This document shows positions 1 to 64,000 of a DNA stretch of 64,000 nt, piece after piece. How positions within the stretch are numbered: position 1 is the first letter of the stretch; each line of letters opens with the position of its first letter. The stretch comes from an uncultured Bacilli bacterium (GTDB lineage Bacteria; Bacillota_I; Bacilli_A; RF39; UBA660): assembly GCA_947626115.1 (NCBI GenBank), contig CANQQX010000003.1, positions 415 through 64,414 on the forward strand, in the 5' to 3' direction. A program made the translations under genes and the position numbers. The notes beneath the pieces were generated by a model. The model saw only the letters and a list, made by a program, of their open reading frames with translations. It searched no databases and was not told where the DNA came from.

Positions 1-33
1 TCTTGTTTCTCTTCCTAATTTTCTATATGCCAT
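1..33 (-). CDS. rplQ: 50S ribosomal protein L17, first 11 codons only (gene runs off the left edge)
   Basis: Reverse complement of 1-33 reads MAYRKLGRETR, a typical L17 N-terminus. It lies 6 nt after the rpoA stop, which matches alpha-operon order. Confidence 0.7.
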   Translation of the reverse strand, partial: MAYRKLGRETR

Positions 34-39
34 AATCCA

Positions 40-987
40 TTACTCCTTAAATGTAAGTCCTAAATCAGCAACTTTATCTAGTACTTCTTTTAGACTCTTC
101 TTTCCTAAATTTCTAATCTTAGTAACTTCAACTTCTTTTTTATCTACTAAGTCTTGAACAGTATGAATTCCTGCTCTTTTTAAGCAATTATATGCTCTAA
201 CACTAAATTCAACTTCTTCAATTGGTGTTTCTAGAGTTTTAGTAATTGTATCAACCTTTTTCTCTTGCATCATACCAGAGAAATCAGCAATTGAATTTAA
301 ATCAGTAATAATGTTGAAATGTTCAACTAATATTTTAGCTGCTAGAGCTAATGCTTCTTCTGGAGTCATACTACCATTAGTAGTAACTTCCATAATTAAT
401 TTATCATAATTTTCATTTTGGCCAACACGAGTATCAACTACATCATATTTAACAAGTTCAATTGGTGAATATGATGAATCAATAGCGATTGTACCAACTG
501 ATGCATCTTCTAATCTCTTTTTGTTTTCTTTAGCATCAACATAACCACGACCATTTTCAACAGTCATTTCAATGTTTATTTTGCCACCCTTTACAAGATT
601 ACAAATAACTAAATCACCATTAATAATTTCAACATCAGCATCATGTTCAATCATACTAGCAGTAACAGGGCCTTCGCTATCAGCATAAACTCTAATTACT
701 TTTTTATCTTCAGTATGATTTTTAACAACTAAGTTTTTAATTGCTAGTACTATACCAGTAACATCTTCAACGACACCCTCTATTTTTTGAAATTCGTGTA
801 AAACACCATCAATTTTGATGCTAGTAACAGCACTTCCAGGTAAGCTTGATAATAATACTCTTCTTAAAGCATTACCAATAGTAGTACCAAATCCTCTTTC
901 TAATGGATCTAATTCAAATTTGCCAAAGTGATTGCTTTCTTGATATTCAGTAATTTTGTATTCCGGTTTTTCAAATTTTATCATCAT
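40..987 (-). CDS. rpoA: DNA-directed RNA polymerase subunit alpha
   Basis: The 315-aa translation (MIKFEKPEYKITEY...GNALRRVLLSSLPG...) has a C-terminal domain with AYNCLKRAGI. It follows rpsK. Confidence 0.97.
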   Translation of the reverse strand: MMIKFEKPEYKITEYQESNHFGKFELDPLERGFGTTIGNALRRVLLSSLPGSAVTSIKIDGVLHEFQKIEGVVEDVTGIVLAIKNLVVKNHTEDKKVIRVYADSEGPVTASMIEHDADVEIINGDLVICNLVKGGKINIEMTVENGRGYVDAKENKKRLEDASVGTIAIDSSYSPIELVKYDVVDTRVGQNENYDKLIMEVTTNGSMTPEEALALAAKILVEHFNIITDLNSIADFSGMMQEKKVDTITKTLETPIEEVEFSVRAYNCLKRAGIHTVQDLVDKKEVEVTKIRNLGKKSLKEVLDKVADLGLTFKE

Positions 988-1007
988 ACAATATTCCTTT
1001 CTTTTAT

Positions 1008-1391
1008 CTAATTTCTAGGTCTCTTTGGTGGACGACAACCATTGTGTGGTACTGGTGTTTCATCAATAATACTTGTAACTTCTAGACCAGCACTTTGAAG
1101 TGAACGAATGGCGTTTTCTCTTCCTGGTGCTAAACCTTTAACATGTACTTCTACTTTTTGAACTCCTTGTTCAATTGCGGCAGCTGCAGCTGCTTCAGCA
1201 GTAAGACCTGCTGCATATGGAGTTTTCTTTTTACTACCAAGATATCCTATTCTTCCAGCACTTGACCAACTTATGGCATTACCATCTTTATCAGATATAG
1301 TAACTATGGTGTTGTTATAAGTAGCGTGAATATGTGCAACGGCTTCTGGAATATTCTTTTTAACTTTTCTTTTTCTTCTATTATATGCCAT
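1008..1391 (-). CDS. rpsK: 30S ribosomal protein S11
   Basis: Translation contains [16 protein letters not shown]...[12 protein letters not shown]. Operon order is rpsM-rpsK-rpoA. Confidence 0.97.
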
Positions 1392-1401
1392 ATATTATCC
1401 C

Positions 1402-1776
1402 CTACTTTCCTACCTTTTTCTTGTTAGCCACAACTTTACCTCTACCTTTACGAGTTCTTGCATTACGACTAGTTCTTTGACCTCTTACAGGTAAGCCTTT
1501 CTTGTGTCTAACACCTTCATAACAATTAATTTCCATTTTGTTTTTAATGTTCATTTGAACATCACGTCTTAAATCACCTTCAACTACATATTTATCTACT
1601 TCTTTTCGTAGTGCAGTGATTTCATCATCTGTTAAATCTTTAACTTTTTTGCTTGGATCAACTTTAGCATCAAGACAAATTGTTTTTGCTAAAGGACGAC
1701 CAATACCATAAATAGCTGTAAGACCGATACAAGTATGTTTTTCATTTGGTAATTCAATATTTTTAATTCTTGCCAT
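1402..1776 (-). CDS. rpsM: 30S ribosomal protein S13
   Basis: Translation [26 protein letters not shown]... Confidence 0.97.
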
Positions 1777-1787
1777 TTAAATTCCTC

Positions 1788-1901
1788 CTAACCTTGAACT
1801 TGCTTATGTTTAGGGTTATCACAAATAACCATAACTTTGCCGTTTCTTCTAATTATTTTACATTTTTTGCATATTTTTTTTACTGATGGTCTAACTTTCA
1901 T
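1788..1901 (-). CDS. rpmJ: 50S ribosomal protein L36
   Basis: Not in the ORF track. The reverse complement reads [37 protein letters not shown] then a stop. It lies between infA and rpsM as expected. Confidence 0.9.
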
Positions 1902-1913
1902 ATCAATACTCTC

Positions 1914-2174
1914 CTATCTTTTATTCCATGTTATTATCCCACGTGTTAAATCATAAGGCGATAATTGTACTGTAACGGTATCACCTGGTAGAATACGTAT
2001 CATATTAATGCGCATTTTACCAGAAACGTAGGCTTTTACAGTATGGCCATTAGGTAGTTCAACTAAATAATCTGACCCCTTTAATACTTCAATGACCTTG
2101 CCTTCAACTTCAATTTTATCATTCTTTTTAGATTCTGCCAAATTCTTATGTTTATCTTTTTTCGAATCTGCCAT
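1914..2174 (-). CDS. infA: translation initiation factor IF-1, with about 14 extra basic residues at the N-terminus
   Basis: The S1-like core is [35 protein letters not shown]... Confidence 0.95.
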
Positions 2175-2945
2175 TTATTCACTCTCCCTTTCGCTATCTT
2201 CCATATTACCTGTTAAGATAACATATCCTTCTTTTGTAACTAATACTGTGTGTTCAAAATGGGCACTAGGAAGTCCATCATCGGTTCTTATTGTCCACTC
2301 ATCATCTTCCATATAAATATGTCTAGTACCAAGATTTAACATTGGTTCAACAGCGATGACCATTCCACTTTTAAGTCTTGTATTATCATTTGTGTAGTAA
2401 TTAGGAACATCTGGATCTTCATGAACACTCATACCAACCCCATGACCAACAAGTTCTCTTACTACGCCAAGGTGATGTATTTTAGCAAAATTTTCAATTT
2501 TCTTGCCAATTTCACTTATTTTAACACCATCTTTAATAACACTCAAGCCTTCATATAGTGATTTTTTAGTATTTTCTACTAAATCTTCTATTTCTTTTGA
2601 TGCACTACCAACGATGTAAGTATTCGCGGAATCTGAATGATAACCTTTATAACATACGCCAATGTCAATAGATACAACATCTCCTTCTTTAATTTTTCTC
2701 TTAGAAGGTATGCCATGTACTACTTCGTCATTAACGGAAACACAGATACTTGCTGGGTATCCTTCAAAATTTAGAAATGAAGGAGTACAATCATGCGCTA
2801 GGATAAACTTATGAGCAATATCATTTAAAGCTTTGGTACTAATACCTGGCTTAATGTTTTTTGCTACTTCCAAATGCGTAAGATAATTTATATACCCAGC
2901 ATGTCTCATTAATTCAATTTCTCTATCACTTTTTAAACTAATCAT
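2175..2945 (-). CDS. map: methionine aminopeptidase, type I
   Basis: Metal-ligand motifs are present (DIGVCYKGYHSD, HGVGMSVHE, AVEPM, FEHTV). Position is adk-map-infA. Confidence 0.95.
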   Translation of the reverse strand: MISLKSDREIELMRHAGYINYLTHLEVAKNIKPGISTKALNDIAHKFILAHDCTPSFLNFEGYPASICVSVNDEVVHGIPSKRKIKEGDVVSIDIGVCYKGYHSDSANTYIVGSASKEIEDLVENTKKSLYEGLSVIKDGVKISEIGKKIENFAKIHHLGVVRELVGHGVGMSVHEDPDVPNYYTNDNTRLKSGMVIAVEPMLNLGTRHIYMEDDEWTIRTDDGLPSAHFEHTVLVTKEGYVILTGNMEDSERESE

Positions 2946-3580
2946 TTTAAAATTTCCTTAATCTTATCTGTTATTTCTTCATTTGATGCTAATGCATCAA
3001 TGATATGTAATTTATTTTTATTTTCATAAAATTCTTTTATTGGTTTGGTATTGTTAATAAATGTTTCAAATCTAACTTTAAAAGATTCTTCATTATCATC
3101 ACATCTTTTAGTTAAAGACTCGCCACATTTATCACAAATACCATCTTTCTTTGGTGCTAAATTCTCATAATAGATATTATAAGATGCGCCACAAGAACAT
3201 GTAAGACGTCCAAGTGCTCTTTTTAATGCTTCCTCAAATGGTAAATCTAAATAGATAACTTCATAATTATTTAAATTTAATTCTTGTAGTAAATTATCTA
3301 AAGATTCAGCTTGAGTTATTGTTCTTGGATAACCATCTAAGATAAATGGTTTAGTAATATTATCTAGTTTATTTTTAATAAGTTCATAAACTAATTCATC
3401 ACTAACTAAATTACCTTTATCAATGATTTCTTTTATTTCCATACCTAACTTACTACCACTAGATATTTCTTCTCTTAACATATCACCAGTAGAAATGTGG
3501 ATATATCCTAAATCTTCTAATCTACTACTTTGAGTTCCCTTACCTGCCGCAGGGGGCGCAATAAAAATCACACTTTTCAT
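2942..3580 (-). CDS. adk: adenylate kinase with a zinc-lid cysteine pattern
   Basis: P-loop APPAAGKGTQ and lid CSCG...CDKCG. Confidence 0.95.
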   Translation of the reverse strand: MKSVIFIAPPAAGKGTQSSRLEDLGYIHISTGDMLREEISSGSKLGMEIKEIIDKGNLVSDELVYELIKNKLDNITKPFILDGYPRTITQAESLDNLLQELNLNNYEVIYLDLPFEEALKRALGRLTCSCGASYNIYYENLAPKKDGICDKCGESLTKRCDDNEESFKVRFETFINNTKPIKEFYENKNKLHIIDALASNEEITDKIKEILK

Positions 3581-4845
3581 TATCTTATCCTTCTTCTTTT
3601 TTCTTTATAACTTCTAGCAAGCAAACTACTTTCCATTTGTTTATAAGTTTCAATTGCAACTCCTACTACGATAAGTAAACCAGTTCCACCAATAGTAACT
3701 GTACTAGGAAGAGATGTAAATTTACTTATAAGTACAGGAAGTATTGCTATAACCATTAAGAATATACTACCAACTATAGTTAGTTTACCAATAGATGAAC
3801 TAATATATTTTGATGTATCTTCTCCGGGTCTAACTCCTGGAATATAGCCACCTCTTTCATTTAAGTTTTTACTCATTTCTTCTGGGTTCATTATCATAAA
3901 TGTATAGAAGTATCCAAAGAAAATAATTAATATTAAATATAATATAATTCCGGTATTAGATGTATAAACAATATAATTATTTATAAATTCCATTGCTTTT
4001 TCATTACCAGTTAAGGCTACTATTGTTGATGGTATTGTTAGTAATATTTGAGCAAATATTACGGGAATAACACCAGCAGCATTAATTTTAATTGGTAAGA
4101 AACTTTGTTGGGCACCATAAGCAGAAGTAGTTCTATTTGCGTATTGTATAGGTATTCTTCTTTCAGCAAGTTGAATATAAATAATACCAACTAATACTAA
4201 AATATATACTAAGATGAATACTACAAATAAACATATTCCTACCCATAGAGTGTAATCACTATTGATAAATCCATTGTAAGCCCCAACAAATATTCTTGGC
4301 ATACTTTGAATAATACCAGCCATGATAATCATTGATGAACCATTACCAATACCTTTTCTCGTAATTTCATCACCTAGCCATAAACAGAATGATGTACCAG
4401 CAGTCATAACTAGAGCGGTTTTAATCATATCCATTGTACCTAGTGATGATTTCATATAGAATAGACATAAAGCATAAGCTTGAGCAAAAGCAAGTATTAT
4501 TGCTAAATATCTAGTTATTTTATTAATTTTTTGTCTACCAACATATCCTTGATCTTTTAATTCTTTGAAATATGGAATAATATCCATTTGTAATAATTGC
4601 GTAATGATGGATGCAGTAATGTAAGGAGAAACTCCTAAAGCAAAGATGGAGAAGTTTTGTAAACCACCACCACTCATTAAGTTAAATATTTCTAAGAATC
4701 CTAAATCTTGATAGATTTTAGATGCCCAAGGAATAGTAACTGTTGTACCTAGACAAAATATTCCTAAACATAGAAGCGTAAAATAAATTCTATGTCTTAA
4801 ATCTTTATTGGATTTACTAAATAATTGGGAAAACCCACGAAACAT
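3580..4845 (-). CDS. secY: preprotein translocase subunit SecY
   Basis: 421-aa polytopic protein between rplO and adk. Confidence 0.97.
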   Translation of the reverse strand: MFRGFSQLFSKSNKDLRHRIYFTLLCLGIFCLGTTVTIPWASKIYQDLGFLEIFNLMSGGGLQNFSIFALGVSPYITASIITQLLQMDIIPYFKELKDQGYVGRQKINKITRYLAIILAFAQAYALCLFYMKSSLGTMDMIKTALVMTAGTSFCLWLGDEITRKGIGNGSSMIIMAGIIQSMPRIFVGAYNGFINSDYTLWVGICLFVVFILVYILVLVGIIYIQLAERRIPIQYANRTTSAYGAQQSFLPIKINAAGVIPVIFAQILLTIPSTIVALTGNEKAMEFINNYIVYTSNTGIILYLILIIFFGYFYTFMIMNPEEMSKNLNERGGYIPGVRPGEDTSKYISSSIGKLTIVGSIFLMVIAILPVLISKFTSLPSTVTIGGTGLLIVVGVAIETYKQMESSLLARSYKEKRRRIR

Positions 4846-5289
4846 CTAAATCACCTCGGCTTTGCCACCGGCTTCTTCAATTTTAGTTACAGCTTTAGAA
4901 GAAAATCTTTGTGCTTTAATAGTAAGTTTTTTTTCTATTGTACCAGTAGCTAAAACTTTAATTCCAGCCAAGCTTTTTTTAATTATTCCTCTTTCTTTTA
5001 AAATTTCTGGTGTTACAACATCACCATCTTTGAAGAAATTATTTAAATCACTAAGATTAATTGTTGCATATTCGCATCTAAATCTTTTGTTATTAAATCC
5101 TCTTTTAGGTATTCTTCTATATAATGGAGATTGTCCACCTTGGAACCATGCAGGAATAGAAGCACCACTTCTAGACTTTTGACCATTTTCACCACGAGTA
5201 GCAGTTTTACCCATACCTGAGCCTGGTCCTCTTCCTACTCTTTTTATTCCTTTAGTTTCTTTAGATTTTGGTAAATTTTCTAGTTTCAT
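4846..5289 (-). CDS. rplO: 50S ribosomal protein L15
   Basis: Translation contains KRVGRGPGSGMGKTATRG. Confidence 0.95.
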   Translation of the reverse strand: MKLENLPKSKETKGIKRVGRGPGSGMGKTATRGENGQKSRSGASIPAWFQGGQSPLYRRIPKRGFNNKRFRCEYATINLSDLNNFFKDGDVVTPEILKERGIIKKSLAGIKVLATGTIEKKLTIKAQRFSSKAVTKIEEAGGKAEVI

Positions 5290-5807
5290 TATAATTCCTC
5301 CACTTTCTTGCCACGAAGTTCTGCAATATGTTCTGGAGTTCTTTGAGCTTGTAAACCTTTAAGAGTTGCTTTAGCAACATTGATTTGCGTATTGGCTCCT
5401 AAACTTTTCGCAACGATATCTTTAACACCGGCTAGTTCAAGGACAGCTCTTGCTGCACCACCAGCAATGATTCCACGACCTTCTTTAGCAGGTTTAATTA
5501 GTACAACACTACGACCAACTTTACCAGTCTCTTCATGTGGAATTGTTCTATTATCGATTAAAGATATTCTTACAACATTTTTATTGGCAGCTTGAATAGC
5601 TTTTTTAATTGCTTCAGAAACTTCATTAGATTTGCCAGTACCAATTCCTACTAAACCTTTTCTGTTACCAACAGCAACATCAGCTTTAAAACGGAAATGT
5701 CTACCACCTTTAGTAACTTTTGTTACCTTAGATATAGAGATAACTTTTTCTTCTAATAAGTTTTTCTTCGCATCATTATTTTTACGATTAAACGGTTTCT
5801 TTTCCAT
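5289..5807 (-). CDS. rpsE: 30S ribosomal protein S5
   Basis: Translation contains [21 protein letters not shown]. It abuts rplO directly, so there is no L30 gene between them. Confidence 0.96.
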
Positions 5808-5816
5808 GCTTCCTCC

Positions 5817-6173
5817 TTATATCTCTAATCCTGCTTCTCTAGCAGCATCTGCTAGAGCGCTTACACGACCATGATATAAGTAACCACCACGGTCAAAAAC
5901 TACTTTATTAATTTTTGCTTTTTTACATTTTTCAGCAATATCTTTACCTACTAATTTAGCAGCTTCAATATTACCACCATTAGCTATTTTTAAACTACGG
6001 CTTGAAGATGATACTAGTGTTGTTCCAGTTACATCATCAATTACTTGAGCGTAAATTTCAGAATTGGAACGAAATACATTAAGTCTTGGCATTTCTTTAG
6101 TACCACTTATATTTTTTCTAACTCTTGTATGTCTTATTTTACGAAGAGTATTTCTAGATTCTTTTTTTATCAT
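5817..6173 (-). CDS. rplR: 50S ribosomal protein L18
   Basis: Translation contains [18 protein letters not shown]...YHGRV. Confidence 0.96.
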
Positions 6174-6184
6174 ATTTTACCTCC

Positions 6185-6721
6185 TTAAGCCGCTTTCTTT
6201 CCTTCTTTACGACGAACATATTCATCTTTATAACGAATACCTTTACCTTTATATGGTTCAGGTTCTCTTATCTTACGAACATTAGCCGCAAATTCAGAAA
6301 CTTTTTGTTTATCAATACCTTTAATTGTTATTTCTGTATTACTTACTAGTTCTGCTTTTAGTCCTTCAGGAACTACTACTTCAACTGGATGTGAGTAACC
6401 AGCATTAACAACTATTTTGTTTCCTTGAACATTGAAACGGTAACCAACACCGATAGCTTCTAATCCTTTTTCAAAACCTTTTGATACACCAATTAACATA
6501 TTATTAATTAATGAATTAACAGTTCCTTGCATCATATTAGCAGTCTTTGAAAGACTAACTTGTTTAGTTTTAACAGTACCTTCTTCAACTACTACTGAAA
6601 TTAAAGGATTAACATCTAGGGTAAGTTCACCTTTACTACCTTTAACTAATAACTTATTACCATCAATTGTAACAGTTACACCTTCAGGTATATTTAATTT
6701 TCTTTCACCTATTCTACTCAT
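6185..6721 (-). CDS. rplF: 50S ribosomal protein L6
   Basis: Translation MSRIGERKLNIPEGVTV... Confidence 0.96.
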   Translation of the reverse strand: MSRIGERKLNIPEGVTVTIDGNKLLVKGSKGELTLDVNPLISVVVEEGTVKTKQVSLSKTANMMQGTVNSLINNMLIGVSKGFEKGLEAIGVGYRFNVQGNKIVVNAGYSHPVEVVVPEGLKAELVSNTEITIKGIDKQKVSEFAANVRKIREPEPYKGKGIRYKDEYVRRKEGKKAA

Positions 6722-6727
6722 AATTAC

Positions 6728-7126
6728 TTACCAAATATAGGCAAGGACTTCGCCTCCTAACTTTTGGCTTCTTGCTTCTTTATCAGTCATTAGACCTTTA
6801 GAAGTAGAAATTATAGCAATACCTAAGCCGTTTAGAACACGAGGAACTTCATCAGCTTTAGCATATACTCTTAAACCAGATTTACTAATTCTTCTTAAGC
6901 CAGTAATAACTCTTTCTTTTTTAGCACCATATTTAAGAGTTAATGTTAAATTATCACCTTGGGTACTTTTTTCATATTTAAAATCTTCTATGTAACCTTC
7001 ACGCTTTAATATTTCCGCAATACCTAAAGTCATCTTTGTACCAATTACAGTAACTTCAGGATATCTCATAATATTAGCGTTTCTTATACGAGTTAACATA
7101 TCTGCTATTTTATCTTGTACAAACAT
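6728..7126 (-). CDS. rpsH: 30S ribosomal protein S8
   Basis: Translation contains [14 protein letters not shown] prefer the ATG at 7126, which follows a GGAGG, over the track start at 7147. This also removes the overlap with rpsN. Confidence 0.95.
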
Positions 7127-7140
7127 ATTTGCTCCTCCTT

Positions 7141-7326
7141 CTACCAACTTGATTTCTTGACGCCAGGAATTTGACCTTTATTTGCTAGTTCTCTAAAACA
7201 AATACGACATAATTTGAATTTAGATAAAACTGCATGTGGTCTTCCGCATCTTTCACATCTTGTATATTCTCTAGTCGAAAATTTTTGTTTACGACTATTT
7301 TTAACAATCATACTTTTCTTTGCCAT
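7141..7326 (-). CDS. rpsN: 30S ribosomal protein S14, type Z (zinc form)
   Basis: 61 aa with [10 protein letters not shown]...CRIC. Confidence 0.95.
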
Positions 7327-7334
7327 AACTTCAC

Positions 7335-7874
7335 CTAACCTTTAAATGGCATTCCAAATGCCTTAAGTAATGCAAGTGCTTCTTCATTACTCTTTGCTGT
7401 TGTAACAAAGACGATATCCATTCCTCTAACTTTATAAACATTGTCATATTCAATTTCTGGGAAGATTAATTGTTCTTTAATTCCTAAAGTATAATTACCA
7501 TTACCATCAAAAGCATGAGCAGATATACCACGAAAATCACGAACTCTTGGTAAACCAATTTTAATTAATTTTTCCATGAAATTGTACATATTTTCACCTC
7601 TAAGTGTTACTTTAACACCAACAGGTTGACCTTCTCTTAATTTAAAGCCAGCGATTGATTTACGAGCATTTGTAATAATTGGATGTTGACCTGTAATAAG
7701 TTCAAGATCTTTTTGGGCAGCTTCAATAAATTTAACATCATGACTACCTTCACCAACGCCCATATTAATAACAATTTTATCTAGACGTGGAACTTGCATT
7801 ATACTTTTATATGAAAATTCTTTCATTAAATCTTTTTTTATTGTTTTATCATATAGTTCTTTAAAATTACTCAT
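7335..7874 (-). CDS. rplE: 50S ribosomal protein L5
   Basis: Translation and spc-operon order. Confidence 0.96.
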
Positions 7875-7882
7875 AAATTCAC

Positions 7883-8224
7883 CTACTTACTAGCTTTCTT
7901 GGTAGTTTTCTTTTCAGTTGTTTTTTTAGTTTCTTTCTTTGTTGTTTTTGTTTCTTTTCCTTCTACCTTTTTAGTTTCTTTTTTAACTTCTTTTTTTGGT
8001 TTTTCATCTTTAACTAATTTAACATTAGAAATATGAATTGGCATTTCGATATCAAAAATACCACCTTTATCTTCATTAGTTCTAGGTTTTGTATGTCTTT
8101 TAGATATATTAATACCTTCAACAACAACTTTTTGGGCATTTTTAAATGTCTTTAAAACTTTACCAGTTTTGCCTTTATCTTCACCAGCAATAACCATTAC
8201 ATTGTCATTTACTTTTATTTTCAT
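7883..8224 (-). CDS. rplX: 50S ribosomal protein L24 with a Lys/Thr/Glu-rich C-terminal tail
   Basis: KOW core [15 protein letters not shown]. The tail is [25 protein letters not shown]... Confidence 0.95.
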
Positions 8225-8232
8225 ATATCCTC

Positions 8233-8601
8233 CTATAAAACCTCAGGAGCTAAAGATACGATCTTCATATAATCTTTTTCTCTTAATTCTCTAGCTACTG
8301 GACCTAGTACTCTTGTACCAACTGGTGATTTATCATCTCTAATAATAACGCAAGCATTATCATCAAATTTGATATAACTACCATCAGCACGACGAACACC
8401 TTCAACAGTTCTTACGATAACAGCTTTTACAACTTTACCTTTTGGCATATTACTATTAGGAATAGCTTTTTTAACAGTACCAACAACAACATCACCAATG
8501 TTACCGCTTCTAACTTTAGATCCGCCTAAAACTTTAATTACTAAAAGTTCACGAGCGCCTGTATTGTCAGCAACTTTTAATCTTGTTTCTTGACTAACCA
8601 T
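8233..8601 (-). CDS. rplN: 50S ribosomal protein L14
   Basis: Translation contains [21 protein letters not shown]. Confidence 0.97.
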
Positions 8602-8611
8602 AATATACCTC

Positions 8612-8869
8612 CTAAAGTACTACAGCTTTTTCTAAGACTTCAACTAATTCGTATTTCTTAGTTTTAGAAATAGGTTTAGTCATTCTTATTCTAACTGTAT
8701 CTCCTATATTTGCTTTATTCTTTTCATCATGTGTTGCATATTTTTTAGAATATTTAACACGTTTATTATATAGTGGATGACGCTTGTAAGTTTCAACTAA
8801 AACAGTGATAGTCTTATCATTTTTACTACTTACTACTTTTCCAACTAATTCTTGTACTCTTTTAGCCAT
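8612..8869 (-). CDS. rpsQ: 30S ribosomal protein S17
   Basis: Translation and operon order. Confidence 0.95.
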
Positions 8870-9072
8870 TATTTACGTCCCTCCTCTATTTCTCTTTCTT
8901 TAAGAACAGTTTTCATTTTAGCAACATCTTTTCTTAATGCTCTAAGTTCAGTTGGATGTTCTAAAGTACCATTTGCTTGTTGCATTCTTTTAGTGAATAA
9001 TTCTTCTTTTGTACTAATTATCTTTTTCTTTAAATCAGCATCAGATAATTTTCTAATATCTTTAATATCCAC
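8869..9072 (-). CDS. rpmC: 50S ribosomal protein L29
   Basis: 67-aa helical protein between rplP and rpsQ. Confidence 0.93.
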
Positions 9073-9074
9073 TG

Positions 9075-9488
9075 TTATTCACCGTCCTTTTTAACAAATT
9101 TACATTTGATAGGTAGTTTATGAGAAGCAAGTCTTAAAGCTTCACGAGCAACTGCTTCTTCAACTTCACTAATTTCAAACATAATTTTACCTTCTTTAAC
9201 TACGGCAACATATTGTTCTACGTTACCTTTACCTTTACCTTGACGAGTTTCAAGAGGTTTCATAGTTAATGGTAAATGTGGGAATATATTAATAAATACT
9301 TTTCCACCACGTTTCATATAACGAGTCATAGCAATACGAGCTGCTTCAATTTGACGAGCAGAAACCCAATTACCTTCTAAAGCCATTAAACCATAATCAC
9401 CTTTAGTAAGGGTTGTATTTCCTTTAGCATGACCATCATATGTTAATCTATGCGACTTTCTATATTTAGTCCTTTTTGGCATCAACAT
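9075..9488 (-). CDS. rplP: 50S ribosomal protein L16
   Basis: Translation [14 protein letters not shown]... Confidence 0.96.
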
Positions 9489-10146
9489 CTGAAGTCGCCT
9501 CCTTTTTAACTAATTTTTTAGCAGGTAGGATTTCATCTTTATAAATCCATACTTTTACACCGATCTTACCATAAGTTGTATTTGCTTCACTTTGTGCATA
9601 ATCGATATCAGCACGAATTGTATGAAGAGGAACTGTTCCTTCAGTATAACCTTCACTACGAGCCATTTCTACACCATTAAGTCTTCCAGATACTAAAGTT
9701 TTAATTCCTTTAGCACCAGCTTTCATTGTATCTCTAATTGCGCGTTTTTGAGCTGCTCTAAATGGTGCTCTATTTTCGATTTGCATTGCAATATTATCGG
9801 CAACTAATTTAGCATTTAAATTAGGATTTTTTTCTTCTAAAATGTTAATAAATACTTCTTCATTAACAAGTTTAGCAACCTTCTTACGAAGTTTTTCGAT
9901 ATCTTCACCGCCACGACCAATGATTATACCTGGTTTAGCAGTTTTAATTGTAACATCTACTCTATTTTTCTTTCTTTCAATAATTACAGAAGATATTGAA
10001 GCATCTTTTAATGTTTTTAAGATATATTCACGAATTTTAATATCTTTATTTAAATTAGTGGCATAATCTTTTTTAGCATACCAACGAGAATCCCAATCTT
10101 TATTAACGCCTAAACGATATCCGACTGGATTAACTTTTTGTCCCAT
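9466..10146 (-). CDS. rpsC: 30S ribosomal protein S3
   Basis: Translation [18 protein letters not shown]... The 3' end overlaps the rplP start by about 20 nt. Confidence 0.96.
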
Positions 10147-10502
10147 TATGCTTCACTTCCTTCCATAACTTTGTTATCAGTAACAACTACTTTAATATGA
10201 CTAGTTCTCTTATCATGTCTGTCAACATTTCCACGAGATGCAAATTGAATTCTTTTTAATGTTCTTCCTGGATTTACAAAACATTCTTTGATAACTAAAT
10301 CATCTTCGTTCATACTATAGTTATTAACAGCATTAGCTACAGCAGAGTTTAATACTTTAAGTATCATTCTACTAGCTTTTGTGTTAGTAACTTCTAAAAT
10401 ATTTCTAGCAGTTTTAACATCTTTGCCTCTAACTAAATCCATAGTCATTCGAGCAAGACGAGGTTTAATAATAGCACCTTTATGAATTGCGTAAGCTTCC
10501 AT
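10146..10502 (-). CDS. rplV: 50S ribosomal protein L22
   Basis: Translation and operon order. Confidence 0.95.
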
Positions 10503-10771
10503 TATTTATTACCTCCACCAGCATGGCCAGTAAATTTACGAGTAAGTGCAAATTCACCTAATTTATGACCAACCATTTCTTCAGTTATATAAACTGGAAT
10601 AAAATCTTTACCATTATGTACTGCAATTGTATGTCCTACAAATTCAGGAAAAATAGTACTTCTTCTTGACCAAGTTTTAATAACTGTCTTTTTATTTTCT
10701 TTATTTAAGTTTTGGACCTTTTTTAAAAGTGATTCTTCAACATAAGGTCCTTTTTTCAAACTTCTTGCCAT
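10502..10771 (-). CDS. rpsS: 30S ribosomal protein S19
   Basis: Translation [11 protein letters not shown]...[11 protein letters not shown]. Confidence 0.97.
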
Positions 10772-10780
10772 ATTGTCCTC

Positions 10781-11614
10781 CTATTTACTCTTCCTACTGA
10801 TTATTAATTTTTCAGAAGCTTTCTTAGTTTTACGAGTTTTATGACCAAGGGCAGGTTTACCCCAAGGAGTCATAGGACTCTTACGACCAACAGGTGCTCT
10901 ACCTTCACCACCACCATGTGGGTGATCGTTAGGGTTCATAACACTACCACGGTTAGTAGGTCTAATTCCCATATGTCTTTTTCTTCCAGCTTTACCTAAG
11001 TTAACTAGATTAACATCTTCGTTACCTACTACACCAACTGTAGCAATACAAGTACCTAATACTTTTCTTGTTTCACCAGATTGTAAACGAACGATTACAT
11101 ATTTACCATCACGGCCAAGGATTTGGGCACTTGTACCAGCAGAACGACATAATTCTGCACCTTTACCTGGTTTTAATTCTAGACAATGAATCATTGTACC
11201 AACTGGAATATTTTGAATAGGCAAAGCATTACCAACTTTGATATCAGCACCCTCACCATTTTCAATAATCATATTAACTTTTAATCCTTGTGGCGCAATG
11301 ATATATTTCTTTTCACCATCACGATAGTTAATTAATGCAATATTTGCATTTCTATTTGGATCGTATTCAATACTAGCTACACGACCAGTAATCCCAACTT
11401 TATTTCTTTTATAATCAATAACACGGTATTTTTTGGTAGCTCCACCACCAATATGGCGAACTGTCATTTTACCTTGATTATTTCTTCCACCAGTTTTCTT
11501 TACTTTAACAACTAAAGATTTAGTAGGATTATTTTTAACTGTTAACTCTTCGTTATTTAAAGTAGACATACCTCTGCGACCATTTGTCGTAGGTTTATAA
11601 TGTTTTATTGCCAT
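10781..11614 (-). CDS. rplB: 50S ribosomal protein L2
   Basis: Translation [14 protein letters not shown]...[12 protein letters not shown]. Confidence 0.97.
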
Positions 11615-11627
11615 TTTTTAGAGCCTC

Positions 11628-11903
11628 CTATAAATCTATGGTAGAGCCATCTTTAAGAGTAACAATTGCTTTTTTGTATGTTTTTGTCATACCAGCATAT
11701 CTACCCACTCTACGCTTTTTAGCTTTAGTATTTAAGGTATTAACACTTTTAACACTAACTTTAAATGCATCTTCTACAGCTTTTTTAATTTCATCTTTAG
11801 TAGCATCTTTAACTACTTTAAAGATATATACATTATTTTGTCTTTCAGCCATAGATTTTTCAGTAATAACTGGCGCTATAATAATATCACTATAATGTTT
11901 CAT
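11628..11903 (-). CDS. rplW: 50S ribosomal protein L23
   Basis: Translation and operon order. Confidence 0.94.
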   Translation of the reverse strand: MKHYSDIIIAPVITEKSMAERQNNVYIFKVVKDATKDEIKKAVEDAFKVSVKSVNTLNTKAKKRRVGRYAGMTKTYKKAIVTLKDGSTIDL

Positions 11904-12526
11904 TATTTAAGCATCTCCTCAATTTCTTTTAATGCTTCTTCTTCAACAACTAAAGTATCAGCATTAACAATGTCATAACAATTAATTTCATCAGGCATTA
12001 AAACTAGTACATTTCCTAAGTTTCTTGTAGCCATATAGAAATTTTCATTTTCATCTTTAGTTACAAATAATATTTTGCCACTTAATTTTAGTGTTTCTAA
12101 TATTTTAGTTACTTCACTAGTTTTTAAAGTGTTTAATTTAATATTATCAATAACTACTAGAGCTTTTTCTTTTGCTTTATATGTTAAAGCAGTTTTTAAA
12201 GCTAAAACTCTTTCTTTACGATTAATTTTAAATGAGTAATCTCTTGGACCAACACCTAGAGAAATACCACCACCACGCCATTGTGTAGCACGAATACTAC
12301 CTTGACGAGCACGGCCAGTATCTTTTTGTTTCCAAGGTTTTCTACCGCCACCAGATACTTCACTTCTATTTTTTGTTTTTCTTGTTCCTTGACGCATACT
12401 ATCTAGTTGTAAACGAATCATTTTCTTTAGTGCATCATCATTAGTTTCAATATTCCAAATTTTACTTTCAAGGGTTACATCTTTAATAGATTCACCTTTT
12501 ATATTTTTAATACTTATCTTTGTCAT
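11903..12526 (-). CDS. rplD: 50S ribosomal protein L4
   Basis: Translation contains GGGRKPWKQKDTGRARQGS. Confidence 0.96.
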   Translation of the reverse strand: MTKISIKNIKGESIKDVTLESKIWNIETNDDALKKMIRLQLDSMRQGTRKTKNRSEVSGGGRKPWKQKDTGRARQGSIRATQWRGGGISLGVGPRDYSFKINRKERVLALKTALTYKAKEKALVVIDNIKLNTLKTSEVTKILETLKLSGKILFVTKDENENFYMATRNLGNVLVLMPDEINCYDIVNADTLVVEEEALKEIEEMLK

Positions 12527-12545
12527 AATATTTCCTTTCTAAAGC

Positions 12546-13391
12546 TTAATTGCTTTCTTCTGGAGTTTCTTCTTTAGTTTCTTCTTTTTCTTCAAATACT
12601 TCTTCAGTAGGTTCAGCTGTTTCTTCTACTGTTTCAGTATTTTCAGTTGCTTCAGTATTTGCTTCTACTTCTGGAGTTTCAACTACTGGAGTATCTTCCT
12701 TAACATCTTCAACTGCATCTACAACAGTTTCTTCTACATAAGTTAAAATTTCTTTAGGACTTGCCTTTCTTGAATTTTTAACAGCAGTTCTAATATAAAC
12801 TAAAGAATTTTTTGCACCTGGAATATTGCCACTTACTAAGATGTAATTATCTTCGGTATTTGCTTCAATAATCTCAAGATTTTGAATCGTTACCGTTTCA
12901 ACTCCCATATGTCCTGGAAGTTTTTTACCCTTTAATACTCTTTTTGGAAGCATTGTACCTAAAGAACCAGGTCCTCTATGATAATGTGATCCATGTCCCA
13001 TAGGTCCACGAGAACCATTCCATCTTTTGATAACGCCTTGCATTCCTTTACCTTTTGAAGTACCAGTTACATCAACAACTTCTCCTACTTCAAAAATATC
13101 TACCCCTATTTTATCTCCTACATTATAAGCGCCTTCAACATCTCTAATTTCTTTTAAGAAGCGCTTAGGTGTAGTGTTTGCTTTTTTTGCGTGTCCAGCT
13201 TCAGCTTTATTAACACGACTTTGTTTCTTTTCAAATACGCCAAGTTGAATAGCATTATAACCATCTTTTTCAACTGTCTTAACTTGCATTACTACATTTG
13301 GTTCACAAGATACTACTGTAACAGGAATTAATTTTCCATCTTTAGTAAATACTTGAGTCATGCCAACTTTGCGTCCTAAGATTCCTTTCAT
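12546..13391 (-). CDS. rplC: 50S ribosomal protein L3 with a C-terminal acidic low-complexity extension of about 70 aa
   Basis: The L3 core starts [15 protein letters not shown]. The tail is [34 protein letters not shown]...EESN. Confidence 0.95.
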
Positions 13392-13412
13392 AACTTTACT
13401 TTCCTTCCTTTA

Positions 13413-13721
13413 TTATAATTTTATATCGATGTCAACGCCACTTGGTAAATCTAAATGAGTTAAACCATCAATTGTTTCCTTACTAGGATTTTTAATATCA
13501 ATAAGTCTCTTATGAGTTCTTCTTTCAAATTGTTCACGAGAGTCCTTATTATTGTGGACAGCTCTAAGTACTGTAAACTTCTCAATTTCAGTTGGAAGTG
13601 GTACAGGACCAGATACTTCACCACCAGTTCTTTTCACAGTTTCCACAATTTTAGCAGCTGCAAGATCAAGTACACGATGATCATAAGCCTTCAAATTGAT
13701 TCTAACTTTGTTATTTGACAT
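13413..13721 (-). CDS. rpsJ: 30S ribosomal protein S10
   Basis: Translation contains [13 protein letters not shown]. It is the first gene of the S10 operon. Confidence 0.97.
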
Positions 13722-13885
13722 TCTACCATGTCCTCCTTTCGTCTATATCTAGTATAGACTTGCTCCACCCGAATTCCCCAAAACCTATAAAAAGTTTTAA
13801 CAACTCTTCCTAGTGTATCAGCAACCTCGCGCATCATCGCAGTCATACGATTAACATTATAACACAATAATTATATGAAATGCAA
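13722..13885 (-). promoter_or_regulatory. S10-operon promoter plus a locally GC-enriched 5' leader of about 130 nt
   Basis: On the minus strand: TTGCAT (13885-13880), an 18-nt spacer ending in TGT, then TATAAT (13861-13856). The leader (...gactgcgatgatgcgcgaggttgctg...ggggaattcgggtggagc...) is far more GC-rich than its surroundings. Confidence 0.45.
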
Positions 13886-13951
13886 CCATAAATTTGACAA
13901 ATTTTTGCATAGAAAAAATCTTAAACTTTTGTCAAGTTTAGGATTAAATTA

Positions 13952-15322
13952 TTAAACATTAATTAAGTATGGATTATCTATTGTACCTTTGCCAGAGATT
14001 TTTATATTTGATAACAAATAAAATGTAGGTCGTACAAATACTTCAGCATATAAACGATCTTTTCCCGAAACACTGCCATCCCAAGAAATATAATAACCAG
14101 TGTAATAAGATGGATAATCACCAGCTAAACTATATCCATTTCTAGTCATCGACCATTCAGGAATAAATGAATTACCAACATTATTAAAATAATGTAGCCA
14201 ACTATTCGTATCATAGTTGCTATAATAATTTTTTGTATTATCATAAGCAAGGTAATAATCATACAAGTACATTAAACCTATTTTAGCATTAACTATTTTA
14301 TTTTCACTCCATTGATATTTTACATATTTTCCTTGTAAATAATCATATATTTGAGTTGGAATTTTCCCGGTTTCTATATTATATAATGTCAAGCCATCAT
14401 TTTGCGCTCCATATACCACATCTTCATTTAGTATTGTATTCGCTGTTGTATAATCTACATCACCATACATCCATTCATGATTTTCTATTAAATTATACCA
14501 TTCACTTTCTTCAGTCATATATTGGTACTCGTTACTATTAACAAATATATCAGTGTCGCCATTATTTTGGACGTTTCCACTACCACTAGTAATTCCCCCA
14601 CTTAATCCATTAATTCTTTTAAATAGAATTGTATTAGGCCATTCACATTTATCATTTTCACATGAAATATAATCAGAAATTTTGCTCCAAACAAACAATT
14701 TATTGCCATTATCAATTAACTCACTTTTTTTAATTAGTTTTAAATTTCCTAACTCTGTTATGCCAATTATTCTATACATATATTTGTCTTTGCCATTTAA
14801 ACATTCATCCATAATGTGTGTTCCAAAACAAATATAATTATTATCTACTAGTTTATGTGTATCATCTATTGCTTCTTCTTTTCCTACTCCTTGATATCTG
14901 TACATGCCGCCAACTTCTTCGTTACTCAGAACTTTATTTGGATCATTATCTCTCAATATCCCCAATGTTGATTTATCAAAATATAATGTACAATACACCG
15001 TATGATTGGTAGTTAAGGTTGCTTTTCTTGTTTCATCATCAAATGTTATAGCATTTTTTACTAATGAACCATTATTATTAATACATTTTGCCTCTTTAAA
15101 TTTATATTTATCATTTGGCCATTCATTTCCCACGTATTCTTCATAACCATCACCATTTTTATTTAAAATCATTATGGCAAATGATTTACTATTCTTTATT
15201 TCTTTTAATTTTACTTCAGGGAAATTTTTTTTATCATTTTTACAAAATAATAAATATTGTAATGAACATAGTGATATTAAAATAACAAACAAAAGCAAAA
15301 CACATTTTATTTTCTTATTCAT
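13952..15322 (-). CDS. membrane-anchored or secreted protein of unknown function, sharing a C-terminal domain with the 736-aa protein at 29588-31798
   Basis: Hydrophobic N-terminus MNKKIKCVLLLFVILISLCSL. The ATG at 15322 is preferred over the GTG at 15352. The C-terminus ...VFVRPTFYLLSNIKISGKGTIDNPYLI resembles ...FGVRPVVVLKKDVKFSGEGTQTNPFVL in the 736-aa protein. Confidence 0.75.
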   Translation of the reverse strand: MNKKIKCVLLLFVILISLCSLQYLLFCKNDKKNFPEVKLKEIKNSKSFAIMILNKNGDGYEEYVGNEWPNDKYKFKEAKCINNNGSLVKNAITFDDETRKATLTTNHTVYCTLYFDKSTLGILRDNDPNKVLSNEEVGGMYRYQGVGKEEAIDDTHKLVDNNYICFGTHIMDECLNGKDKYMYRIIGITELGNLKLIKKSELIDNGNKLFVWSKISDYISCENDKCEWPNTILFKRINGLSGGITSGSGNVQNNGDTDIFVNSNEYQYMTEESEWYNLIENHEWMYGDVDYTTANTILNEDVVYGAQNDGLTLYNIETGKIPTQIYDYLQGKYVKYQWSENKIVNAKIGLMYLYDYYLAYDNTKNYYSNYDTNSWLHYFNNVGNSFIPEWSMTRNGYSLAGDYPSYYTGYYISWDGSVSGKDRLYAEVFVRPTFYLLSNIKISGKGTIDNPYLINV

Positions 15323-15362
15323 ATTATAACCAAATCCTATTTTTATAATCACAAAACATATA

Positions 15363-15412
15363 TTGTATTATATCCAAATTATACAAAACTTATTTTGTAT
15401 AGTCAATACAAA
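15363..15412. promoter_or_regulatory. two palindromic operator-like sites in the divergent promoter region
   Basis: TTGTAT-N12-ATACAA (15363-15386) and TTTGTAT-agtca-ATACAAA (15394-15412) lie between the 466-aa gene and the XRE gene. Confidence 0.4.
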
Positions 15413-15451
15413 TGATGTATTGTATGAAAAAATTTAATTGGGTGTTTTATT

Positions 15452-15679
15452 ATGAATATAAATAGATTAAAGGAAATAAGAGAAGATAAAGATTTATTAC
15501 AAAAAGATGTAGCAAATGTACTACATATTAAACAACAACAATATTCAGAATATGAAATTGGTAAAAGATTAATACCTATTAATTATTTGAGTGAACTAGC
15601 TGATTATTATCAAGTATCTATTGATTACTTACTCAATAAAACTGATGAAAGAAAACCATATCCAAAAAGTAAAATATAA
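15452..15679 (+). CDS. XRE-family helix-turn-helix transcriptional regulator
   Basis: 75 aa with LKEIREDKDLLQKDVANVLHIKQQQYSEYEIGKR...LSELADYYQVSIDYLL, a typical Cro/C1 HTH. Confidence 0.85.
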   Translation: MNINRLKEIREDKDLLQKDVANVLHIKQQQYSEYEIGKRLIPINYLSELADYYQVSIDYLLNKTDERKPYPKSKI

Positions 15680-15710
15680 AAAGTGTGATAATTCTAATTT
15701 ACCACACTTT
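15680..15710. terminator. hairpin between convergent genes, a likely bidirectional terminator
   Basis: AAAGTGTG (15680-15687), a 15-nt loop, then CACACTTT (15703-15710), flanked by A and T runs. Confidence 0.5.
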
Positions 15711-15722
15711 ATTATTAAATTA

Positions 15723-17207
15723 TTACATTGTCATTAAACTTTGCATTAATGACATTAAAGTACTGTTATTATATAAGTTTTGCATTATTGTATTGTAATC
15801 AACATCAGTCATTTTATCTAACTCAACATAATTACTAACATTCTTAGAAGTAACTTTACTTATATCCTTTATAGTATAATCAACATTTAATGTTAATTTA
15901 TTGTTATTATCATCACTTAAAGTTATTCCCACTTTACCACTTTCTTCTTGTCTTTCTAAATTAAGTTTAAAATATGTACCATATGCTTCAAAATTTAAAT
16001 TAGTTATTTGTGCATTATTTTCATTTTTTAATTCAAGTGTAATATCTACTCCCGTATCTTTTAGAGATATTGTTGTATTATTTTCTTTTAATATAGCATT
16101 ACCTATAATCATTTTATTATCATTACTATTAAGAACTATATCAAAGGTATCTTCTCCAGTTTTATCAAATTCTAATGCACTATCATCTACTTTTAAAACA
16201 ATTTTTTCTAATTTTTTAGTAGTTTTATTAACATATATTTCACTTATAAATGTACCTTCAGTTTCATTAATATTTTCTTTAGTACTTTCTAATATTTCTT
16301 TAACATCACTACCTACCAGATTATTTAAAGCATTAATTAAGTTTTGATCATTTAACATATAATTTAAAACATCTAATTCTAAATTATATATATCTTTACC
16401 AGTTAATGTTAAAACAAATACTCTAGTATTAACATTATTGATTCTTACATCTTTAGTTGTAAAATAATCTTCTTTTAAAGATGTTTTTAATATACCAGCC
16501 ATTTCTTTAACAATTGTTTTATAACCTTCAAAATCATAAGCTTGCCAAATATTATCTAGTCCTGAATCTGCTGGCATTTTAATAGATTTATTATATAAAC
16601 TATTTAAATTAAGAAAAGCATCTCCATTATTTAATACTAAATCTGCTTTAATTAAACTACCATTATTATATTTAATATCATAAGTCATATTACTTACTTT
16701 ATTATTATAATCCATTTCCATATCCATATTGATATTCATTTTATTAATTAGACTTGCTATTGATCTCATACTACTATCACTAGTAGTCATATTAGCACTA
16801 ATATTAGCATCTAAACCTATTGGTTTATTCAACTCTTCTTCTATGTTATTAATATTAGTAATTGCATTACTAGCTAAATTATCAATTGCTTGATAGTAAA
16901 CATTTTGAGTATTATTACCGTTTAAGAACCAAAGAACACCAAGAACTATTCCCACTACAATTAATATACCTAATATTACTAAAGTAACAGTTAGTCCTGT
17001 TTTTTTCTTTTTACCATCAATTACTGGTGTAACGCCAACATCACTAGTACTTTCTGCAGATGGCATTGGTTGTTCTGGTATAGTTGGTTGTACATTTTCA
17101 ACCGGTACATTTGGTTGAACATTATTTTCAACTGGTGTAACATTTTCTTGACTAATTGGTTCATTTCCTAAACCATTTTGAACATTATTATTTTGTTCAT
17201 TATTCAT
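15723..17207 (-). CDS. single-pass membrane protein with an N/Q/P-rich cytoplasmic head and a large extracytoplasmic domain; function unknown
   Basis: 494 aa. The N-terminal region is repetitive (VENNVQPNVPVENVQPT). The transmembrane segment is LTVTLVILGILIVVGIVLGVLWFL. I recognise no catalytic motif. Confidence 0.7.
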   Translation of the reverse strand: MNNEQNNNVQNGLGNEPISQENVTPVENNVQPNVPVENVQPTIPEQPMPSAESTSDVGVTPVIDGKKKKTGLTVTLVILGILIVVGIVLGVLWFLNGNNTQNVYYQAIDNLASNAITNINNIEEELNKPIGLDANISANMTTSDSSMRSIASLINKMNINMDMEMDYNNKVSNMTYDIKYNNGSLIKADLVLNNGDAFLNLNSLYNKSIKMPADSGLDNIWQAYDFEGYKTIVKEMAGILKTSLKEDYFTTKDVRINNVNTRVFVLTLTGKDIYNLELDVLNYMLNDQNLINALNNLVGSDVKEILESTKENINETEGTFISEIYVNKTTKKLEKIVLKVDDSALEFDKTGEDTFDIVLNSNDNKMIIGNAILKENNTTISLKDTGVDITLELKNENNAQITNLNFEAYGTYFKLNLERQEESGKVGITLSDDNNNKLTLNVDYTIKDISKVTSKNVSNYVELDKMTDVDYNTIMQNLYNNSTLMSLMQSLMTM

Positions 17208-17267
17208 AACTCACACTTCCTACTCCTATTTTAAATATATTATAAAACTTTTATTTTTACAAGTAAA

Positions 17268-18761
17268 TTATTTTAATAAAATCTCGGTTTCTTTCATTTC
17301 TTCTGGTACTGCTATATCCATATATTCTAGTATTGTTGGGGCTACCATCGTAAGACTACCAGTTTCTTGCAATTTAACATTTTTGTCTCTTATAATAAAT
17401 GGTACTTTACTAAGTGTATGGGTAGTAACTTTATTACCATTATCATCTATCATAATATCAGCATTACCATGATCAGCTAAAACAATAACTTTATAAAAAT
17501 TATCATCAGCTTTTTCTATTATTTTATCTAAACATAAATCTACAGCCATACAAGCTTTAACTGTGGCATCAAAATCACCAGTATGACCAACCATATCTGG
17601 ATTAGCAAAGTTTACTAAAATAAAATCATAATCTTGTTCCATACATTCAATACATTTTTTTGTAACACCTACAGCACTCATTTCTGGTTTTAAATTGTAA
17701 GTAGCTACTTGTGGTGATGGTATTAAAAATTCACTACATTTACTAATCTTCCCACTATACCCACCATCAAAGAAATATGTAACATGGGGAAATTTTTCGG
17801 TTTCAGCAATTCTTGCTTGCGTTAAGCCTAATTTTTCAAAATATAACCCTAATGGATTGTTAATAACTGGCTCCTCGATAAAATTATTAGTAGGTATATC
17901 TTTATCTATAGGTAAAAATGAATATACTTCTAAATTATCCATTTTGTAAGTATGAAATTCATTAAAATTTGGATCCACAAAAGTTCTTAATATTTGTTTA
18001 GCACGATCTGCCCGATAATTCATCCAAATTAAGACATCACCATTTTTTATTAAAGAATTAGTATCAACTACAATGGGATTTAAAAATTCATCTGTAATAC
18101 CCTTTTCATACATAGCATTAATTATTTTTTTAATATCACTATAATTATTACCAACACCCCTAGTAACTAGTTCATAATATTTTCTAGTTCTATCATAATG
18201 TTTATCTCTATCCATTGCATAGTATCTACCACATATTGTTGCAATATTACCAACTTTGCTATGTTTAATAACATCTTCAATTTGTTTTATATAAGTATAA
18301 GCAGAATGTACACCAGTATCTCTACCATCAGTAATTAAATGATAATGTATTTTGGTAAACCCATTTTTAACAAGAATATCATGCATCTTTAAAAAGTCAT
18401 CTACTCCTGCATGAACATTACCATCACTACATAAGCCCATAATATGGATATCTTTATCTTTATTTAATAATAATTTATTAAAAGTTTCGTTTTCAAGTAC
18501 ATTACTAGCTAAAAAATCATCAACTAAAGTTTCATTTTGTTTAATTAAACGACCAGCACCAATAGTAGTGTGCCCTGTTTCACTATTACCAAATTGTCCT
18601 TCATGAAGACCTACTGCTTCTTCTGATGCTGATAATACTGAATGGGGATATTCATTCCATAATTTATTAAAACACAGCATATTTGCCGATTTAATAGCAT
18701 TACCACGTTCTTCTTCTCTTAAACCAAATCCATCTAAAATTATTGTTAATACCTTTTTCAT
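17268..18761 (-). CDS. gpmI: 2,3-bisphosphoglycerate-independent phosphoglycerate mutase
   Basis: 497 aa with LTIILDGFG...GNSETGHTTIGAGR...ADHGNA. Confidence 0.95.
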   Translation of the reverse strand: MKKVLTIILDGFGLREEERGNAIKSANMLCFNKLWNEYPHSVLSASEEAVGLHEGQFGNSETGHTTIGAGRLIKQNETLVDDFLASNVLENETFNKLLLNKDKDIHIMGLCSDGNVHAGVDDFLKMHDILVKNGFTKIHYHLITDGRDTGVHSAYTYIKQIEDVIKHSKVGNIATICGRYYAMDRDKHYDRTRKYYELVTRGVGNNYSDIKKIINAMYEKGITDEFLNPIVVDTNSLIKNGDVLIWMNYRADRAKQILRTFVDPNFNEFHTYKMDNLEVYSFLPIDKDIPTNNFIEEPVINNPLGLYFEKLGLTQARIAETEKFPHVTYFFDGGYSGKISKCSEFLIPSPQVATYNLKPEMSAVGVTKKCIECMEQDYDFILVNFANPDMVGHTGDFDATVKACMAVDLCLDKIIEKADDNFYKVIVLADHGNADIMIDDNGNKVTTHTLSKVPFIIRDKNVKLQETGSLTMVAPTILEYMDIAVPEEMKETEILLK

Positions 18762-18850
18762 TTTATAGTATCACCTTGCTAGTAATATAACACAATCAAA
18801 GAAAAATTACAATTTACACCAAAATAAAAGAAGCTGTTATTCTTCCTTTA

Positions 18851-19618
18851 TTAACTATATACTAAATTATTTTCTACTTTTAATTTATCTGCTAAAGTTG
18901 TTATATATTCTGCATTAGTTGGTTTATCTCTATTAATGTCTAAACTATTACCAAAGACACTTTCCATTAAATTAATATCGCCCCTACTCCAACTTATTTC
19001 AATAGCATGTCTAATTGCTCTTTCTACTCTAGTTGGAGTTGTATCATATTTCTTTGCTATTTCTGGATAAACATCTTTAGTAATATAAGTTACATTGTTT
19101 CTATTACGATAAACTATTTCAATACCATCTTTAATATATTGATAACCCCTTACATGAGATGGAATACCTAAATTATGTAATAAGTTAGTAATAACTGCTT
19201 CTTGATTGAATAATTTACCATTTTTATTAGTATTAGTATTCATACTCATAGAAAGTATTCTTTTTTCTAAACTAATGTAGTTAACTGGTTTTAACATATA
19301 ATAATTAATTCCATAACTATTGGCTTCTTCTAATATACTTTCATCTTTAAAATTAGTAGTTACGATAATATTCTTAAAGATCTTTCTTTTGTCAAGTTCA
19401 CTAAGAATATACAAACCATCTAATTTTGGAAGAATTAAATCCATTACTATAACATCAATATCTTGGGTGTTATTAATAATGTATCTAAGGCCTTCTTCCC
19501 CATCATTAATACATGCTACTACTTTAATTACTTCATGACTGCCAAAATACTTCTCAATATCTTTAGTCATCGATTTATTACTATCAATGACTAAAACATT
19601 AATACTATTTTTCATCAT
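18851..19618 (-). CDS. spo0A: sporulation master response regulator Spo0A
   Basis: Receiver domain (VLVIDSN...VIVMDLILPKLDG) plus the Spo0A-specific C-terminal domain (GIPSHVRGYQYIKDGIEIV...TPTRVERAIRHAIEISWSRG). The ATG ATG at 19618/19615 follows GGAGAAAG. Confidence 0.93.
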   Translation of the reverse strand: MMKNSINVLVIDSNKSMTKDIEKYFGSHEVIKVVACINDGEEGLRYIINNTQDIDVIVMDLILPKLDGLYILSELDKRKIFKNIIVTTNFKDESILEEANSYGINYYMLKPVNYISLEKRILSMSMNTNTNKNGKLFNQEAVITNLLHNLGIPSHVRGYQYIKDGIEIVYRNRNNVTYITKDVYPEIAKKYDTTPTRVERAIRHAIEISWSRGDINLMESVFGNSLDINRDKPTNAEYITTLADKLKVENNLVYS

Positions 19619-19733
19619 CTTTCTCCTTTTTCTAAAAATAATATTTTGTACTGCATGTAAATCCATTATAAAAGATTATTTGACAAAAAGCCATAGGAAG
19701 TTTTGACAAGTTTTGTCAATTCGTGTAAAGTTA

Positions 19734-19750
19734 TGTCGAAATATGACGAA
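19734..19750 (+). promoter_or_regulatory. two tandem 0A-box-like heptamers upstream of spo0A
   Basis: TGTCGAA (19734-19740) and TGACGAA (19744-19750) have starts 10 bp apart. Both match the 0A-box consensus TGNCGAA. Confidence 0.5.
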
Positions 19751-19756
19751 AATATT

Positions 19757-19788
19757 AAAAAAACAGATAAATTTTTATTTTTATCTGT
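19757..19788 (-). terminator. rho-independent terminator after the 86-aa ORF
   Basis: Stem ACAGATAAA/TTTATCTGT (19763-19771 and 19780-19788), followed on the minus strand by a run of seven U. Confidence 0.6.
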
Positions 19789-19818
19789 CATATTTTGTTT
19801 GATAATTTTATAATTTTA

Positions 19819-20079
19819 TTAACGGCCTTTTATTTGTGGTTCTTGTTCAAGATATCCCTTACTTGTTAAAATATTTTTAATGTAATCTAAATTAGCATAC
19901 TTAATATAATATTTTTCGGTTTTACTTGGATTTTTTGATATTAACATGATAAATGTTTTATATTGTTGAGCCAATATATCTAATAATGATGAATAATTGG
20001 GATCACTTTCATCTATTATCATTATTTTTTTACTTATATTTTCCATTGAAATATCCAATTTCTCTAATTCTTCTTTCAT
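19819..20079 (-). CDS. hypothetical small protein
   Basis: 86-aa ORF with no recognisable motif, downstream of the two paralogs. Confidence 0.5.
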   Translation of the reverse strand: MKEELEKLDISMENISKKIMIIDESDPNYSSLLDILAQQYKTFIMLISKNPSKTEKYYIKYANLDYIKNILTSKGYLEQEPQIKGR

Positions 20080-20139
20080 TAATTACCTCCTAATTAATAA
20101 TAATATAATTTTTACTTATATGTCAAATTATAGAATAGA

Positions 20140-20664
20140 TTATTTACATTTTTGTGAAGTTTTAGTTATAACTTCTAATCTTTGCAATTCCATATAATAA
20201 GCATTTCTTATATCTTGTAAAGAGCAATCTATTATTAAACTAGTTCCTCTTTCACCACTCAAAATTCTGCCTATATTATAATCTACTAAAAATGTATTTA
20301 TATAGTCAATAACTCTTCTTGCTTCTTCAAATGATAATAAAATTGGTAAATCAAATGTGTTACTTTTATTGACAAATTCTTCAAATGTAAGATATGAATT
20401 ATTTTGATAAATACCTGCTTGAATATCATATATATACTCTAGTTCTAAAGGATTATCTTTATTTGTTTTCAAATGTGCTGCTATTAACTTAGGAAATACA
20501 TCTTTAATAAATTTAATAAATGCAATAGAAACAGTTTCATCACTATAACTATTTTCAAAATCTAATTCTGCAGCAAGATAAGAAGTAGTATTTTTTATAA
20601 CATCATCATTAATTGCTAGTATATCTTCCCCATTATTTTCATAAAAATTTACAACTTTTTCCAT
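20140..20664 (-). CDS. unknown cytoplasmic protein, member 1 of the YY-x-ELQR family
   Basis: 174 aa with FIKFIKDVFPKLIAAHL...IRNAYYMELQRLEVITKTSQK. It is a paralog of 20710-21222, 38342-38941 and 59097-59843. Confidence 0.7.
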   Translation of the reverse strand: MEKVVNFYENNGEDILAINDDVIKNTTSYLAAELDFENSYSDETVSIAFIKFIKDVFPKLIAAHLKTNKDNPLELEYIYDIQAGIYQNNSYLTFEEFVNKSNTFDLPILLSFEEARRVIDYINTFLVDYNIGRILSGERGTSLIIDCSLQDIRNAYYMELQRLEVITKTSQKCK

Positions 20665-20709
20665 AACCCACCTCAGTAAAATTTATTCTAATATTATTTC
20701 ATATCAATG

Positions 20710-21222
20710 TCAACGAAAAGATTTTTGAGAAGCATTGGTTAGAACTTCTAATCTTTGTAATTCCATATAATAAGTATCTATAGCATAATCGATATTAGTA
20801 TTAAAATTGATACTAAAGCCAAATTTATTACTTGATATATTACCTAAACCATAATCTTCAATAAATGATTTTAAATAATATATTAATTCTAAATACTCTT
20901 CTTCATTAGTAACTACTTCATTTAAAAATAGTTTAGCAAATGGTGTCTCTGGCATAGCAAAGATAATAACACCCATTTGATTCATAATAGCATATTCTAA
21001 ATTAAAACTATTACCTTTATTTTTAGAACTTGCTATATTAATCATTCGTGGATATATTTCATTAATAAAATAATTATATAATTCTACTCCCTTATCTACT
21101 GAATTTTCTTTGCTATTTTGAACTATTTTTCTTATTTCCGGATAAGTATAATTAGTTACTATTTGATCTTTATTATCTAATTCTTCTTCAAAATATTTTT
21201 TTAACTCTTCGCTATACTGCAT
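20710..21222 (-). CDS. unknown cytoplasmic protein, member 2 of the YY-x-ELQR family
   Basis: 170 aa with YNYFINEIYPRMINIA...AIDTYYMELQRLEVLTNASQK. It is a tandem duplicate of the gene downstream. Confidence 0.7.
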   Translation of the reverse strand: MQYSEELKKYFEEELDNKDQIVTNYTYPEIRKIVQNSKENSVDKGVELYNYFINEIYPRMINIASSKNKGNSFNLEYAIMNQMGVIIFAMPETPFAKLFLNEVVTNEEEYLELIYYLKSFIEDYGLGNISSNKFGFSINFNTNIDYAIDTYYMELQRLEVLTNASQKSFR

Positions 21223-21268
21223 TTTACTACCTTCTTTAACTCACTAAATTTATTATATATTATAAATA

Positions 21269-22426
21269 TTAATTAGACAATTCATTTTCTTTAATATATT
21301 CTAAAGCCTTTAATTTACCATTTGCAACATATTCTAAAGTAGCACCACCACCACTAGATAGATAGGTAAATTTATCTTGATAGCCAAAAACATTAACAGC
21401 TGATACGGAATCTCCGCCCCCAACAATTACTTTAGCATTACTGTTACTTAGATCATTGAGTAAATTACTCATACCATCTTTATAACATTCTTCTTCATAT
21501 TTACCACAAGTACCATTTAAAAATATTACTTTAGCATTATCTATAATGTCTTTTTCATTAACTAAATTATCATAGATAATATCATTATCTTTTATTTCAT
21601 CTAAATTAACTTTTATATTTTCATTATCTCTCTTAACTATAAAATTATCACTATAAATTAATTTATCACTATGATTATTTAAAATATTTTTAACACTAGC
21701 AAGTACTTCTTCATCAGTACTTACTAAACTATTTCCAACATTATAACCTTTAACTTTTAAGAAAGTATTTAAAATACCACCAGTTAAAATTAATTTATCA
21801 CATTTTTGAAGCATACCTGCAATTATTTTAATCTTATCATCTATTTTAGCACCACCCATTATAACTAAAAAAGGATGATCATTATTTTGAATTAAAATAT
21901 CTAAATTCTTTAATTCTTTTTCAACTAAAAAACCTAAATAAGTAGGTAAATATTTAGATAAACCAGCAGTAGATGCATGAACACGATGTAAAGAAGCAAA
22001 AGCATCAATAACAAAAGCATCGGCAAAACTTGCCCAATATTTAGCAAGTTCTAAATCATTAGCACTTTCTCTTTTTTCTGGTATATCTGTATATCTTGTG
22101 TTTTCTACTAAAAAACATTTCTTAGAAGAATTATTTATGTCACTTAAATCTAGGGGATTAGAGACAAAATCTAAATCAAGATATTTTCTTAAATATTCAT
22201 ATACTATTTTTAAACTATTTTTGTTCTTATCTTCTTCAGTTTTTACTCTTCCAAAATGGCTTAAAATAATTACTTTATTATTGTTATCTAATAGATATTT
22301 AATTGTATCTAAACTTTTAGTAATTTTGCTATAATCACTAATGTTACCATCTTTAACTGGTACATTAAAATCACATCTTAAAATAACACTTTTATTTTGT
22401 AAATTTGCTTCACTTAAGTATTTCAT
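21269..22426 (-). CDS. pgk: phosphoglycerate kinase
   Basis: 385 aa with ILRCDFNVP...SHFGR...GGGDS...SSGGGATLEY. Confidence 0.94.
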   Translation of the reverse strand: MKYLSEANLQNKSVILRCDFNVPVKDGNISDYSKITKSLDTIKYLLDNNNKVIILSHFGRVKTEEDKNKNSLKIVYEYLRKYLDLDFVSNPLDLSDINNSSKKCFLVENTRYTDIPEKRESANDLELAKYWASFADAFVIDAFASLHRVHASTAGLSKYLPTYLGFLVEKELKNLDILIQNNDHPFLVIMGGAKIDDKIKIIAGMLQKCDKLILTGGILNTFLKVKGYNVGNSLVSTDEEVLASVKNILNNHSDKLIYSDNFIVKRDNENIKVNLDEIKDNDIIYDNLVNEKDIIDNAKVIFLNGTCGKYEEECYKDGMSNLLNDLSNSNAKVIVGGGDSVSAVNVFGYQDKFTYLSSGGGATLEYVANGKLKALEYIKENELSN

Positions 22427-22514
22427 TTTATCACCATTTTTATTGTATCAAAAAAAGTCAAGTAATTAAACTCAACTTATAAATATTTGACATAAATTTT
22501 ATTATTTACATAAA

Positions 22515-23519
22515 TTATTTAAACATAGCTTTAGCAGTTCTTAACATTTGGGCAGTATAACCAAGTTCGTTATCGTACCATGCTACTATTTTATATAATC
22601 TTTTACCATCTACCTCAACAAAATTTGTAAGTAGACCATCTACTAAAGCACCATATCTTTTACCAATTATATCAGATGATACAACAGGATCTTTAGTAAA
22701 TTTTAAAGATTCACTTTGATGTGATAAAAATGCATTATTTATTTCATCTACTGATGGAGTATTTTTTAATTCTAAAGTTACATCTATAAGTGAACCATCA
22801 GGAACAGGTACACGATAAGCAAGACCATCAAGTTTACCTTGTAACTCGGGAATAACTAAACCAATAGCAGATGCTGCCCCAGTTGTTGCTGGAATAATAT
22901 TTTGACTAGCAGCTCTCCCCCTTCTTGCATATATTCCTTTTTTATGGGATATATCTAGTGTTTCTTGATCATTAGTAAAGGCATGAACTGTACTCATAAA
23001 TCCTTTTTCAATACCAAATTCATCATTGATAACTTTTAAAACAGGGGCAAGACAATTAGTAGTACAAGATGCACCAGATACTACTACTTCACTACCATCT
23101 AAGATATTATCATTAACACCATAAACAATTGTCTTCATATCACCTTTACCAGGGGCGGAAATTAAAACTTTTTTAGCACCAGCTTCAATATGTTTATGAG
23201 CATCTTCTAATTTAGTAAATGCTCCAGTACATTCTAAAACTAAATCAACATTTAAATCTTTCCAAGGTAAATTTACTGGATCTTTTTCGGCATATACCTT
23301 TATTTTTTTAGTACCAGCAATTACTAAAGAGTCACTATCAAAAGATATTTCATCTTCATGAAAAGATCGATGAACTGTATCATATTTTATTAAATGACAC
23401 AACTGTTCGGCATTTGTTAAATCATTAATTGCTACAATATCAAAATCGCTTCCTGTAATCATTTCTCTAAAAGCAATTCTACCAATTCTACCAAAACCAT
23501 TAATCGCTACTCTAATCAT
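22515..23519 (-). CDS. gap: glyceraldehyde-3-phosphate dehydrogenase
   Basis: Translation MIRVAINGFGRIGR...SGASCTTNCLAP...WYDNELGY. Confidence 0.96.
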   Translation of the reverse strand: MIRVAINGFGRIGRIAFREMITGSDFDIVAINDLTNAEQLCHLIKYDTVHRSFHEDEISFDSDSLVIAGTKKIKVYAEKDPVNLPWKDLNVDLVLECTGAFTKLEDAHKHIEAGAKKVLISAPGKGDMKTIVYGVNDNILDGSEVVVSGASCTTNCLAPVLKVINDEFGIEKGFMSTVHAFTNDQETLDISHKKGIYARRGRAASQNIIPATTGAASAIGLVIPELQGKLDGLAYRVPVPDGSLIDVTLELKNTPSVDEINNAFLSHQSESLKFTKDPVVSSDIIGKRYGALVDGLLTNFVEVDGKRLYKIVAWYDNELGYTAQMLRTAKAMFK

Positions 23520-25164
23520 TAGAACCTCCTATAAATTCTCTTAAAATTGAGTCTTCGTTTACATATTCTCCCGGAATAGGATAAAACATTTTTAAAAAAT
23601 TTAATAATCTTCTTGCTTCTTCATAATAATCACTTTCCACACTAATTGATCTTAAAAGTGGTTCAGCATAAACTTTTTCTACTCCTATTTCATAAGGTAA
23701 AGCCGTATTAATTATGACATCAGCTTGATGAATAAATGGAAATATATTTTTTTCTTCACCATTTCTAACACTCTGCCATGAATGAATTGTTTTATTAACA
23801 TCATAATTTCTTGTTCTATTATCTCTTATTATTCTTCTTATTAATCTTAGGTCTACTGTTGAAATATAATTATGCTTATCTATATTTAATGGGATAAAGG
23901 GACTTAAATAGATTTTATATTTATTTTCTGATGGAATACTTAGTAGTAAATCATCATTAATAGCATGCAACCCTTCAATTAAAATTATACTATTATCTTT
24001 AAGTTCCATATAATTATTGTTATATTCTTTCTTACCCGAAACAAAATTGAATGTTGGCATATTTACTTTTTCACCCGCTAGTAACTTTTGGAGAGTATCA
24101 TTAAATAATTTTAAATCAATGGCTGTTAAACATTCAAAATCATAATTACCATGTTCATCTTTAGGGGACTCATCTCTTTCTAAGAAGAAATCATCAGTAG
24201 ATATTTTAATTGGATCATATCCTTGGGCCATTAAATAAGAAGATAGTCTCTTACAAGTAGTTGTTTTGCCAGAAGAAGATGGACCCGCAATTAAAATAAA
24301 TTTAATATTACGATTATTAGTTATTTCTTTTACCACATTTGATATATTTATATTAAAAACAAGTTCACATGATTTAATAAAATCTTTTATTTTATTTTCT
24401 CCAACTGTTTTATTTATTTCCGTAACATAACTCATATTCAAAGTTTCAAGCCAATTCTTTCCTACTAAATAAGAATTAATTATATTATCATAGTGAACAT
24501 ATTCAGGTAATTCTCCATTTGTTCTACTACTAGGTATAACAAATACTAATCTATTTCTACCTAAATAAACAATTTCATATTTAGTAATACTTCCAGTAGA
24601 ATAAGGCATATCAGAATAAAAATAATTATAATGACCATTAAGTTCATAAAGTGTTACTACTTTATCAGATATATTTTGAATATTTAAAGCTTTTTCTTCA
24701 TGATGATGTTGTTCATAATAAGTAATTGCTTCTTTTTTCTTAACATTTAATTTTTTAAAGACAATATCATCAGATATAATTCTGGCCATTACTCCTTTTA
24801 TTTTGGCTAAATCTTCTTGAGTTATCATATGGTCGCCGATTATCTCACCAAGAAAACCTTTTGGTACACTATGTTGATAAGTTATTTCTAAATTAGGAAA
24901 TACTTCTTTTAAAGCTACCTCAAATATAAACTCTAAACCACTTTTATATATTTTATTACCAGTTAAATCATTTAAATCAATAAAACTTATGGTAGCATCT
25001 TTCCCTGCTTTTTCATTCAAACCAAAAAATTCGTTATTTTTCTTAACTCCTAATATATCTTTTTTCAAATTAAACCCCTTACTAATTTCATAGTAAGTTG
25101 TATTCTTTGGAAATTCTTTAGTATCACCATTTGTTAATGTAATTTTTATTGTTTCCATAGCCAT
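23512..25164 (-). CDS. TGS-domain / uridine-kinase-family nucleoside kinase fusion
   Basis: 550 aa. The N-terminus looks like a ThrRS-type TGS region and the C-terminal half carries the P-loop IAGPSSSGKTT. It overlaps the gap start by 8 nt. Confidence 0.8.
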   Translation of the reverse strand: MAMETIKITLTNGDTKEFPKNTTYYEISKGFNLKKDILGVKKNNEFFGLNEKAGKDATISFIDLNDLTGNKIYKSGLEFIFEVALKEVFPNLEITYQHSVPKGFLGEIIGDHMITQEDLAKIKGVMARIISDDIVFKKLNVKKKEAITYYEQHHHEEKALNIQNISDKVVTLYELNGHYNYFYSDMPYSTGSITKYEIVYLGRNRLVFVIPSSRTNGELPEYVHYDNIINSYLVGKNWLETLNMSYVTEINKTVGENKIKDFIKSCELVFNINISNVVKEITNNRNIKFILIAGPSSSGKTTTCKRLSSYLMAQGYDPIKISTDDFFLERDESPKDEHGNYDFECLTAIDLKLFNDTLQKLLAGEKVNMPTFNFVSGKKEYNNNYMELKDNSIILIEGLHAINDDLLLSIPSENKYKIYLSPFIPLNIDKHNYISTVDLRLIRRIIRDNRTRNYDVNKTIHSWQSVRNGEEKNIFPFIHQADVIINTALPYEIGVEKVYAEPLLRSISVESDYYEEARRLLNFLKMFYPIPGEYVNEDSILREFIGGSND

Positions 25165-25253
25165 GTCCCTTTACTATAAAAAATTTTATCACAAATTAGA
25201 TATTTTTTGAATAAAAACTTACTATTTTTTATATTATAATTATAGGTGAAATA

Positions 25254-25826
25254 ATGAATATAATTCCAACTGTAGTAGAAAAAAGTAGTAATAGAGAATA
25301 TGCTTATGATTTATACTCAAGATTATTAAATGATCGGATTGTCTTTTTAAATGGCGAAATTAATGATAATGTCGCAAGTATTGTTGTATCAGAACTATTA
25401 TATTTAGATAGTTTAAATCATCAAGATATTTATTTATATATTAATAGTCCAGGTGGTTCAATTACTAGTGGCATGGCTATCTATGATACAATGAATTATA
25501 TTAAAAGTGATGTTAAAACTATTTGTATAGGTTTAGCTGCATCAATGGGAGCATTTCTTTTAGCAAATGGTACAAAGGGTAAAAGATGTAGCTTACCTAA
25601 TTCAGAAATTATGATTCATCAACCTTTAGGTGGTACTCAAGGACAAGCTACAGATATAAAGATAGCAGCGGAAAGAATTTTAAAAATAAAGTCAAAATTA
25701 AATAGAATACTCTCAGAAGTTACTGGTAATAAATTAAAAAAGATAGAAAAAGATACTGAAAGAGATAATTTTATGGATCCTGAAGATGCACTAAATTATG
25801 GACTTATAGATGAAATAATAAAATAG
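25254..25826 (+). CDS. clpP: ATP-dependent Clp protease proteolytic subunit
   Basis: Translation contains [15 protein letters not shown]...[11 protein letters not shown]...MIHQPLGG. Confidence 0.96.
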
Positions 25827-25846
25827 TACCTACTAAGATACTATTT

Positions 25847-26137
25847 TTATTTCCATTTAATTATCGTATCACCTTCAGCTGATAACATATATTTTTCTTT
25901 AGCATATCTTGCTAAATAACTACTATCGTGAAGTTTAGTTATTTCGGCATTTAATTTTACTTCATTATCTAAAAGTGATGTATATTTTTGGGAAAGTTCT
26001 GCTTCTTGTTTTCTATTTTTAAGTATTTGTTGCCAATCTTTATAAACACTGCCAACTAAAATAGTTAACAATATCATTATTGTTAGAGTAATTAATACTA
26101 GTCTTTTTTTCTCTTTTTTACTCTTTTTTATATGCAT
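25847..26137 (-). CDS. divIC: septum formation initiator (FtsB/DivIC family)
   Basis: 96 aa with a basic N-terminus, one transmembrane segment and a coiled coil. It follows yabP-yabQ as in B. subtilis. Confidence 0.8.
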   Translation of the reverse strand: MHIKKSKKEKKRLVLITLTIMILLTILVGSVYKDWQQILKNRKQEAELSQKYTSLLDNEVKLNAEITKLHDSSYLARYAKEKYMLSAEGDTIIKWK

Positions 26138-26195
26138 AATCTTTTCCTCATATATTCCTATTCTTCTTTAAGATTAGCATATCTATAAATACTTT

Positions 26196-26498
26196 TCAAT
26201 GCTTAAAAATTCTTTTTACATTTATTTTACTTAAGAAATTTTTATATATTAAGAAACCTATAAAGAAACCTACAAAAACCATTAAAATAAAATAAATATG
26301 AAAATATCCTTTATTTAAATGATAAAAAATAATTATATAAATAATAGTCATATCTATTACATATATAAATGTTAATATATGTTTTAAATATAATTTTAAA
26401 TCTTTAATCAAATGGAAATTTAAAGATGTTAAAAAATAAAAGAATATACCATATAAAAAAGATACTAAAAAAGAAATTAATTGCAAAGTACTACTCAT
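26196..26498 (-). CDS. yabQ: spore cortex biosynthesis membrane protein YabQ
   Basis: 100-aa polytopic protein. Its start overlaps the yabP stop, and the order yabP-yabQ-divIC is conserved. Confidence 0.7.
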   Translation of the reverse strand: MSSTLQLISFLVSFLYGIFFYFLTSLNFHLIKDLKLYLKHILTFIYVIDMTIIYIIIFYHLNKGYFHIYFILMVFVGFFIGFLIYKNFLSKINVKRIFKH

Positions 26499-26788
26499 TA
26501 TTTAAATAATTTGGAAATTAAACTTTCTTCTTTATTCTTTTTAATATTTTCAATGTATGCAAAACTATTAAGATTACCTTTGATCTTAACATTACCATCA
26601 TGTGTATCTAATTTAACTATTTCTAAATTTTCGCCTTTTAAAAGAATTGTTCCCATATTAGATTCCATTAAAAATTCTTGATCATCAAAACTAACTATTT
26701 TATTAATGCCACTTAAATTAATCATACTACGATCTACTACTTTTATTTCATGGCTACCATAATTATTTAAATCCATAACACTTTCCAT
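26498..26788 (-). CDS. yabP: sporulation protein YabP
   Basis: Translation contains HEIKVVDRSMINLSGINKIVSFDDQEFLMESNMGTILLKGENLEI. Confidence 0.85.
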   Translation of the reverse strand: MESVMDLNNYGSHEIKVVDRSMINLSGINKIVSFDDQEFLMESNMGTILLKGENLEIVKLDTHDGNVKIKGNLNSFAYIENIKKNKEESLISKLFK

Positions 26789-26858
26789 AATTCCTCCTAG
26801 AAAATATTATGATTATAAATAAAAAAATAGTACCAATGGCACTATTTAAATTACTATT

Positions 26859-27122
26859 TTATTCTTCTGTTGGATTGTTGTATTCAGCAAGAATTTTTTC
26901 TTCGATCATTTCTCTAGTTTCTTGATTAGTAGGATGTGCTACATCAACAAATTTATTTTCACCAATTTTATCATTTGGCATAGCGCAGAACATTCTATTT
27001 TCTCCTTCAATAATTCTAATATTGCTTACGGCAAAGCAATCATCAATAGTTATTGTGGCATAACCTTTGACTTTAGACCCTTCTCTTTCAACTTTGTGAA
27101 CTCTTACTTTTGTAATTTCCAT
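26859..27122 (-). CDS. spoVG: septation/sporulation regulator SpoVG
   Basis: Translation MEITKVRVHKVEREGSKVKGYATITIDDCFAV... The ATG at 27122 follows AGGAG; the track start at 27128 is a TTG. Confidence 0.93.
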   Translation of the reverse strand: MEITKVRVHKVEREGSKVKGYATITIDDCFAVSNIRIIEGENRMFCAMPNDKIGENKFVDVAHPTNQETREMIEEKILAEYNNPTEE

Positions 27123-27197
27123 ATACAATCACTCCTATTCTTGATTACTCACAAGCTACTTTAATTGTAAAACATTGGCAAGATTTTTTCAACTATT

Positions 27198-27410
27198 TTA
27201 GATAAATTTTATTTTAATATCACCAGTTATATAATCATTATAAGAAAAACTTTTTTCTACTCCTTCATAAATTATGGAAAAAATATTGGGATAAGTTTTA
27301 TATAAAGTTCCTTCATAACGATTTATTTTATTGCGTAAGCCATAGACAGTAACTACTACTCTTTTATTCAAATTACTCTCTATTTTTTGTCTAACTAAAT
27401 CTATATTCAT
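27198..27410 (-). CDS. veg: Veg family protein
   Basis: 70 aa, MNIDLVRQKIESNLNKRVVVTV...GTLYKTYPNIFSI, adjacent to yabG as in B. subtilis. Confidence 0.85.
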   Translation of the reverse strand: MNIDLVRQKIESNLNKRVVVTVYGLRNKINRYEGTLYKTYPNIFSIIYEGVEKSFSYNDYITGDIKIKFI

Positions 27411-28180
27411 TATCTTGGATACCCCACATACATAAGGCCATTACCAATAATGCCACCCATACCATCTTTACCATATTTAGTTTTTTCTAATACTTTCTTT
27501 AAATCTATTTCTTTATTTCTTTCCGTTAAAGCAATAGTAACGGCAATAATGGCTGGATCTAAGGCATGAATATTTACTCTTTTAGGACTAGATGCATAAT
27601 TGGCTCCAGCTTTAATTAATTCTTCATAATTACTTTGACAAGCACCTGCAATAATAACTAACTTTTCGTGACTCTTTTCATAATTTCGAGCAGCCTTAAC
27701 AGCTTTAATAAAATTCTTAGTATTTTTATAACTATCTAAATTAGTAATACTTTCACCTTTTTTTAAAGCATCATGACCCGTAATAATTAATATATCTGGT
27801 TTATATTCTTTTAAAAGTAAGCCAACTTGTTCATACATATCTTCTTCTTTAATTTTTTTACCAATCGCATATACCCCAATATGTTTATAATATTTTAAAC
27901 ATTTTTCTAAATATTCATTATCCCCATCTATGTGTAGTATCTTACCAGGTAAATAAAAATAATCATCTTTTTCTTTTATTTTAGTACTTCTTACATCATC
28001 ATTATAACTTTCTTCTTTCGGCTCTTCACACTTAACTAAATCAGATACTTCGCTATCAGCATATAATCTAACTTCGGCACCTTTTAAATAATAAATACCA
28101 TTTTTTATATTAATAACTTTAAAAACTGTATCATTGTTGTAACTTTTTCTGGTCACAAAATCCCCTTTATTAATTTCCAA
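27410..28180 (-). CDS. yabG: sporulation-specific protease YabG
   Basis: The N-terminus GDFVTRKSYNNDTVFKVI...VRLYADSEVSDLV parallels B. subtilis YabG. A TTG start at 28180 is likely, because a terminator hairpin lies inside the longer track ORF (to 28225). Confidence 0.85.
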   Translation of the reverse strand: MEINKGDFVTRKSYNNDTVFKVINIKNGIYYLKGAEVRLYADSEVSDLVKCEEPKEESYNDDVRSTKIKEKDDYFYLPGKILHIDGDNEYLEKCLKYYKHIGVYAIGKKIKEEDMYEQVGLLLKEYKPDILIITGHDALKKGESITNLDSYKNTKNFIKAVKAARNYEKSHEKLVIIAGACQSNYEELIKAGANYASSPKRVNIHALDPAIIAVTIALTERNKEIDLKKVLEKTKYGKDGMGGIIGNGLMYVGYPR

Positions 28181-28212
28181 ACATATCACCAGTAAAGTAT
28201 ATGAAAATTTAA

Positions 28213-28237
28213 TTAAAAAAAGCACTTTTTAAGTGCT
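28213..28237 (-). terminator. rho-independent terminator ending the accessory operon
   Basis: On the minus strand: AGCACTT-AAA-AAGTGCT followed by TTTTTTTAATT, 14 nt after the anti-sigma stop. Confidence 0.65.
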
Positions 28238-28250
28238 AATAAATAATAAA

Positions 28251-29024
28251 TTATAACTCTACATTATTTAAAATATCTATTAATTCATCTTTGCTTACAT
28301 TATATCCTTGTATATTATAAAAGATATTATTGTATACAAAAGTGCAGAATGTTTGTGGCCAATATTTACTCTCTGACCATTTAATAATATTAACATCTAA
28401 ATTTAATTTATCTAGGTGATAAGTCTCTAAAAATTTTGATACTGATGATGTTCCCTTTAAAATACTAATATTTTTAAATTCTTCTTCATCATCTTTCGTA
28501 GCATATTGAGTCATAAAGTTTATATCTACTTGTAAATATTTCTTTTTCCGTGTTTCTTCTTTATTCAAATCATATTCACTATAATTATCATCATTTTGTA
28601 ATTTTATAACCCTTATATTTTCATTTTCATCTAATGTTAATTCACAAATATTATAACTATCTTTATTGAAGTTATTAAATTTTAATAATTTTATGTTTAA
28701 TCCTTCTTCTAATTCTTCATGTGTAATATTCTTTTTACATACAAAGTTAGTATTAACTTCTAATTTTTCATTTAAATCTAAATCAAAGATTGTGTCTTTA
28801 CCAAACTTTTCTGTATCTTTCATTTGATAAATATAATCTTCAATGTATTCTTTGGCCATTACTCCAACCCCTAGAAATATAAATAATATTAATATTACAA
28901 TAACAGGTTTTAATATATATCCTTTAGATAATTCTTTTTTATAAATAGTATTATTATATATTTTTTCATCTAATTCTTTAGATACTTTAATATCTTTAAA
29001 AAAATTATTAAATTTATTTTTCAT
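28251..29024 (-). CDS. putative anti-sigma factor (short cytoplasmic N-terminus, one transmembrane segment, extracytoplasmic domain)
   Basis: 257 aa. It overlaps the sigma gene by 11 nt. The transmembrane segment is ILKPVIVILILFIFLGVGVMA. The C-terminal ...YNIQGYNVSKDELIDILNNV recalls DUF4367-type anti-sigma ectodomains (from memory, needs an HMM check). Confidence 0.6.
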   Translation of the reverse strand: MKNKFNNFFKDIKVSKELDEKIYNNTIYKKELSKGYILKPVIVILILFIFLGVGVMAKEYIEDYIYQMKDTEKFGKDTIFDLDLNEKLEVNTNFVCKKNITHEELEEGLNIKLLKFNNFNKDSYNICELTLDENENIRVIKLQNDDNYSEYDLNKEETRKKKYLQVDINFMTQYATKDDEEEFKNISILKGTSSVSKFLETYHLDKLNLDVNIIKWSESKYWPQTFCTFVYNNIFYNIQGYNVSKDELIDILNNVEL

Positions 29025-29496
29025 TGTAAACTCCTTTCATTTCTTTGGCTAAACTTTTAACTATCCTATCTAGTTTAGTTTGAACAGTAGAAGAATTCAT
29101 CTTTAAAATACTCGCTATTTCTTTATGTTTATAACCTTCATAATAATATAAAAATATAAGTATTCTATCTTTAGGTTTAAGTTTAAATAAAGCATCCTTT
29201 AAATCGTTATCATAATTTTCTAAGTAATATAAATTATTTTCTTCTTTTTTATCCATTTGAATTACTCTTTTATACCAAGAAGATAAAAAATAATTTTTAC
29301 ATTCATTAACTGTAACTTTAATACACCATTTTTTAATTTCAATATCACTTGTAAATTTATTTAAATTTTTAAATAATTTAATAAAGACACTTTGAGTAAT
29401 ATCTTCCGCTTCATTTATATTTTTAGTATAACTAAATGCTAATCTTAAAATATCATTTTTGTATAAATTATAAATTCTAATAAATTCTTCTTCCAT
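29014..29496 (-). CDS. ECF-type sigma-70 family RNA polymerase sigma factor
   Basis: Region 2 (AEDITQSVFIKLF...) and region 4 (LKPKDRILIFLYYYEGYKHKEIASILKMNSSTVQTKLDR) are present. The ATG at 29496 is preferred; the track start at 29523 is a TTG. Confidence 0.88.
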   Translation of the reverse strand: MEEEFIRIYNLYKNDILRLAFSYTKNINEAEDITQSVFIKLFKNLNKFTSDIEIKKWCIKVTVNECKNYFLSSWYKRVIQMDKKEENNLYYLENYDNDLKDALFKLKPKDRILIFLYYYEGYKHKEIASILKMNSSTVQTKLDRIVKSLAKEMKGVYNEK

Positions 29497-29587
29497 TACG
29501 CACCACTTTGAAAGGCCTTTCAATATAATAACAAATAAGATTATTAAAATAACTCAAAAAAATAAAAAAGCAATTTACTTTTTTATT

Positions 29588-31798
29588 TTAAGGCAATTTT
29601 ATTTTAAATGCTGTATTAGGAGTTTTTCCGTCTCCACTTTCTATTATGACATCATCTCTCAATGTAATAGTTGGTTTTACGGCAAAATAATTGTCATATG
29701 TTTCTTGAAATATACCTTGGGTTTCTGTCTCAAATACTCCAATCATTGGGTAGTTACCATCACCATATGGAGTCATTGTAGCAGTCTTATAGTCGTGTGT
29801 ATCAGTTCCTCCTAATGGATATGCAAACAATTCACCAACAATTGGAAGTCCAACATATCCAGTCCAAGTATTCGTTGTTTTTTCACAGTCTTTAGTAGTT
29901 TCAGAAGTGTCTGTTTTTTTACATATCGTATTTTTATAACTACCAATCCTGCTTCCATCTTCAGGTTTAAGTTGAGCAGGATTTACATAATAAGTATCTT
30001 CAACCAAATATTTTTTTATACCTTGTTTTTCAAGTTTTTCAAGCCATTCATTATTTAAATACGATAGCCAATAATTATCATTATTTGACTTAACAATTCT
30101 ATCATATGTCTCACTTACACCAGCATCTACATCATATTTAAAATCCATACTACCAAATTGTTTTTTCATAACAGAACCATTATCATCTTTGATATAATTA
30201 GCACTTTTTAATTTAGTTACAAATTTTCCATCTTCATTTTTATGAATATTTACTATACGATATAACATATCATTAATCTGAACAAGTTCTCCTGGAGTTC
30301 TTGTATTTATTGGATCTCCAACTTCAGCTGCTTCTATATCATCTAATAAAACAAAGGGATTAGTTTGTGTTCCTTCACCACTAAATTTAACATCTTTCTT
30401 TAAAACCACCACAGGGCGAACTCCAAAAGCAGTATTTGGCACATCCCATCCTGCTATTCCTCCAAATTGATTAACTCCATTAACACCTGTATAAGGAGGA
30501 GGGGTCAAATTAAAATATGATGATAACCACCAACTATGTCCAAGATTTAAAAAACTACTGCTACCAAACAAAGCAGTCTTGTTAAATTCGTAAGGATTCA
30601 TTAAACCAACGGGAGCTTTTGTTGTATTAGGTGGCTTAATATAGCACCAATTATACCAAGGTGATATATCCCAAGTAGCATCTTCCACTAATATGTTTTC
30701 ATGATTATATAAAGTATCTAAAAAATCTTCATTTAACCATTGTTTTATATATGAGTTTTCAAAGAATCCATCTTCACCAAAATTTATAGCCGATAAAATA
30801 TTTTCGGTAATCATTTTAACTTTTCCATCATTTAATATTTCTGTTATTCTCCACATATAACCCGAATACCAAACATAATTAAAATTCAAACATTCATTAG
30901 TTCCCCAAAAATAGGTATGATAAGGTGGTGTATCATCAAACCCATTATCACCATTACAAGGTGAATCAGTTTGGGATATATTAAAGTATCCACCATTATA
31001 ATTACACATTTTACTATTAGCAATATCCATTATAAATTCACCTAATGTTTTATTTTGAATAATTACATCACCAGTAACATTTTCTATTTGTAAAACATTA
31101 CTTTCTAAAGTAAAATCAGTTACTTTTATATTACCTACATATACATTTAAATTATTTCTATTAATACTATTATCTAAAGTAACTTTTAAAGTATCACCAT
31201 CCATTATTTCTTTAGGATATTTACTTATATTTATATTAAATCCAGAATAAGTTATTTTATGGAATTCTCTAAAATCAATATTTAAATTTAAATTATAAGT
31301 ATCTTTATCACTTCTAAAACCATTCTCTTTATATTTTATAGTAATTTTTATTTCTTTTTTTATTCCTAAATTACATCTATCAACACCACATATTTTATCT
31401 TTTAATTTATAATCATCGATAACCATTTCTAAATTATCTGGTAAATTATCAATTTTTAATATACCCATATCAACATTACCATAATTAATTATTTCTACTA
31501 TAAATGATACAGTAGAACTTTCATTAGGTAAAGTTATATCAGCAAATACTTTGTTATGATCATAATCTTGGGATAATATAATACCACCATTTGTTATACC
31601 ATTACTTACAACAGACGTAACTCTTATATCTTTTTTAGCATTTACCCTTACTGATAAATCATTAACATATAATTTTTGTAAAAAAGCCGACCAACCAATA
31701 GTTAAAAATAATAAACAACAAAAAAGAATACTCAATATTAAATATTGATAATTTTTTCCTTTTTTATATCTTTTATTTATATTTGCTATTTTTTTCAT
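29588..31798 (-). CDS. large secreted protein with a TasA/TapA-type (SipW-dependent) signal, an N-terminal domain like the 221-aa protein, and two copies of the domain found in the 466-aa protein
   Basis: The signal ...LLFLTIGWSAFLQKLYV compares with TasA GGGTWAAFND. Repeats include MWRITEILNDGKV...HSWWLSS...GVRPVVVLKKDVKFSGEGTQTNP and MLYRIVNI...AVKPTITLRDDVIIESGDGKTPN. Confidence 0.75.
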   Translation of the reverse strand: MKKIANINKRYKKGKNYQYLILSILFCCLLFLTIGWSAFLQKLYVNDLSVRVNAKKDIRVTSVVSNGITNGGIILSQDYDHNKVFADITLPNESSTVSFIVEIINYGNVDMGILKIDNLPDNLEMVIDDYKLKDKICGVDRCNLGIKKEIKITIKYKENGFRSDKDTYNLNLNIDFREFHKITYSGFNINISKYPKEIMDGDTLKVTLDNSINRNNLNVYVGNIKVTDFTLESNVLQIENVTGDVIIQNKTLGEFIMDIANSKMCNYNGGYFNISQTDSPCNGDNGFDDTPPYHTYFWGTNECLNFNYVWYSGYMWRITEILNDGKVKMITENILSAINFGEDGFFENSYIKQWLNEDFLDTLYNHENILVEDATWDISPWYNWCYIKPPNTTKAPVGLMNPYEFNKTALFGSSSFLNLGHSWWLSSYFNLTPPPYTGVNGVNQFGGIAGWDVPNTAFGVRPVVVLKKDVKFSGEGTQTNPFVLLDDIEAAEVGDPINTRTPGELVQINDMLYRIVNIHKNEDGKFVTKLKSANYIKDDNGSVMKKQFGSMDFKYDVDAGVSETYDRIVKSNNDNYWLSYLNNEWLEKLEKQGIKKYLVEDTYYVNPAQLKPEDGSRIGSYKNTICKKTDTSETTKDCEKTTNTWTGYVGLPIVGELFAYPLGGTDTHDYKTATMTPYGDGNYPMIGVFETETQGIFQETYDNYFAVKPTITLRDDVIIESGDGKTPNTAFKIKLP

Positions 31799-31807
31799 TA
31801 TGCACCA

Positions 31808-32932
31808 TTAATTATTTACTTCCATATCACTAGCTTTTATTTGTAATAAGTAAACATCATTATCATTTTTTATATAAAAATAACACTTTTGATGCTTAAC
31901 AATATTGTAATACATTATAGGTAATTTTAAATTATCTCTTACATCTAGTAATTCATTAAATTTATCAATCTTAATAATACTACTATTTTTATAATCAATA
32001 CCAGTAGTAGTTTCGACAATTAAACGATCATATTCTTTTAATATTTTACTTAAAAATTTATCATATACACTTTTCTTTTTAAATACTAATGATACTAACT
32101 TAATAATTTTACTTATATAAATTGCAGATATAATAAATAATACTATTTCTAATATTAATATTTTATAATTAAAAATCATTTCTTTATCCGCGATTGCTTT
32201 TTTCATTAATGCTGTATCTTGACTATCAAATTTAATTTCAATGCTTCGTTCTGATAATGGAATTATTATTGAACTTTCTGTTTTATCATTAATATTTAAT
32301 TTATCATCTTTACTTTTTTTATCTACTTCTAAATAAACTTTTAAATAACTATTAGTTTCTACTCCATAAGAAGAATTAAAACTGCTAACTAAACTATTAT
32401 AATAATCATAATCTATATCAATACTTTCATTTATTGCTAAAGTATTAGTATTAACCATTTCTTTATTTTGGGTATCTAAAAGTACATATTTCTTAGTAAA
32501 ATAATTTGTACTACCAGTTGAATTAGATATAATTAAATCACCTAGAATTCGATAATCAAAATTAACATCAAATATTTCATCTATTTTAAATAAATAAGAG
32601 AAATCAATATCTATTTTATCAATTAAACTAGCAACATATATCATATTTTCACCTAAATATTCAGTATCATAGAATTCATTTGGTTTAACATATACTTTAT
32701 AATTTATTCCATTATTTTCGTTATAATTAACAACTTTTGATTCCGTATATTGAATAGTTTTAGTAGCAACATAGAGACATAAAGAAAAAGCCACAAGAAA
32801 AATAGCCATGTTAAAAATCATTCTAAATCTAAAGCTAAAATGGCGTCTGTATTTACTTTTTAATTTTAGTTTTTTCGTACTTTTATTAGATTGATTGTTC
32901 TCGGCTGATTTTAACTCTTCCTTTCCTTTCAT
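31808..32932 (-). CDS. bitopic membrane protein of unknown function (possibly DUF5305-like)
   Basis: 374 aa. A basic N-terminus is followed by a transmembrane segment (FNMAIFLVAFSLCLYVA), a loop of about 210 aa, a second transmembrane segment (ILILEIVLFIISAIYISKII) and a cytoplasmic tail of about 100 aa. It is tightly packed in the operon. Confidence 0.65.
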   Translation of the reverse strand: MKGKEELKSAENNQSNKSTKKLKLKSKYRRHFSFRFRMIFNMAIFLVAFSLCLYVATKTIQYTESKVVNYNENNGINYKVYVKPNEFYDTEYLGENMIYVASLIDKIDIDFSYLFKIDEIFDVNFDYRILGDLIISNSTGSTNYFTKKYVLLDTQNKEMVNTNTLAINESIDIDYDYYNSLVSSFNSSYGVETNSYLKVYLEVDKKSKDDKLNINDKTESSIIIPLSERSIEIKFDSQDTALMKKAIADKEMIFNYKILILEIVLFIISAIYISKIIKLVSLVFKKKSVYDKFLSKILKEYDRLIVETTTGIDYKNSSIIKIDKFNELLDVRDNLKLPIMYYNIVKHQKCYFYIKNDNDVYLLQIKASDMEVNN

Positions 32933-32955
32933 TCATTTTTGCCTCTCTTTATCTT

Positions 32956-34083
32956 TTACAACTCGTTTATTAAAACGGTTGGAATGCCAATATAAGGTAT
33001 TTTAATATTAACAATGCCAATTATATTATCTTTGGTAAGAACAAAATTATCTCTTTTTTCATTAGCGTCTCCCTTAGTATAAAAATAATAATCATTTAGT
33101 ACTTTTGCTTTTTCTACTAAACGATGGACTATTACTGTGCCATTATAATTAAACGCTATTACTTGTCCTTCTTTAAGACTATCATAATCATCATCAATTT
33201 TTTCAACTATTACAACATCACCTTTTCTAATAGCCGGAGTCATACTACCACTTGCAATAGCAACAGCTTGATAATGAAAATATCCTGATGTAAAATAAAC
33301 TAATAAAATGACTAATAAGGCCGGTACTATATAGGCTTCTAATCTTCTTTTCTTTTGCTTCCTTTCTACTTCTTCATCATGATCACTTTTTAAAAATAAA
33401 TAGACACGATAACAAAACAATACAGGTAATAATAATCTAATAATAGACATTATATATTGATTAGGATTAGGTACAATTGGAATTAAGTATAAATATAATT
33501 CTAATACTAATCTAAAAAGAATCATTGGTTTATATCCTACATTCATTCCTATATAAGATGCTACTATATTTGTACTAACGGCAGGTAAGACGGTTAATGA
33601 TAAAAATATAAAGGCATTATATACAGAATCGTGTAGGTTATAATATAAAGTTGTTGAAATGTCTATAAAGACAAAAAGCAAGGTCGTTGTAACAATTAAT
33701 AACCAGCTTCCTTCAGATTTACATAAAAATTGATATCTTAAAAATTCTTTAGTAATAATTAATAATATTATAGGTAGTATTATATTAATAAAATCTTTAA
33801 TATTATAATAATTATCAGTTCTAGCAAAACTTATTATTAATCCTGATAAATAGAATAAAAGAAAAAAGATTAATAGAAATATAATACAGTCAAAAATAAT
33901 ATCTTTTGTGTAACGATGTCGATCTTTCTCAAATCCGAAGAAAAACTTGAACATAACAACTATAATAAGTAAAAATATTAACATTAAATAATCACTTAAT
34001 ATACTTGAAACAAAACTATTTATACACAAAACAATGAAAATAATTGTTTCAAATGCTAACAAACGCTTATACCCACTTTTCAT
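32956..34083 (-). CDS. sipW: SipW/archaeal-type signal peptidase I fused to an N-terminal polytopic membrane domain of about 250 aa
   Basis: The C-terminal 120 aa contain ASGSMTPAIRKGDVVIV...VIVHRLV...TKGDAN (a Ser/His ER-type SPase signature). The preceding 250 aa form about 7-8 hydrophobic helices. Confidence 0.8.
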   Translation of the reverse strand: MKSGYKRLLAFETIIFIVLCINSFVSSILSDYLMLIFLLIIVVMFKFFFGFEKDRHRYTKDIIFDCIIFLLIFFLLFYLSGLIISFARTDNYYNIKDFINIILPIILLIITKEFLRYQFLCKSEGSWLLIVTTTLLFVFIDISTTLYYNLHDSVYNAFIFLSLTVLPAVSTNIVASYIGMNVGYKPMILFRLVLELYLYLIPIVPNPNQYIMSIIRLLLPVLFCYRVYLFLKSDHDEEVERKQKKRRLEAYIVPALLVILLVYFTSGYFHYQAVAIASGSMTPAIRKGDVVIVEKIDDDYDSLKEGQVIAFNYNGTVIVHRLVEKAKVLNDYYFYTKGDANEKRDNFVLTKDNIIGIVNIKIPYIGIPTVLINEL

Positions 34084-34110
34084 TCCTTTCCTCCTAAATA
34101 GTTTTGTGAA

Positions 34111-34139
34111 AATATATTAAAGATTAACTTTAATATATT
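34111..34139 (-). terminator. 12-bp perfect AT-rich hairpin just after the major-subunit gene, a possible attenuator or mRNA-stabilising element
   Basis: AATATATTAAAG-attaa-CTTTAATATATT. Only a short U tract follows it on the minus strand. Confidence 0.3.
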
Positions 34140-34150
34140 TATTTACTTAA

Positions 34151-34816
34151 TTATGCTCCTGCATTATCTTTAGAACTATAATTTAAAGTAATAGCACCAA
34201 CTGTAACAGAATAATCATTATCAGTTAATGTTGTTCCTTCACCCGCTTTAATAGATAATTTAACTGTTTTGCTTTCACCAGCAGCTAATTTCTTACCAGA
34301 TATTGAAGCTTGATCACCAGTATAATCAGCATCATCTACAGTAAGAGTAACAGTAATAGTTTTACAAGCTGTATTTATTAATTCTGTATTAGCTGTAGCC
34401 ATACCATCTCCGGTAGCAGCACAAGCTAAAGAATCATTGGCAAAATCAATACTTGTTAAATACGCATCCATTTCACCGTTATTTACGACATACCACTCAT
34501 AAGTGATTTCTTGATTATCTTTAGTAATTTTAGCATTAGCATTTACCATAGTAGTTGCTGTAATAGTAGCAGTACCAGCATTTGATTGTCCTGCTTCTTC
34601 ATTGGTAATAGTACCTGTAACAGTTTGTTGACCTTCTTCGATTTTAGATTCTGTATTAGAAAATTCTACATTAAATTTAGAAGAATCAGCTTTAACTTCA
34701 GCAGTTGGTGTAATAGTTAATTGAGCAGTGAAAGCAGCAAAACCTACTGATAAACCAACAACAGCGATTACTAAAGCAATTATAGCAATAACTTTTGAAT
34801 CTCTATTCTTTTCCAT
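34151..34816 (-). CDS. TasA-like secreted protein with a SipW-type signal peptide, the probable major fibre or matrix subunit
   Basis: 221 aa. The signal is IAIIALVIAVVGLSVGFAAFTAQL. The mature part is Thr/Ala/Gly-rich. The gene is visibly more GC-rich than its neighbours and has a strong RBS (GAAGGAGGTG). Confidence 0.75.
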   Translation of the reverse strand: MEKNRDSKVIAIIALVIAVVGLSVGFAAFTAQLTITPTAEVKADSSKFNVEFSNTESKIEEGQQTVTGTITNEEAGQSNAGTATITATTMVNANAKITKDNQEITYEWYVVNNGEMDAYLTSIDFANDSLACAATGDGMATANTELINTACKTITVTLTVDDADYTGDQASISGKKLAAGESKTVKLSIKAGEGTTLTDNDYSVTVGAITLNYSSKDNAGA

Positions 34817-34905
34817 TATTCTTTCACACCTCCTTCGTTTTATCTTCTAGCGTATAGGGAGAGTTTTACTTTCATATTAAAACTTACATACACTATTCTA
34901 AGTAT

Positions 34906-34934
34906 ATTATATAATACCCCCCCCGAAATTGCAA
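34906..34934 (-). promoter_or_regulatory. consensus sigma-A-type promoter with a G8 homopolymer inside the spacer
   Basis: On the minus strand: TTGCAA (34934-34929), the 17-nt spacer tttcGGGGGGGGtatta, then TATAAT (34911-34906). The G8 tract is C8 on the plus strand at 34917-34924. Confidence 0.7.
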
Positions 34935-34980
34935 ATGAACTTGCATTTTTTTGACGAATTGTGTAAAGAAAAAAAGAAGA

Positions 34981-35301
34981 TTACTCTTCTTCAATAACTT
35001 TTGTTAAATCAAAATTATATATTATTATATCTTCTTGTTCATATTTTATATAGGTATTACCTTCTTCAATTACATAATTAATTTTATCAAGTGGTAGAGA
35101 TAACTCTAGTAAATAATCTGGTTGAATTGCTATACCTCTTCCTCTTAAAATATTATTTTTATTAGCGTCATTAAAAAGTAAAATATTTTTATTAGTTATA
35201 ATCATTGCCAAATTATATTCTTTGTTATTAATATCTAATAAAACACTCCTATCTTCATAAATTGCTTTTTCTTTGTTTTTAGTAAAATCATAATTAAACA
35301 T
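34981..35301 (-). CDS. hypothetical small cytoplasmic protein (possibly a bacterial PH-like fold)
   Basis: 106-aa ORF 12 nt downstream of the 478-aa gene. The fold assignment is only an impression. Confidence 0.55.
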   Translation of the reverse strand: MFNYDFTKNKEKAIYEDRSVLLDINNKEYNLAMIITNKNILLFNDANKNNILRGRGIAIQPDYLLELSLPLDKINYVIEEGNTYIKYEQEDIIIYNFDLTKVIEEE

Positions 35302-35313
35302 AATATACCTCCT

Positions 35314-36747
35314 TTATCTTGTTATTCCATTTAAACTATTAACAAACAAATTAACAATTAATTTATCATCTACAAACTGTTTTTCAGTTATTGTATAATT
35401 TCGAATTGTATCTTTTATTGTTTGCAAACTATATTTTTTTAATAACATATCAATTTTATCTCTATCACCAAACCTGTTAGTAATGTATTCTGATTTGCCT
35501 TCAAATAATTTTACAAGAGCTCCTTTGGCTTGTTTAATATCATAAGCGTTTAACGTATTTTGAATAGCAGTTGTTACAATATCAATTATTTCTGCTGATG
35601 GGTCTTCATTAATAACAACTCTTTCCAAATCTTGGGTAACATCAATCATAACTCTATTTTTATTTAAAACACGATTAACATATTCATTAACCATTTCTTC
35701 AAAAAATACTGTATTATCAAGATTTCCATATATTTCTTTAGCCATAATATTTATTGCAACATTTACTGGTACATATTTCGCTAAACCTTCTCTTGTTCCT
35801 TCTTTTCTGGTAATACTTTCTATATTACCATTTAAATATTTTAAAAGTGCACCTTTGGCTTGACCGGGGTAATATTTTTCTGTTACTAATATAGCTTGAT
35901 TTAAATAAAATTTAGGATCAATAATTCTTTCTCGCCATTTACCATATTTATCTATTGATTTATTATGAGCATGAGTATAAAATTGAGATAATTCAAAATC
36001 TTTAGAAGTAGTTTGACTTAAAAGAGAATAAATATCTTTTAAATCTAAATCTTTTATTTCATGAATACAATTTTTTAAATAAATATTAAAAGATTCAACA
36101 TTTAAATCTTTTACTCTATTTTTGATTTTTAATATTTTAATAAAATTTGTAATTGCATTACATAATTCAAAATTAAAGGAAAATTTATTGTCCATAGTTA
36201 AACCAATACCATTATCACTAGCTAAAAAAGGATTAACAGTTAAAATATTTTCTCTTAAAAAGGCATTACTATGGACAAAATCACAAATTCTTTGGGCATC
36301 TTCTAAAGTATTTACTCTTATAACTAAATCATCATTACGTTCGAAAGTAGCAATTTTAGATTGATGAGTAATATTGTTACTTGCTAAAAATGTGAAAATT
36401 TGTTTACCGGCATCCACTATCTTATCTTTAGCAAAAGGAATATATAATTTAACTTCATTACCATTTAATTTACCATTAGCAAACATTAAAAAATCAAAAT
36501 TAGCTCTTTCATATACTCTTAAATTAGGAGTATGTGCAAAATAATCATAAAAATCAGCGAAGTTATCTTTTAAACTTATTATTTCAGTTGAAGATAAACC
36601 ATAATTTATTAGTAAAGAATAAACTAAATCACTAGTTATTTCTCTTTTTTTATTTTCTAAAGCTAATTTTTTAATAGTGTTTAAAAAATCTTGCATTCGC
36701 TCATAGTTAGTAACTGGTATCGTTTTCTTCCACAAATTCACTTTCAT
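35314..36747 (-). CDS. unknown 477-aa cytoplasmic protein with an internal duplicated helical module
   Basis: The ATG at 36747 follows GGAG; the track start at 36750 is a TTG. The repeats are YYPGQAKGALLKYLNGNIESITRKEG and YDIKQAKGALVKLFEGKSEYITNRFG. The N-terminal segment VKLYIPFAKDK...SKIATFERNDDLVIRV faintly recalls HopA1 / LanKC-N-type domains (from memory only). Confidence 0.65.
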   Translation of the reverse strand: MKVNLWKKTIPVTNYERMQDFLNTIKKLALENKKREITSDLVYSLLINYGLSSTEIISLKDNFADFYDYFAHTPNLRVYERANFDFLMFANGKLNGNEVKLYIPFAKDKIVDAGKQIFTFLASNNITHQSKIATFERNDDLVIRVNTLEDAQRICDFVHSNAFLRENILTVNPFLASDNGIGLTMDNKFSFNFELCNAITNFIKILKIKNRVKDLNVESFNIYLKNCIHEIKDLDLKDIYSLLSQTTSKDFELSQFYTHAHNKSIDKYGKWRERIIDPKFYLNQAILVTEKYYPGQAKGALLKYLNGNIESITRKEGTREGLAKYVPVNVAINIMAKEIYGNLDNTVFFEEMVNEYVNRVLNKNRVMIDVTQDLERVVINEDPSAEIIDIVTTAIQNTLNAYDIKQAKGALVKLFEGKSEYITNRFGDRDKIDMLLKKYSLQTIKDTIRNYTITEKQFVDDKLIVNLFVNSLNGITR

Positions 36748-36865
36748 CAATCTCCATTGTATTTTCTAAATCTAAATTATCCATATCATTTCTTTCAATT
36801 TCGGAATCACTAACTAAAGGTATTTCTACTTCTTCACCATCTATTATCCATTTTTCAGTTTTCAT
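36707..36865 (-). CDS. 52-aa strongly acidic micro-ORF overlapping the start of the 477-aa gene
   Basis: Not in the ORF track. An RBS (GAAGGG) lies 6 nt before the ATG at 36865. The product is MKTEKWIIDGEEVEIPLVSDSEIERNDMDNLDLENTMEIDESEFVEENDTSY. It overlaps the next gene by about 40 nt in another frame. Confidence 0.4.
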   Translation of the reverse strand: MKTEKWIIDGEEVEIPLVSDSEIERNDMDNLDLENTMEIDESEFVEENDTSY

Positions 36866-36948
36866 ATATTACCCTTCTTAATTTAAGAATATCAAAAAAA
36901 TCAATTATTAGTATAATTAATTTAAATTACTTGACATTTATTGGCAAT

Positions 36949-37722
36949 TTATTTTAAGTTATTTAATATATCTACAAATACATCTTCAGATAATTCTTCT
37001 GCTCTTACATTATCTTGCAAATCATATTTATCTAATATTTCTTTAACTTTAGCAAAATCATAATCACTTAAATTATTTTTTAAAGTCTTTCTTTTCATTT
37101 TAAAACTATCATTTATTAATTTAAAATATTCTTGTCTTAATACATTTGGTTTATCTATTCTTTTTTTTAGTTTAATAACAGCACTTTCTACTTTGGGAAT
37201 AGGATTAAAACTATTTTTACTTACTTTAAATAATTTAGTAACATTAAAATAATATTTTAAATATAAAGTAATACTGCCATAATCTTTATTTTTAGGTAGT
37301 GCTGAAAAACGATCCGCTACTTCATCTTGTACCATAAAAAGCATTTCTTCAATATCTAAATTACTTTCAATTAAATATTTTATAATTGGGGTTGTAATAT
37401 AATAAGGCAGATTACCAACTATATACAATTTATTATAATTAATATTTTTGATATCTTCTTTAATATTACTATTTAAAATATCTTGATAAATTATTTTAGT
37501 TTTATCATCTTCATATTTATTTAAATATATTTTTAAATCAGTATCTATTTCATAACAAATTAAATTAGCATTTTTTTCTTTTAGTTTGCAAGTTAAAGCA
37601 CCCATACCAGGGCCAATTTCAATAATTAAATCATCATTGGTTACATTAATATTATCACTAATCCTTTGGATAACACTTGTATCAATTAAAAAATTTTGTC
37701 CTAAACTTTTTTTTGCGTGCAT
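36949..37722 (-). CDS. rsmA: 16S rRNA (adenine1518/1519-N6)-dimethyltransferase
   Basis: Translation MHAKKSLGQNFLID...EIGPGMGALT...GNLPYYITTPII. The ATG at 37722 lies 1 nt after the upstream stop. Confidence 0.94.
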   Translation of the reverse strand: MHAKKSLGQNFLIDTSVIQRISDNINVTNDDLIIEIGPGMGALTCKLKEKNANLICYEIDTDLKIYLNKYEDDKTKIIYQDILNSNIKEDIKNINYNKLYIVGNLPYYITTPIIKYLIESNLDIEEMLFMVQDEVADRFSALPKNKDYGSITLYLKYYFNVTKLFKVSKNSFNPIPKVESAVIKLKKRIDKPNVLRQEYFKLINDSFKMKRKTLKNNLSDYDFAKVKEILDKYDLQDNVRAEELSEDVFVDILNNLK

Positions 37723-37723
37723 T

Positions 37724-38275
37724 TTAACTCTTCTTTGTGCCATAACCAAATCGCAACACATCATAAGTAATAACACTTCTACCTATAGTATTATAAGCAT
37801 AATCATTTGATTCACTTAATAAATCTAGGGCATTACCACGAACACCACGATCAAGAACAATCGCAATTGTTGGTTCTTCTGATATTCTCTTACTATAAAT
37901 TCTAACAATTGAACCACATGGAAGATTAGAAGAAGATGCTACAATTCTAACACGACCATATACTTCATCATCATAAGTAGTTTTATAACCTGATATATCA
38001 TAAGATGGCATACATCCTAAAGTACCACCACATAATGGACAATTATAAACATAACCAGTTAAATCACCAGTAAATGTATCTTTAATACTATAAATATCAT
38101 TTTCTTTAAATTCATCTACTTTTAAAGCCATTGTAGATAAATTAACATTTTTATTAACATTATCACTATAACTTTTAGTTTCAATTATATGAACATAACT
38201 AGAAGATAAAACAACAAAAAGAATTATGGCTGAAAATCTAATTGAATAATTAATAAATTTCTTCATTATATTCAC
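37724..38275 (-). CDS. membrane-anchored 3D-domain protein (YabE-like C-terminal module)
   Basis: N-terminal transmembrane segment, then LTGYVYNCPLCGG...RIVASSSNLPCGSIVRIY...AIVLDRGVRGNALDL. Confidence 0.75.
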   Translation of the reverse strand: MNIMKKFINYSIRFSAIILFVVLSSSYVHIIETKSYSDNVNKNVNLSTMALKVDEFKENDIYSIKDTFTGDLTGYVYNCPLCGGTLGCMPSYDISGYKTTYDDEVYGRVRIVASSSNLPCGSIVRIYSKRISEEPTIAIVLDRGVRGNALDLLSESNDYAYNTIGRSVITYDVLRFGYGTKKS

Positions 38276-38341
38276 CTTCTAACATTATATTATAACTAAT
38301 TTAGTATGACTTGTCAAAAAAAGATAACACTTGTTACCATG

Positions 38342-38941
38342 TTATCTTTTCATAATATTTTTTGTCAATTTCTCACCATTTACATTTGTATTTTCTTCTT
38401 GTTGAATTGAATCTATTAATTCATCAGAATATTGAAATCTTTGTAATTCACCATAGTAGGCATTTAAAATATCACCTATTGTTAAATTATCGAAATAATA
38501 TTTTTTTCCACTTAAATATTCATTACTTGTATCGACACCACATCGTGAGAAAAAAGTATCTAAATAATTTATGAATTCCTTATAAATTTCATAATCATTA
38601 AATGAAATAGATAACATATTACCTGTTTTTTCACATTGAATTATAACATAAGAATTATATGATACCTGTAAATCGTAATCAAATGCTTTTTGCATCGCTT
38701 TTACTAAATTTAATGCGTTGTTAGTTTCAATATGTTCTTTTATAAGCATAGGTAAAATTTTTGTTATAAAAAATCGATAATAATAGTATGCCTTTGTTGT
38801 ATTAACATTATATTTATTTTCAGATTTTGCTTCACAATATTGAGAATTAATTAATTTTTTTCTTTTCTCTTCTTTTAATTTATTAACTTCATTAACATTA
38901 GCTTTTACTTTACTATTTAAAATTTCATATAAGTTTTCCAT
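38342..38941 (-). CDS. unknown cytoplasmic protein, member 3 of the YY-x-ELQR family
   Basis: 199 aa with YRFFITKILPMLIKEHI...ILNAYYGELQRFQYSDE. Confidence 0.65.
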   Translation of the reverse strand: MENLYEILNSKVKANVNEVNKLKEEKRKKLINSQYCEAKSENKYNVNTTKAYYYYRFFITKILPMLIKEHIETNNALNLVKAMQKAFDYDLQVSYNSYVIIQCEKTGNMLSISFNDYEIYKEFINYLDTFFSRCGVDTSNEYLSGKKYYFDNLTIGDILNAYYGELQRFQYSDELIDSIQQEENTNVNGEKLTKNIMKR

Positions 38942-39005
38942 AAATACACTTCTTTCTGATATAGTTATTTATTATAAATGTGCAATAAAAAATAAGCAAG
39001 AACCA

Positions 39006-39767
39006 TTAATTCTTACTTATCCTATTAAACATATTATCTAAATTTTGATTAGTAATCTTTGCTAGTTCTTCTAAAGATATATTTTTTAAATCCGCGACAA
39101 ATTTAGCGATATCTAGAATATGGGATGGACTATTTTGTTTACCACGATATGGTTCAGGAGTAAGATAAGGACTATCGGTTTCTAAAATTAAAGATGATAT
39201 AGGCAATTCTTTAATAACATCTTTAATATTAGCATTTTTAAAAGTTATTACACCATTAATACCAATTAAATAACCCATTTTGATATATTCTCTAGCTGTT
39301 TCTAGTGAGCCACTAAAAGAATGAATTATTCCTTTAACATGATATTTTTTTAAAGTAGTTAATGTATCCAAAGTTGCTTCTCTACTATGAATTATCACTG
39401 GTATATTATATTTTTCTGCTAGTTTTAATTGTGTTTCTAATAACTTAATTTGTTCATCTTTATTTTCTTTTGTGTAATAATAATCTAAACCTATTTCACC
39501 AATAGCAATTATTTTTTTATTAGTTATATTATCTTCAATAAATTTTATATCTTCTAATTTGTAAGTATCTACACTTTCGGGATGAATACCAATAGCGCCA
39601 TACATACTAGGATATTTGCATGTAAGATTAATAACTTCAATATTTGATTTAGCATCACAACCATTATTAATAAAACGATTAACTTTATTAAGAGAAGCAT
39701 CATTTATTACTTTAGTAATATCATCATAATATTCACTATATAAATGACAATGACTATCAGTAAACAT
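39006..39767 (-). CDS. tatD: TatD-family metal-dependent DNase/hydrolase
   Basis: Translation MFTDSHCHL...GEIGLDYYY...IHSR...ETDSPYL. Confidence 0.93.
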   Translation of the reverse strand: MFTDSHCHLYSEYYDDITKVINDASLNKVNRFINNGCDAKSNIEVINLTCKYPSMYGAIGIHPESVDTYKLEDIKFIEDNITNKKIIAIGEIGLDYYYTKENKDEQIKLLETQLKLAEKYNIPVIIHSREATLDTLTTLKKYHVKGIIHSFSGSLETAREYIKMGYLIGINGVITFKNANIKDVIKELPISSLILETDSPYLTPEPYRGKQNSPSHILDIAKFVADLKNISLEELAKITNQNLDNMFNRISKN

Positions 39768-41290
39768 TAATCTTCTTTAATCCTTTCAAATAAGTTAGCT
39801 GGTTTTTCTAATCCTAATTCATATTTAGAAACTGGAGTATATACATTATCAAAGTCACGATTATTAACTTTTAAACTTGTTAATATTTTATCAGCAGTTT
39901 CTGGTATAAATGGTTGTAAGAATAAAGCACATACTCTAATTGATTCAAGTAAATTATAAATAATTGTTTCTAATCTATTCTTATTTGTATCATCTTTTGC
40001 TAGAGCCCAAGGAGCAGTATCATCAATATATTTATTACATTTACGAAGAACATCAAAAATACATTCTAAGGCTTCATTTATTTTAAGTTCATCCATTTTT
40101 TCAGAAACTAATGCTTGTAAATTTGCAGTTGAATCTAATAAATCTTGATCAATATCTTCTTTGACTTCAGGATTTGTCACATTACCTTTAAAATATTTAA
40201 TACCCATTTGAATAGTTCTACTAACTAAGTTTCCTAAAATGTTACATAAATCAGAATTAGTTCTTGTAATTAAGGATTTTTCGGAGAAAGTACCATCACT
40301 ACCAAAAGGAACTTCTCGAAGAGCAAAATAACGAACAGCATCAACACCATAAGCATCAATATATTCTCTTGGATCTTTATAGTTTCCTAAACTTTTACTA
40401 ATTTTGCCACCATCAATTATAAGCCATCCATGACCAAAAACTTGTTTAGGTAACTCTATTCCTAAAGCCATTAAAATTGCTGGCCAAATTATTGTATGAA
40501 ATCTAACTATTTCTTTACCAACTAAATGTAAGTCAGCTGGCCAATATTTTTTAAATTCTGGGGTAATATCAGGATAACCTAAACTAGTTATATAATTTGT
40601 TAGAGCATCTATCCAAACATAAATAACATGTTTTTCATCAAAAGTAACCGGAATACCCCATTTAAAAGATGTTCTTGATACACATAAATCTTCTAACCCT
40701 GGTCTAATAAAATTATTTAACATTTCATTTTTTCTTGAGACAGGCTCAATAAAATCTGGATGTGTTTCATAATACTCTTCTAATTTCTTTTGATATTTAC
40801 TTAGTTTAAAGAAATAGGCTTCTTCCGTAACAACACTAACATCTCTACCACAATCTGGACATTTGCCATCAACTAATTGCGTTTCCGTCCAAAATGATTC
40901 ACAAGGAACACAATAAAGTCCTTTATATTCACCTTTATAAATATCACCTTGATCATATAATTTTTTAAATATTTCTTGGACTTTTTTAACATGAAAATCA
41001 TCAGTTGTTCTAATAAAAAAATCGTATGATATATTAAGTCTATTCCATAAATCTTTGGCATTTTCAATTATTTTATCAACATATTCTTTTGGCGTAACTC
41101 CTGCTTCTTTCGCTTTATTTTCAATTTTTAAACCGTGTTCATCCGTCCCTGTTTGAAAAAACACATCATATCCTGATAATCTTTTGTATCTTGCTATAGC
41201 ATCAGCAATAATTGTCGTATAACAATGACCAATATGAAATTCCGCACTAGGATAATATATTGGTGTAGTTATATAATATTTTTCTTTCAT
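39767..41290 (-). CDS. metG: methionine--tRNA ligase, short form without the C-terminal tRNA-binding domain
   Basis: Translation contains YITTPIYYPSAEFHIGH, the zinc knuckle CVPCE...CPDCG, and KISKSLGN. Confidence 0.96.
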   Translation of the reverse strand: MKEKYYITTPIYYPSAEFHIGHCYTTIIADAIARYKRLSGYDVFFQTGTDEHGLKIENKAKEAGVTPKEYVDKIIENAKDLWNRLNISYDFFIRTTDDFHVKKVQEIFKKLYDQGDIYKGEYKGLYCVPCESFWTETQLVDGKCPDCGRDVSVVTEEAYFFKLSKYQKKLEEYYETHPDFIEPVSRKNEMLNNFIRPGLEDLCVSRTSFKWGIPVTFDEKHVIYVWIDALTNYITSLGYPDITPEFKKYWPADLHLVGKEIVRFHTIIWPAILMALGIELPKQVFGHGWLIIDGGKISKSLGNYKDPREYIDAYGVDAVRYFALREVPFGSDGTFSEKSLITRTNSDLCNILGNLVSRTIQMGIKYFKGNVTNPEVKEDIDQDLLDSTANLQALVSEKMDELKINEALECIFDVLRKCNKYIDDTAPWALAKDDTNKNRLETIIYNLLESIRVCALFLQPFIPETADKILTSLKVNNRDFDNVYTPVSKYELGLEKPANLFERIKED

Positions 41291-41775
41291 TTAACATCCT
41301 CTTTTCTATTTGTACTGCCAAGTCCACCTTGACGCTCAGTATCAACTTCATCTCCACAAGTTAAATATTTTAAAAATATTCCTTGGGCATAAGCTTCACC
41401 TTTTTTTACTTTAAACACTTTATCACCTTCGTTTTGAAGTGATACATAAAAGTGCCCTTCATTATCTTTATTATTGTAAAAATCGCTATCGATAATTCCT
41501 ACTTGATTAGTAGCTCTGACATTATATTTAAAACCCATACTGCTACGAACCACAATTACAAGCATTTCATCACCAGGTAGTTTTGCTTTATAGCCGGTTG
41601 GGATTTTTTTAATTTCTCCTGGGTTAATTTCAAATTCTTCAATAGCTAGAAAATCATAACCAGCACTATGCTTAGTTTTTCTTATTGGTAATTTATATTC
41701 TTCATATAATTTTTTATCATCTTTAACATCTTTTTTAAACTGTTTAAAACTTATTTTCTCAAAACATCTTTCCAT
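41287..41775 (-). CDS. dut: dUTP diphosphatase
   Basis: Translation contains SAGYDF...VVRSSMGFK...GIIDSDFY...RQGGLGST. Confidence 0.88.
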   Translation of the reverse strand: MERCFEKISFKQFKKDVKDDKKLYEEYKLPIRKTKHSAGYDFLAIEEFEINPGEIKKIPTGYKAKLPGDEMLVIVVRSSMGFKYNVRATNQVGIIDSDFYNNKDNEGHFYVSLQNEGDKVFKVKKGEAYAQGIFLKYLTCGDEVDTERQGGLGSTNRKEDVK

Positions 41776-41784
41776 AACTTCTCC

Positions 41785-42426
41785 TTAAAATATATTCATT
41801 AAATCACTAATTTTTTTAATAGTTTGATATTTTTCTGAATTTTCGTTAGTTTTCCATATTGCTTTCATTCCCACCGAAATGGGAAACATGACATCTTTTT
41901 TTAAACTATCACCAACATAGACACAATCTTGTGGTTTATATTTTTTAAATATAACATCAAAAGTTCTTGGATCCGGTTTAAAATAATTAATATCAGCCCC
42001 AATAACATCTTTAAAATATTTTAAAAGGCCTGATTTTTCTAATCTAACTTTTTGACATTCTGTAAACCAATTAGTTATAACATACAAATCATATTTTTTA
42101 CTTAAATATTCTATTGTTTTAATAACACTTTCATCTTTTGAAATACAATAATCTAAATTAGTCATATATTTATCAACAAAATCAACAGTTAAATTAGTAT
42201 AACATTTTTCATTAATAAAATTTACTAAATCTTGTTTTTCTAATCTTTCTTTAACTGCTTCATTTTCATCTATTGTATCAAATATTTTATGAACTTTTTC
42301 TAATGAATAGTCATGACCATCTTCTTTTAATGTTTTAACAATCGCATTAAAAAAATTATCTTGCCATTCAATTAATGTATTATCAATATCAAATATTATT
42401 GCTTTCATACTATTCACCTTCTTCAA
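41785..42426 (-). CDS. HAD-superfamily hydrolase
   Basis: Translation contains AIIFDIDNTL...ITNW...YVGDSLKKDV. Confidence 0.85.
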   Translation of the reverse strand: MKKVNSMKAIIFDIDNTLIEWQDNFFNAIVKTLKEDGHDYSLEKVHKIFDTIDENEAVKERLEKQDLVNFINEKCYTNLTVDFVDKYMTNLDYCISKDESVIKTIEYLSKKYDLYVITNWFTECQKVRLEKSGLLKYFKDVIGADINYFKPDPRTFDVIFKKYKPQDCVYVGDSLKKDVMFPISVGMKAIWKTNENSEKYQTIKKISDLMNIF

Positions 42427-42429
42427 ATA

Positions 42430-42622
42430 AAAAATTCATAAACAAAGGAGTAAAGGACGAATATAATCCGCGGTACCACCTTTATTTATGAATTAAATCA
42501 TACACTTATTGGCTTTAACACACCTCTGTGATTTGACTCCTTTGTTCATACCTAATTATTTCCTTATGTTAATTTGCACCAAACATTAACTCTCTTTAAT
42601 AATTTCATAATTATCATACAAA
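42430..42622 (-). ncRNA. T-box leader, probably Met-specific (AUG specifier)
   Basis: On the minus strand I see an AG bay (AGAGA), a distal loop (GGUGCAA) and stem pairs AAUUAUU/AAUAAUU and UUUGU/ACAAA. The specifier loop ends ...AGGU-AUG-A (AUG at 42549-42547). The conserved T-box AAAGGUGGUACCGCG is at 42483-42469, and a U-run precedes the RBS. Confidence 0.75.
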
Positions 42623-42683
42623 TTCCACATCAATTAAATTTAGTTTAGCATAAGTATTTATTTTATTCAATAAAAAAGTTGCA

Positions 42684-43193
42684 TTAAGCAACATCTAATT
42701 TTTGAATTATTAATCTTTGTGCAATTCTTGCATATTTTAAGTATTCATCTTTTTTATCTTTACTTAAAATGATTATTAGACCACTGCAATCTGATTGAGT
42801 TATTATAGGTAAAGCCACAAAGAAACAATTGTTATTAAAATCTGTTTCTATTCTTTCGCCAATATAACTTTCCCTATTATCAATTAATGACTTATATTTT
42901 TCATTTAATTTAAAATTTAATAAATCTTTTAAATTGTTACTAGCAGATACTACTTTTTCTCGATCACTAACTAATATTCCTACATTACAAACATCAAAAA
43001 TAATGTCACAAATATTTTGACCTAAATCTTTAATATTCTCAACTTGGGAATATTTTTTGATAATAATAGAATTATCGCTCGTATATATTTCTAAAGGTTC
43101 ACCATCTCTTATACCTAAATTATATCTTATCTCTTTTGGAACTACGATTCTACCTAATTCATCAATTCTTCTAGTAATTCCACTTTTACTCAT
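42684..43193 (-). CDS. spoVT: stage V sporulation regulator SpoVT (AbrB-type N-domain plus GAF-like C-domain)
   Basis: Translation GITRRIDELGRIVVPKEIRYNLGIRDGEPLEIY... plus a C-terminal domain of about 115 aa. Confidence 0.85.
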   Translation of the reverse strand: MSKSGITRRIDELGRIVVPKEIRYNLGIRDGEPLEIYTSDNSIIIKKYSQVENIKDLGQNICDIIFDVCNVGILVSDREKVVSASNNLKDLLNFKLNEKYKSLIDNRESYIGERIETDFNNNCFFVALPIITQSDCSGLIIILSKDKKDEYLKYARIAQRLIIQKLDVA

Positions 43194-43272
43194 AACTACA
43201 CACTCCTAATTTTTAGTGTGAAATATTTTTTAATTATTATACAAAATTTTAAAAGAAAAAGTTAAATTAATA

Positions 43273-46200
43273 CTAGTTATCTTTAATAGCGAGTAGTAAT
43301 TTAACTAAATAATATATATAATGTTCTTCTAAATTTTTATAGAATAAAGTAATGATTATATTATTATGTAAATATTTAATATTAAATTTAGAAGAAATAC
43401 TCATAGTTTCAAATAATAATTTATCACCTTTAATAGTGCTTGATAAATCTTGCGGTAAAGTAATTTCCACAAATCGATCAGTTTTATTTACTTTTGTAAT
43501 ATTAAGCATCTTACAAAGATTAGTAAACCATTCTTCATACATATATATTTCCATATCATGATCAATTTTACCAAAGCGATCTTCTAATTCTTCTTTTACT
43601 TCTTTTAGTTTTTCTAGTGAATCTATTTCGTTTATCTTTTGATGAATTTCAATTTTTATATCTTCATCTGATACATAATCATCTTTAATATGCGTAGATA
43701 CTTCGATAAGATTTTTGTTATCATCTTCATCTTCTTCGACATATTCACCTTTAGCGCGTTTTAATTCATCTTCAATTAGTTTCATATATAATGAAATTCC
43801 TACTGAATCAATAAATCCAGCTTGATCACTACCAAAGATATCTCCTGCTCCACGAATAGCAAGATCACGCATTGCAATTTTATAGCCACTGCCAAGAGAA
43901 GTAAACTCTTTAATTGCTTGTAATCTTTTTACTGCTACTTCATTTAACATTTTCTTTTTATTATATAAAAGATAGGCATAAGCAACTTTATCACTACGAC
44001 CAACTCTTCCTCTTATTTGATATAGTTGGGATAAGCCAAAATTATCAGCATCATAAACAATTAAAGTATTAGCATTAGCAATATCAATACCATTTTCAAT
44101 AATTGTCGTACAAATTAAGATGTCATATTTATAATTAACAAAATCATCCATGATATTTTCTAGTTCTTGTTTACTCATTCTACCGTGAGCATAAGTAATT
44201 CTTGCTTCTGGTACTAATGTTGATATTTTTTGAACTAATTCATCTAATTTTTCAATTCTATTATATAAAATAAATATTTGACCTTTTCTGGCAAGTTCCT
44301 TATATATAGCATCTTTTACTAATAAATCTTGTTCTTCGATGACATAAGTTTGCACTGGATATCTATTAACTGGTGGTGTATCAATAATTGATAAATCCCT
44401 GAGCCCTGATAAAGCCATTTTTAAAGTTCTTGGAATTGGTGTAGCAGACAATGTTAAAACATTAACATCATTTTTAAATTCTTTAATCTTTTCTTTATGT
44501 TTTACACCAAATCTTTGCTCTTCATCAACAATAAGTAAACCTAATTTACTTGGTTTAATATCATCACTTAAAATACGATGGGTACCTACTAAAATATCTA
44601 TTGTGCATTTTTGTGTTTCTTCGATTATATACTTAGTTTCCTTTGGTGTCGTAAATCTATTTAAAAGTCTAATTTCTACGGGAATATCTTTAAATCTTTC
44701 TTTGATTACTCCATATTGTTGTTTAGCAAGAATAGTAGTTGGACATAAATACATTACTTGTTTATTATTGATAACTGTTTTAAATATTGCTCGCATAGCA
44801 ACTTCTGTTTTACCAAAACCAACATCACCACAAAGAAGCCTATCCATAGGTCGCTCTTTTTTTAAATCAGCATCAATTTCGGCAATAGCTTTACTTTGAT
44901 CCTTTGTTTCATCATAAGCAAAAGAACTAGCAAATAATGCTTCTTCTGAATAATCTTTGTAAGCATCACCTTTTACTTTAGCTCTTTCAGCATATAATTT
45001 TAATAATTCTTTTGATATATCTTTAGCTTTTGCTTTAATATAAGACTTAGTTTTTGCCCAACTTGTTGAATTCAATTTGTTTAATTTAGGCTTTAAGCCA
45101 TCTTTATCGCTATATTTATAAATTGAATTGATTTTTTCCACGGGAATATATATTTTATCATTACCATCATAAAGTAATTGGATATAATCTTTTTGCATAC
45201 CATCTTTAGTTAAAGTAACTAAGCCATTATAAATACCAATACCATGATTAATATGAACAACATAATCTCCTTTTTCTAAATCATTATAACTTTTTATTTT
45301 TTTACCAATATGTAAGTTATTTTTATATTTAGCTTCCGTTTGAACAGTTCTACCTATATCATTTTCTGATATACAGACAATATTATTAAAAATAAAACCT
45401 TTAGTTATTTTTTGCTTAATTATATTTGCACTTGGAATTAATTTCTTAATCGTTTTAATTTCTTTTTCATTTGATAGATAAAAATAAATATCTTTGCCTT
45501 CTTTTTGCCATTTAAAATAAGTATCTTTTAAATATTCAAAATTTTCATTAAATGAAGGTATTTCTTTAGCAGTAATATCAGTTGGATTATTAATAGTATC
45601 AATAAATAACTCATAACTAGGATTTATATCTTTTAGTTCAAACATATACTTACTATGTTCATTTTTCTCTTCTTGATATTCAACAATTTCATCACATAAT
45701 TTTTCATAAGCGACATCAATTTGAGATTTATTTAAATAAATAACAATGCCATCATCAGTATAGTCATATAATGAACTATTATCTTGCGTTTTAATTTCTT
45801 GAAATGGTTTAATACTAATACTCTCTATATCATTAATTTTTCTTTGGGTATTTTCATCAAAATAGCGAATAGATTCAATGGTATTGCCGAAAAATTCTAT
45901 TCTAACTGGATGTTCTTCATTAACAACATAAATATCTATGATAAACCCACGCACAGAAAATTCACCAGATGTAGTAACTAAAGATTCTCTTTGATAACCA
46001 AAAGATGTTAAAGTATCAATTAATTCATCTCTTTTAATATCCATATCTTTTTTGAGAACTAAAGTACTTTTGGCATTTTTATTTGGTAAAAATTTTAAAT
46101 ACCCCATTAAGTTAGTAACAATAATACATTTTTGTTTCTCTAATTTTTCTAAAACATTAAGTCTACCTAAACTAAATTCGGGAGACATTGCTACTACTTT

Positions 46201-46419
46201 TGATGTTATAAAATCGTCCATTGGAAATAATTCACAATTATCATTATGATTTTTGATTATATTATATAACTTATTACTTTCATATAAATTAGATGTTACT
46301 AAAATAATGTTTTTGTTCTTATTTTTAAATAATTCATCAACGTAAAAAGCGATTAACTCATTTGTTAACCCATATGTAATATTTCCATTTGTAAAGTTAA
46401 AGTAATCGCTTAATTCCAT
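43273..46419 (-). CDS. mfd: transcription-repair coupling factor
   Basis: 1048 aa with the helicase motifs GDVGFGKTEVA, DEEQRFG and QLYQIRGRVGRS. Confidence 0.96.
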   Translation of the reverse strand: MELSDYFNFTNGNITYGLTNELIAFYVDELFKNKNKNIILVTSNLYESNKLYNIIKNHNDNCELFPMDDFITSKVVAMSPEFSLGRLNVLEKLEKQKCIIVTNLMGYLKFLPNKNAKSTLVLKKDMDIKRDELIDTLTSFGYQRESLVTTSGEFSVRGFIIDIYVVNEEHPVRIEFFGNTIESIRYFDENTQRKINDIESISIKPFQEIKTQDNSSLYDYTDDGIVIYLNKSQIDVAYEKLCDEIVEYQEEKNEHSKYMFELKDINPSYELFIDTINNPTDITAKEIPSFNENFEYLKDTYFKWQKEGKDIYFYLSNEKEIKTIKKLIPSANIIKQKITKGFIFNNIVCISENDIGRTVQTEAKYKNNLHIGKKIKSYNDLEKGDYVVHINHGIGIYNGLVTLTKDGMQKDYIQLLYDGNDKIYIPVEKINSIYKYSDKDGLKPKLNKLNSTSWAKTKSYIKAKAKDISKELLKLYAERAKVKGDAYKDYSEEALFASSFAYDETKDQSKAIAEIDADLKKERPMDRLLCGDVGFGKTEVAMRAIFKTVINNKQVMYLCPTTILAKQQYGVIKERFKDIPVEIRLLNRFTTPKETKYIIEETQKCTIDILVGTHRILSDDIKPSKLGLLIVDEEQRFGVKHKEKIKEFKNDVNVLTLSATPIPRTLKMALSGLRDLSIIDTPPVNRYPVQTYVIEEQDLLVKDAIYKELARKGQIFILYNRIEKLDELVQKISTLVPEARITYAHGRMSKQELENIMDDFVNYKYDILICTTIIENGIDIANANTLIVYDADNFGLSQLYQIRGRVGRSDKVAYAYLLYNKKKMLNEVAVKRLQAIKEFTSLGSGYKIAMRDLAIRGAGDIFGSDQAGFIDSVGISLYMKLIEDELKRAKGEYVEEDEDDNKNLIEVSTHIKDDYVSDEDIKIEIHQKINEIDSLEKLKEVKEELEDRFGKIDHDMEIYMYEEWFTNLCKMLNITKVNKTDRFVEITLPQDLSSTIKGDKLLFETMSISSKFNIKYLHNNIIITLFYKNLEEHYIYYLVKLLLAIKDN

Positions 46420-46426
46420 ATCTCAC

Positions 46427-46978
46427 CTATTTTTTATTATAATTTTCTATAACTTTATCTATACCTGATTTAATAAATTCATTAATTATTTCATTAAAGA
46501 TATCATAATTTTTTGTGATTTCATTTAATTCACTTTTAGGAATTTTAGCAAGAACATATTTATCAGTTGGCATTAATCTATTGTGACCAATACCTACTTT
46601 TAATCTACCAAATTCTTCGTTATTTAATTCAGAGATTATTGATTTAATACCATTATGACCACCAGATGAACTATTTTTCTTGATTCTAAAAGTTCCTACT
46701 GGTAAATCTAAATCATCATGAATAATTAAAATATCAGCCATATCTATTTTATAAAAATTTACTACTTTACTAACAGCAAGACCTGATAAATTCATATAAG
46801 TTAATGGTTTAATAAATATTACTTGTTCACCACTTACTTCCGTACTATAGAAATATGACTCCATTTTTGTTTTCCAGTCAACTTTACCTAAATAATTATC
46901 AACAACAGAAAAACCTACATTATGTCTAGTATTTTTATATTCGCGACCGGGATTACCTAAGCCCACAACTAACTTCAT
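46427..46978 (-). CDS. pth: peptidyl-tRNA hydrolase
   Basis: Translation MKLVVGLGNPGREYKNTRHNVGF...GGHNGIKS. Confidence 0.96.
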   Translation of the reverse strand: MKLVVGLGNPGREYKNTRHNVGFSVVDNYLGKVDWKTKMESYFYSTEVSGEQVIFIKPLTYMNLSGLAVSKVVNFYKIDMADILIIHDDLDLPVGTFRIKKNSSSGGHNGIKSIISELNNEEFGRLKVGIGHNRLMPTDKYVLAKIPKSELNEITKNYDIFNEIINEFIKSGIDKVIENYNKK

Positions 46979-47694
46979 AACTCCTCCTTAAATAGATTTT
47001 GATAGGTAGTTAAATTTTGAATGCATACTGGATTATTTATTTTTACTCCTAAAGATGAATCTTTAACTGCTCTTATTAAAATCAAATATGGACTACTATT
47101 TTCTTTAGTTTTAATAAGGCAAATATTTTTAACATTTAATTTGTATTTACTACCTAATATTATAATTTCATCTAGTCTATCTGCTCTATGAACTAAATAA
47201 AATTCTCCCTTCGTATTTAAATGATCACATGCTATTTTAAAAATATCTTCTAAAGTAACTTTTAACTCGTGTCTTGCAATAGCAAGTTTCTCTGTTTCAT
47301 TTAAATATCCATTATTTTTAACTTTAAAATATGGGGGATTACATGTAATTATATCATACTTTTTATAATTTAAGTAATTATTAATTTCTTTAACATCAGC
47401 ATTATAAACAGTTATTTGTTCTTGTTTTTTATTATATTTTATACTTTCGATAGCCAAATCAAAAATATCCTTTTGAATTTCAAAAGCATCAATTAAAGCA
47501 TGTGTTTTAGTAGACAATATTAATGGCACAGAAGCATTTCCGGTACATAAATCTAAAATACTAGATGTTTTATTAGTTATTTTGACATATTCAGCTAGTA
47601 AAATAGAATCTAGAGAAAATTTAAAACCATCATTATATTGGTATATTTTTAAATTATCATAATCAAATAAATCATTTAGAACTGCGTTTTTCAT
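46975..47694 (-). CDS. tRNA (adenine-N6)-methyltransferase-like enzyme (YabB/TrmN6 class)
   Basis: SAM motif ILDLCTGNA and the NPPY motif (CNPPYF). The ATG at 47694 is preferred over the TTG at 47709. Confidence 0.8.
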   Translation of the reverse strand: MKNAVLNDLFDYDNLKIYQYNDGFKFSLDSILLAEYVKITNKTSSILDLCTGNASVPLILSTKTHALIDAFEIQKDIFDLAIESIKYNKKQEQITVYNADVKEINNYLNYKKYDIITCNPPYFKVKNNGYLNETEKLAIARHELKVTLEDIFKIACDHLNTKGEFYLVHRADRLDEIIILGSKYKLNVKNICLIKTKENSSPYLILIRAVKDSSLGVKINNPVCIQNLTTYQNLFKEEL

Positions 47695-48460
47695 TTTTAT
47701 TAAAATCAATTTCTTCTTTATTACTGCCTACTAAAACTTTGCATTTACGATTTAAAATATCAACACTTATAACATTACCTTTACCACTTGGTGTATTTAT
47801 TTCATCACCTACTAAAGGTAGGCCTTTACTACATTCTAGATAATTTTCATCTTCATATTGCAAACAACATAAGAGTCTGCCACAAACACCATTAATTTTG
47901 GAAGGATTTAAGGCTAAATTTTGATTTTTAGCCATATTCATGGAAATGGCGTCAATGTGATTTAAAAATCTAGCACAACAAAGTCTCTCACCACAAACAC
48001 CAACACCATCAACTTCTTTCGCTTTATCACGAGCCCCAATTTGGCGTAGTTCAATTCTGGTATGATAAATTCCTGCTAATTTTCTCGCAAGTTCACGAAA
48101 GTCTACTCGTTCATCTGATGTAAAAGTAAAAAGTAACTGAGAACGATCAAAATTAAAATCAGCATTAATAACATTCATATTTAATTCTAATTTTTTTACT
48201 AAATCCTTACATTTATCTAAAGCTTCACTACTTTCTTTAAGTAAATCTTGATAATTTTTTTCATCGTCTTTAGTAGCAATTCTGATAATATTTTTATATT
48301 TATTTTCATTTGGCATTTCATTAACTAAATTGTTAATTTTACCATATTGTTCACCTTTTTCAGTTTCCACAATAACATAATCATTTACTTTTAAATTATC
48401 TTCACCATTGAAATAATAACTTTTACCATTATTTTTAAATATAACACTATAAAGTTTCAT
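47672..48460 (-). CDS. ricT: PSP1-domain protein RicT/YaaT
   Basis: The cysteine cluster CGERLCCARFL...CGRLLCCLQYE. It follows holB as in B. subtilis. Confidence 0.88.
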   Translation of the reverse strand: MKLYSVIFKNNGKSYYFNGEDNLKVNDYVIVETEKGEQYGKINNLVNEMPNENKYKNIIRIATKDDEKNYQDLLKESSEALDKCKDLVKKLELNMNVINADFNFDRSQLLFTFTSDERVDFRELARKLAGIYHTRIELRQIGARDKAKEVDGVGVCGERLCCARFLNHIDAISMNMAKNQNLALNPSKINGVCGRLLCCLQYEDENYLECSKGLPLVGDEINTPSGKGNVISVDILNRKCKVLVGSNKEEIDFNKNEKRSSK

Positions 48461-49316
48461 TATTGATACCTTCCATTTCTAATACCATTTTATCAAGTAA
48501 TAAATTAACATTAACATTGTATTGCATTTCAGTTAAGAGATTTATGAGTAGATTTACTTTCTTTTTTAAATTATTGATAGATAAATTATTTAAGAAATTA
48601 AATCTTTCTTCTTTAATTATATCACTATTAAAACGACTATTTAATTCTTTTTGATAAATAGATAAACATAATTGTAAATTTTTCTTGATATCATCTTTAT
48701 CTAAATCTCGTAAAATCTCATTATTTAAAATTGAATTTTTACTATGAGTTTCGATATTTTTTAGATATTTTTCTAATAAATCTAAATGTTCTTGATATTC
48801 ATTTTCGGATAAATTATATTCTTCATTTATCGTATTTTTAAAATCACATTCGATTATTTGGCAACGACTTTTAATAGTTAACATCACATTATCTTTATTA
48901 TTGGTTATAAAAAAGCCAATAACATTACCTTCTGGTTCTTCCAAGAATTTAAGCATTGTATTAGCTGATTCTTTATTCATTTTCTCAGCATTTTCAATGA
49001 TATAAATAGATTCTTTAGTATATTGTGAATCTCTTGAAAATAAATGCTTTAATTCTAAGATTTGTTCTTTTTTTATAAAAGATCCATCTGGTACAATCAC
49101 TTTTAAACTAGGCAAATTATTTAAATCAATTAAATGACATAAAGAACATTTATTACAATTATCACTAAACTCTTGAACGCAAAAAATGTTCTTTATAACA
49201 TTTATAAGAACTTCATGACATTTTTGCACATTATTTGTTGAAATTAAATAAGCATGAGCTAATTTTTTTTCGTGATAATAGGCAATTAGATTTTCTAACT
49301 CACTACTTACAATCAT
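48447..49316 (-). CDS. holB: DNA polymerase III subunit delta-prime
   Basis: Translation contains AHAYLI..., a Cys-rich insert (CNKCSLCHLI) and FLEEPE. The ATG at 49316 follows GGAGG. Confidence 0.85.
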   Translation of the reverse strand: MIVSSELENLIAYYHEKKLAHAYLISTNNVQKCHEVLINVIKNIFCVQEFSDNCNKCSLCHLIDLNNLPSLKVIVPDGSFIKKEQILELKHLFSRDSQYTKESIYIIENAEKMNKESANTMLKFLEEPEGNVIGFFITNNKDNVMLTIKSRCQIIECDFKNTINEEYNLSENEYQEHLDLLEKYLKNIETHSKNSILNNEILRDLDKDDIKKNLQLCLSIYQKELNSRFNSDIIKEERFNFLNNLSINNLKKKVNLLINLLTEMQYNVNVNLLLDKMVLEMEGINNETL

Positions 49317-49323
49317 AAACCTC

Positions 49324-49509
49324 CTAATTAATAATATAGAGAATCGCAAATAATGACATTAAACCAGGTACTCCTAAAAAAGAAGTAATGCCAATAGTAA
49401 GAATATTTATTGGTAAATATACACCAACATTTTTAAGCATAACATCAATACCATAAATAATACCAAAAGCAAAAATTATTCTTTTTAAGACAGTACCTAA
49501 TTTGTTCAT
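49324..49509 (-). CDS. bofA: pro-sigma-K processing inhibitor BofA-like membrane protein
   Basis: About 61 aa and two transmembrane segments, with LTIGITSFLGVPGLMSL. It lies downstream of recR as in B. subtilis. Confidence 0.65.
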   Translation of the reverse strand: MNKLGTVLKRIIFAFGIIYGIDVMLKNVGVYLPINILTIGITSFLGVPGLMSLFAILYIIN

Positions 49510-49532
49510 CAAAAATATCACCCACTAAATTA

Positions 49533-49548
49533 TATTTCCCGGGAAATA
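49533..49548. promoter_or_regulatory. perfect Noc-binding-site (NBS) palindrome
   Basis: TATTTCCCGGGAAATA in the recR-bofA intergenic gap. Confidence 0.75.
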
Positions 49549-49550
49549 TT

Positions 49551-50153
49551 TTATTCAGATATTTTTTTACGATCTTCTAATGCTTTATCTAATGTAATGA
49601 TATCTAAATAGTCTATTTCAGCACCCATTGGAATACCATAAGATAATCTTGATATCGTTACATCTTTATCTTCAAATATCTTCTTAATATATAAAGTAGT
49701 AGTTTCTCCTTCAATTGATGATTTTAATGCTAGTATTAATTCCGGATTTTTTAAACTATCTACTCTTTTAACCAGCAATGATATATTAATATCTTCAGGT
49801 CCTACACTATCCATTGGGGAAATAAGACCATTAAGCACATGATATACACCTTTGTAATTACCAACCTTTTCAAAAGAAAAAACACTTTTATAATCTTCAA
49901 TTACACAGATTAAATTCTTATCACGATTAGGATTACTACAAATATCACATATATCATTTTCCGTTAAATTACCACATATTTGACAATTTTTTAATTTAAT
50001 TTTTGAATCAACAATATTTTTTGCAAATTCTTTGATTTCATTTTCAGGTAAATCTAACGTTGCTAATGCCATTCTTTCAGCTGATTTATCACCAACTCCT
50101 GGCATTTTTTTATAAAAATCAATTAATTTTTGTAACAAACTTGGATATATCAT
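49551..50153 (-). CDS. recR: recombination protein RecR
   Basis: Translation contains LPGVGDKSAERMA, the zinc finger CQICGNL...CDIC, and a Toprim domain. Confidence 0.96.
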   Translation of the reverse strand: MIYPSLLQKLIDFYKKMPGVGDKSAERMALATLDLPENEIKEFAKNIVDSKIKLKNCQICGNLTENDICDICSNPNRDKNLICVIEDYKSVFSFEKVGNYKGVYHVLNGLISPMDSVGPEDINISLLVKRVDSLKNPELILALKSSIEGETTTLYIKKIFEDKDVTISRLSYGIPMGAEIDYLDIITLDKALEDRKKISE

Positions 50154-50154
50154 A

Positions 50155-50454
50155 TTACATCAAACCATCCAATGCTCCAGCATATTGACCTAATTTTTCA
50201 GTCATTGCTTTATTAATTTGACTAAAAGCATCCTTTGTTGCAATTTGAATCATATCTTCTAAAATTTCTTTATCATCATCAGTAATTGTTCCATCTTTAA
50301 TAATTTTTACACTTTTAATTACTTTTCCACCAGTAAATACTACTTCAACCCATTCAGATTTACCAGTAAACTCCATTTTTTCTAATTCTTCTTTTTTAGC
50401 AGTTATATCTCTTTGCATTCTTTGTGCTTGAGCCATTAAATTTTGCATATTCAT
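50155..50454 (-). CDS. ybaB: nucleoid-associated protein YbaB/EbfC (YaaK)
   Basis: 99 aa between dnaX and recR. Confidence 0.93.
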   Translation of the reverse strand: MNMQNLMAQAQRMQRDITAKKEELEKMEFTGKSEWVEVVFTGGKVIKSVKIIKDGTITDDDKEILEDMIQIATKDAFSQINKAMTEKLGQYAGALDGLM

Positions 50455-50469
50455 AATATTTCACCTCCC

Positions 50470-52047
50470 TTAAATGATTTCTACTTTACTTTTATCAAAT
50501 ACATCATTGATAGCAATATTATCATCTACTTCTTTAACTACTTCATCCAACAACTTATATTGTACTTTATTTTTAATGTTTACGATATACTTTTCTCTTT
50601 CTTTTTGCCATCTACTTTCAGAAATAAATATTAATTTATATTGCTTATTTATTTCATTTTGAATAGATTCTTCTATTGTGTTAAGCATATTATTAGCAGT
50701 ATCAATATTATGCTCATTTTTACAAGTTAGAATTAAATTTGTATTGGAAGCCGCGACTACAGTACTATCTAACATTATTGCTTTTATTTTACCTGTTATA
50801 TTTATTGATGAAGAATAATTACTTAAATCTTCCTTTGCTTCTTCCAAATATTTCTTTTGCGCTCCCACAAAACAATTATTTATTCTTATATCAATTAATG
50901 AATTGTCTATTTTTACATTTTCTTTTCTATTTTCTTCTCTAATTGATTCTTCTTGCATTTCTTTTGGTTGCTCAATTATTACATTTTTTTCTTCTTCTGT
51001 TATAGTATTTTGGTTACTATTATTTGTTTCAAAAAAATCTAATAAGTACATCTCTAATATTGTATAAGAATCGACATTGATATTAATTTTTGTTAAACTT
51101 TCAGCTAATTTTAAAACTAAATTTTTATAATCCTTATCATTTAATCTTTGAATTTTACCATTTAATTTTATATTTTTAGCTTTCTTACTAGCAATTGTAA
51201 TTATTTTTTTTATAAGTGTTTTATAATCAACTGCCCGCATTCGATAATCATTAATTATTTCTAAACATTTATTAAAATCATTATCTTCTATTGTATTTAA
51301 AAAATCATTAATACTTTTTTGGGATATTGTTTTTATTTGCTTTTCTATTAATTCTAAAGTTATTTTTTGACCATTTTTAGATAATTGATCGAGTAAACTT
51401 AAAGAATCTCGCATTCCACCATCAGAAAGTTCTGCAATTTCTTGTAATGCTTCATCTTCAATATCTATACTTTCTTTTTCACACACTGTTTTTAATCTGT
51501 TTACAATGTCATCAATTTTAATCTTTTGAAAGTCAAACCTTTGACATCTAGATAATATGGTTATTGGTACATTTTCAATATTAGTTGTAGCTAAAATAAA
51601 AATAGAATGTGCTGGTGGTTCTTCTAATGTTAAAAGTAAGGCATTAAAAGCGCTAGTTGATAACATATGAACTTCATCAATTATATATACTTTATACTTA
51701 CCATTTGTTGGTGTAAGTTTAACATTATCAATTAAAGTTCTTATTTCATCTACCCCATTATTTGAAGCAGCATCAATTTCAATTATGTCCGGATTTTCTG
51801 CAAAATTAAGGCAAAAATCACATTCACCACAAGGATCACCATCTTTTGAATTTAAACAATTAATTGCCTTAGCAAATACTTTAGCTGTACTAGTTTTACC
51901 TGTACCTCTAGGGCCAGAAAATATATAAGCATGAGAAATATTTCCATTTTTAATGGAATTTTTTAAAGTCTTAATAATATAATCTTGACCAACTATATTT
52001 TCAAAGTCACTTGGGCGATATTTACGATATAAAACTTTATAATTCAT
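50470..52047 (-). CDS. dnaX: DNA polymerase III subunit gamma/tau
   Basis: Translation contains YRKYRP...HAYIFSGPRGTGKTS...CGECDFC...IIDEVHMLS. Confidence 0.96.
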   Translation of the reverse strand: MNYKVLYRKYRPSDFENIVGQDYIIKTLKNSIKNGNISHAYIFSGPRGTGKTSTAKVFAKAINCLNSKDGDPCGECDFCLNFAENPDIIEIDAASNNGVDEIRTLIDNVKLTPTNGKYKVYIIDEVHMLSTSAFNALLLTLEEPPAHSIFILATTNIENVPITILSRCQRFDFQKIKIDDIVNRLKTVCEKESIDIEDEALQEIAELSDGGMRDSLSLLDQLSKNGQKITLELIEKQIKTISQKSINDFLNTIEDNDFNKCLEIINDYRMRAVDYKTLIKKIITIASKKAKNIKLNGKIQRLNDKDYKNLVLKLAESLTKININVDSYTILEMYLLDFFETNNSNQNTITEEEKNVIIEQPKEMQEESIREENRKENVKIDNSLIDIRINNCFVGAQKKYLEEAKEDLSNYSSSINITGKIKAIMLDSTVVAASNTNLILTCKNEHNIDTANNMLNTIEESIQNEINKQYKLIFISESRWQKEREKYIVNIKNKVQYKLLDEVVKEVDDNIAINDVFDKSKVEII

Positions 52048-52098
52048 GATGATTTCCTTTCATCTTTAATTATATCAATTTTATACCTATTTTTAAAG

Positions 52099-52521
52099 CT
52101 AATCTCTCAATTTTTTAAAAAAATTATCGACTATTTTTTGATATTCTTTTTTCAAAAAAATGCAATCATTTGTTTGCATAATATTTTCTATATTATTTTG
52201 ATTATTTTGTTCTAATAGATAATATACTTTATCTATTCTAGATTCATTAATTACCATTTGACACATTTGACATGGTGCTAAAGTAACATACATTATACAT
52301 CCATCTAAACGCCAATCTTTAATATTTTTTTCAGCCTTTAATATTGCATTTATTTCAGCATGTCCTAAAACATTATATTTATATTGTCTATTATTATGTG
52401 CTTTGGATATTATTTTATTATTTTTAACAATTACGACTCCAACAGGTATTTCATTTTTTTTATATGCTTTAATTGCTTCATTATAAGCAATTTGCATATA
52501 CTTATTTATATTATTATTCAT
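52099..52521 (-). CDS. tadA: tRNA-specific adenosine deaminase
   Basis: Translation contains HAEINAI...PCQMCQ. I prefer the ATG at 52521, because the longer track ORF would run into the SRP RNA. Confidence 0.9.
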   Translation of the reverse strand: MNNNINKYMQIAYNEAIKAYKKNEIPVGVVIVKNNKIISKAHNNRQYKYNVLGHAEINAILKAEKNIKDWRLDGCIMYVTLAPCQMCQMVINESRIDKVYYLLEQNNQNNIENIMQTNDCIFLKKEYQKIVDNFFKKLRD

Positions 52522-52536
52522 ATCACTATCTCCATT

Positions 52537-52613
52537 AAAAAAGCACACACAAACAGGGATCGATGTGGCTGCTGTCTTCCAACTCTGACCAGTTTACGAT
52601 ATATTTGTTGTGC
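52537..52613 (-). ncRNA. ffs: signal recognition particle RNA, minimal 4.5S-like form (about 71-77 nt)
   Basis: On the minus strand: GCACAACAAAUAUAUCGUAAACUGGUCAGAGUUGGAAGACAGCAGCCACAUCGAUCCCUGUUUGUGUGUGC followed by U6. The segment CUGGUCAGAGUUGGAAGACAGCAGCC aligns with E. coli domain IV (CAGGUCAGGUCCGGAAGGAAGCAGCC), including the GGAA tetraloop. The 5' and 3' ends pair. Confidence 0.85.
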
Positions 52614-52619
52614 AAGTTA

Positions 52620-52648
52620 ATATTATCATAAATCATCATTTAATGCAA
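52620..52648 (-). promoter_or_regulatory. promoter of the SRP RNA gene
   Basis: TTGCAT (52648-52643), a 17-nt spacer ending in TGA, then TAATAT (52625-52620). The predicted start is about 52613. Confidence 0.6.
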
Positions 52649-52650
52649 AA

Positions 52651-52666
52651 TATTTCCCGGGAAATA
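52651..52666. promoter_or_regulatory. perfect Noc-binding-site (NBS) palindrome
   Basis: TATTTCCCGGGAAATA, 7 bp from a parS site. Confidence 0.75.
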
Positions 52667-52673
52667 TTTTTAA

Positions 52674-52689
52674 TGTTTCACGTGAAACA
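52674..52689. promoter_or_regulatory. parS: perfect parS (ParB/Spo0J binding site)
   Basis: TGTTTCACGTGAAACA is the palindromic parS consensus. It lies about 10 kb from dnaA. Confidence 0.85.
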
Positions 52690-52863
52690 TTGATAATAAT
52701 TATTAAAAAATTATATAAATACAATCAATAGCAATTAATTATTAGATTTGTTTGTAATGATCTGTAAAATATAGAATTATATTTTTTATATTTATTAATT
52801 GTTTTTTTTAAAATAATTTTCATTTATATATTTTTTAAAATAGTTCATAAATCAAATTTCTAA

Positions 52864-52879
52864 TGTTTCACGTGAAACA
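52864..52879. promoter_or_regulatory. parS: perfect parS (ParB/Spo0J binding site)
   Basis: A second exact TGTTTCACGTGAAACA. Confidence 0.85.
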
Positions 52880-52895
52880 TTAGAAAACTAAAAAT

Positions 52896-52911
52896 TATTT
52901 CCCGGGAAATA
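52896..52911. promoter_or_regulatory. perfect Noc-binding-site (NBS) palindrome
   Basis: TATTTCCCGGGAAATA, 16 bp from the second parS and 19 bp after the gyrA stop. Confidence 0.75.
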
Positions 52912-52930
52912 ATTTAAAAGATGCTAATTA

Positions 52931-55450
52931 TTAATCAGCATCTTTATCATCATTTAAAGTTTCTTTATTTTGATTAGATTCAATAAAATTATCGTTTTCA
53001 TTAGATGATTTTTCATTTTCATTTGTTTCTTCTTCATTTTTATCAACAACACTGATAGTTGCCACTAATTGATTATCTCTCAATGAAATTAATCTTAAAC
53101 CTTGAGTGACTCTACCTAATATAGAAATTTGATCAACAGGAAGTTTAATAGTTATACCAGCATTTGTCATGATTACAACAGCTTTATCATCTTCAACAAC
53201 TTTAGCTGCAACTAAATTACCATTCTTTTCAGTAACATTTAGTGCAAGTACACCTTTACTACCACGTTTAGTTTGTCTAAAATCACAAACTTTTGTACGT
53301 TTGCCATAACCCTTCTCTGTTACTAATAAAATTATGGCATCATCGTTGACAACTTCACAACAAATACAAGATCCACCATCAAGATTAATACCTTTAACAC
53401 CTGTAGCTGTTCTACCCATACTTCTGATTTCGCTTTCAGCAAATTTAACCATTCGACCATGATCACTACCAAGTAAGATAATGTTTTCACCAGTTGTTTT
53501 CTTAACATCAATTAATTCATCATTTTCATTTAAATTAATACAAATTTTACCAGAAGTTCTTATATTTTCAAACTCAGTTAATAGTGTTTTCTTAACAATA
53601 CCTTTTCTTGTGGCAAATAATAAATATTTATGTTCATCATTTTTACTAATCTTAATAACAGAATTTATTTTTTCATCTTTTTCAATATTTAGTAAATTAA
53701 TAACTGGAATACCCTTTGATTGACGACTAAATTCTGGTATTTCATAACCTTTAATCCGATATACTTTACCTTTATTAGTAAAGAACATAATATAATCATG
53801 AGTTGATAAGTTAATTAAGTGTTCAACATAATCCTCATCATTAGTAGTAAGTCCTTTAACACCTACTCCACCACGATTTTGAACCCTAAATGTATCATTT
53901 GTTGTTCTCTTAATATAACCTTTATTTGTTAATACCACCATAACATCTTCTTCTGGTATTAAAGATTCATCTTCAATATATTCAATTGCAGTCATATCGA
54001 TTTTGGTACGACGATCAACAGCATATTTATCTTTAATTTCAAGAAGTTCATCACGAATAATACCTAAAATTTTCTCACGAGATGCTAAAATTGCTTTATA
54101 TTCTTCAATTTTTTGTAATAAATCTTTTAATTCTTCTTCAATCTTAGCTCTTTCTAGACCAGTTAAACGACGAAGTTTTAATTCTAAAATAGCATCCGCT
54201 TGAACATCTGTTAAGCCATATTTTTTCATTAAAGTTTCTTTTGCTATAATGTCTGTTTCAGATTCACGAATTATTTTAATAAAATCATCTAGATTATCTA
54301 GAGCAATTTTGTAACCTTCTAAGATATGTACCCTTTTTTCAGCCTTATCAAGATCATATCTAGTTCTTCTAATTATTACTTCTTCTTGATAATTTATATA
54401 TTTAGAAATAATATCTTTTAATCCTAAAGTTCTTGGAACTTTATTATCAATCATTAAGAAAATGATACCATAACTTGTTTGAAATTGCGTATGTTTATAT
54501 AAATTGTTAAGTACTACTTGTGGATTTGCTTCTTTTTTCAAAGTAATTGTTATTTTCAAACCATCTTTTAAATCTAGATGATAATCAGCAATGCCATCAA
54601 TTATTTTGTTATGAACAAGTTCAGCAACTTTATCTTTTAATTCAGTAAGATTAACACCATATGGTACTTCATCAATAATGATATAATTTTTACCATTTTT
54701 TTCTTCAATAGTGGCTTTACTACGAATAGTTATCGTACCTCTTCCAGTTTCATAAGCCTTTTTTATACCACTATTACCTAGAATAATACCTCCAGTTGGA
54801 AAATCTGGACCTTTAATATATTGCATTAAACCAGCAGTATCAATCTCTGGATTATCAATATAAGCTACACATCCATCAATTACCTCACCTAGGTTATGTG
54901 GGGGAATATTAGTAGCCATACCAACGGCAATACCCATCGTTCCACTAACTAGAATATTTGGAAATCTTGAAGGAAGTACTTCTGGTTCTTTTTCAGTTTC
55001 GTCAAAGTTTGGTAAGAAATTTACCGTATCTTTGTTAATATCTCTAAGTAACTCTAAAGAAATTTTAGCAAGCCTTGCTTCAGTATAACGAGATGCTGCT
55101 GGGGTTGGAATTGAGATGTTACCAAAGTTTCCATGACCATCAACAAGTGTATGCGTAAAGTTAAAATCTTGGGCAAGTCTTACCATCGCATCATAGATAC
55201 TTGAATCACCATGAGGGTGATATTTTCCCATTACATCACCAACAATACGAGCTGATTTACGATGTAATTTATCTGGCGTATATCCTGATTCAAACATTGA
55301 CCATAAAATACGACGATGTACTGGTTTTAGGCCATCTCGTAAATCTGGTACCGCTCTTGATGTAATAACGCTTACTGAATAATCAATAAAAGATTTTTTT
55401 ATTTCTGGTACAATGTTATTTTCAATTATTTTATCTTTTTCTTGATTCAT
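52931..55450 (-). CDS. gyrA: DNA gyrase subunit A
   Basis: Translation contains [11 protein letters not shown]...[15 protein letters not shown]. The C-terminal tail is polar and acidic. Confidence 0.97.
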
Positions 55451-55460
55451 TTTAAACCTC

Positions 55461-57386
55461 CTAAATATCTACATTTTCCGCAAATGCTGCATTTTCTTCA
55501 ATAAATTGTCTTCTAGGTTCTACTTCTTCACCCATCAACATTGAAAATGCTTCATCAGCTGCAATAGCATCATCTACAGTAATTCTTCTTAAAATTCTTG
55601 TATTAATATCCATCGTAGTTTCATTTAATTCTGGTGCGTCCATTTCACCTAACCCTTTCATTCTTGTTATTTCATATTTAGTATTAGGATTTAACGATGC
55701 AATATAAGCATCTCTTTCTTTTTCATTTAAAACATACTTCCTGGTTTTACCATGAGTAATTCTAAATAGCGGTGGTTGAGCCGCATATACGTGTCCTGCT
55801 TCAACAATTGGTTTAAAGAAACGATAGAATAATGTTAATAATAATACTCTAATATGGGCTCCATCGACATCGGCATCTGTCATTATAATAATTTTATCGT
55901 ATCTAAGTTTACTTAAATCAAAATTATCACCAATACCAGTACCAAAAGCGGTAATAATTGTTCTAATTTCTTCATTGGATAATGCTCTATCCATTCTTGC
56001 TTTTTCCACATTTAATATTTTACCTCTTAAAGGCAAAATGGCTTGTGTCATTGAGTTACGACCTTCAATAGCAGAACCTCCTGCTGAATCACCTTCGACT
56101 ATAAATATTTCACAAACTGATGGATCTTTTTCCTTACAATCTTCTAATTTTCCACCAAAGTTAACAATATCTAAATCGCTTTTTCTTCTGGCTACTTCTC
56201 TCGCCTTTTTAGCTGCGACTCTTGCTCTTGCTGCTGTCATCGTTTTTTCAACTATAATTTTTGCTTCATCTGGATTTTCCATTAAGAATCTTTCAAATCC
56301 TTTAGAGAATACACTATCAGCTAATTTTCTTACTTCACTATTACCAAGTCTTCCTTTTGTTTGACCTTCAAATTGCGGATTAGGATGCTTACAAGAAATA
56401 ATCATTGTAAGACCTTCTTTAACATCATCACCAGATAGTGATTCATCCTTTTCTTTTAACATATTAGTTTTTCTAGCATAATTGTTGATAACTCTTGTTA
56501 AAGCTCTTCTAACTCCTTCTTCATGGGTACCACCATCGTGTGTATTAATGTTGTTAACAAATGAATATATGCTATCACTGTATCCAGAGTTATATTGCAT
56601 AGCAACTTCAAACATTATGCCATCTTCTTCACCTTCAAGATGAATTATTTCATCGTGGATAGGAGTTTTTGATGTATTTAAATACTTAACATATTCAGAG
56701 ATACCACCTTCATAATGGAAAGTTTCACCTGTAGTATCTTCTTCATCACGGTCATCTCTAATTGTAAGTGATAATCCACGATTTAAGAATGCTAACTCTC
56801 TTATTCTTACCTTTAGAGTTTCATAATCATAGATATCAGTATCAAAAATATCTGGATCAGGTTTAAATTCAACAGTTGTACCAGTTCTATTTGGTTCACA
56901 TTCACCAATAACTGTTAACTTTTGGACAGTTTTTCCACCATCAGCAAATTTTGCTTCATGAATTTTACCATCACGATAAACTGTTACATTTACCCATTTT
57001 GATAAGGCATTAACAACTGATGCACCAACACCATGAAGTCCGCCACTTACTTTATAGCCACCTTCACCAAATTTACCACCAGCATGTAATACTGTATAAA
57101 CAGTTTCAACCGTGGAAATACCTGTTTTAGGATGAATTCCTGTTGGAATACCACGACCATTATCTTTAACTGTTATTGAATTACCTTTATTAATTATTAC
57201 TTCAATATGGTTACAAAAACCTGCTAAAGCTTCATCTATAGCATTATCAACAATTTCCCATACTAAATGATGTAATCCTTTAACATCGGTAGTACCAATG
57301 TACATACCTGGTCTTTTTCTTACTGCTTCTAAGCCTTCTAGGACTTGAATATCACTTTCATTATAATGTAAATTTTCATTATTCAT
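55461..57386 (-). CDS. gyrB: DNA gyrase subunit B
   Basis: Translation contains [16 protein letters not shown]...EGDSAGGS...[10 protein letters not shown]. Confidence 0.97.
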
Positions 57387-58476
57387 AAATACTCTCCTTT
57401 ACTTCACCATCTAAAACATTAAAAGTTTTAGCATTTTTTAATATTTTCTTATCTAATCTTTCTAATTCAGTTGTTGTAATAAATGTTTGAATATCCTTAT
57501 TTAATAATTTAACGATATTTTTTATTTTTTTATTATCAAGAGCACTGAATAAGTCATCTAAAATTAAAATTGGATAATCATTTGTTGTATTCTTAATTAT
57601 TTCTATTTCTGCTAATTTAAAGGCAAAAATGGCATTTTTTTGTTGACCATTGCTACCCCATTCAGCAATATCTTTATTATCAAGTAAGAATATATAATCA
57701 TCATGATGCACACCAGATAATGTTTTACCCATTACTACTTCTCGATCATAATTTTTATTATAATATTTAAAAATATCATCTTCACTTTTATCTTTATAAT
57801 CAGAAATATATTTTACTTTTAAATCACCTATTTCAAATATCTCATGATATTTTTCATTAATATATTCATTTATTTTATTAATGAAATCTTCTCTATACTC
57901 ATATATTTTCTTACCATATTGAATTAATTTATGAGTTAATATATCTAAATAATCACGACTAGTATTACTATTTATATAGGCTTCTCTTAAATAGAAATTT
58001 CTTTGTTTTAATGTTTTATTATAACTATTCAAATAAATAATATAATCTTTTTGTAATTGACTAATTTCAATATTTAATTTTTTTCTTCTATTCTGTGGTG
58101 ATGATTTAAATATCATTTGTTCTTCAGGTTCTAATAAAACAATCTTAATATTAGTAATATAATCACTTACTTTAGATATTATATCGTTATCAATTTTAAC
58201 TTTTTTACCTTCTTTATTGATGATAACTTGATAATTATTGGTGGTATTTTTTATAACATCTCCTTCTATTTTAGTACTTACTTCTCCACTTCTTATTAAG
58301 TTTTTATCATTACTAGTTCGAAATGATTTGGTTAAAGATAAGGCATAGATGGCTTCAACTAAGTTAGTTTTACCTACTCCATTATTTCCATAAATAATAT
58401 TTAAGGTATCATTAAATTCTAAATTTAACTTTTCATAGTTACGAAAATTTTGGAGTTTTAAATTGTTGATTTTCAT
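57379..58476 (-). CDS. recF: DNA replication and repair protein RecF
   Basis: Translation contains [12 protein letters not shown]...[10 protein letters not shown]...[11 protein letters not shown]. It overlaps gyrB by 8 nt. Confidence 0.95.
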
Positions 58477-58566
58477 AATTAGCCTTTCTTTTAACTTCTA
58501 CTTAATAAAAATAATTTTTAAGTACTCCTATACCTATTAATAATTATAACACAAAATAGCGATATT

Positions 58567-59013
58567 TTAAACAAAATTTGTTAAATTTCGGGCTTTTATT
58601 GTATTATTTAACTTCAAATTATTTAGTAACAATTTTTCAAAACTATATTTTGATAATTTAGTATAAAATATTTGCTTATTATTACAGTTTATTTTGAGTA
58701 AATTAGCCTGTTCTTCATAATCTATAACTTTATTTGCCACAATTAACAAAGTATTATTATTTCTAATTGAATTAAGTGGTAACAAGGTAATACTTTCATT
58801 AATAACTATTGGAACACGATATTTAACATTTAAAATATGTTGACTACTTTTAATTCTGCCACTTAAAGTACTACCATAAAAATTACAATTATTGTTAAGA
58901 ATAGTTTTAATATTTTTGTTAATAACTCTTATTTTATCAACATCATAAATAATAGTTTTCTTATCTAATTTTCTTAAGGCAACTGTTTTTTCAGTAATTA
59001 TATAGTTATTCAT
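58567..59013 (-). CDS. ComK-family protein (short, 148 aa)
   Basis: NNCNFYGSTLSGRIKSSQHILNVKYRVPIVINESITLLPLNS...YSFEKL aligns by eye with B. subtilis ComK (SCRFFGSSYAGRKAGTYEVTKISHKPPIMV...FPTLS...NSFENQ). Confidence 0.6.
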   Translation of the reverse strand: MNNYIITEKTVALRKLDKKTIIYDVDKIRVINKNIKTILNNNCNFYGSTLSGRIKSSQHILNVKYRVPIVINESITLLPLNSIRNNNTLLIVANKVIDYEEQANLLKINCNNKQIFYTKLSKYSFEKLLLNNLKLNNTIKARNLTNFV

Positions 59014-59076
59014 AGAAAATCTCCTTTAAAAATTAGATGTTACTATAGCATATAAAAAGGAAATAATTTGTCGAAT

Positions 59077-59092
59077 TATTTCCCGGGAAATA
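59077..59092. promoter_or_regulatory. perfect Noc-binding-site (NBS) palindrome
   Basis: TATTTCCCGGGAAATA in the gap between family member 4 and the ComK-like gene. Confidence 0.75.
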
Positions 59093-59096
59093 TTTT

Positions 59097-59843
59097 TTAT
59101 CTACTTTTACCTTGTTCTAATGCTTTATTAACTCTAAATTCTTCTTCAAAGTTAGTAATAAATTTTATCATTTCTGGAGTAAGACCTATATTTAATAATG
59201 CTTGAATATAATTTTCTATATCTATATTATTTAATTCATCTGTTATAAACAAATTATTTTTTTCTATTAAATTAATTACTCTATATAATATATTAGCAGG
59301 TATCATATCTAGATTTTTTTTAGAAATATAGCCACTATTATACAAAAAGCATAAGTTTTCATAAGAAATTAATTTAGCATATCTATCTTTATCTCTATCT
59401 AAAAATTCTTGATAATCTTTTTTAACACTATCAACTGTTTTTTTATAATAATCTAACATTTGTAATTCTTGATAAATTGCACTTACTAATTCTTTAGTAG
59501 TACAATGAAATTCAATAATTATTTTTTTACCACCATCTTTAAAATTAACAGTATCAGATTCTTTTATATTTCCTAAATTATAACTTGTTAAAAAATTACT
59601 AATATACGGATAAATTTCATCATAACGATAAGTATTAAAATTAAAATAATCATTCTCTTTGGTATTTTTAAATTTATAATAGTAAGAATTCCAATGATTT
59701 ATTAATTCTTCTAAAAATCTTTTATATTCACATCTTTCTATTAAATAATTAGTATCATATTTTTCAATTTTTAATAATTCAAAATTATAAGAAGAAGCAT
59801 TTTTTACATTATGTATTTCTTCGTTTAAATTATTTTTAGACAT
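59097..59843 (-). CDS. unknown cytoplasmic protein, divergent member 4 of the YY-x-ELQR family with a C-terminal extension of about 100 aa
   Basis: Translation contains YDEIYPYISNFL...LVSAIYQELQMLDYYKK. The ATG at 59843 follows AAGGAAGGGA; the longer track ORF overlaps dnaN. Confidence 0.6.
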   Translation of the reverse strand: MSKNNLNEEIHNVKNASSYNFELLKIEKYDTNYLIERCEYKRFLEELINHWNSYYYKFKNTKENDYFNFNTYRYDEIYPYISNFLTSYNLGNIKESDTVNFKDGGKKIIIEFHCTTKELVSAIYQELQMLDYYKKTVDSVKKDYQEFLDRDKDRYAKLISYENLCFLYNSGYISKKNLDMIPANILYRVINLIEKNNLFITDELNNIDIENYIQALLNIGLTPEMIKFITNFEEEFRVNKALEQGKSR

Positions 59844-59865
59844 TTTACCAAAACTCCCTTCCTTT

Positions 59866-60984
59866 TTAATATGTTTTAACAGGTAAAATAAGTTCAATTA
59901 ATGATTCATCTTTGACTGATTTTATTAAAATTGGTTTATCATCACTATTAATTAATAACAATATATTATCGTCTTTAATAACTTTTAAAGCTTCAAGCAT
60001 ATAACGAGATGAGAATGATATTTCTAATTTTTCTTTATTACTACATTCAATAGCTAAATTTTCTTCAGTTTTACCTATTTCACTTGCACTTGATGTAATA
60101 GTCATTTTTTTACTATCAATAACTACTCTAACAATATTTTTATCTTTACTTTGAGCAAGTAAAGAAGCTCTATCAATGGCATCATTAAATGCTTTTAAAT
60201 CTAGATTAATCATATATGCAAATTCATTAGGTATAAAATGATTTGTATCAGGATAAGTACCACTTAATAAATTTGTTTGAAAATCTATATTATGATATTT
60301 AAATAATATTTTGTTACTAAATATATGCATAACAACATCATCTTCAGTTGTTAACATTTTTTCAAACTCACTAATACTTTTACCAGGGATAACTATATTA
60401 ATTGTACTATTAACAATGTTATCAAGTTTTAAATTTTTCTTAGCAAGTCTATATGAATCTGTTGCAATACATTCTAGATTATCTCCTAATATCTTTAAAT
60501 TAATACCAGTAAGTAATGGTCTTACTTCTTGCGTAGATACTGCATATACTGTTTCATTAATTATATCTTTTAATGTTTCAGCTTTAATTGTTATAGGTTC
60601 TTTACTATCTTCTAAAGTAATATGTGGATAATCATTAATATCATAACAATTTAAACTATATTCATTATTATCAGTATATATTTTTATTTTACTAGTATCT
60701 TCTGCTTCAAAAGTTATAATATCTGATGGCATTTTTCTTATAATATCTAAGATAAATTTACTTTGAATTATCATACTACCAGTATTCTCTATCTTTTTAA
60801 TATCTTTTTCATTAATAAATACTTTAATAGTAAGTTCTGAATCACTAGCAAGTAAACTTAATCCTTCATTAGTAAGATCAAATTTAATTCCATTAAGAAT
60901 AGGTATAGTCGTTCTTGTTCCTATTGCTCTAGTAACATTAGTTAACCCTTCTAATATAATATTCTTATCAATAACAAATTTCAT
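59866..60984 (-). CDS. dnaN: DNA polymerase III subunit beta (sliding clamp)
   Basis: 372 aa starting MKFVIDKNIILEGL..., downstream of dnaA. Confidence 0.96.
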   Translation of the reverse strand: MKFVIDKNIILEGLTNVTRAIGTRTTIPILNGIKFDLTNEGLSLLASDSELTIKVFINEKDIKKIENTGSMIIQSKFILDIIRKMPSDIITFEAEDTSKIKIYTDNNEYSLNCYDINDYPHITLEDSKEPITIKAETLKDIINETVYAVSTQEVRPLLTGINLKILGDNLECIATDSYRLAKKNLKLDNIVNSTINIVIPGKSISEFEKMLTTEDDVVMHIFSNKILFKYHNIDFQTNLLSGTYPDTNHFIPNEFAYMINLDLKAFNDAIDRASLLAQSKDKNIVRVVIDSKKMTITSSASEIGKTEENLAIECSNKEKLEISFSSRYMLEALKVIKDDNILLLINSDDKPILIKSVKDESLIELILPVKTY

Positions 60985-61114
60985 TTTCCATCCTTCTTTC
61001 CTTTTATTATTAATATTATTTTTTTTATTATAGTGTTTAAAATGTTAATAACTGTTATTAATTTAATTTATTTCTTTTATTTACTTAAAATTTTCATAAT
61101 TTTTTCTCACATTT
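60985..61114. other. oriC: dnaA-dnaN intergenic part of oriC (AT-rich, with a variant DnaA box)
   Basis: TGTTAATAA at 61043-61051 and the related TGTTATTAA next to it. The sequence is almost pure A/T. Confidence 0.55.
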
Positions 61115-62482
61115 TTATAACTTAGCCTTTATTTCTTTTAACATATTTTCAAGATTAGGATTATTCTTTAATTCTTTTTTAATCTTTTCACAACTAGCAA
61201 TAACTGTTGAGTGATCTTTACCACCAAATTCAAATCCTATTTTAACTAAATTTTCATCAGTTTCCATTCGACATAGATACATAGCAATTTGTCTTGGTTT
61301 AGCAATGTTATTACTTCTCTTTTTACTTTTTAAATCTTCCACGGTTATTTTAAAGAAATCCGCTACCACATTTTGAATATGTGATATTGTGTTTTCTTGA
61401 TAGATATTAACATTTATCGAATCTTTTAAAGCCTCAATGGCAAAATCTAAATCAATCACTTTTGGCATCATCATTGCGGTATAAGCAAGTAGTCTATTAA
61501 TTGTTCCAATTATATGTCGAACATCATTTGGACATCCATTGGCAATATATTCAATAACATCTCTATTTATCTTATCTTTAATACTGGAGTTATTTAGTCT
61601 TTGTTCAATAATTTCACACCTTAGTTCAAAATCAGGTGGATAAATATCAACTGGAAGTCCCCAAGCAAACCTACTTCTGAGTCTTTCTTCTATCTTCTTT
61701 AAATCATCTGGACTTCGATCACTAGATATTATTATCTGTTTATTTTTTTGATATAAAGCTTCAAAGGTATAGAAGAATTCTTGTTGCGTTAGTTCCGATC
61801 CTACTAAAAACTGTATATCATCTATTATTAATACATCAACATTTCGATATTTATTTTTAAAATTTTTAGCATATTCTAAGGCTTCTTTACCTTTTTCTAA
61901 TTTTGAAATATCAACATATTCATCACGAAAATCACTACTTGTTGTATATAAAACCTTTTTATCAGAGTTTTGGGTAATGTAATTGCCTATCGCATGCATT
62001 AAATGTGTTTTACCTATACCACTTCTCCCATATATAAATAAAGGATTTCTAATAGTCCCTGGTGATTGAGCTACATTCATCGCTGATATAAATGCAAGTC
62101 TATTTGATTCACCAACTATATAATTATCAAAGTTTAAATTAGGATTTAGATTAGTATGCCATTCGACTATTTTCTCTTCTGGCTTTTCTTCTTTAGGTGT
62201 AACTTCTTCATTTATTTTAGTATTTAAATCATTTAATTCATCTTCTGTTAATAACTTAAATTCATAATTCTTACCAGTTAAAGAAAAAATTGCATCATCT
62301 AATATATCCATATAAGAATTTGTTATAATTTGTTTATGAACTGGAAGAGGTACTTTAATAACTATTTCATTATCATCAATACTAACAAGTTTTAAATCAT
62401 TGAACCAAACAGAGAATGTTCCAGGACTAACTTGATTAGCTATTTCTTGCAAAAAATTTTGAAACAGTTCTTGTGTTTTCAT
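61115..62482 (-). CDS. dnaA: chromosomal replication initiator protein DnaA
   Basis: Translation contains NPLFIYGRSGIGKTHLMHAIGN...IIDDIQFL...KPRQIAMYLCR...GGKDHSTV. The ATG at 62482 is preferred. Confidence 0.97.
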   Translation of the reverse strand: MKTQELFQNFLQEIANQVSPGTFSVWFNDLKLVSIDDNEIVIKVPLPVHKQIITNSYMDILDDAIFSLTGKNYEFKLLTEDELNDLNTKINEEVTPKEEKPEEKIVEWHTNLNPNLNFDNYIVGESNRLAFISAMNVAQSPGTIRNPLFIYGRSGIGKTHLMHAIGNYITQNSDKKVLYTTSSDFRDEYVDISKLEKGKEALEYAKNFKNKYRNVDVLIIDDIQFLVGSELTQQEFFYTFEALYQKNKQIIISSDRSPDDLKKIEERLRSRFAWGLPVDIYPPDFELRCEIIEQRLNNSSIKDKINRDVIEYIANGCPNDVRHIIGTINRLLAYTAMMMPKVIDLDFAIEALKDSINVNIYQENTISHIQNVVADFFKITVEDLKSKKRSNNIAKPRQIAMYLCRMETDENLVKIGFEFGGKDHSTVIASCEKIKKELKNNPNLENMLKEIKAKL

Positions 62483-62500
62483 TACCTCACCCACCTTCAT

Positions 62501-62830
62501 ATATATCCCAATTTCATTTTAACTTAAATGCATTTTTAATACAAGAATAAAATTTATTAACATTAGTTATTAACATTTTATTCACATTATTTTGCTAGGT
62601 AAAATCTATAATAAAATAAGTTATTAACATTTTCAACATTTTTTTATTAACTTTTTAACATAAATAAATGTTAATAACTTTAAAGTAATTGTTAATAATG
62701 TTGATAAATATAAAAATGTTAAGAAATTAAAATAAAAAGTTAATAACATTTTTATTAACATTTAATGTTATTAATATTGATTTTTTCATTATTTGTGATA
62801 AGATAAGTAACAATTTATTTAAGGGGGACT
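62501..62830. other. oriC: oriC upstream cluster of variant DnaA boxes
   Basis: Exact TTATTAACA occurs at 62554, 62567, 62621 and 62752, and its complement TGTTAATAA at 62669 and 62690. TTATTCACA is at 62578 and TGTTGATAA at 62699. Several one-mismatch copies also occur. Confidence 0.8.
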
Positions 62831-62836
62831 ATGGGT

Positions 62837-64000
62837 ATGAATAGTGATTTAAAAATAATAAAAAAGAAATATGGGGAAAAAATGATGCATTTTTGTCGTG
62901 AATTTTTTCCCACATTACTTGAAAAAGAAGGATTATTATCTAGTTTATTATTAAATAATTTTAATGCCAGTCACAATTTATATAATGATTTAGTTGAATA
63001 TAACTTATTAGGTGATTTTAAAGAATATATTTATAGTTTAGTAGATGTGGAGCATTTAGAAGAAAAATCAGAAAATATTGCTTCACCTGAAGAATTACTC
63101 GCATCAGTTGGCTATGATTTATATGAATGTCATACCGAAGAAGAAATTCAAAGTTTTAGAAAATATTATGCTCCTGAAGAAGTATTATGTACATTTACTT
63201 ATGGTAATAGACTGGATACGTGTCGAGTATTCTTTGCGATAAAGAAAAATGTTGAAGAAATTAAAAGAGAAGATTTTAAACATCCCAAAAGACAAGATGA
63301 ATATGGTACATCAGTAATAAGTATTCAATTTGAAAAATTAGGTGGAAATAGATTATCAATAAAGAATAGGTATAATCATCATGTAAATAATCCCGATAGT
63401 ACATTTTCAAATAATTTAGATAACATAGTACCAGGATTAACAAAATCATTTGAAAAATACTATGGAATAAAACAACAACATATTAATAAAGGTTTTGAAA
63501 TACCATCATATACAATAGCAAGTGATGGTAAATATTATAAATATAATTATGAAATAGATAATGTGTATTACTGTCCAGATAATATAATAATAATAAATGG
63601 AATGGCAGGAAAACTTCCAAAAGAAAAATGTTTATTATTTGATTATTTTGTAATAGATTTTGGAACAAAAAAAATAACATCATTAACTAATGATGGATTT
63701 ATAGATAGTATAGGTACAATAGAGAAAATCGAAGTATTAAATTGTGATTTACTTAAAAAAGTGATTTTATATCAAGAAGATGGCATTTTAATAACCATTA
63801 TTTTAGATAGAGAAAATAATATAATTGGCTTAGATAATCCATATGTTAAAGAAGTAGCAGATGATTTTTTATATTATAATAAAAAATGTCAAAATATAAG
63901 ATTAAAAAATGTTACTTTTATTGGAAATTATTTTATGTATAATAATGAAAGTATTAAAGAAATATATTTTGAAAATGTTACACAAATTGGAGAATGTTTT
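62837..64000 (+). CDS. large hypothetical protein whose C-terminal part resembles BspA-type leucine-rich repeats; 3' end outside the window
   Basis: Not in the ORF track. The frame is open from the ATG at 62837 (RBS AAGGGGGA) to the window end, 388 codons: MNSDLKIIKKKYGEKMMHFCREFF...KNVTFIGNYFMYNNESIKEIYFENVTQIGECF. There is no signal peptide. Confidence 0.7.
   Translation, partial: MNSDLKIIKKKYGEKMMHFCREFFPTLLEKEGLLSSLLLNNFNASHNLYNDLVEYNLLGDFKEYIYSLVDVEHLEEKSENIASPEELLASVGYDLYECHTEEEIQSFRKYYAPEEVLCTFTYGNRLDTCRVFFAIKKNVEEIKREDFKHPKRQDEYGTSVISIQFEKLGGNRLSIKNRYNHHVNNPDSTFSNNLDNIVPGLTKSFEKYYGIKQQHINKGFEIPSYTIASDGKYYKYNYEIDNVYYCPDNIIIINGMAGKLPKEKCLLFDYFVIDFGTKKITSLTNDGFIDSIGTIEKIEVLNCDLLKKVILYQEDGILITIILDRENNIIGLDNPYVKEVADDFLYYNKKCQNIRLKNVTFIGNYFMYNNESIKEIYFENVTQIGECF

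Follow-up and report, generated by a model that had tools for sequence, protein, structure and literature searches.

A four-gene cassette of uncultured gut Bacilli that resembles the TasA/SipW system in layout, without detectable TasA homology, and is a candidate for building a surface fibre

A cassette of four genes, which encode a small secreted subunit, a polytopic signal peptidase I, a DUF5305 membrane protein and a large secreted protein, lies on the minus strand of the 64,000-nt stretch of DNA from an uncultured Bacilli bacterium analyzed here (henceforth, the window), and resembles the TasA/SipW system of Bacillus subtilis in its layout, without detectable homology to TasA. On balance, we lean towards this cassette building a protein structure exposed at the cell surface, most probably a fibre, whose polymerisation we infer. 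All six minus-strand genes that the original prediction had assigned to the locus were found in the order given by it, and these are listed below, together with the transcription signals (all coordinates are those of the window):

34906-34934, minus strand: sigma-70-like promoter of the subunit gene, TTGCAA-17-TATAAT (consensus scan, 10/12 matches)
34151-34816, minus strand: gene of the 221-aa small subunit precursor
34110-34140, minus strand: stem-loop of 13 bp with UUUU directly 3' of it, in the subunit-peptidase spacer (may act as a leaky terminator or a 3' stabiliser)
32956-34083, minus strand: gene of the 375-aa polytopic signal peptidase I (TIGR02228)
31808-32932, minus strand: gene of the 374-aa DUF5305 two-span membrane protein (PF17231)
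29588-31798, minus strand: gene of the 736-aa large secreted protein (candidate tip/adhesin)
about 29553-29592, minus strand: hairpin and U-run at the end of the 736-aa gene (possible terminator closing the cassette)
29014-29523, minus strand: ECF sigma factor gene (TIGR02937)
28251-29024, minus strand: gene of the 257-aa single-pass protein (anti-sigma-like by position only)
28221-28237, minus strand: terminator-like hairpin 3' of the 257-aa gene (consensus scan)

The intergenic gaps from the subunit gene down to the sigma gene are 67, 23, 9 and 64 nt, and the claimed 11-nt overlap between the sigma and 257-aa genes (29014-29024) is indeed there, as are the promoter starting at 34934 and, at the far end of the locus, the terminator, which is a terminator-like hairpin with a weak fold (z = -1.8). 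What did not hold is the single unit from this promoter to 28213: as a hairpin and a U-run directly follow the stop codon of the 736-aa gene, one transcript through the sigma genes is not evident. This hairpin (-9.6 kcal/mol, z = -3.2, a stability reached by 1 of 200 shuffles) starts in the last sense codon of the 736-aa gene, covers its stop codon (29588-29590) and runs on downstream. Between ksgA and the cassette lie two more genes (478 aa, 35314-36750, and 106 aa, 34981-35301), so the proposed insertion between ksgA and yabG is a block larger by two genes, and its placement is valid for this lineage only, the cassette of the relatives being located elsewhere, either beside gidB or beside dnaG-sigA. 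The neighbours of the cassette in the window include yabG, veg, spoVG and yabP, and an Rfam scan of the window returned the SRP RNA alone.

A survey of related neighbourhoods, which had been proposed as a check, showed the peptidase and DUF5305 genes of the four-gene core to recur as a pair in 81 of 83 loci, and the sigma pair in none of them. An alignment-based scan of genome contigs revealed relatives of the peptidase in 481 species genomes (a contig scan with the single peptidase sequence as the query gave no match), and among the 83 loci fetched, DUF5305 is present in 81, the subunit (~217 aa, acidic Ig-like, in one to six copies) in 79 and the N-module of the large protein in 54, with any other neighbour family being limited to 15 of these loci at most; no further subunit copies were found in the window. 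No sortase/LPXTG system, chaperone-usher pair or set of prepilin peptidase, ATPase and platform genes recurs around the cassette in the 83 loci, and none of the window genes searched had a Pfam match for sortase, chaperone-usher or type IV pilus components. Homologues of the ECF sigma factor (TIGR02937, 80.1 bits vs. a cutoff of 42.9) and of the 257-aa protein are absent from all 83 related loci and also from locus L090, which runs against the notion of the locus having a sigma/anti-sigma pair of its own. The 257-aa protein has no Pfam or NCBIfam match, hence none to anti-sigma HMMs, and is anti-sigma-like by position only, judging by the 11-nt overlap and its single-pass topology. The pair is a lineage-specific neighbour, probably with a separate transcript, and not a component of the system. 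The relatives are MAGs recorded as Bacilli, Mycoplasma, Erysipelotrichaceae or Tenericutes, and originate from the guts of humans, mice, rabbits and ruminants. A spore appendage, suggested by the yabG, veg, spoVG and yabP neighbourhood, was rejected as the main reading, because the genomic contexts of the relatives are unrelated and the promoter is sigma-70-like.

The 375-aa peptidase is a fusion, in which eight predicted membrane helices (residues 1-245) are followed by a ninth helix and an extracellular catalytic domain of the Sec11/SipW type (residues ~250-375). The “SipW-type” designation is therefore right as regards the ER/archaeal type of the enzyme (signal peptidase I model TIGR02228, 82.2 bits vs. 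a cutoff of 51.85), but not as regards the whole protein, whose nine predicted helices compare with the two spans of the ~190-aa SipW, and which scores 60.5 bits vs. the cutoff of 190 for the Bacillus SipW equivalog NF046067. Residues Ser280, His320, Asp339 and Asp345 are invariant in an alignment of 32 sequences (A2), and the best Foldseek match of the AF2 model (pLDDT 79) is human SEC11A/C (7p2p_A, E = 1.2e-5). For the N-terminal domain (1-245), no Pfam match was found in 38 members, and the single match among PDB sequences, the designed protein 6vfi (E = 0.092), is not credible. Its identity as a CPBP/Rce1 protease was considered and rejected (PF02517 unmatched; the His motifs of EExxxR/FxxxH/HxxxN absent; no conserved His, E113-x-x-R116 being the only invariant element), and so was the Rce1 fold (4cad; E = 0.14-0.23, TM 0.45-0.47, not significant). 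The suggested search for DUF5305 was rewarded, as the 374-aa protein matches PF17231 (35.4 bits vs. a cutoff of 29), and its gene adjoins that of the peptidase in 81/83 loci; going by the role proposed in the literature, it may be an accessory subunit to the peptidase. The catalytic domain, the eight helices fused to it and DUF5305 might act jointly as a bacterial counterpart of the multi-subunit signal peptidase complex. The eukaryotic complex (SEC11A/C, SPC12, SPC22/23, SPC25; 7p2p, 7p2q) offers the closest solved structure of the catalytic domain and likewise combines an enzyme of the Ser/His/Asp type with extra membrane-spanning partners, whereas in the cassette the enzyme itself carries the additional helices and is partnered by DUF5305, with no homologue of SPC12, SPC25 or SPC22/23.

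The hydrophobic segment of both secreted precursors ends in [LI]-[ST]-x-G-[FYW]-[AS]-[AS]-F, which bears out the common G-[FW]-[AS]-A-F ending noticed earlier: with all six frames of the window translated, VGFAAF and IGWSAF are the only real matches of G[FYW][AS][AS]F (another match is antisense within gyrA). Among the neighbourhood ORFs, 111 of the 114 strict matches belong to the two substrate families, the motif being carried by 93/96 subunits and 49/57 large proteins. Both precursors would leave the cell via Sec, and the cassette peptidase would cleave between the two small residues of the motif, placing an aromatic residue at mature position 2, which is the feature that makes TasA SipW-dependent. 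The model of the SipW-dependent signal, TIGR04088, gave 13.7 bits vs. a cutoff of 19 for the N-terminus of the 221-aa protein, whose [FW]-A-A-F ending is similar by eye, and no match for the 736-aa protein or three relatives.

It could be argued that the N-terminal helix is kept instead, so that the subunits would be type II membrane-anchored or pilin-like and the peptidase would not cut them but act as a chaperone or platform, as the N-terminal 27 residues of the subunit are unusually conserved for a signal peptide (M1, E2 and R5 are invariant in alignment A1), the structural matches of the peptidase include SipA of Streptococcus pyogenes (4n31), a non-catalytic homologue needed in pilus polymerisation, and in homologue P0132 a relative of the C-terminal (binding) part of the 736-aa protein sits on a type IV pilin-like N-terminus. 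We find this highly improbable, given that the Ser/His/Asp residues of the peptidase are invariant, the motif in which the hydrophobic segment ends has small residues at -3 and -1, as the rule for signal peptides demands, the cassette contains no prepilin peptidase, ATPase or platform genes, and the large proteins lack a conserved n-region.

Cleavage at VGFA/AF would leave the subunit with a conserved amphipathic N-terminal strand followed by an acidic domain, modelled (AF2, pLDDT 80.5) as an Ig-like beta-sandwich with two conserved Cys. Its family comprises 4093 clusters (50% identity) at E <= 1e-3, with weak but recurrent Ig-like Pfam matches of the CARDB/ASH type; the mature pI is 4.19 (family median 4.5), an aromatic residue occupies mature position 2 in 88/93 members, and an acidic residue, as is typical of TasA and AbpX, occupies position 4 in 0/93. 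Residues 28-48 are modelled at a pLDDT of ~50, yet L33, I35 and V41 among them are (nearly) invariant. The aromatic residue, the low pI and the conserved unpacked strand are indications of a donor strand, such features having been reported for the donor strands of the TasA superfamily (bioRxiv 10.64898/2026.01.04.697558); the lack of the acidic residue counts against the fibre reading. The mature subunit would expose this strand (A-F-S-x-x-L-x-I...A-x-V) outside the monomer fold, where it could fill in the fold of the next subunit by donor-strand complementation and thereby propagate a fibre. Longer family members, which add BspA-type LRR or DUF6273 domains, argue for a display scaffold, as does homologue P0132, in which a counterpart of the 736-aa C-terminal part is mounted on a type IV pilin-like N-terminus.

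The 736-aa protein, whose signal ends at IGWS/AF, continues with a conserved subunit-like N-module (~290 aa) and a variable C-terminal part. The resemblance of its first domain to the 221-aa protein is real at the family level, with hhalign giving a probability of 97% and E = 5.6e-11 with the signal, and P = 4e-4 and a score of 32 without it (ten column shuffles reach 15 at most). A close match of the C-terminal part (~72% identity) is found in only 3 loci and a weak one (22-27%) in 3 more; DUF6273 (C-type-lectin-like, PF19789) is sub-threshold at residues 326-372 (21.4 bits vs. a cutoff of 23.5), and PF19789 is precomputed in most homologues of the C-terminal 60% of the protein. This makes the large protein a candidate tip or adhesin, which, because its signal, strand and first module match those of the subunit, would join the same structure and might display variable, probably lectin-like, binding domains.

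The same components could also form a secretion/processing module for surface proteins that do not polymerise. In that case the small and large proteins would be monomers, released or loosely attached to the wall, or a 2D coat, would serve as variable adhesins or decoys, and would not make a fibre. No homology of the subunit to known filament subunits was detected (profiles A1 and A4 of its family found no credible match among PDB sequences), no cell anchor (LPXTG, SLH or C-terminal membrane segment) is recognisable, no anchor or assembly factor besides the peptidase and DUF5305 is encoded, and CARDB/ASH-type Ig-like signatures are common among non-filament surface proteins. On the other hand, the strand following the cleavage site is strictly conserved, in both substrate classes, and unpacked in the monomer model, pilus operons typically show this arrangement of subunit and tip genes with an attenuator hairpin, and all of the characterised loci combining a signal peptidase I with DUF5305 make donor-strand filaments, which renders the non-polymerising alternative rather unlikely, although by no means negligible.

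Homology of the subunit to TasA is unsupported, since neither HMMs, nor profiles, nor Foldseek detect any similarity between the two. Peptidase_M73 (PF12389) matched 0/104 diverse members of the subunit family at E <= 10 (where HMMER filters discard most matches above about 0.1), the window protein being likewise unmatched, and Pfam and NCBIfam searches with all ten genes gave no TasA, camelysin or anti-sigma match. When the subunit model was compared with the PDB by Foldseek, no match reached E <= 1e-3 (best TM 0.26-0.32), with the TasA structures 5of1 and 8aur falling outside the top 50, and hhalign of the subunit-family profile against TasA (its sequence verified as identical to 8aur_A) gave a probability of 1.3% (P = 0.039, not significant). 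This is the very outcome that had been named beforehand as one that would refute the original prediction. A true TasA/TapA-homologous operon that includes a dedicated ECF sigma/anti-sigma module and is read as a single transcript between 34934 and 28213 is improbable. The common strand and short gaps, the SipW-type peptidase domain, the [FW]-A-A-F signal resembling the WAAF of TasA (with its weak TIGR04088 score) and a PG-x-x-x-T-x-x-F-x-x-x-N-x-G motif of the subunit that aligns with TasA would all suit it, but the Peptidase_M73, fold and hhalign results, the score below the SipW equivalog cutoff, the missing sigma pair in all related loci and the terminator-like hairpin after the 736-aa gene speak against it.

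The similarity to tapA-sipW-tasA is one of layout: in both systems, the substrate genes are accompanied by that of a dedicated signal peptidase I of the ER/archaeal type, the signals end in [WF]-A-A-F, so that mature position 2 (P2') is aromatic, and one small (abundant) subunit is accompanied by a larger accessory protein with the same type of signal; fibre formation through an N-terminal donor strand has been shown for TasA (PMC9674648) and is proposed here for the cassette. The cassette differs in its subunit, which is without detectable sequence or fold homology to TasA, in the fusion of its peptidase to an eight-helix domain and in its large protein, which is a putative modular adhesin and not TapA. 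DUF5305, present in the cassette, is not known to be part of the three-gene tapA-sipW-tasA operon.

Contrary to the original prediction, which knew of no characterised system with such a gene set, two have been described. The TasA superfamily loci of AbpX (Pyrodictium abyssi and bacterial/archaeal homologues) encode a ten-TM-helix signal peptidase I together with DUF5305, a tip and minor subunits, and form donor-strand filaments (bioRxiv 10.64898/2026.01.04.697558). Compared with this published description, the same layout is found here, namely a ~ten-helix signal peptidase I, DUF5305, major and minor subunits and a tip; the acidic subunits have a Cys pair, which is a genuine disulfide in AbpX and may form one here, the AbpX donor strand QWSETLSLSATI resembles the AFSQTLTIxSSAxV of the cassette subunit, and the PG...N-x-G core motif is common to both. 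However, the calcium-coordinating acidic residue at position 4 of AbpX is missing from the cassette subunits, and homology is not demonstrable (hhalign of the 104-sequence subunit profile vs. the single AbpX sequence given in the preprint's supplement aligned 73 columns with P = 0.054, not significant); the cassette also has no LPXTG/SLH anchor and no two-component or c-di-GMP genes, and its hosts are uncultured gut Bacilli. The haloarchaeal Tafi (PMC11821415, PMC12337348), with its TafA/TafE pilins, TafD peptidase and TafG DUF5305, similarly places a signal peptidase I and DUF5305 pair beside major/minor pilins and a putative adhesin, and is assembled by strand donation, as would be the case for the cassette. 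It differs in its Tat-exported subunits, in the four membrane segments of TafD, in its archaeal hosts and in its pilin families, which are unrelated in sequence to the cassette subunit. The pairing of a polytopic peptidase with DUF5305 in the cassette would extend the emerging idea of prokaryotic multi-component signal peptidases for filament subunits.

In a sibling strain, the machinery is nearly identical (peptidase 99.5%, DUF5305 96.5% identity), whereas the subunit (74.5%) and the large N-module (72%) have diverged and the large protein (P0134) shares only 45% of its length; this fits exposed surface antigens, albeit such strain-level divergence would suit any exposed antigen, including a non-polymerising one. 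With structural genes diverging this fast next to near-identical machinery, the system is a likely target of IgA and phages, and the presence of the cassette in hundreds of species makes it a strong candidate for attachment to mucus, food particles or other cells; it is also small enough for heterologous expression. A considerably more tentative proposal, which we regard as doubtful at present, is that of a new donor-strand pilus family serving as the main variable surface organelle of small-genome uncultured gut Bacilli, in which the polytopic peptidase and DUF5305 may both cleave the subunits and serve as a polymerisation platform/anchor, alternative subunit paralogues and swappable lectin-like tips would bring about antigenic/binding variation in the gut, and switching would possibly be exerted by poly-G promoters.

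The AT-rich hairpin that had been predicted after the subunit gene is an AT-only stem-loop of 13 bp (34110-34140; -9.7 kcal/mol, z = -3.8), and a hairpin with z < -2 is kept at the equivalent position in 61/67 distinct loci, with differing stem sequences and a nearly invariant 3' flank. RNAalifold predicted no pairs when the spacers between the two genes were aligned with MAFFT, their 5' arms being too variable to align correctly, and conservation was therefore scored by folding each sequence against its shuffles. The hairpin could keep the subunit in excess over the machinery.

Lastly, a G8 tract, the sole G/C run of >=7 in the 64 kb, is located within the spacer of the subunit-gene promoter (34917-34924). 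Homopolymers in promoter spacers underlie the phase variation of Bordetella fim (poly-C) and Neisseria meningitidis porA (poly-G), and the placement of the G8 tract between the -35 and -10 of a major-subunit promoter is alike, but its length is constant among ten assemblies here (window species and sibling strain; no length polymorphism was found), and phase variation of the subunit promoter is a lead only. Nine other assemblies have the same promoter and 5'UTR without any difference, and a G8 or G9 tract occupies the same position in related loci L040 and L043 and in front of three paralogue genes of L049, with the tract being interrupted in L097.

The 221-aa protein is a member of a large family bearing no name, for which a word-indexed search returned 122 related cluster-representative proteins at E <= 1e-3 and an exhaustive one 4093 representatives at 50% identity, and an alignment-based scan of species-representative genomes placed relatives of the peptidase in 481 genomes, nearly all of them MAGs of uncultured gut organisms that carry the label Bacilli, Mycoplasma, Erysipelotrichaceae or Tenericutes. 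When ORFs were called in 83 fetched loci (the peptidase being the criterion for finding them) and compared with the window proteins, DUF5305 was present in 81, the small subunit in 79 (1-6 tandem copies) and a large protein related to the 736-aa one over its N-terminal ~290 residues in 54, many loci being incomplete, and each of the remaining neighbour families occurred in at most 15. For the C-terminal portion of that protein, no more than three loci had a counterpart at ~72% identity, and three others had weak matches (22-27%). The cassette recurs in contexts as different as adjoining gidB (L001) and following dnaG-sigA (L090). From the whole survey, the conserved system consists of four genes (small subunit, 375-aa peptidase, 374-aa DUF5305 protein and large protein), and the sigma pair is a local neighbour. 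Of the ECF sigma/anti-sigma module that had been ascribed to the operon, the sigma factor is an ECF sigma by HMM, the 257-aa protein matched no family in profile searches, and neither of these two, nor the 106-aa protein, has a homologue in any of the 83 related loci.

Some genomes carry a second cassette beside the first (L019 3495-5689; L025 2884-5708; L036 583-2844), divergent in L019 and L025 (28-29% identity to the window's peptidase and 29% to its DUF5305 protein, and in L025 also a subunit at 27%) and not especially so for the peptidase/DUF5305 pair of L036 (51% and 37%). Tandem arrays of 3-6 subunit paralogues upstream of the peptidase (L026 4033-8902; L049 4800-8931; L006 255-2419; L048 4444-6437) suggest alternative major subunits. 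Six loci with the Bacilli-type cassette (L025, L034, L036, L051, L060, L078) are titled "uncultured Muribaculaceae bacterium", and their low-GC Firmicute-like content suggests that these MAG records are mislabelled or mis-binned.

Within the window, ORF calling recovered the six minus-strand genes at the positions and in the order originally predicted, with gaps of 67, 23, 9 and 64 nt and 11 nt shared by the last two (the sigma and 257-aa genes). The features in and around this block are as follows.

Features of the block and its flanks
36949-37776, ksgA (equivalog HMM)
35314-36750, minus strand, gene for a 478-aa protein, between ksgA and the cassette
34981-35301, minus strand, gene for a 106-aa protein, between ksgA and the cassette
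34934-34906, minus strand, sigma-70-like promoter TTGCAA-17-TATAAT, one outer end of the six-gene block (consensus scan)
34917-34924, minus strand, G8 tract within the promoter spacer (34912-34928), between the -35 and -10 of the subunit promoter
29553-29592, minus strand, A-run/U-run hairpin (z = -3.2) covering the 736-aa gene's end and running on downstream
28237-28221, minus strand, terminator-like hairpin, the other outer end of the six-gene block (consensus scan)
27410-28225, yabG (equivalog HMM)

Both flanks predicted for the block are therefore confirmed by equivalog HMMs, but two extra genes lie beside ksgA, and their 478-aa and 106-aa products had no match in Pfam or NCBIfam. The 478-aa protein is 80% identical in a sibling strain, as against 91-96% for its neighbours, and a weak homologue (28%) is found 5 kb away from the cassette in L071. 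The hairpin and U-run after the 736-aa stop codon, which the simple terminator scan had missed because the stem is almost all A-U, could end the cassette transcript, so the co-transcription with the sigma genes that had been proposed is not evident. The Rfam scan of the window yielded a bacterial small SRP RNA (RF00169, 53.1 bits; 52528-52624, minus strand) and no other family.

The view that no gene set of this type had been characterised has to be given up, as signal peptidase I and DUF5305-dependent filament loci are known from work of 2022-2026. Haloarchaeal Tat-fimbriae (Tafi) loci encode the DUF5305 protein TafG beside the signal peptidase I TafD, and DUF5305 adjoins signal peptidase I genes in related archaeal clusters also (PMC11821415; PMC12337348); a 2026 preprint on AbpX describes loci where major and minor subunits are encoded along with a tip protein, a signal peptidase I of ten transmembrane helices and DUF5305, which it proposes to be accessory to that peptidase as a further subunit (bioRxiv 10.64898/2026.01.04.697558). 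In gene layout, therefore, the cassette matches a known kind of system. In the fibre model, towards which we lean, the cassette's own peptidase would cleave both secreted proteins at their shared motif, the subunit would polymerise by donor strand, the large protein might serve as tip or adhesin, and DUF5305 and the N-domain of the peptidase may play an accessory role. The mature subunit is predicted to be acidic (pI 4.19; family median 4.5); of 93 members, 88 have Phe or Tyr at position 2 and none has an acidic residue at position 4. By eye, the AbpX donor strand QWSETLSLSATI is like the AFSQTLTIxSSAxV of the subunit family; profile comparison of this family with the single AbpX sequence was not significant (P = 0.054), and homology to subunits of the AbpX/Tafi kind is unproven. 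The lineage-wide Bacilli version of such a locus is undescribed: its subunit is Ig-like and a sequence orphan, its peptidase is the polytopic 375-aa form, and it adds putative modular adhesins of lectin-like type and a conserved candidate attenuator.

The peptidase was predicted to be SipW-type, which stands insofar as it has a C-terminal signal peptidase I domain, but the 375-aa protein is a fusion, with a polytopic membrane domain over residues 1 to ~245, and its catalytic part scores above the cutoff of TIGR02228, the model for ER/archaeal signal peptidase I (82 bits vs 51.85), the Bacillus SipW equivalog HMM giving 60.5 bits, below its 190. Ser280, His320, Asp339 and Asp345, within SGSM, VHR and GDAN motifs, are invariant in 32 homologues and correspond to the catalytic residues of Sec11-type enzymes. 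The predicted model (pLDDT 79) has an N-domain of eight helices, a ninth helix and then a beta-rich catalytic domain; its closest structural matches are human SEC11A/C in the signal peptidase complex (E = 1.2e-5), followed by Streptococcus pyogenes SipA. The N-domain, in which E113 and R116 are invariant, resembles Rce1 weakly (E = 0.14-0.23, TM 0.45-0.47), has none of the His motifs that mark CPBP proteases, and gave no Pfam match and no credible PDB sequence match. With relatives almost always ~375 aa long, 45-60% identical and in >1293 clusters, the fusion is even better conserved than the 221-aa family. Its 374-aa partner is a DUF5305 protein (35.4 bits vs 29), one of the families originally named for the search.

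A signal motif common to both secreted proteins, as anticipated, is a family trait: G-[FYW]-[AS]-x-[FY...] lies near residue 25 in 93 of 96 subunits (most often GFAAF), its equivalent (GFSAF, GYSAF, GWSAF) near residue 30 in 49 of 57 large proteins, and x-x-x-L-x-I follows in both. Among 1105 neighbourhood ORFs, 111 of the 114 strict matches belong to these two families, and two of the remaining three are probable divergent subunits. A cut between the two small residues of the motif would obey the -3/-1 rule and put Phe at P2', a feature that reportedly makes TasA depend on SipW and a poor substrate for LepB (PMC10269814). The resemblance of part of the 736-aa protein to the 221-aa protein likewise holds, over exactly the stretch first pointed out: in a profile-profile comparison the two families align at 97% probability (E = 5.6e-11) if the signal is kept, and at P = 4e-4 with it removed (score 32 vs <=15 in ten column shuffles). 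Neither protein matches a family above threshold, the 736-aa protein having a sub-threshold DUF6273 match (21.4 bits vs 23.5); DUF6273, for which a likeness to C-type lectins has been reported in phage receptor-binding proteins (PMC10743442), is present in most homologues of its C-terminal 60%, and BspA-type LRR or DUF6273 domains are appended to the subunit module in some family members. One homologue (P0132) of the C-terminal two thirds (60% identity) has an N-terminal type IV pilin N-methylation motif (PF07963), and thus another kind of filament system bears this binding module elsewhere.

Kinship of the subunit with TasA, as first proposed, fails the tests run. Peptidase_M73 matched none of 104 diverse family members in Pfam even at a lax threshold, hhalign against a TasA sequence verified to be that of 8aur_A gave 1.3% probability and aligned only a PG-x-x-x-T-x-x-F-x-x-x-N-x-G stretch, and TIGR04088 reached 13.7 bits vs a cutoff of 19. 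The AlphaFold2 model, built on 37 sequences (mean pLDDT 80.5), has an N-terminal helix (residues 6-27), a low-confidence stretch (28-48) and an otherwise confident beta-sandwich; Foldseek against the PDB returned nothing at E <= 1e-3, with TM-scores of about 0.3 or lower and TasA outside the top 50, and family profiles found no credible relative by sequence among solved structures. Each of three Ig-like families, DUF7507 (27 members), Cep192_D5 (26) and HYDIN/VesB-like (24; best E = 9e-7), was matched weakly by about a quarter of the 104. A retained-anchor or pilin-like model, taken jointly with the original reading of a TasA fibre operon with its own sigma pair, is left with the small remainder of our credence, and the donor-strand fibre stays preferred.

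Between the window and a sibling strain with the same ksgA context (L092), the peptidase (99.5%), DUF5305 (96.5%), the 106-aa protein (96%) and ksgA (91%) are nearly identical or close, as against 74.5% for the subunit and 72% for the N-module of the large protein, and the sibling's large protein (P0134) matches only 45% of the query length. Such strain divergence, together with the appended binding domains, the hairpin and the G8 tract, further supports an exposed, regulated surface structure; that this structure is a module of surface proteins that do not polymerise seems to us less likely, and the fibre remains the favoured form. The hairpin predicted after the 221-aa gene, an AT-only stem of 13 bp (-9.7 kcal/mol, z = -3.8), folds far better than shuffles, and of 67 distinct loci 61 have a subunit-peptidase spacer that folds better than its shuffles (median z = -3.9), a conservation that supports the idea of its raising subunit stoichiometry. 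Stems vary in sequence between loci, and the 3' flank TTAATATATTT[TG][CA]ACAA[GA]A[CT]TATTTAGGAGG is almost invariant. The untranslated stretch from the hairpin to the peptidase start codon (34084-34110, TTAATATATTTTCACAAAACTATTTAGGAGG; columns ~84-118 of the spacer alignment A5) is almost invariant as well, though the locus proteins are only 45-60% identical, which exceeds what a ribosome-binding site alone explains.

The G8 tract is the sole G/C run of >=7 in this 64-kb, 24% GC window; as ten assemblies showed no variation in its length, phase variation through it is only a lead. The corresponding promoter position holds a G8 or G9 tract in L040, L043 and three of the tandem paralogues in L049, where three of the four subunit paralogues have a poly-G promoter of their own, and L097 carries an interrupted tract (GGGGCGGAGG).

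Follow-up and report, generated by a model that had tools for sequence, protein, structure and literature searches.

A Sec11/SipW-type signal peptidase naturally fused to a CAAX-protease-like membrane domain lacking catalytic histidines, probably a built-in helper for fibre-subunit processing

Prokaryotic type I signal peptidases are usually seen as stand-alone enzymes. SpdC and LnsB, pseudo-enzymes of the CPBP family, partner extracellular enzymes at the membrane surface; SpdC (LyrA) is a non-catalytic member that scaffolds the single-pass extracellular hydrolase SagB, and the motif residues of LnsB can be mutated without effect. In Staphylococcus aureus such a protein acts on a signal peptidase. 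[quoted passage not shown]

A second body of work concerns extracellular fibres. TasA owes its specificity as a SipW substrate to an aromatic residue at P2′ (PMC10269814). A preprint on AbpX (bioRxiv 10.64898/2026.01.04.697558) describes an associated signal peptidase I with ten TM helices and a DUF5305 protein as its likely accessory subunit, which it likens to an accessory subunit of the eukaryotic signal peptidase complex; in AbpX, of the TasA superfamily, position 2 of the amphipathic donor strand is aromatic and the pI is near 4. The preprint gives the extra helices one sentence, does not say what they are, and mentions neither CAAX, Rce1 nor CPBP. Within the library searched, we found no paper naming both ‘CPBP’ and ‘SipW’.

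Here we describe a gene that joins these two kinds of protein in a single chain. It lies in a window of 64,000 nucleotides, the whole stretch of DNA analysed; coordinates below are positions in the window, and all features are on the minus strand. The gene (32956..34083) encodes 375 amino acids, as delimited by the open reading frame listing, full-length homologues and an AlphaFold2 model, and a strong Shine-Dalgarno sequence read from the DNA, AGGAGG (34090..34095), has the ATG 7 nt downstream. The model, built from 141 sequences, has a mean pLDDT of 93.3 and a pTM of 0.69. Together with a hydropathy scan, it resolves eight N-domain helices, a Lys/Arg-rich linker and an anchor helix. The N-domain (residues 1-234; 33382..34083) comprises eight TM helices (3-24, 31-49, 59-84, 95-122, 127-146, 154-181, 185-200 and 209-234) in a CPBP/Rce1-like arrangement supported by the model helices, Foldseek and hhalign. 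The linker (residues 235-248; 33340..33381) has a pLDDT of 66-72 and no secondary structure in the model. The peptidase anchor helix, TM9 (residues 249-265; 33289..33339), is a model helix within which the TIGR02228 match begins at residue 251. It leads into the S26B catalytic domain (residues 266-375; 32959..33288), which carries S280, H320, D339 and D345 and is defined by TIGR02228, by sequence and fold similarity to SEC11A/C and by conservation. From the positive-inside distribution of Lys and Arg, both ends of the N-domain and the linker are predicted to be cytoplasmic and the catalytic domain extracellular. The earlier note on this DNA had described a polytopic N-terminal region of about 250 residues with some seven or eight helices, in a protein far longer than Bacillus SipW; the model bears out both points, with eight helices plus the anchor helix and 375 residues against about 190.

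By sequence, the C-terminal domain is an ER/archaeal-type signal peptidase I (S26B) with its catalytic residues intact. In an HMM scan, TIGR02228 (sigpep_I_arch) matched residues 251-372 with 82.2 bits against a cut-off of 51.85, and Pfam Peptidase_S26 and S24 also matched that segment, in agreement with the earlier placement of the catalytic strings within the last 120 or so residues. The nearest solved structures by sequence are human SEC11C (E 2e-9) and SEC11A (E 7e-9), which also lead the Foldseek matches against the PDB (E 4e-6). S280 in ASGSM, H320 in VHRL and D339 in TKGDAN are 97-99% conserved among 141 homologues and correspond in the alignment to SGSM, VHR and KGD of SEC11A/C, which is the Ser-His type of active site and not the Ser-Lys type. 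The SipW equivalog NF046067 scored 60.5 bits, far below its cut-off of 190; the protein is therefore ‘SipW-type’ and no SipW ortholog. What it shares with SipW and Sec11 is the catalytic fold and the Ser-His-Asp residues and, with SipW, a role that in SipW is dedicated to TasA-type substrates with an aromatic P2′. SipW, however, has about 190 residues with N- and C-terminal TM helices, whereas here the C-terminus follows directly after the IPYIGIPTVLINEL segment, the model has no C-terminal TM helix, and eight extra helices stand in front. An S26B subunit amid non-catalytic membrane subunits also recalls the eukaryotic signal peptidase complex (SEC11 with SPCS1/2/3), a likeness that is architectural only.

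The gene sits in a recurrent cassette. Upstream of it is a gene for a 221-amino-acid acidic secreted beta-sandwich protein (34151..34816; model pLDDT 89.6), the presumed substrate, and a perfect 13-bp AT-rich hairpin separates the two genes (34110..34140; -9.7 kcal/mol, z = -5.05 against shuffles). Downstream follow a 374-amino-acid DUF5305 membrane protein (31808..32932; PF17231, 35.4 bits against a cut-off of 29), a putative accessory subunit of the peptidase, and a 736-amino-acid secreted protein (29588..31798) with a subunit-type N-terminus and a jackhmmer link to the subunit family, likely a tip or adhesin and a second substrate. With a 12-sequence alignment as query we retrieved 80 related loci. 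In 76 of them the peptidase gene is preceded by subunit homologues; in 77 the order runs from one, two or three subunit genes (about 220 amino acids each) through the long peptidase to DUF5305, and about 35 add a protein of 450-965 amino acids with a subunit-type N-terminus. Further downstream in the window lies an ECF sigma/anti-sigma pair, with no counterpart in the 80 related loci.

A polytopic signal peptidase I and DUF5305 thus stand beside a subunit gene here, as at AbpX-type loci. The likeness extends to a TIGR02228-type polytopic peptidase, a small acidic subunit whose amphipathic N-terminal strand bears an aromatic residue at position 2, DUF5305 directly downstream and then a large tip-like protein; for the ‘ten-TM’ peptidases it is drawn to the description in the preprint. 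The mature product of the 221-amino-acid gene has a pI of 4.19 and 13.4% Asp/Glu. Homology of the subunit to AbpX/TasA is plausible, with its acidity, the aromatic residue at +2 and the conserved Leu +6 and Ile +8 in its favour. The acidic residue conserved at position 4 of AbpX is absent from the subunit, position +4 showing no conserved acid among 91 subunits, and the subunit model matched only generic beta-sandwich folds in the PDB, with no TasA/AbpX match. Family scans of the subunit returned weak Ig-like or DUF11 matches, with Peptidase_M73 touched by one of the 91 members.

The conservation of these 91 subunits is concentrated around a predicted cleavage site after G25-F-A27, that is, A27|A28-F29. 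Gly at -3 and Ala at -1 are each present in 83 of 91, with Phe or Tyr at -2 and Ala at +1, and the mature N-terminus continues with Phe or Tyr at +2 (79/91), Leu at +6 (85/91) and Ile at +8 (86/91), then Ala at +12 and Val at +14. The signal peptide aligns without gaps, and its pairwise column identity is 0.37 in the n-region, 0.39 in the h-region and 0.79 in the c-region, against 0.27 in the mature body; the h-region value may be inflated in part by hydrophobic low complexity. Sec signals are not usually so conserved, and the pattern suits recognition of the signal peptide over its full length.

We lean towards reading the protein as a signal peptidase dedicated to a secreted-fibre cassette (subunit or subunits, peptidase and DUF5305), with the N-domain as a built-in partner that docks or selects subunit signal peptides. 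The S26B domain, at the outer face of the membrane, would cut the subunit after G25-F-A27 and so free the N-terminal strand A-F-x-x-x-L-x-I, conserved and amphipathic, to act as donor strand in polymerisation. The CPBP-like domain would pack against TM9 and the catalytic domain, and would dock, or gate and select, the conserved cognate signal peptides, thereby setting the place and timing of subunit cleavage. The best-conserved non-polar features of the N-domain, G81, G85-F86 and P202-I-x-P205, fall in two outer loops; in the model these loops form a small two-stranded sheet adjoining the expected site of the catalytic domain. We consider the architecture and the fold well founded, while the function of the N-domain is what we infer; the substrate-docking or assembly platform put forward in the earlier note is kept as the best functional guess.

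The closest functional analogue is the SpbR-SpsB complex, here in single-chain form. Both couple a CPBP-fold protein with FxxxD at motif 2, non-catalytic in SpbR and probably so here, to a type I signal peptidase. SpbR and SpsB, however, are two proteins, and SpsB is an S26A enzyme of the P-type (Ser-Lys), whereas here one chain carries an S26B peptidase (Ser-His-Asp). That SpbR restrains its peptidase and does not assist it counts against the helper reading. If the analogy held strictly, the N-domain would be an autoinhibitory or regulatory gate holding the peptidase until DUF5305, the growing fibre end or a lipid signal intervened. The direct inhibition of SpsB by SpbR through TM5/TM7 and loop contacts, the shared motif pattern with FxxxD for FxxxH, and the position of G81, G85-F86 and P202-x-x-P205 in outer loops beside the catalytic domain all agree with such a gate, and DUF5305, in 77 of the 80 loci, could be its releasing partner. 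It would nevertheless seem wasteful to tie an inhibitor covalently and permanently, 1:1, to a dedicated peptidase, and the conserved signal peptides of the substrates better suit recognition; we therefore regard a strict gate as rather unlikely.

In the N-domain, K112-E-F-L-R-Y117 (33733..33750) is best read as a degenerate motif 1 of a CPBP-fold domain without catalytic histidines; on the evidence of conservation and hhalign, ExxR is present in place of the full EExxxR. Among the 141 homologues, E113 is found in 140 and R116 in all 141, and they are the sole near-invariant polar residues of the N-domain; Y117 is found in 105. The counterpart of motif 2 (FxxxH), again by conservation and hhalign, is F137-x-x-x-D141 (33661..33675), in which Asp replaces His; F137 is present in 100 homologues and D141 in 99, with Glu instead in 23. 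N172 is kept in 119, R191 in 81 (Arg or Lys in 92) and E195 in 79. In place of motifs 2 and 3 with their catalytic histidines the protein has F137xxxD141 and R191xxxE195, and no N-domain column in the alignment of the 141 homologues holds a conserved His or Cys. With the two catalytic histidines and the Asn/Asp lost, the N-domain is probably not a protease. The predicted topology would put E113 and R116 on TM4 in the cytoplasmic leaflet, across the membrane from S280 and therefore outside the peptidase active site. At that place they could grip a bound signal peptide at its n/h boundary, or else make up a structural salt bridge.

Their near-invariance sets E113 and R116 apart from the dispensable motif 1 of the inhibitory SpbR and from the motifs of LnsB, and suggests that these residues may do something active. 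It keeps alive the idea of retained chemistry, in which the N-domain would be a live, histidine-less intramembrane protease (E113 with D/E141, N172 and R191/E195) that clears the signal peptide or cuts again, giving an enzyme with two active sites. E113 and R116 are indeed under stricter conservation than their counterparts in known dead CPBPs, the four catalytic positions are mostly polar (E113; Asp or Glu at 141 in 122 of 141; Arg or Lys at 191 in 92; Glu at 195 in 79), and CPBP enzymes such as MroQ process peptide leaders. Yet both histidines and the Asn/Asp of an Rce1-type site are missing, no glutamate-only CPBP protease is known, and the i, i+3 spacing of E113 and R116 may denote a plain structural salt bridge. 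Moreover, members of the family from Saccharibacteria have lost D141, N172, R191 and E195 and keep only the Glu-Arg pair, G81/G85-F86, P202-x-x-P205 and P220. We consider a second active site improbable.

We judge the CPBP/Rce1 fold quite probable from the predicted structure together with modest statistics. The top Foldseek matches in the PDB (SEC11A/C, SipA, LexA and SpsB) all fall on the C-terminal domain. Apart from Rce1 and SpdC, both of the CPBP family, the top 50 contain no membrane protein. Methanococcus Rce1 (4cad_C/F) aligned over 262-266 columns with a probability of 0.89-0.91 and a target-normalised TM of 0.43-0.46, and S. aureus SpdC (6u0o_A) over 263 columns with a probability of 0.91 and a target-normalised TM of 0.54; the E-values for the two proteins were 0.1-0.4. 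These matches describe an eight-TM Rce1-type fold, the query being a predicted model.

Profile comparison pointed the same way. We aligned N-domain profiles by hhalign with 17 canonical PF02517 proteins from the host genome and its relatives, with reversed profiles as the control. A 31-sequence profile gave a probability of 53-56% (score 29-36) forward and 2-4% (16-22) reversed, the 141-sequence profile 20-21% (23-30) and 2.6-5% (17-22), and the core alone (residues 92-212) 5-11% (17-24) and 1.5-2% (15-18). The signal is weak, yet above the reversed control in every setting. Its register was constant across the printed alignments, with K-E113-F-L-R116-Y on EExxFR (with a 2-residue gap) and F137...D141 on F...H; the 31-sequence runs also set R191-x-x-x-E195 on motif 3 (HxxxN). 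The earlier note had set KEFLRYQF aside as not fitting the CPBP motif EExxxR, a judgement contradicted by this alignment with motif 1, by the near-invariant E113 and R116 and by the CPBP-like fold. Compared with Rce1 and the CPBP (Abi, PF02517) family, the N-domain shares the eight-TM fold and, on TM4, a Glu/Arg pair that corresponds to motif 1, but differs in having no PF02517 match, an ExxR motif 1 and histidine-less motifs 2 and 3.

Other searches with the N-domain were negative. Its first 247 residues matched no Pfam or NCBIfam model up to E = 10, the CPBP models included. A sequence profile search of the PDB returned nothing beyond weak MdfA noise (E about 0.05), and a BFVD fold search returned peptidase/LexA-domain matches alone and none for the N-domain. 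Exosortase/archaeosortase, rhomboid and PrsW were considered for the N-domain and rejected, there being no conserved Cys, Ser or His and no NCBIfam match. With the CPBP HMMs silent, the hhalign probabilities falling and the Foldseek E-values at 0.1-0.4, the fold call therefore comes mainly from structure prediction.

The same figures leave some room for the eight helices being a lineage-specific anchor or an unrelated bundle that resembles CPBP by chance: no family HMM matches, TM scores are 0.43-0.54, and other alignments lower the hhalign probability to 11-21%. Against chance, both independent membrane-protein matches come from one family, the eight helices are all aligned in their proper order, and the sole invariant polar pair lands on motif 1, with the reversed controls beaten throughout. 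Conservation of the N-domain from Bacillota to Saccharibacteria argues against a mere anchor. We give either version little credence and retain the CPBP/Rce1-like fold.

The long architecture is widespread. A search of 5.8 billion proteins in 90%-identity clusters matched 1,293 clusters at E<=0.001; the best 120 of these are 374-398 amino acids long, nearly all exactly 375, and come from independent assemblies, and the few that bear a name are entered as no more than ‘signal peptidase I [Bacilli bacterium]’. When the 50%-identity representatives were searched exhaustively, 435 proteins matched at E<=1e-30, and 133 of the best 150 representatives have 355-400 amino acids and match end to end. 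Gut and rumen MAGs are the source of the 80 named loci; their labels are Bacilli, ‘Tenericutes’/Mycoplasmatota, Erysipelotrichaceae or Clostridia, and four are Candidatus Saccharibacteria/Nanosyncoccaceae genomes, whose proteins are about 30% identical from end to end. Of 200 genomes sampled from the class, 17 encode the N-domain, without exception in open frames of 362-441 amino acids; they include 11 of the 20 genera drawn from the family to which the window belongs.

Within the host genome (1.27 Mb in 56 contigs), the cassette is present twice, and we identified three S26B peptidases: the present one, a 361-amino-acid paralog and an ordinary SipW-like enzyme of 231 amino acids with a C-terminal TM helix. 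The paralog, on another contig, is 30% identical across both domains, and its neighbours are a 166-amino-acid secreted protein and a 302-amino-acid protein at the DUF5305 position. An assembly or sequencing artefact fusing two genes, which the earlier note had named as a possible refutation, has a negligible probability given the full-length homologues in independent assemblies and at the 80 MAG loci and the paralog of the same architecture in the same genome.

The alternative offered there, that a second gene product had been fused on, is true in an evolutionary sense. As for whether relatives encode the N-domain as a gene of its own, two N-domain profile searches and the 200 genomes of the class yielded none; every protein matched by the two profiles is fused and about 370-390 amino acids long. 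Five shorter entries considered as lone N-domains (P0309, P0327, P0166, P0168 and P0218) were rejected as fragments, since they end in TM9 or shortly before it, or lose the reading frame. The earlier note had also asked whether long SipW forms are common and already characterised: common they are, while their characterisation amounts to one mention in the 2026 preprint.

In aggregate, the gene is a natural fusion of a Sec11/SipW-type peptidase with a CAAX-protease-like membrane domain that lacks the catalytic histidines, the latter probably a built-in helper for fibre-subunit processing. The long architecture was already known from the single preprint sentence and the partnership of CPBP proteins with peptidases was known in trans; here an S26B peptidase and a probable CPBP pseudo-enzyme are combined in one chain. 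The fusion is ‘Rosetta-stone’ evidence that a partnership like that of SpbR and SpsB, described in 2025, is older and broader than one genus. One may go further and suppose a prokaryotic signal-peptidase holo-complex, composed of the CPBP-fold domain, the S26B domain and DUF5305, that reads the whole signal peptide within the membrane, through the former protease cavity with its Glu-Arg pair, and couples cleavage to donor-strand polymerisation. This idea is tentative and, on present evidence, doubtful; were it true, then together with SpbR-SpsB it would make degenerate CPBP proteins general partners of type I signal peptidases across bacteria. For the unexplained ‘ten-TM’ peptidases at TasA/AbpX-like fibre loci, the analysis supplies a fold along with two residues that can be tested, E113 and R116. 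Such loci are common in uncultured gut Bacilli and Saccharibacteria, where they may offer a compact two- or three-gene system for coupling signal-peptide cleavage with fibre assembly.

Across the 91 homologues of the window's secreted subunit (34151-34816), the signal peptide is the better conserved part of the protein: residues 1-27 are constant in length and more conserved than the mature protein, and the conserved portion includes the n-region M-E-K-x-R. Using jackhmmer, we found the same type of signal peptide, together with the N-terminal region, in the 736-aa protein encoded at 29588-31798, which also carries a weak DUF6273 match (E 0.007). The 736-aa protein probably serves as a tip subunit or adhesin and is cut by the same peptidase as the subunit.

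Between the subunit and long peptidase genes, after the subunit stop codon and before the peptidase ribosome-binding site, lies a perfect 13-bp AT-rich hairpin on the minus strand (34110-34140; dG -9.7 kcal/mol, z -5.05). This hairpin may act as a partial terminator or attenuator, setting a high subunit-to-peptidase ratio.

The cassette occurs once more in the same genome, in diverged form, on another contig (L008, 318-2764). Its overlapping or abutting genes specify a secreted subunit of 166 aa, a long peptidase of 361 aa that shares 30% identity with that of the window, and a 302-aa protein at the DUF5305 position. On a further contig (L006, 1423-2118), downstream of a gene for a membrane-anchored protein of 236 aa, lies the gene for an ordinary SipW-type peptidase of 231 aa that has a C-terminal transmembrane helix. 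Short and long S26B peptidases thus coexist in this genome, beside a bacterial-type LepB on contig L001.

In a sheep rumen Bacilli MAG (L100, 4001-5113), the long-form homologue has Asn in place of the catalytic Ser (IGTNNMSP) and TMSD in place of TKGD, and retains the Glu-Arg pair of the N-domain. This homologue resembles a pseudo-peptidase variant of the long form and recalls SipA of S. pyogenes.

The operon of the window ends with an ECF sigma factor and a 257-aa putative anti-sigma protein (28251-29523). None of the 80 related loci has a counterpart; this regulatory pair is a lineage-specific addition. Full-length long-form peptidases with ~30% identity are also encoded, downstream of subunit genes, in four Candidatus Saccharibacteria/Nanosyncoccaceae MAG loci (L101, L107, L113 and L119). 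Unless these contigs are mis-binned, their presence suggests that the long form has spread beyond Bacillota.

Follow-up and report, generated by a model that had tools for sequence, protein, structure and literature searches.

A poly-G run in the promoter of a putative fibre operon

An uncultured, low-GC Bacilli bacterium from the gut carries eight consecutive G residues between the two hexamers of a putative promoter that precedes a gene for a small secreted protein. The locus raises the question of whether this run acts as a slippage switch for an extracellular fibre. The initial annotation of the 64,000-nt stretch analysed here (hereafter the window) had proposed that it does, reading a minus-strand promoter composed of TTGCAA, 17 nt and TATAAT about 90 nt upstream of a 221-aa gene, attributing the 17-nt spacing to the G8 run, and describing the C8 on the plus strand as the only long G/C homopolymer. 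This anatomy was borne out. The ATG of the 221-aa ORF, at position 34816, lies 89 nt past the -10 box, the spacer that contains G8 reads as 17 nt, and the run is the sole G/C run of 6 nt or more in the 64 kb, the runners-up being 5 nt long. With independent, identically distributed bases, the window would be expected to hold 0.028 C runs and 0.0006 G runs of at least 8 nt. The control region comprises the following elements.

34969-34992, minus strand: terminator-like hairpin (8 bp, loop GUAA) with a U-run after it, which overlaps the 106-aa upstream ORF at its stop codon
34946-34967, minus strand: upstream block TTTACACAATTCGTCAAAAAAA, also present, as CCACAATTCATCAAAAAAC, in the G-tract promoters of the Lapin-030 species (a relative discussed below)
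34925-34948, minus strand: imperfect 12-nt tandem duplication AAATGCAAGTTC / ATTTGCAATTTC, identical at 9 of 12 positions
34929-34934, minus strand: -35-like hexamer TTGCAA, 4 of 6 matches to TTGACA
34912-34928, minus strand: 17-nt promoter spacer tttcGGGGGGGGtatta, i.e., tttc-G8-tatta
34917-34924, minus strand: G8 homopolymer inside the spacer, candidate slippage tract
34906-34911, minus strand: -10 hexamer TATAAT, 6 of 6 matches
34817-34899, minus strand: predicted 5' UTR of about 83 nt
34887-34895 paired with 34848-34856, minus strand: closing stem of the leader, from comparative analysis
34827-34835, minus strand: ribosome-binding site AAGGAGGTG

A match of this quality is not significant by itself. 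Scanning 13 kb for promoter-like matches returned 108, compared with 112 ± 12 in shuffled sequences, and thus no excess; the TTGCAA/TATAAT pair scored 10 out of 12 in that scan. The credibility of the promoter therefore comes from its context and its homology. It occupies the only intergenic gap, of 165 nt, and the terminator-like hairpin at the upstream stop codon (-7.7 kcal/mol, z = -1.7) suggests that the fibre operon has its own promoter. When the -35 and -10 boxes and the spacers were assigned across homologous promoters by a scored parse, the -35 box of the window proved positionally equivalent to TTGACT in locus L012, TTGACA in L021 and TTGACC in L181, and the -10 box was aligned and invariant between the window and L012. 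The leader motif TAGAATAG starts 5 nt after the -10 box of the window. This reflects a family-wide pattern, found in many homologous loci, of TATAAT followed after 5 to 7 nt by a TAGATAG-like motif, with TAGA(A)TAG at the 5-nt spacing in many members. We infer that the TTGCAA/TATAAT promoter is the active one; the tract is predicted to lie at approximately -25 to -18 relative to the transcription start. The upstream block TTTACACAATTCGTCAAAAAAA might serve as an UP element or as the site of an activator. As for the 12-nt duplication, read from the sequence and by comparison with a promoter of locus L089, its second copy would supply the present -35 box, and, compared with how promoters of the Lapin-030 species are laid out, it appears to have displaced that box by 12 nt.

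The leader also bears on the promoter assignment. Folding of the window leader as a single sequence was not better than that of shuffles (z = -0.4). Across 12 distinct family leaders (the window, L012, L016, L044, L056, L065, L066, L087, L139, L141, L163 and L172), the two arms of the closing stem pair in 90% of cells, three pairs are changed on both sides (C-G/U-A, A-U/G-C and U-A/A-U), and the covariation score exceeds those of all 500 shuffles and all slid controls, with arms that were picked by hand in a manner favouring pairing. The consensus, TAGYRTATG ... CATAYRCTA, ends about 25 nt before the ribosome-binding site and starts approximately 4 to 5 nt past the predicted transcription start, as expected of a 5'-terminal stabilising hairpin. 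The fixed distance of the stem from TATAAT lends independent support to the -10 assignment. The stem may serve as a 5' hairpin that stabilises the mRNA or as a regulatory leader. An E-value scan of positions 34500-35400 against Rfam gave only noise, leaving the stem without an Rfam match, and a scan of the whole window at gathering thresholds returned the SRP RNA only; a riboswitch or other known RNA in the leader was rejected on these scans.

Downstream of the leader, the minus strand encodes a set of products that gives the operon its presumed function.

34151-34816, minus strand: 221-aa secreted protein, putative major fibril subunit, with an N-terminal signal anchor ending in GLSVGFAAF
34110-34140, minus strand: A-U hairpin of 13 bp with UUUU after it, between the subunit and peptidase genes (-9.7 kcal/mol, z = -2.3)
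32956-34083, minus strand: 375-aa polytopic signal peptidase I of the SipW/archaeal type (TIGR02228, 82.2 bits for a cut-off of 51.85; Peptidase_S26 match)
31808-32932, minus strand: 374-aa DUF5305 protein (PF17231, 35.4 bits for a cut-off of 29)
29588-31798, minus strand: 736-aa secreted protein, whose signal region ends in TIGWSAF and is of the same class as that of the subunit
28251-29523, minus strand: 169-aa ECF-type sigma factor and putative anti-sigma factor of 257 aa, which overlap and are separated from the 736-aa gene upstream by 64 nt

The 221-aa protein belongs to an unnamed family of at least about 120 clusters, and its gene is present in a single copy within the 64-kb window. The mature part was modelled by AF2 as a beta-sandwich (pLDDT 78). 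The protein had no Pfam or NCBIfam match, a sequence search of the PDB was empty, a Foldseek search of the model against the PDB gave no match at E ≤ 0.001, and no sequence or fold match to TasA or camelysin was detected. The initial annotation had called the operon a fibre operon; the cluster does resemble that of a secreted fibre, with its peptidase, DUF5305 protein and large secreted protein, and the term "fibre" derives from this gene-cluster architecture, the subunit being devoid of a fold match. AbpX/Tafi/TasA-like fibril loci harbour a dedicated signal peptidase I of about 10 transmembrane segments and a DUF5305 protein beside small subunit genes (bioRxiv 10.64898/2026.01.04.697558; PMC11821415). 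The operon of the window resembles tapA-sipW-tasA of Bacillus subtilis, sipW-bsaA of Clostridium perfringens and the archaeal AbpX/Tafi loci in that the gene for a small secreted subunit, here a beta-sandwich in the AF2 model, adjoins that for a dedicated signal peptidase I. Its peptidase, with some 9 to 10 hydrophobic segments ahead of the catalytic domain by hydropathy count, is of the 10-transmembrane type found in AbpX loci, and the operon also encodes a DUF5305 protein and a larger protein, putatively that of the tip. The operon therefore fits the TasA/AbpX-like type of fibril cluster, and it combines a signal anchor with a dedicated signal peptidase, in keeping with a secreted or surface product.

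For the DUF5305 protein, the literature on those loci points to a putative role as an accessory subunit of the signal peptidase (bioRxiv 10.64898/2026.01.04.697558; PMC11821415). By analogy with the architecture of AbpX/Tafi clusters, the 736-aa protein is a candidate tip protein or adhesin. The hairpin between the subunit and peptidase genes is a possible attenuator. The ECF sigma/anti-sigma pair may belong to the operon or regulate it; dependence of the promoter itself on an ECF sigma factor was rejected, its hexamers being of the sigma-A type.

As regards the genomic surroundings, the window lies close to the putative replication origin, with ORFs that resemble dnaA (61115-62500), dnaN, recF, gyrB and gyrA by size and order. 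The GC skew changes sign in its last 2 kb (approximately 62-64 kb), and every gene is read from the minus strand. The SRP RNA is located at 52528-52624 and a ribosomal-protein-like cluster at 1-13 kb.

Poly-G promoters in related species and their changes in length

A genome scan with the family alignment yielded 80 loci, all from metagenome-assembled genomes (MAGs) of uncultured gut "Bacilli", "Mycoplasma sp. CAG:877" or "Tenericutes". In the 624 kb of these family loci (27% GC), there are ten G/C runs of 7 nt or more; all are G runs, and all ten sit between TTGACx and TAxxxT boxes upstream of family genes. They are split between two species, the L021 species and the one represented by "Lapin-030_bin25", whose name suggests that the host habitat is presumably the rabbit gut. 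With the window species, three species thus possess tract-bearing promoters. Over approximately 1 Mb of related loci, intergenic G runs of at least 7 nt are confined to the promoter spacers of subunit homologues. In total, at least 20 homologous tract instances were collected, every one of them in a promoter spacer and with the G run on the sense strand. The poly-G promoter-spacer tract is thus real and not due to chance. The majority of family members carry no tract, and in 80 further loci from metagenomes (372 kb), all of more distant relatives, no promoter tract was found, long G runs being present only in unrelated G-rich sequence.

In the L021 species, the tract precedes an orthologous operon with subunit, peptidase and DUF5305 genes, and the promoter reads TTGACA, caattgaatt-G8, TATACT. 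The Lapin-030 species has at least 13 tract promoters. Seven of them belong to a tandem array of 10 subunit genes (L181, positions 1045-9003; the same array is found in L029; CANQHF010000027.1), in which 7 of the 10 paralogues have a G9 promoter of their own, 2 have the same promoter minus the G tract, and 1 has no promoter of its own. In the two tract-less paralogues, the -35, TGn and -10 elements are unchanged and the 17-nt spacer is an ordinary one, which points to 17 nt as the working spacing. A second locus of this species, L089, provides three further tract promoters. The third, L186, is the core operon, where two subunit genes each have a G9 promoter; another G9 promoter is found at 8196-8204, at the far end of the contig and beyond a transposase gene. 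That gene, of the IS1595 family (L186, positions 6638-7726), lies directly 3' of the core fibre operon. The tandem array, for its part, adjoins a mazEF toxin-antitoxin pair and a gyrA/topoisomerase IV-like gene.

Counted from the -35 box, the start of the tract lies 4 nt downstream in the window species, 10 nt in the L021 species and 0 to 1 nt in the Lapin-030 species. These shifts among species fit better with selection for a G run, or for mutability, within the spacer than with a fixed binding site. Locus L012, whose subunit is 49% identical to that of the window, has an orthologous promoter and leader with an interrupted G-rich spacer of 17 nt, aGGGGCGGAGGttatta, showing that the promoter design works without a pure homopolymer. 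Another relative, L011 (positions 1-165), has a subunit 75% identical to that of the window behind an unrelated promoter and leader (TTGTAA, 17 nt, TGnTATAGT) devoid of a G tract; the same leader is found in L024 and L043. This arrangement indicates that the coding and control regions have separate histories.

Comparisons of contigs within the sister species revealed changes in tract length. Between L182 (ERZ27249657, about 7.7x coverage) and L183 (ERZ27249662), 4,103 nt contain no substitution and two indels, both of them G9-to-G8 changes in promoter tracts. Similarly, L187 (ERZ27249187) and L186 differ over 5,626 nt by no substitution and by one indel, again G9 to G8 in a tract. Three G9-to-G8 changes are thus the only differences in 9.7 kb, making these tracts hypermutable relative to the flanking DNA. 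They affect 2 of 7 tracts in one Lapin-030 sample and 1 of 2 in another, and since the other tracts in the same contigs stay at G9, a sample-wide bias in homopolymer calling does not account for them. For the L021 species, G8 is found in the MAG and G9 in two independent Logan assemblies, the 130-nt flanks being identical. Judged from the sequences, a one-base change of a tract amid identical flanks is the signature expected of slipped-strand hypermutability. Every length change seen in the relatives involved the G9 state.

The consequence for the promoter would be a change in spacer length, from 17 to 16 nt or the reverse in the Lapin-030 species, and between 18 and 19 nt in the L021 species. 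Both the 16-nt and the 17-nt spacers of the Lapin-030 species carry G9 beside a TGn extended -10 box, and the effect of one base may thus be modest. Given that the alternatives are 17 versus 16 nt, where TGn may soften the effect, and 18 versus 19 nt, volume control rather than strict ON/OFF switching is to be expected. A change in expression level is accordingly the more likely outcome of a one-base change in the spacer than a clean ON/OFF transition.

Several contigs end at the tracts. Position 1 of L010, a contig of low coverage, is the first base after the tract, and in the L021 species L096 (position 1) and L097 (positions 1-3) start flush with or inside it. In ERZ27249657, the array is broken into L184 and L182 exactly at one G8 promoter. 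Contig ends located at, or a few bases before, tracts are consistent with read-level heterogeneity or with a drop-out of coverage at poly-G. Poly-G promoters are likely under-assembled in metagenomes, and in practical terms the tracts cause metagenome contigs to break, or to be given the wrong length, precisely at promoters.

The tract of the window species

The initial annotation had looked to related isolates for length heterogeneity and had named a tract invariant across strains as evidence against switching. At the level of assembly consensus, which reports the majority allele, invariance is what we found. All 10 assemblies that cover the tract read G8 (the window and L001, which are identical, and L002, L004, L005, L094, L180 and L006-L009), with no sign of length switching. 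Their local identity to the window ranges from 100% to 91%, and among them are lineages that diverge by 2% and by 8 to 9% in the flanks; L006-L009 form the divergent lineage, with a subunit 78% identical to that of the window. A scan of JGI metagenomes with exact flanks for tract-length variants of this species gave 0 matches, the species being present only in ENA and Logan data. Its samples include ERZ27060228, ERZ27249317, ERZ27249050, ERZ27249059, DRR849029, DRR848762, DRR849023, ERR10663699, ERR10663731 and ERR10663733. The proposal of phase variation through the tract thus stands in part: G8/G9 variation between identical flanks occurs in two sister species, and the window species is uniformly G8.

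The tract is more conserved than its surroundings in this species. The 200 nt that include the promoter are 99.5% identical between lineages, compared with 84-92% for the neighbouring genes and 75% for the body of the subunit gene. In the alignment of window positions 34151-34816 with L006 positions 3001-3678, the mature subunit is approximately 75% identical; in the same pair, identity reaches 99-100% over the promoter, the leader, the signal peptide and the peptidase gene, and 84-92% in the housekeeping genes on either side. This mosaic divergence suggests recombination together with diversifying selection on the subunit. By this comparison, the presumed target of the promoter is hypervariable as well as secreted.

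Proposed mechanism, alternatives and implications

On these comparisons, we consider it fairly probable that the G8 run is a functional slippage switch, or a volume control, in the sigma-A-type promoter of a TasA/AbpX-like fibril operon. Replication slippage would add or remove one G, bringing the interval that separates the -35 and -10 boxes from 17 nt to 18 or 16 nt; either spacing would weaken the promoter, and a weaker promoter would give rise to heritable and reversible subpopulations with less fibre or none. The G8 state, predicted to be optimal or ON at 17 nt, the canonical optimum, is the one that dominates every sampled population of the window species. Changes in tract length would thus be expected to alter transcription, and switching would be expected to occur in the window species as well. 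Eight G residues are at the short end of the tracts known to be mutable. The data from the window species fit either of two pictures, a switch that selection in the gut keeps ON or a tract that is effectively frozen.

The second picture corresponds to an account in which G8 is a fixed spacer filler, or a relic of the switch of its relatives, held at 8 nt by purifying selection on the 17-nt spacing. There would be no functional ON and OFF subpopulations, and the operon would be regulated otherwise, for instance by a factor acting on the upstream block, by the leader stem or by the ECF sigma factor. The finding of G8 in every one of the 10 assemblies, whose flanks diverge by up to 9%, speaks for this account, as do the 99.5% identity of the 200-nt promoter segment next to genes at 84-92%, the 17-nt spacing that L012 retains with an interrupted tract, and the lack of a tract in most family members. 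However, strong selection in vivo for the ON state would also produce invariance of the consensus. Moreover, a G8 run would be costly to keep at 25% GC if mutability were unwanted, a single interruption being sufficient to stabilise it, as in L012, and the G8/G9 tracts of the sister species change length over spans with zero substitutions. We thus regard a fixed or relic tract as unlikely, albeit deserving of serious consideration.

Much less probable, in our view, is that the G run serves as a sequence-specific recognition element, contacted by a regulator, an alternative sigma factor or RNA polymerase in the spacer, and is conserved for binding. The constant presence of G on the sense strand would agree with such a role, and so would the interrupted G-rich block at the same place in L012, the conserved upstream blocks that accompany the promoters and the ECF sigma/anti-sigma pair at the end of the operon; the hexamers, however, are of the sigma-A rather than the ECF type. 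Recognition is also difficult to reconcile with an offset from the -35 box that ranges over 0-1, 4 and 10 nt in three species, with a length of 8 or 9 nt that varies within species, and with two array paralogues that keep the same -35 box, TGn and -10 box without any tract. As to chance, or an artefact of sequencing or assembly such as two-colour Illumina poly-G or homopolymer miscalling, we give it almost no credence. The contigs L010, L096 and L097, which begin flush with or inside a tract, do betray difficulties of the reads or the assembler at these sites, and the G8/G9 differences come from contigs at about 7x coverage. Yet the same tract occupies the same place in 10 independent ENA and Logan assemblies, the chance expectation is about 0.03 per window, and the homologous instances, at least 20, are all in promoter spacers. 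In addition, within one sample only given tracts differ in length, and two independent samples of the L021 species both gave G9.

A slippage switch of this kind has well-documented counterparts. In Treponema pallidum tp0126 and Neisseria meningitidis porA, a poly-G tract between the -35 and -10 boxes, with an optimum of 17 nt, has been established experimentally (PMC7864442). As in the window, a G homopolymer lies in the sigma-70-type spacer of a surface-protein gene, and slippage alters transcription in those systems (PMC7864442). They differ from the window in that they belong to diderm pathogens and that both tract variation and its effects on the promoter were measured. The window, in turn, comes from uncultured low-GC gut Bacilli, its operon is of the TasA/AbpX-like fibril type, its tract is invariant at the consensus level, and it is known here from sequence alone. 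The tpr subfamily II genes and tprL of T. pallidum are paralogues that each have an upstream G tract of about 7-11 nt, and these tracts vary independently within and between isolates (PMC7864442). This organization is reminiscent of the Lapin-030 species, with its multiple paralogues, each with its own tract, and its at least 13 G9/G8 promoters; the window species is unlike it in having one copy in 64 kb. The tpr tracts differ in being located just upstream of the transcription start, not clearly between the hexamers, and their products are outer-membrane beta-barrels rather than secreted fibril subunits.

Other parallels concern arrays and fimbriae. In Mycoplasma hyorhinis, poly-A tracts in the promoter spacers of the tandem vlp lipoprotein genes set each gene ON or OFF and generate combinatorial surface variation, the switching having been shown experimentally. 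The vlp system shares with the array described here a tandem organization of variable surface-protein genes with their own promoters, in a low-GC Bacilli/Mollicutes lineage; it differs by the use of poly-A instead of poly-G and by products that are lipoproteins, not substrates of a SipW-type peptidase. In Bordetella pertussis, poly-C tracts are found in the fimbrial promoters of fim2, fim3 and fimX. Here too paralogous genes encode major subunits of a surface fibre and a G/C homopolymer lies in the promoter region, but the tract, longer at about 13-15 nt, separates the -10 box from the binding site of the activator BvgA, and the fibre belongs to the chaperone-usher fimbriae. Regarding fibres of the TasA type, matrix-fibre expression is known to be heterogeneous within populations of C. 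perfringens and B. subtilis (PMC7395162). In contrast with the mechanism proposed here, that heterogeneity stems from regulatory circuits and not from a simple-sequence repeat.

Nearly all that is known of phase variation in gut commensals comes from invertible promoters, and contingency loci based on simple repeats have been described chiefly in pathogens, among them Neisseria, Haemophilus, Campylobacter, Treponema and Mycoplasma. Simple-sequence-repeat contingency systems are, to our knowledge, rarely reported in gut Firmicutes, and we know of none for the TasA/AbpX-like class of fibres. Our search of the literature on homopolymer phase variation in gut Firmicutes returned inverton studies only. 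The proposed mechanism matches that of porA and tp0126; what is new here is the host, uncultured low-GC gut Bacilli, and the target, a fibril cluster of the TasA/AbpX type.

We also put forward a broader proposal, tentatively and with belief and doubt nearly in balance. In a small clade of uncultured gut Bacilli, poly-G spacer tracts might switch the members of a multigene family of TasA/AbpX-like fibril subunits one by one and provide combinatorial variation, antigenic or functional, of a biofilm-matrix fibre, much as in Mycoplasma vlp or Treponema tpr, the operon of the window being a single-copy version held ON. If true, a G run of at least 8 nt between TTGACx and T(G)nTAxxxT would offer, for genomes with 25% GC, a signature that can be searched for in metagenomes. 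Uncultured low-GC gut Bacilli would then diversify a TasA/AbpX-type extracellular fibre by slippage, one species doing so gene by gene over a large array of paralogues, and such diversification would point to immune, phage or niche pressure on the fibres.

Follow-up and report, generated by a model that had tools for sequence, protein, structure and literature searches.

Perfect parS and predicted Noc-binding sites interleaved in the gyrA–ffs gap near oriC of uncultured gut Bacilli

Results

The gyrA–ffs Gap and Its Sites

In a 64-kb stretch of DNA, referred to below at its full length as the window, the gap between two minus-strand genes, gyrA (52931–55450) and the SRP RNA gene ffs (52528–52624; Rfam RF00169, 53.1 bits, E=9e-9), holds a cluster of palindromic sites. 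On the right, gyrA, the syntenic anchor of the cluster in 103 related loci, has its stop codon overlapped by a terminator-like hairpin with a T-tract (52917–52945, minus strand); on the left, ffs is preceded by a sigma-70-like promoter (TTTGCA, 16 nt, GATAAT; 52622–52649, minus strand), identified by consensus match only. From oriC, the minus strand carries dnaA (61115–62500), dnaN, a ComK-like ORF, recF, gyrB, gyrA, the cluster, and the SRP RNA, followed by tadA, dnaX, ybaB, recR, and holB, all genes being directed away from oriC. The origin is marked by a DnaA-box cluster upstream of dnaA (62554–62760) with six exact TTATTAACA boxes in ~200 bp, and the ~9.7 kb between it and the sites bears out the origin-proximal placement proposed in a preliminary description of this DNA. 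The synteny of the origin region is B. subtilis-like; left of oriC, the window is unlike its relatives in having an unannotated ORF in place of rpmH. The lineage carries the sporulation genes Spo0A, SpoIIR, SpoVG, SpoVT, YabG, and YabP.

The sites in the gap are of two types, parS and the Noc-binding site (NBS). The left NBS, a predicted Noc-type site and perfect palindrome TATTTCCCGGGAAATA (52651–52666), abuts the −35 element of ffs, the −35-like hexamer (52649–52644) lying 1 nt away. The left parS, a perfect TGTTTCACGTGAAACA (52674–52689), is located 7 bp further and is followed by a 174-bp spacer of 10% G+C (52690–52863), by the right parS, also a perfect TGTTTCACGTGAAACA (52864–52879) and situated within a 30-bp perfect palindrome (52857–52886, inverted repeat I11), and, after another 16 bp, by the right NBS, a perfect TATTTCCCGGGAAATA (52896–52911) 19 bp from the gyrA stop codon. 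The preliminary description was accurate as to the positions of the four 16-mers, the gaps of 7, 174, and 16 bp, and the context between the gyrA stop codon and the SRP RNA promoter; its assignment of the sites is also correct, as they are identical to those that Jalal et al. 2020 (PMC7383237) employed for parS and NBS.

Two dispersed perfect NBS are found elsewhere in the window, one at 49533–49548, 2 bp past the recR stop codon, and one at 59077–59092, 4 bp past the stop codon of the ORF 59097–59897. In total, the window contains two perfect copies of parS, with the palindrome TGTTNCACGTGAAACA, and four perfect copies of NBS, with the palindrome ATTTCCCGGGAAAT within the 16-mer, and each of its CCCGGG hexamers lies inside a perfect NBS. 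With the base composition of the window (26.6% GC), chance alone predicts ~1.6e-5 perfect copies per 64 kb for each of the 16-mers, and shuffled sequence yields 0.22 parS and 0.29 NBS matches with up to three mismatches. No third parS is present in the 64-kb window even with three mismatches allowed. The two halves of the cluster form no inverted repeat beyond the sites themselves, the flanks not matching. The 174-bp spacer has no Rfam match and is not conserved in relatives, and a small gene or RNA within it was rejected for these reasons.

Recurrence of the Cluster in Related Genomes

Related loci (designated L) were collected, one genome per species, by a scan for the pattern ATTTCCCGGGAAAT, 2–32 bp, GTTNCACGTGNAAC, which gave at least 120 matching stretches. 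Since the pattern demands a close parS–NBS pair, the counts describe an ascertained sample, drawn from non-independent related genomes, all of which are MAGs. Among the matches listed, 117 of 120 stretches lie in the same syntenic gap (gyrA to tadA/ffs, tblastn with the window proteins), with GyrA identity to the window of 53–86% across the syntenic loci; the pairing, whose recurrence had been left to be checked, hence does recur, and the conserved sites are observed in more than 100 species. Nearly all listed stretches come from AT-rich uncultured gut MAGs (Bacilli), their records being labeled Bacilli bacterium, Clostridium sp. CAG:710, CAG:1000, and CAG:417, Tenericutes, and Mollicutes.

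In the loci with a complete gap (n=82), the median cluster comprises two NBS and three parS, with maxima of eight NBS and nine parS, and the length of the gyrA–ffs gap among loci varies from 165 to 3623 bp. Many clusters are regular alternating tandem arrays, and the order P–N–P (P, parS; N, NBS) is also common. The arrays of L076 (75-bp unit, 8.8 copies) and L012 (82-bp unit, 8.1 copies) consist of units that are ~92% identical. The cassette of the window, with two sites of each type, is a small member of this family of composite clusters. Among relatives from outside the paired-site scan, L121 has both site types at gyrA–ffs, L122 has two parS only, its contig ending ~150 bp past them, and L124 has parS without NBS. 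The mirror-image arrangement seen in the window is retained in the nearest subclade only, as N–P…P–N, whereas elsewhere P–N–P or long alternating arrays are found, and NBS are not enriched at cluster edges; mirror symmetry is hence no conserved feature of the clusters.

Conservation, Pairing, and Distribution of the Sites

In the eight closest genomes, the spacers vary in both length and sequence, and the 16-mers stay perfect; the layout parS–(6–7 bp)–NBS–promoter is common to the window, L086, and L010. The cluster of one of these eight genomes contains a transposase-like insertion. In the tandem arrays, 2.3% of site positions deviate from the unit consensus versus 5.6% of spacer positions (Fisher p=3e-5). 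With the sites conserved and the spacers not, the cluster sites look as if they have been kept by selection.

Counting every 16-mer that fits T-N-TTTC-N-CG-N-GAAA-N-A in 959 kb, we obtained 320 pure NBS, 256 pure parS, and 10 other variants, and no hybrid of a parS half and an NBS half was present in these 959 kb of related loci. The existence of two discrete site classes fits two readers with ParB/Noc-like specificity.

The pairing statistics were computed after removal of the ascertaining pair of each locus. Unlike sites are closer neighbors than like ones (median gap 47 bp versus 115 bp, Mann–Whitney p=1e-11) and are adjacent more often than in shuffled order (378 adjacencies observed versus 276 expected), with the reservation that these statistics ignore kinship and that tandem duplication by itself raises alternation and spacing peaks. 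As observations, the discreteness of the two classes, their short-range pairing, and their alternation extend over more than 100 species. The gaps between unlike sites peak at 9–11, 19–21, and 29–32 bp; since the genomes are related and the arrays duplicate their units, this ~10–11 bp periodicity is suggestive only.

Outside the clusters, 720 kb of DNA contain 41 NBS (~1 per 18 kb) versus two parS, and only 2 out of 299 perfect parS cores in relatives lie outside the cluster. At least 38 dispersed NBS fall within ORFs, and the scatter of NBS is seen in origin-proximal DNA, the region sampled. The gyrA–ffs gap is the sole parS location found within ~60 kb of oriC; parS are few and near oriC, as is the case for chromosomal parS.

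A Noc-Type ParB Paralog in Relatives

A Noc-type ParB paralog adjoins rsmG in five relatives (L121/L162, L163, L164, L166, and L167), which include the two closest ones with both flanks of oriC sampled, and the Noc-type gene is directly downstream of rsmG (gidB) near oriC in these relatives and also in L123. The supposition that a Noc ortholog might be lacking is therefore not borne out for the relatives. The ParB-family gene after rsmG and the parS/NBS cluster lie on one contig in L121/L162 and in L163/L010, both parts of the latter being on contig CANQYF010000002.1. In L121, recovered by a metagenome scan with DnaA (identity 75% for DnaA and 83% for GyrA), one side of oriC carries gyrA, then the sites N–P–P–P–n–P–N (n, NBS with one mismatch), then ffs, and the other side carries rpmH, rnpA, yidC, jag, mnmE, mnmG, and rsmG, followed by the 346-aa ParB-family gene.

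The residues that specify NBS binding are Q173, K179, K184, and R201 in the Caulobacter ParB numbering, the combination being RTAG in ParB and QKKR in Noc; a lysine at either 179 or 184 alone is enough for function, and variants of the QKAR/QKxR type are among the NBS-preferring ones (Jalal et al. 2020; PMC7383237). All of the best 120 homologs (120/120) have Q-K-[S/T/A/N/Q]-R at these four positions, with S, T, A, N, or Q and never K at position 184, so that both the paralog and its residue type are directly observed in close relatives. The closest solved structures are those of Noc (197 bits versus 177 for Spo0J). With the NCBIfam model TIGR04285 (nucleoid_noc), the protein scores 276–279 bits, below the cut-off of 315, canonical ParBs scoring 237–254 on the same model. 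The Pfam domains ParB_N and HTH_ParB are present, as are the CTP-domain motifs IIAGERRYKAAK (GERR box) and VENVQRRDL (ENxQR box), and the N-terminal, DNA-binding, and C-terminal domains are predicted with confidence in the AlphaFold model.

The protein differs from Noc at its N-terminus. All of the best 120 homologs start 6–10 residues ahead of the conserved IPNRFQPR motif, query residue 4–5 aligns to residue 26–27 of the full-length Noc chains 7nfu and 7ol9, and hence the protein has no counterpart of the N-terminal 22–25 residues of Noc, among them those of the amphipathic membrane helix. There is no room for an upstream N-terminal extension in L121, where the stop-to-stop ORF opens nine codons before the start, right after rsmG. 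In B. subtilis Noc, the amphipathic membrane helix is needed for nucleoid occlusion (PMC8429893). Due to the absence of this helix, membrane tethering in the manner of B. subtilis, which had been considered in the preliminary description, is doubtful for the Noc-type protein of the clade. The otherwise variable linker contains a near-invariant motif, PNKFFN[FY]LEDE (120/120 best homologs), modeled as a short helix amid disordered sequence and taken to be a putative docking motif.

Search for a Canonical ParB

The window and all loci were searched by tblastn with B. subtilis Spo0J and Noc as queries, and all their ORFs of at least 60 aa were searched with an HMM built from 120 Noc-type homologs; the outcomes were the same. 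The 64-kb window contains no ParB-family ORF, neither Noc-type nor canonical. Apart from the Noc-type genes in L121 and L123, tblastn matched ParB-family genes only in L117 and L137. L117 belongs to Acidaminococcales, outside the clade, and L137 has 46% GC and is unrelated. No canonical ParB (R173…G201) was found within ~10 kb past the Noc-type gene in L162, L163, L164, L166, and L167, nor in 163 other loci; for the gyrA region, 120 loci were covered, and the sampled DNA is a small part of each genome. Among the best 150 matches of a HMMER search of 1.84 billion representatives with the Noc-type protein as query, nearly all were of the Q-K-x-R type and none of the R…G type.

The usual arrangement is noc–soj–spo0J. 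In all five relatives, rsmG is followed by the Noc-type gene, then, with no more than two small ORFs in between, by the gene of a penicillin-binding protein (PBP), and then by prfA, so that the PBP gene holds the ancestral soj–spo0J position after noc; neither a ParA gene nor a second ParB_N gene occurs around these five genes. The suggestion that two paralogous clamps load at this locus is thus supported for the NBS reader, whose gene is seen in relatives, and stands differently for ParB: its gene was found in no sampled DNA, and this half of the suggestion rests on the DNA sites. From the perfectly conserved and discrete parS class, we infer that a separate ParB probably exists.

Discussion

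A Candidate Composite Centromere

ParB and Noc are textbook examples of paralogous CTP-dependent clamps, ParB acting in segregation and SMC loading and Noc in nucleoid occlusion, and their sites are seen as separate sets. We know of no physical link between ParB and Noc described in B. subtilis. Genetically, the two proteins act together in this species (PMC6852036). Loading and sliding depend on CTP in both clamps (PMC8429893, PMC7053999), which have exquisite DNA specificity (PMC7383237) and are orthogonal in vivo (PMC11109969).

The reading that we favor, with confidence slightly above even, is that the gyrA–ffs gap is a composite origin-proximal centromere co-loading two CTP clamps, in which the interleaved NBS are kept by selection. 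A canonical ParB would nucleate on the two parS, and the Noc-type paralog (Q-K-x-R, its gene adjoining rsmG, across oriC) would nucleate on the two NBS, 7 and 16 bp off. Both clamps would then close with CTP and slide outward, and a mixed ParB/Noc-type nucleoprotein domain would be seeded from one place. The segregating centromere (SMC loading, origin segregation) would in this way be physically coupled to Noc-type signaling. Binding, CTP-dependent loading, and sliding at these sites are expected by analogy with the established ParB/Noc biochemistry, and we also infer the functional coupling of the centromere to the Noc-type function. The dispersed sites of the Noc-type protein resemble, again by analogy, those of a nucleoid-occlusion factor.

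A more specific version of the composite centromere, which we put forward tentatively and think doubtful in its entirety, is a dual-clamp centromere where ParB and the helix-less Noc paralog, co-loaded at paired sites in helical phase, form one mixed complex at the origin, and PNKFFN[FY]LEDE docks it to a division or polar factor. This peptide loosely resembles the FtsZ C-terminal peptide. If this version is true, the Noc lineage has been re-used as a kinetochore-like adaptor, not as a membrane-tethering occlusion factor.

Alternative Explanations

We consider two alternatives unlikely, to about the same degree. The outer NBS could act as roadblocks, with the Noc-type dimers bound there keeping the sliding ParB clamps within the gap or preventing their spread into the gyrA terminator and the ffs promoter. 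A DNA-bound protein can indeed block ParB spreading in one direction (PMC7053999), the left NBS lies right beside the −35 element of ffs, and, among the eight loci formed by the window and the seven relatives nearest to it, the gyrA-side site is always an NBS, as is the ffs-side site in all but L041, the nearest subclade having site strings such as NPPN, NPPNPPN, NPPPPN, and similar ones. However, of 78 loci, 35 have an NBS as the first site and 29 as the last, approximately as the site composition predicts, P–N–P and long alternating arrays are common, and Noc with CTP leaves its site and slides, which makes it a poor static barrier (PMC8429893). The lack of edge enrichment weakens the pure boundary model, and the idea that NBS generally delimit the ParB zone was rejected on this ground. 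Passive co-location, on the other hand, would require no interplay at all: in a compact genome, both site types would depend on non-coding DNA near the origin, the gap would be the safe harbor at hand where they accumulate, and NBS would have arisen from duplicated parS by four substitutions. NBS and parS do differ at two positions per half-site (PMC7383237), the gap is large and variable (see above), tandem duplication in it is evidently frequent, and one relative (L124) has parS only. Still, NBS are tolerated within genes and in other gaps and so are not confined to the harbor, and the ~10–11 bp periodicity is not accounted for; the close spacing of unlike neighbors, alternation beyond chance, and the missing mutational intermediates between parS and NBS weaken this explanation.

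The remaining alternatives are less likely. It is improbable that the canonical ParB has been lost and that parS are read by a dual-specific Noc-type protein or an unrelated factor. The absence of a ParB gene from all sampled DNA, the PBP gene at the ancestral soj–spo0J position, and the lack of the R…G type among the best 150 family representatives would agree with a single reader, but the sampled DNA covers a minor fraction of each genome, and in S. aureus, too, parB is an orphan that has no parA partner. Moreover, R173 is invariant in parS-specific variants, and dual-specific ones mostly have T or S at 201, not R (PMC7383237), whereas positions 173 and 201 of the clade protein are Q and R; since a relaxed reader would tolerate hybrid sites and none are seen, a dual-specific single reader is unlikely. 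A role in transcription, the palindromes being gyrA terminators or operator/UP-like elements of the SRP RNA promoter, has a slightly lower probability still. On the minus strand, the palindrome that contains the right parS is scored as a terminator-like hairpin, an NBS directly adjoins the −35 element in L086 and L010 as well as in the window, and the two dispersed NBS of the window lie 2–4 bp past stop codons. Nevertheless, gyrA already has its own hairpin and T-tract, arrays with as many as nine and eight sites would be pointless as terminators, many of the NBS lie inside genes, and the exact 16-mers are those of ParB and Noc, not generic GC-rich stems; an explanation by terminators only was rejected given the gyrA terminator, the arrays, and the intragenic NBS. 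Finally, the symmetric layout in the window had raised the possibility of a MITE or selfish inverted-repeat element. This possibility did not survive the comparison with relatives and is now hardly credible, as the cluster occupies one fixed position across 117 loci, its halves are alike through the sites only, with unequal 7- and 16-bp spacers and no target-site duplication, and its internal sequence is not conserved.

Novelty and Implications

In a full-text literature search, we encountered no account of parS and NBS lying side by side or interleaved, in line with the preliminary description, whose author was not aware of such paired sites, and no work on ParB or Noc from this clade. None of the elements is new in itself, but their arrangement and its conservation appear to be, as does the helix-less Noc-type family with its new peptide. 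The apparently selected short-range interleaving in more than 100 species suggests that the two clamps may meet on DNA, and the conserved pairing looks like a link between chromosome segregation and the Noc-type function. The clusters, from the 260-bp cassette with two sites of each type to alternating arrays with ninefold repeats, provide ready-made substrates for studies of clamp collision, roadblocking, cooperative loading, and mixed condensates. They also reveal a large Noc-type family in which the membrane helix, the defining element of the current mechanism, has been lost and another conserved peptide has been gained, and they mark the probable chromosome centromere of gut bacteria that form an abundant but uncultured group.

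Comparison With Known Systems

The parS palindrome TGTTNCACGTGAAACA is identical to that of the ParB(Spo0J)–parS system of B. subtilis and other Firmicutes, the sites are similarly few and origin-proximal, and their expected role would be the same, namely, the loading of CTP-dependent sliding clamps and SMC. The differences are that here all parS found are in one intergenic gap, in 1–9 copies, interleaved with the sites of the paralog, and that no parB or soj is in the usual place beside noc. With the Noc–NBS system of B. subtilis and S. aureus, our system shares the identical 16-mer, the dispersed sites inside and between genes, the gene position right after rsmG, the residues Q173, K179, and R201, and Noc as the closest structures. 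Unlike these Noc proteins, the clade protein lacks both α1 (the amphipathic membrane helix) and α2, has S/T/A/N and not K at position 184, scores below the NCBIfam Noc cut-off, and has a long disordered linker with the conserved PNKFFN[FY]LEDE; in addition, the NBS of the clade are concentrated in the putative centromere, which is unreported for the Noc of model species.

In sporulating B. subtilis, the RacA–ram and RefZ–RBM systems provide extra clusters of origin-proximal sites through which the origin region is placed with respect to the pole or septum. The likeness to them consists in the additional DNA-binding proteins of the origin region, in a lineage that also carries sporulation genes, but the protein families and motifs are unrelated, their sites are not interleaved with parS, and no link to sporulation is seen here. 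Arrays of head-to-tail sites for ParB-family proteins are known from plasmid centromeres such as sopC of the F plasmid, a 12 × 43 bp tandem repeat; here, the units are 60–140 bp long, and, while a natural plasmid array serves one protein with a single type of site, two types alternate in a chromosomal array. The closest engineered counterparts are the 8xparS and 8xNBS arrays (mParSpot), in which ParB/parS and Noc/NBS are orthogonal in one cell (PMC11109969). These engineered arrays keep the two site types at separate loci, whereas in the gyrA–ffs gap of the studied genomes they are interleaved.

Arrangement of the binding sites

Among the related loci L001–L124, most of which represent the same gyrA–ffs gap, edge-to-edge gaps between adjacent parS and Noc-type binding sites (NBS) peak at 9–11, 19–21, and 29–32 bp, that is, at approximately 26, 36, and 46 bp centre-to-centre; with such a 10–11 bp periodicity, one dimer would sit on the helical face opposite the other. 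Every NBS in two of these loci (L113:1095–2222 and L087:3485–4143) belongs to a longer repeat unit, TATTTCCCGGGAAATA-(a/t)TTgGTTTACATAATA, which suggests that a further conserved element adjoins the NBS there. In the close relative L041, the parS/NBS cluster (2202–3420) lacks the NBS adjoining ffs and is split by a transposase-like ORF bounded by two copies of an approximately 130-bp repeat.

Perfect NBS are also found outside the cluster, namely, at positions 49533–49548 of the window, 2 bp past the recR stop codon, and 59077–59092, 4 bp past the stop codon of the ORF at 59097–59897, and all four CCCGGG hexamers of the 64-kb window lie within perfect NBS. An NBS located 1.6–1.8 kb or so from the cluster recurs at a similar distance in six relatives (L002, L009, L029, L052, L094, L107), and thus the positions of some dispersed NBS seem to be conserved too; in L002 and L009, the loci checked, this site falls within the dnaX coding region.

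A more distant lineage (L123/L124, DnaA 59%) retains the parS after gyrA, no NBS was found in 22 kb of its sampled DNA, and its rsmG-linked paralog (L123:2540–3502, minus strand) has L-K-N-R in place of Q-K-x-R at the four specificity positions. This is consistent, on very little data, with residue 173 tracking the site type.

Genomic context and lineage

The window genes for Spo0A, YabG, YabP, SpoVG, and SpoVT (jointly 18851–19666, 27410–28225, 26498–27128, and 42684–43193), together with the SpoIIR gene additionally present in relatives, indicate a sporulation programme in this lineage. A ComK-family ORF between dnaN and recF (58567–59013, minus strand) is kept at this position in relatives L162, L163, L164, and L166. 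Seven minus-strand ORFs forming a run at 28251–36750 (257, 169, 736, 374, 375, 221, and 478 aa) have no Pfam match at E ≤ 1e-12, nor does a 106-aa ORF inside this run at E ≤ 1e-6. In five relatives, rpmH-rnpA-yidC directly follow oriC; their place in the window (62500–64000) is taken by a large ORF that starts at 62837 on the plus strand and has no Pfam match, which suggests that the left flank of oriC has undergone an insertion or a rearrangement.

MAGs of the lineage carry mixed labels (Bacilli, Tenericutes, Mollicutes, or Mycoplasma), and several contigs with the Bacilli-type locus (L008, L009, L016, L030, L037, and others) belong, as deposited, to MAGs that bear the name Muribaculaceae or Bacteroides helcogenes, probably due to binning or labelling errors.

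A conserved linker motif in the Noc-type protein

All 120 closest homologs of the Noc-type protein (P0001–P0120; gene at L121:2465–3505, minus strand) share the near-invariant motif [IM]PNKFFN[FY]LEDE, often followed by EEIELLDF, within an otherwise variable, disordered linker, and AlphaFold predicts a short helix at the motif. The motif bears a loose resemblance to the C-terminal peptide of FtsZ (DIPxFL) and to the N-terminal FSRFFGL helix of Noc, and it could be a docking or membrane motif that has been relocated.
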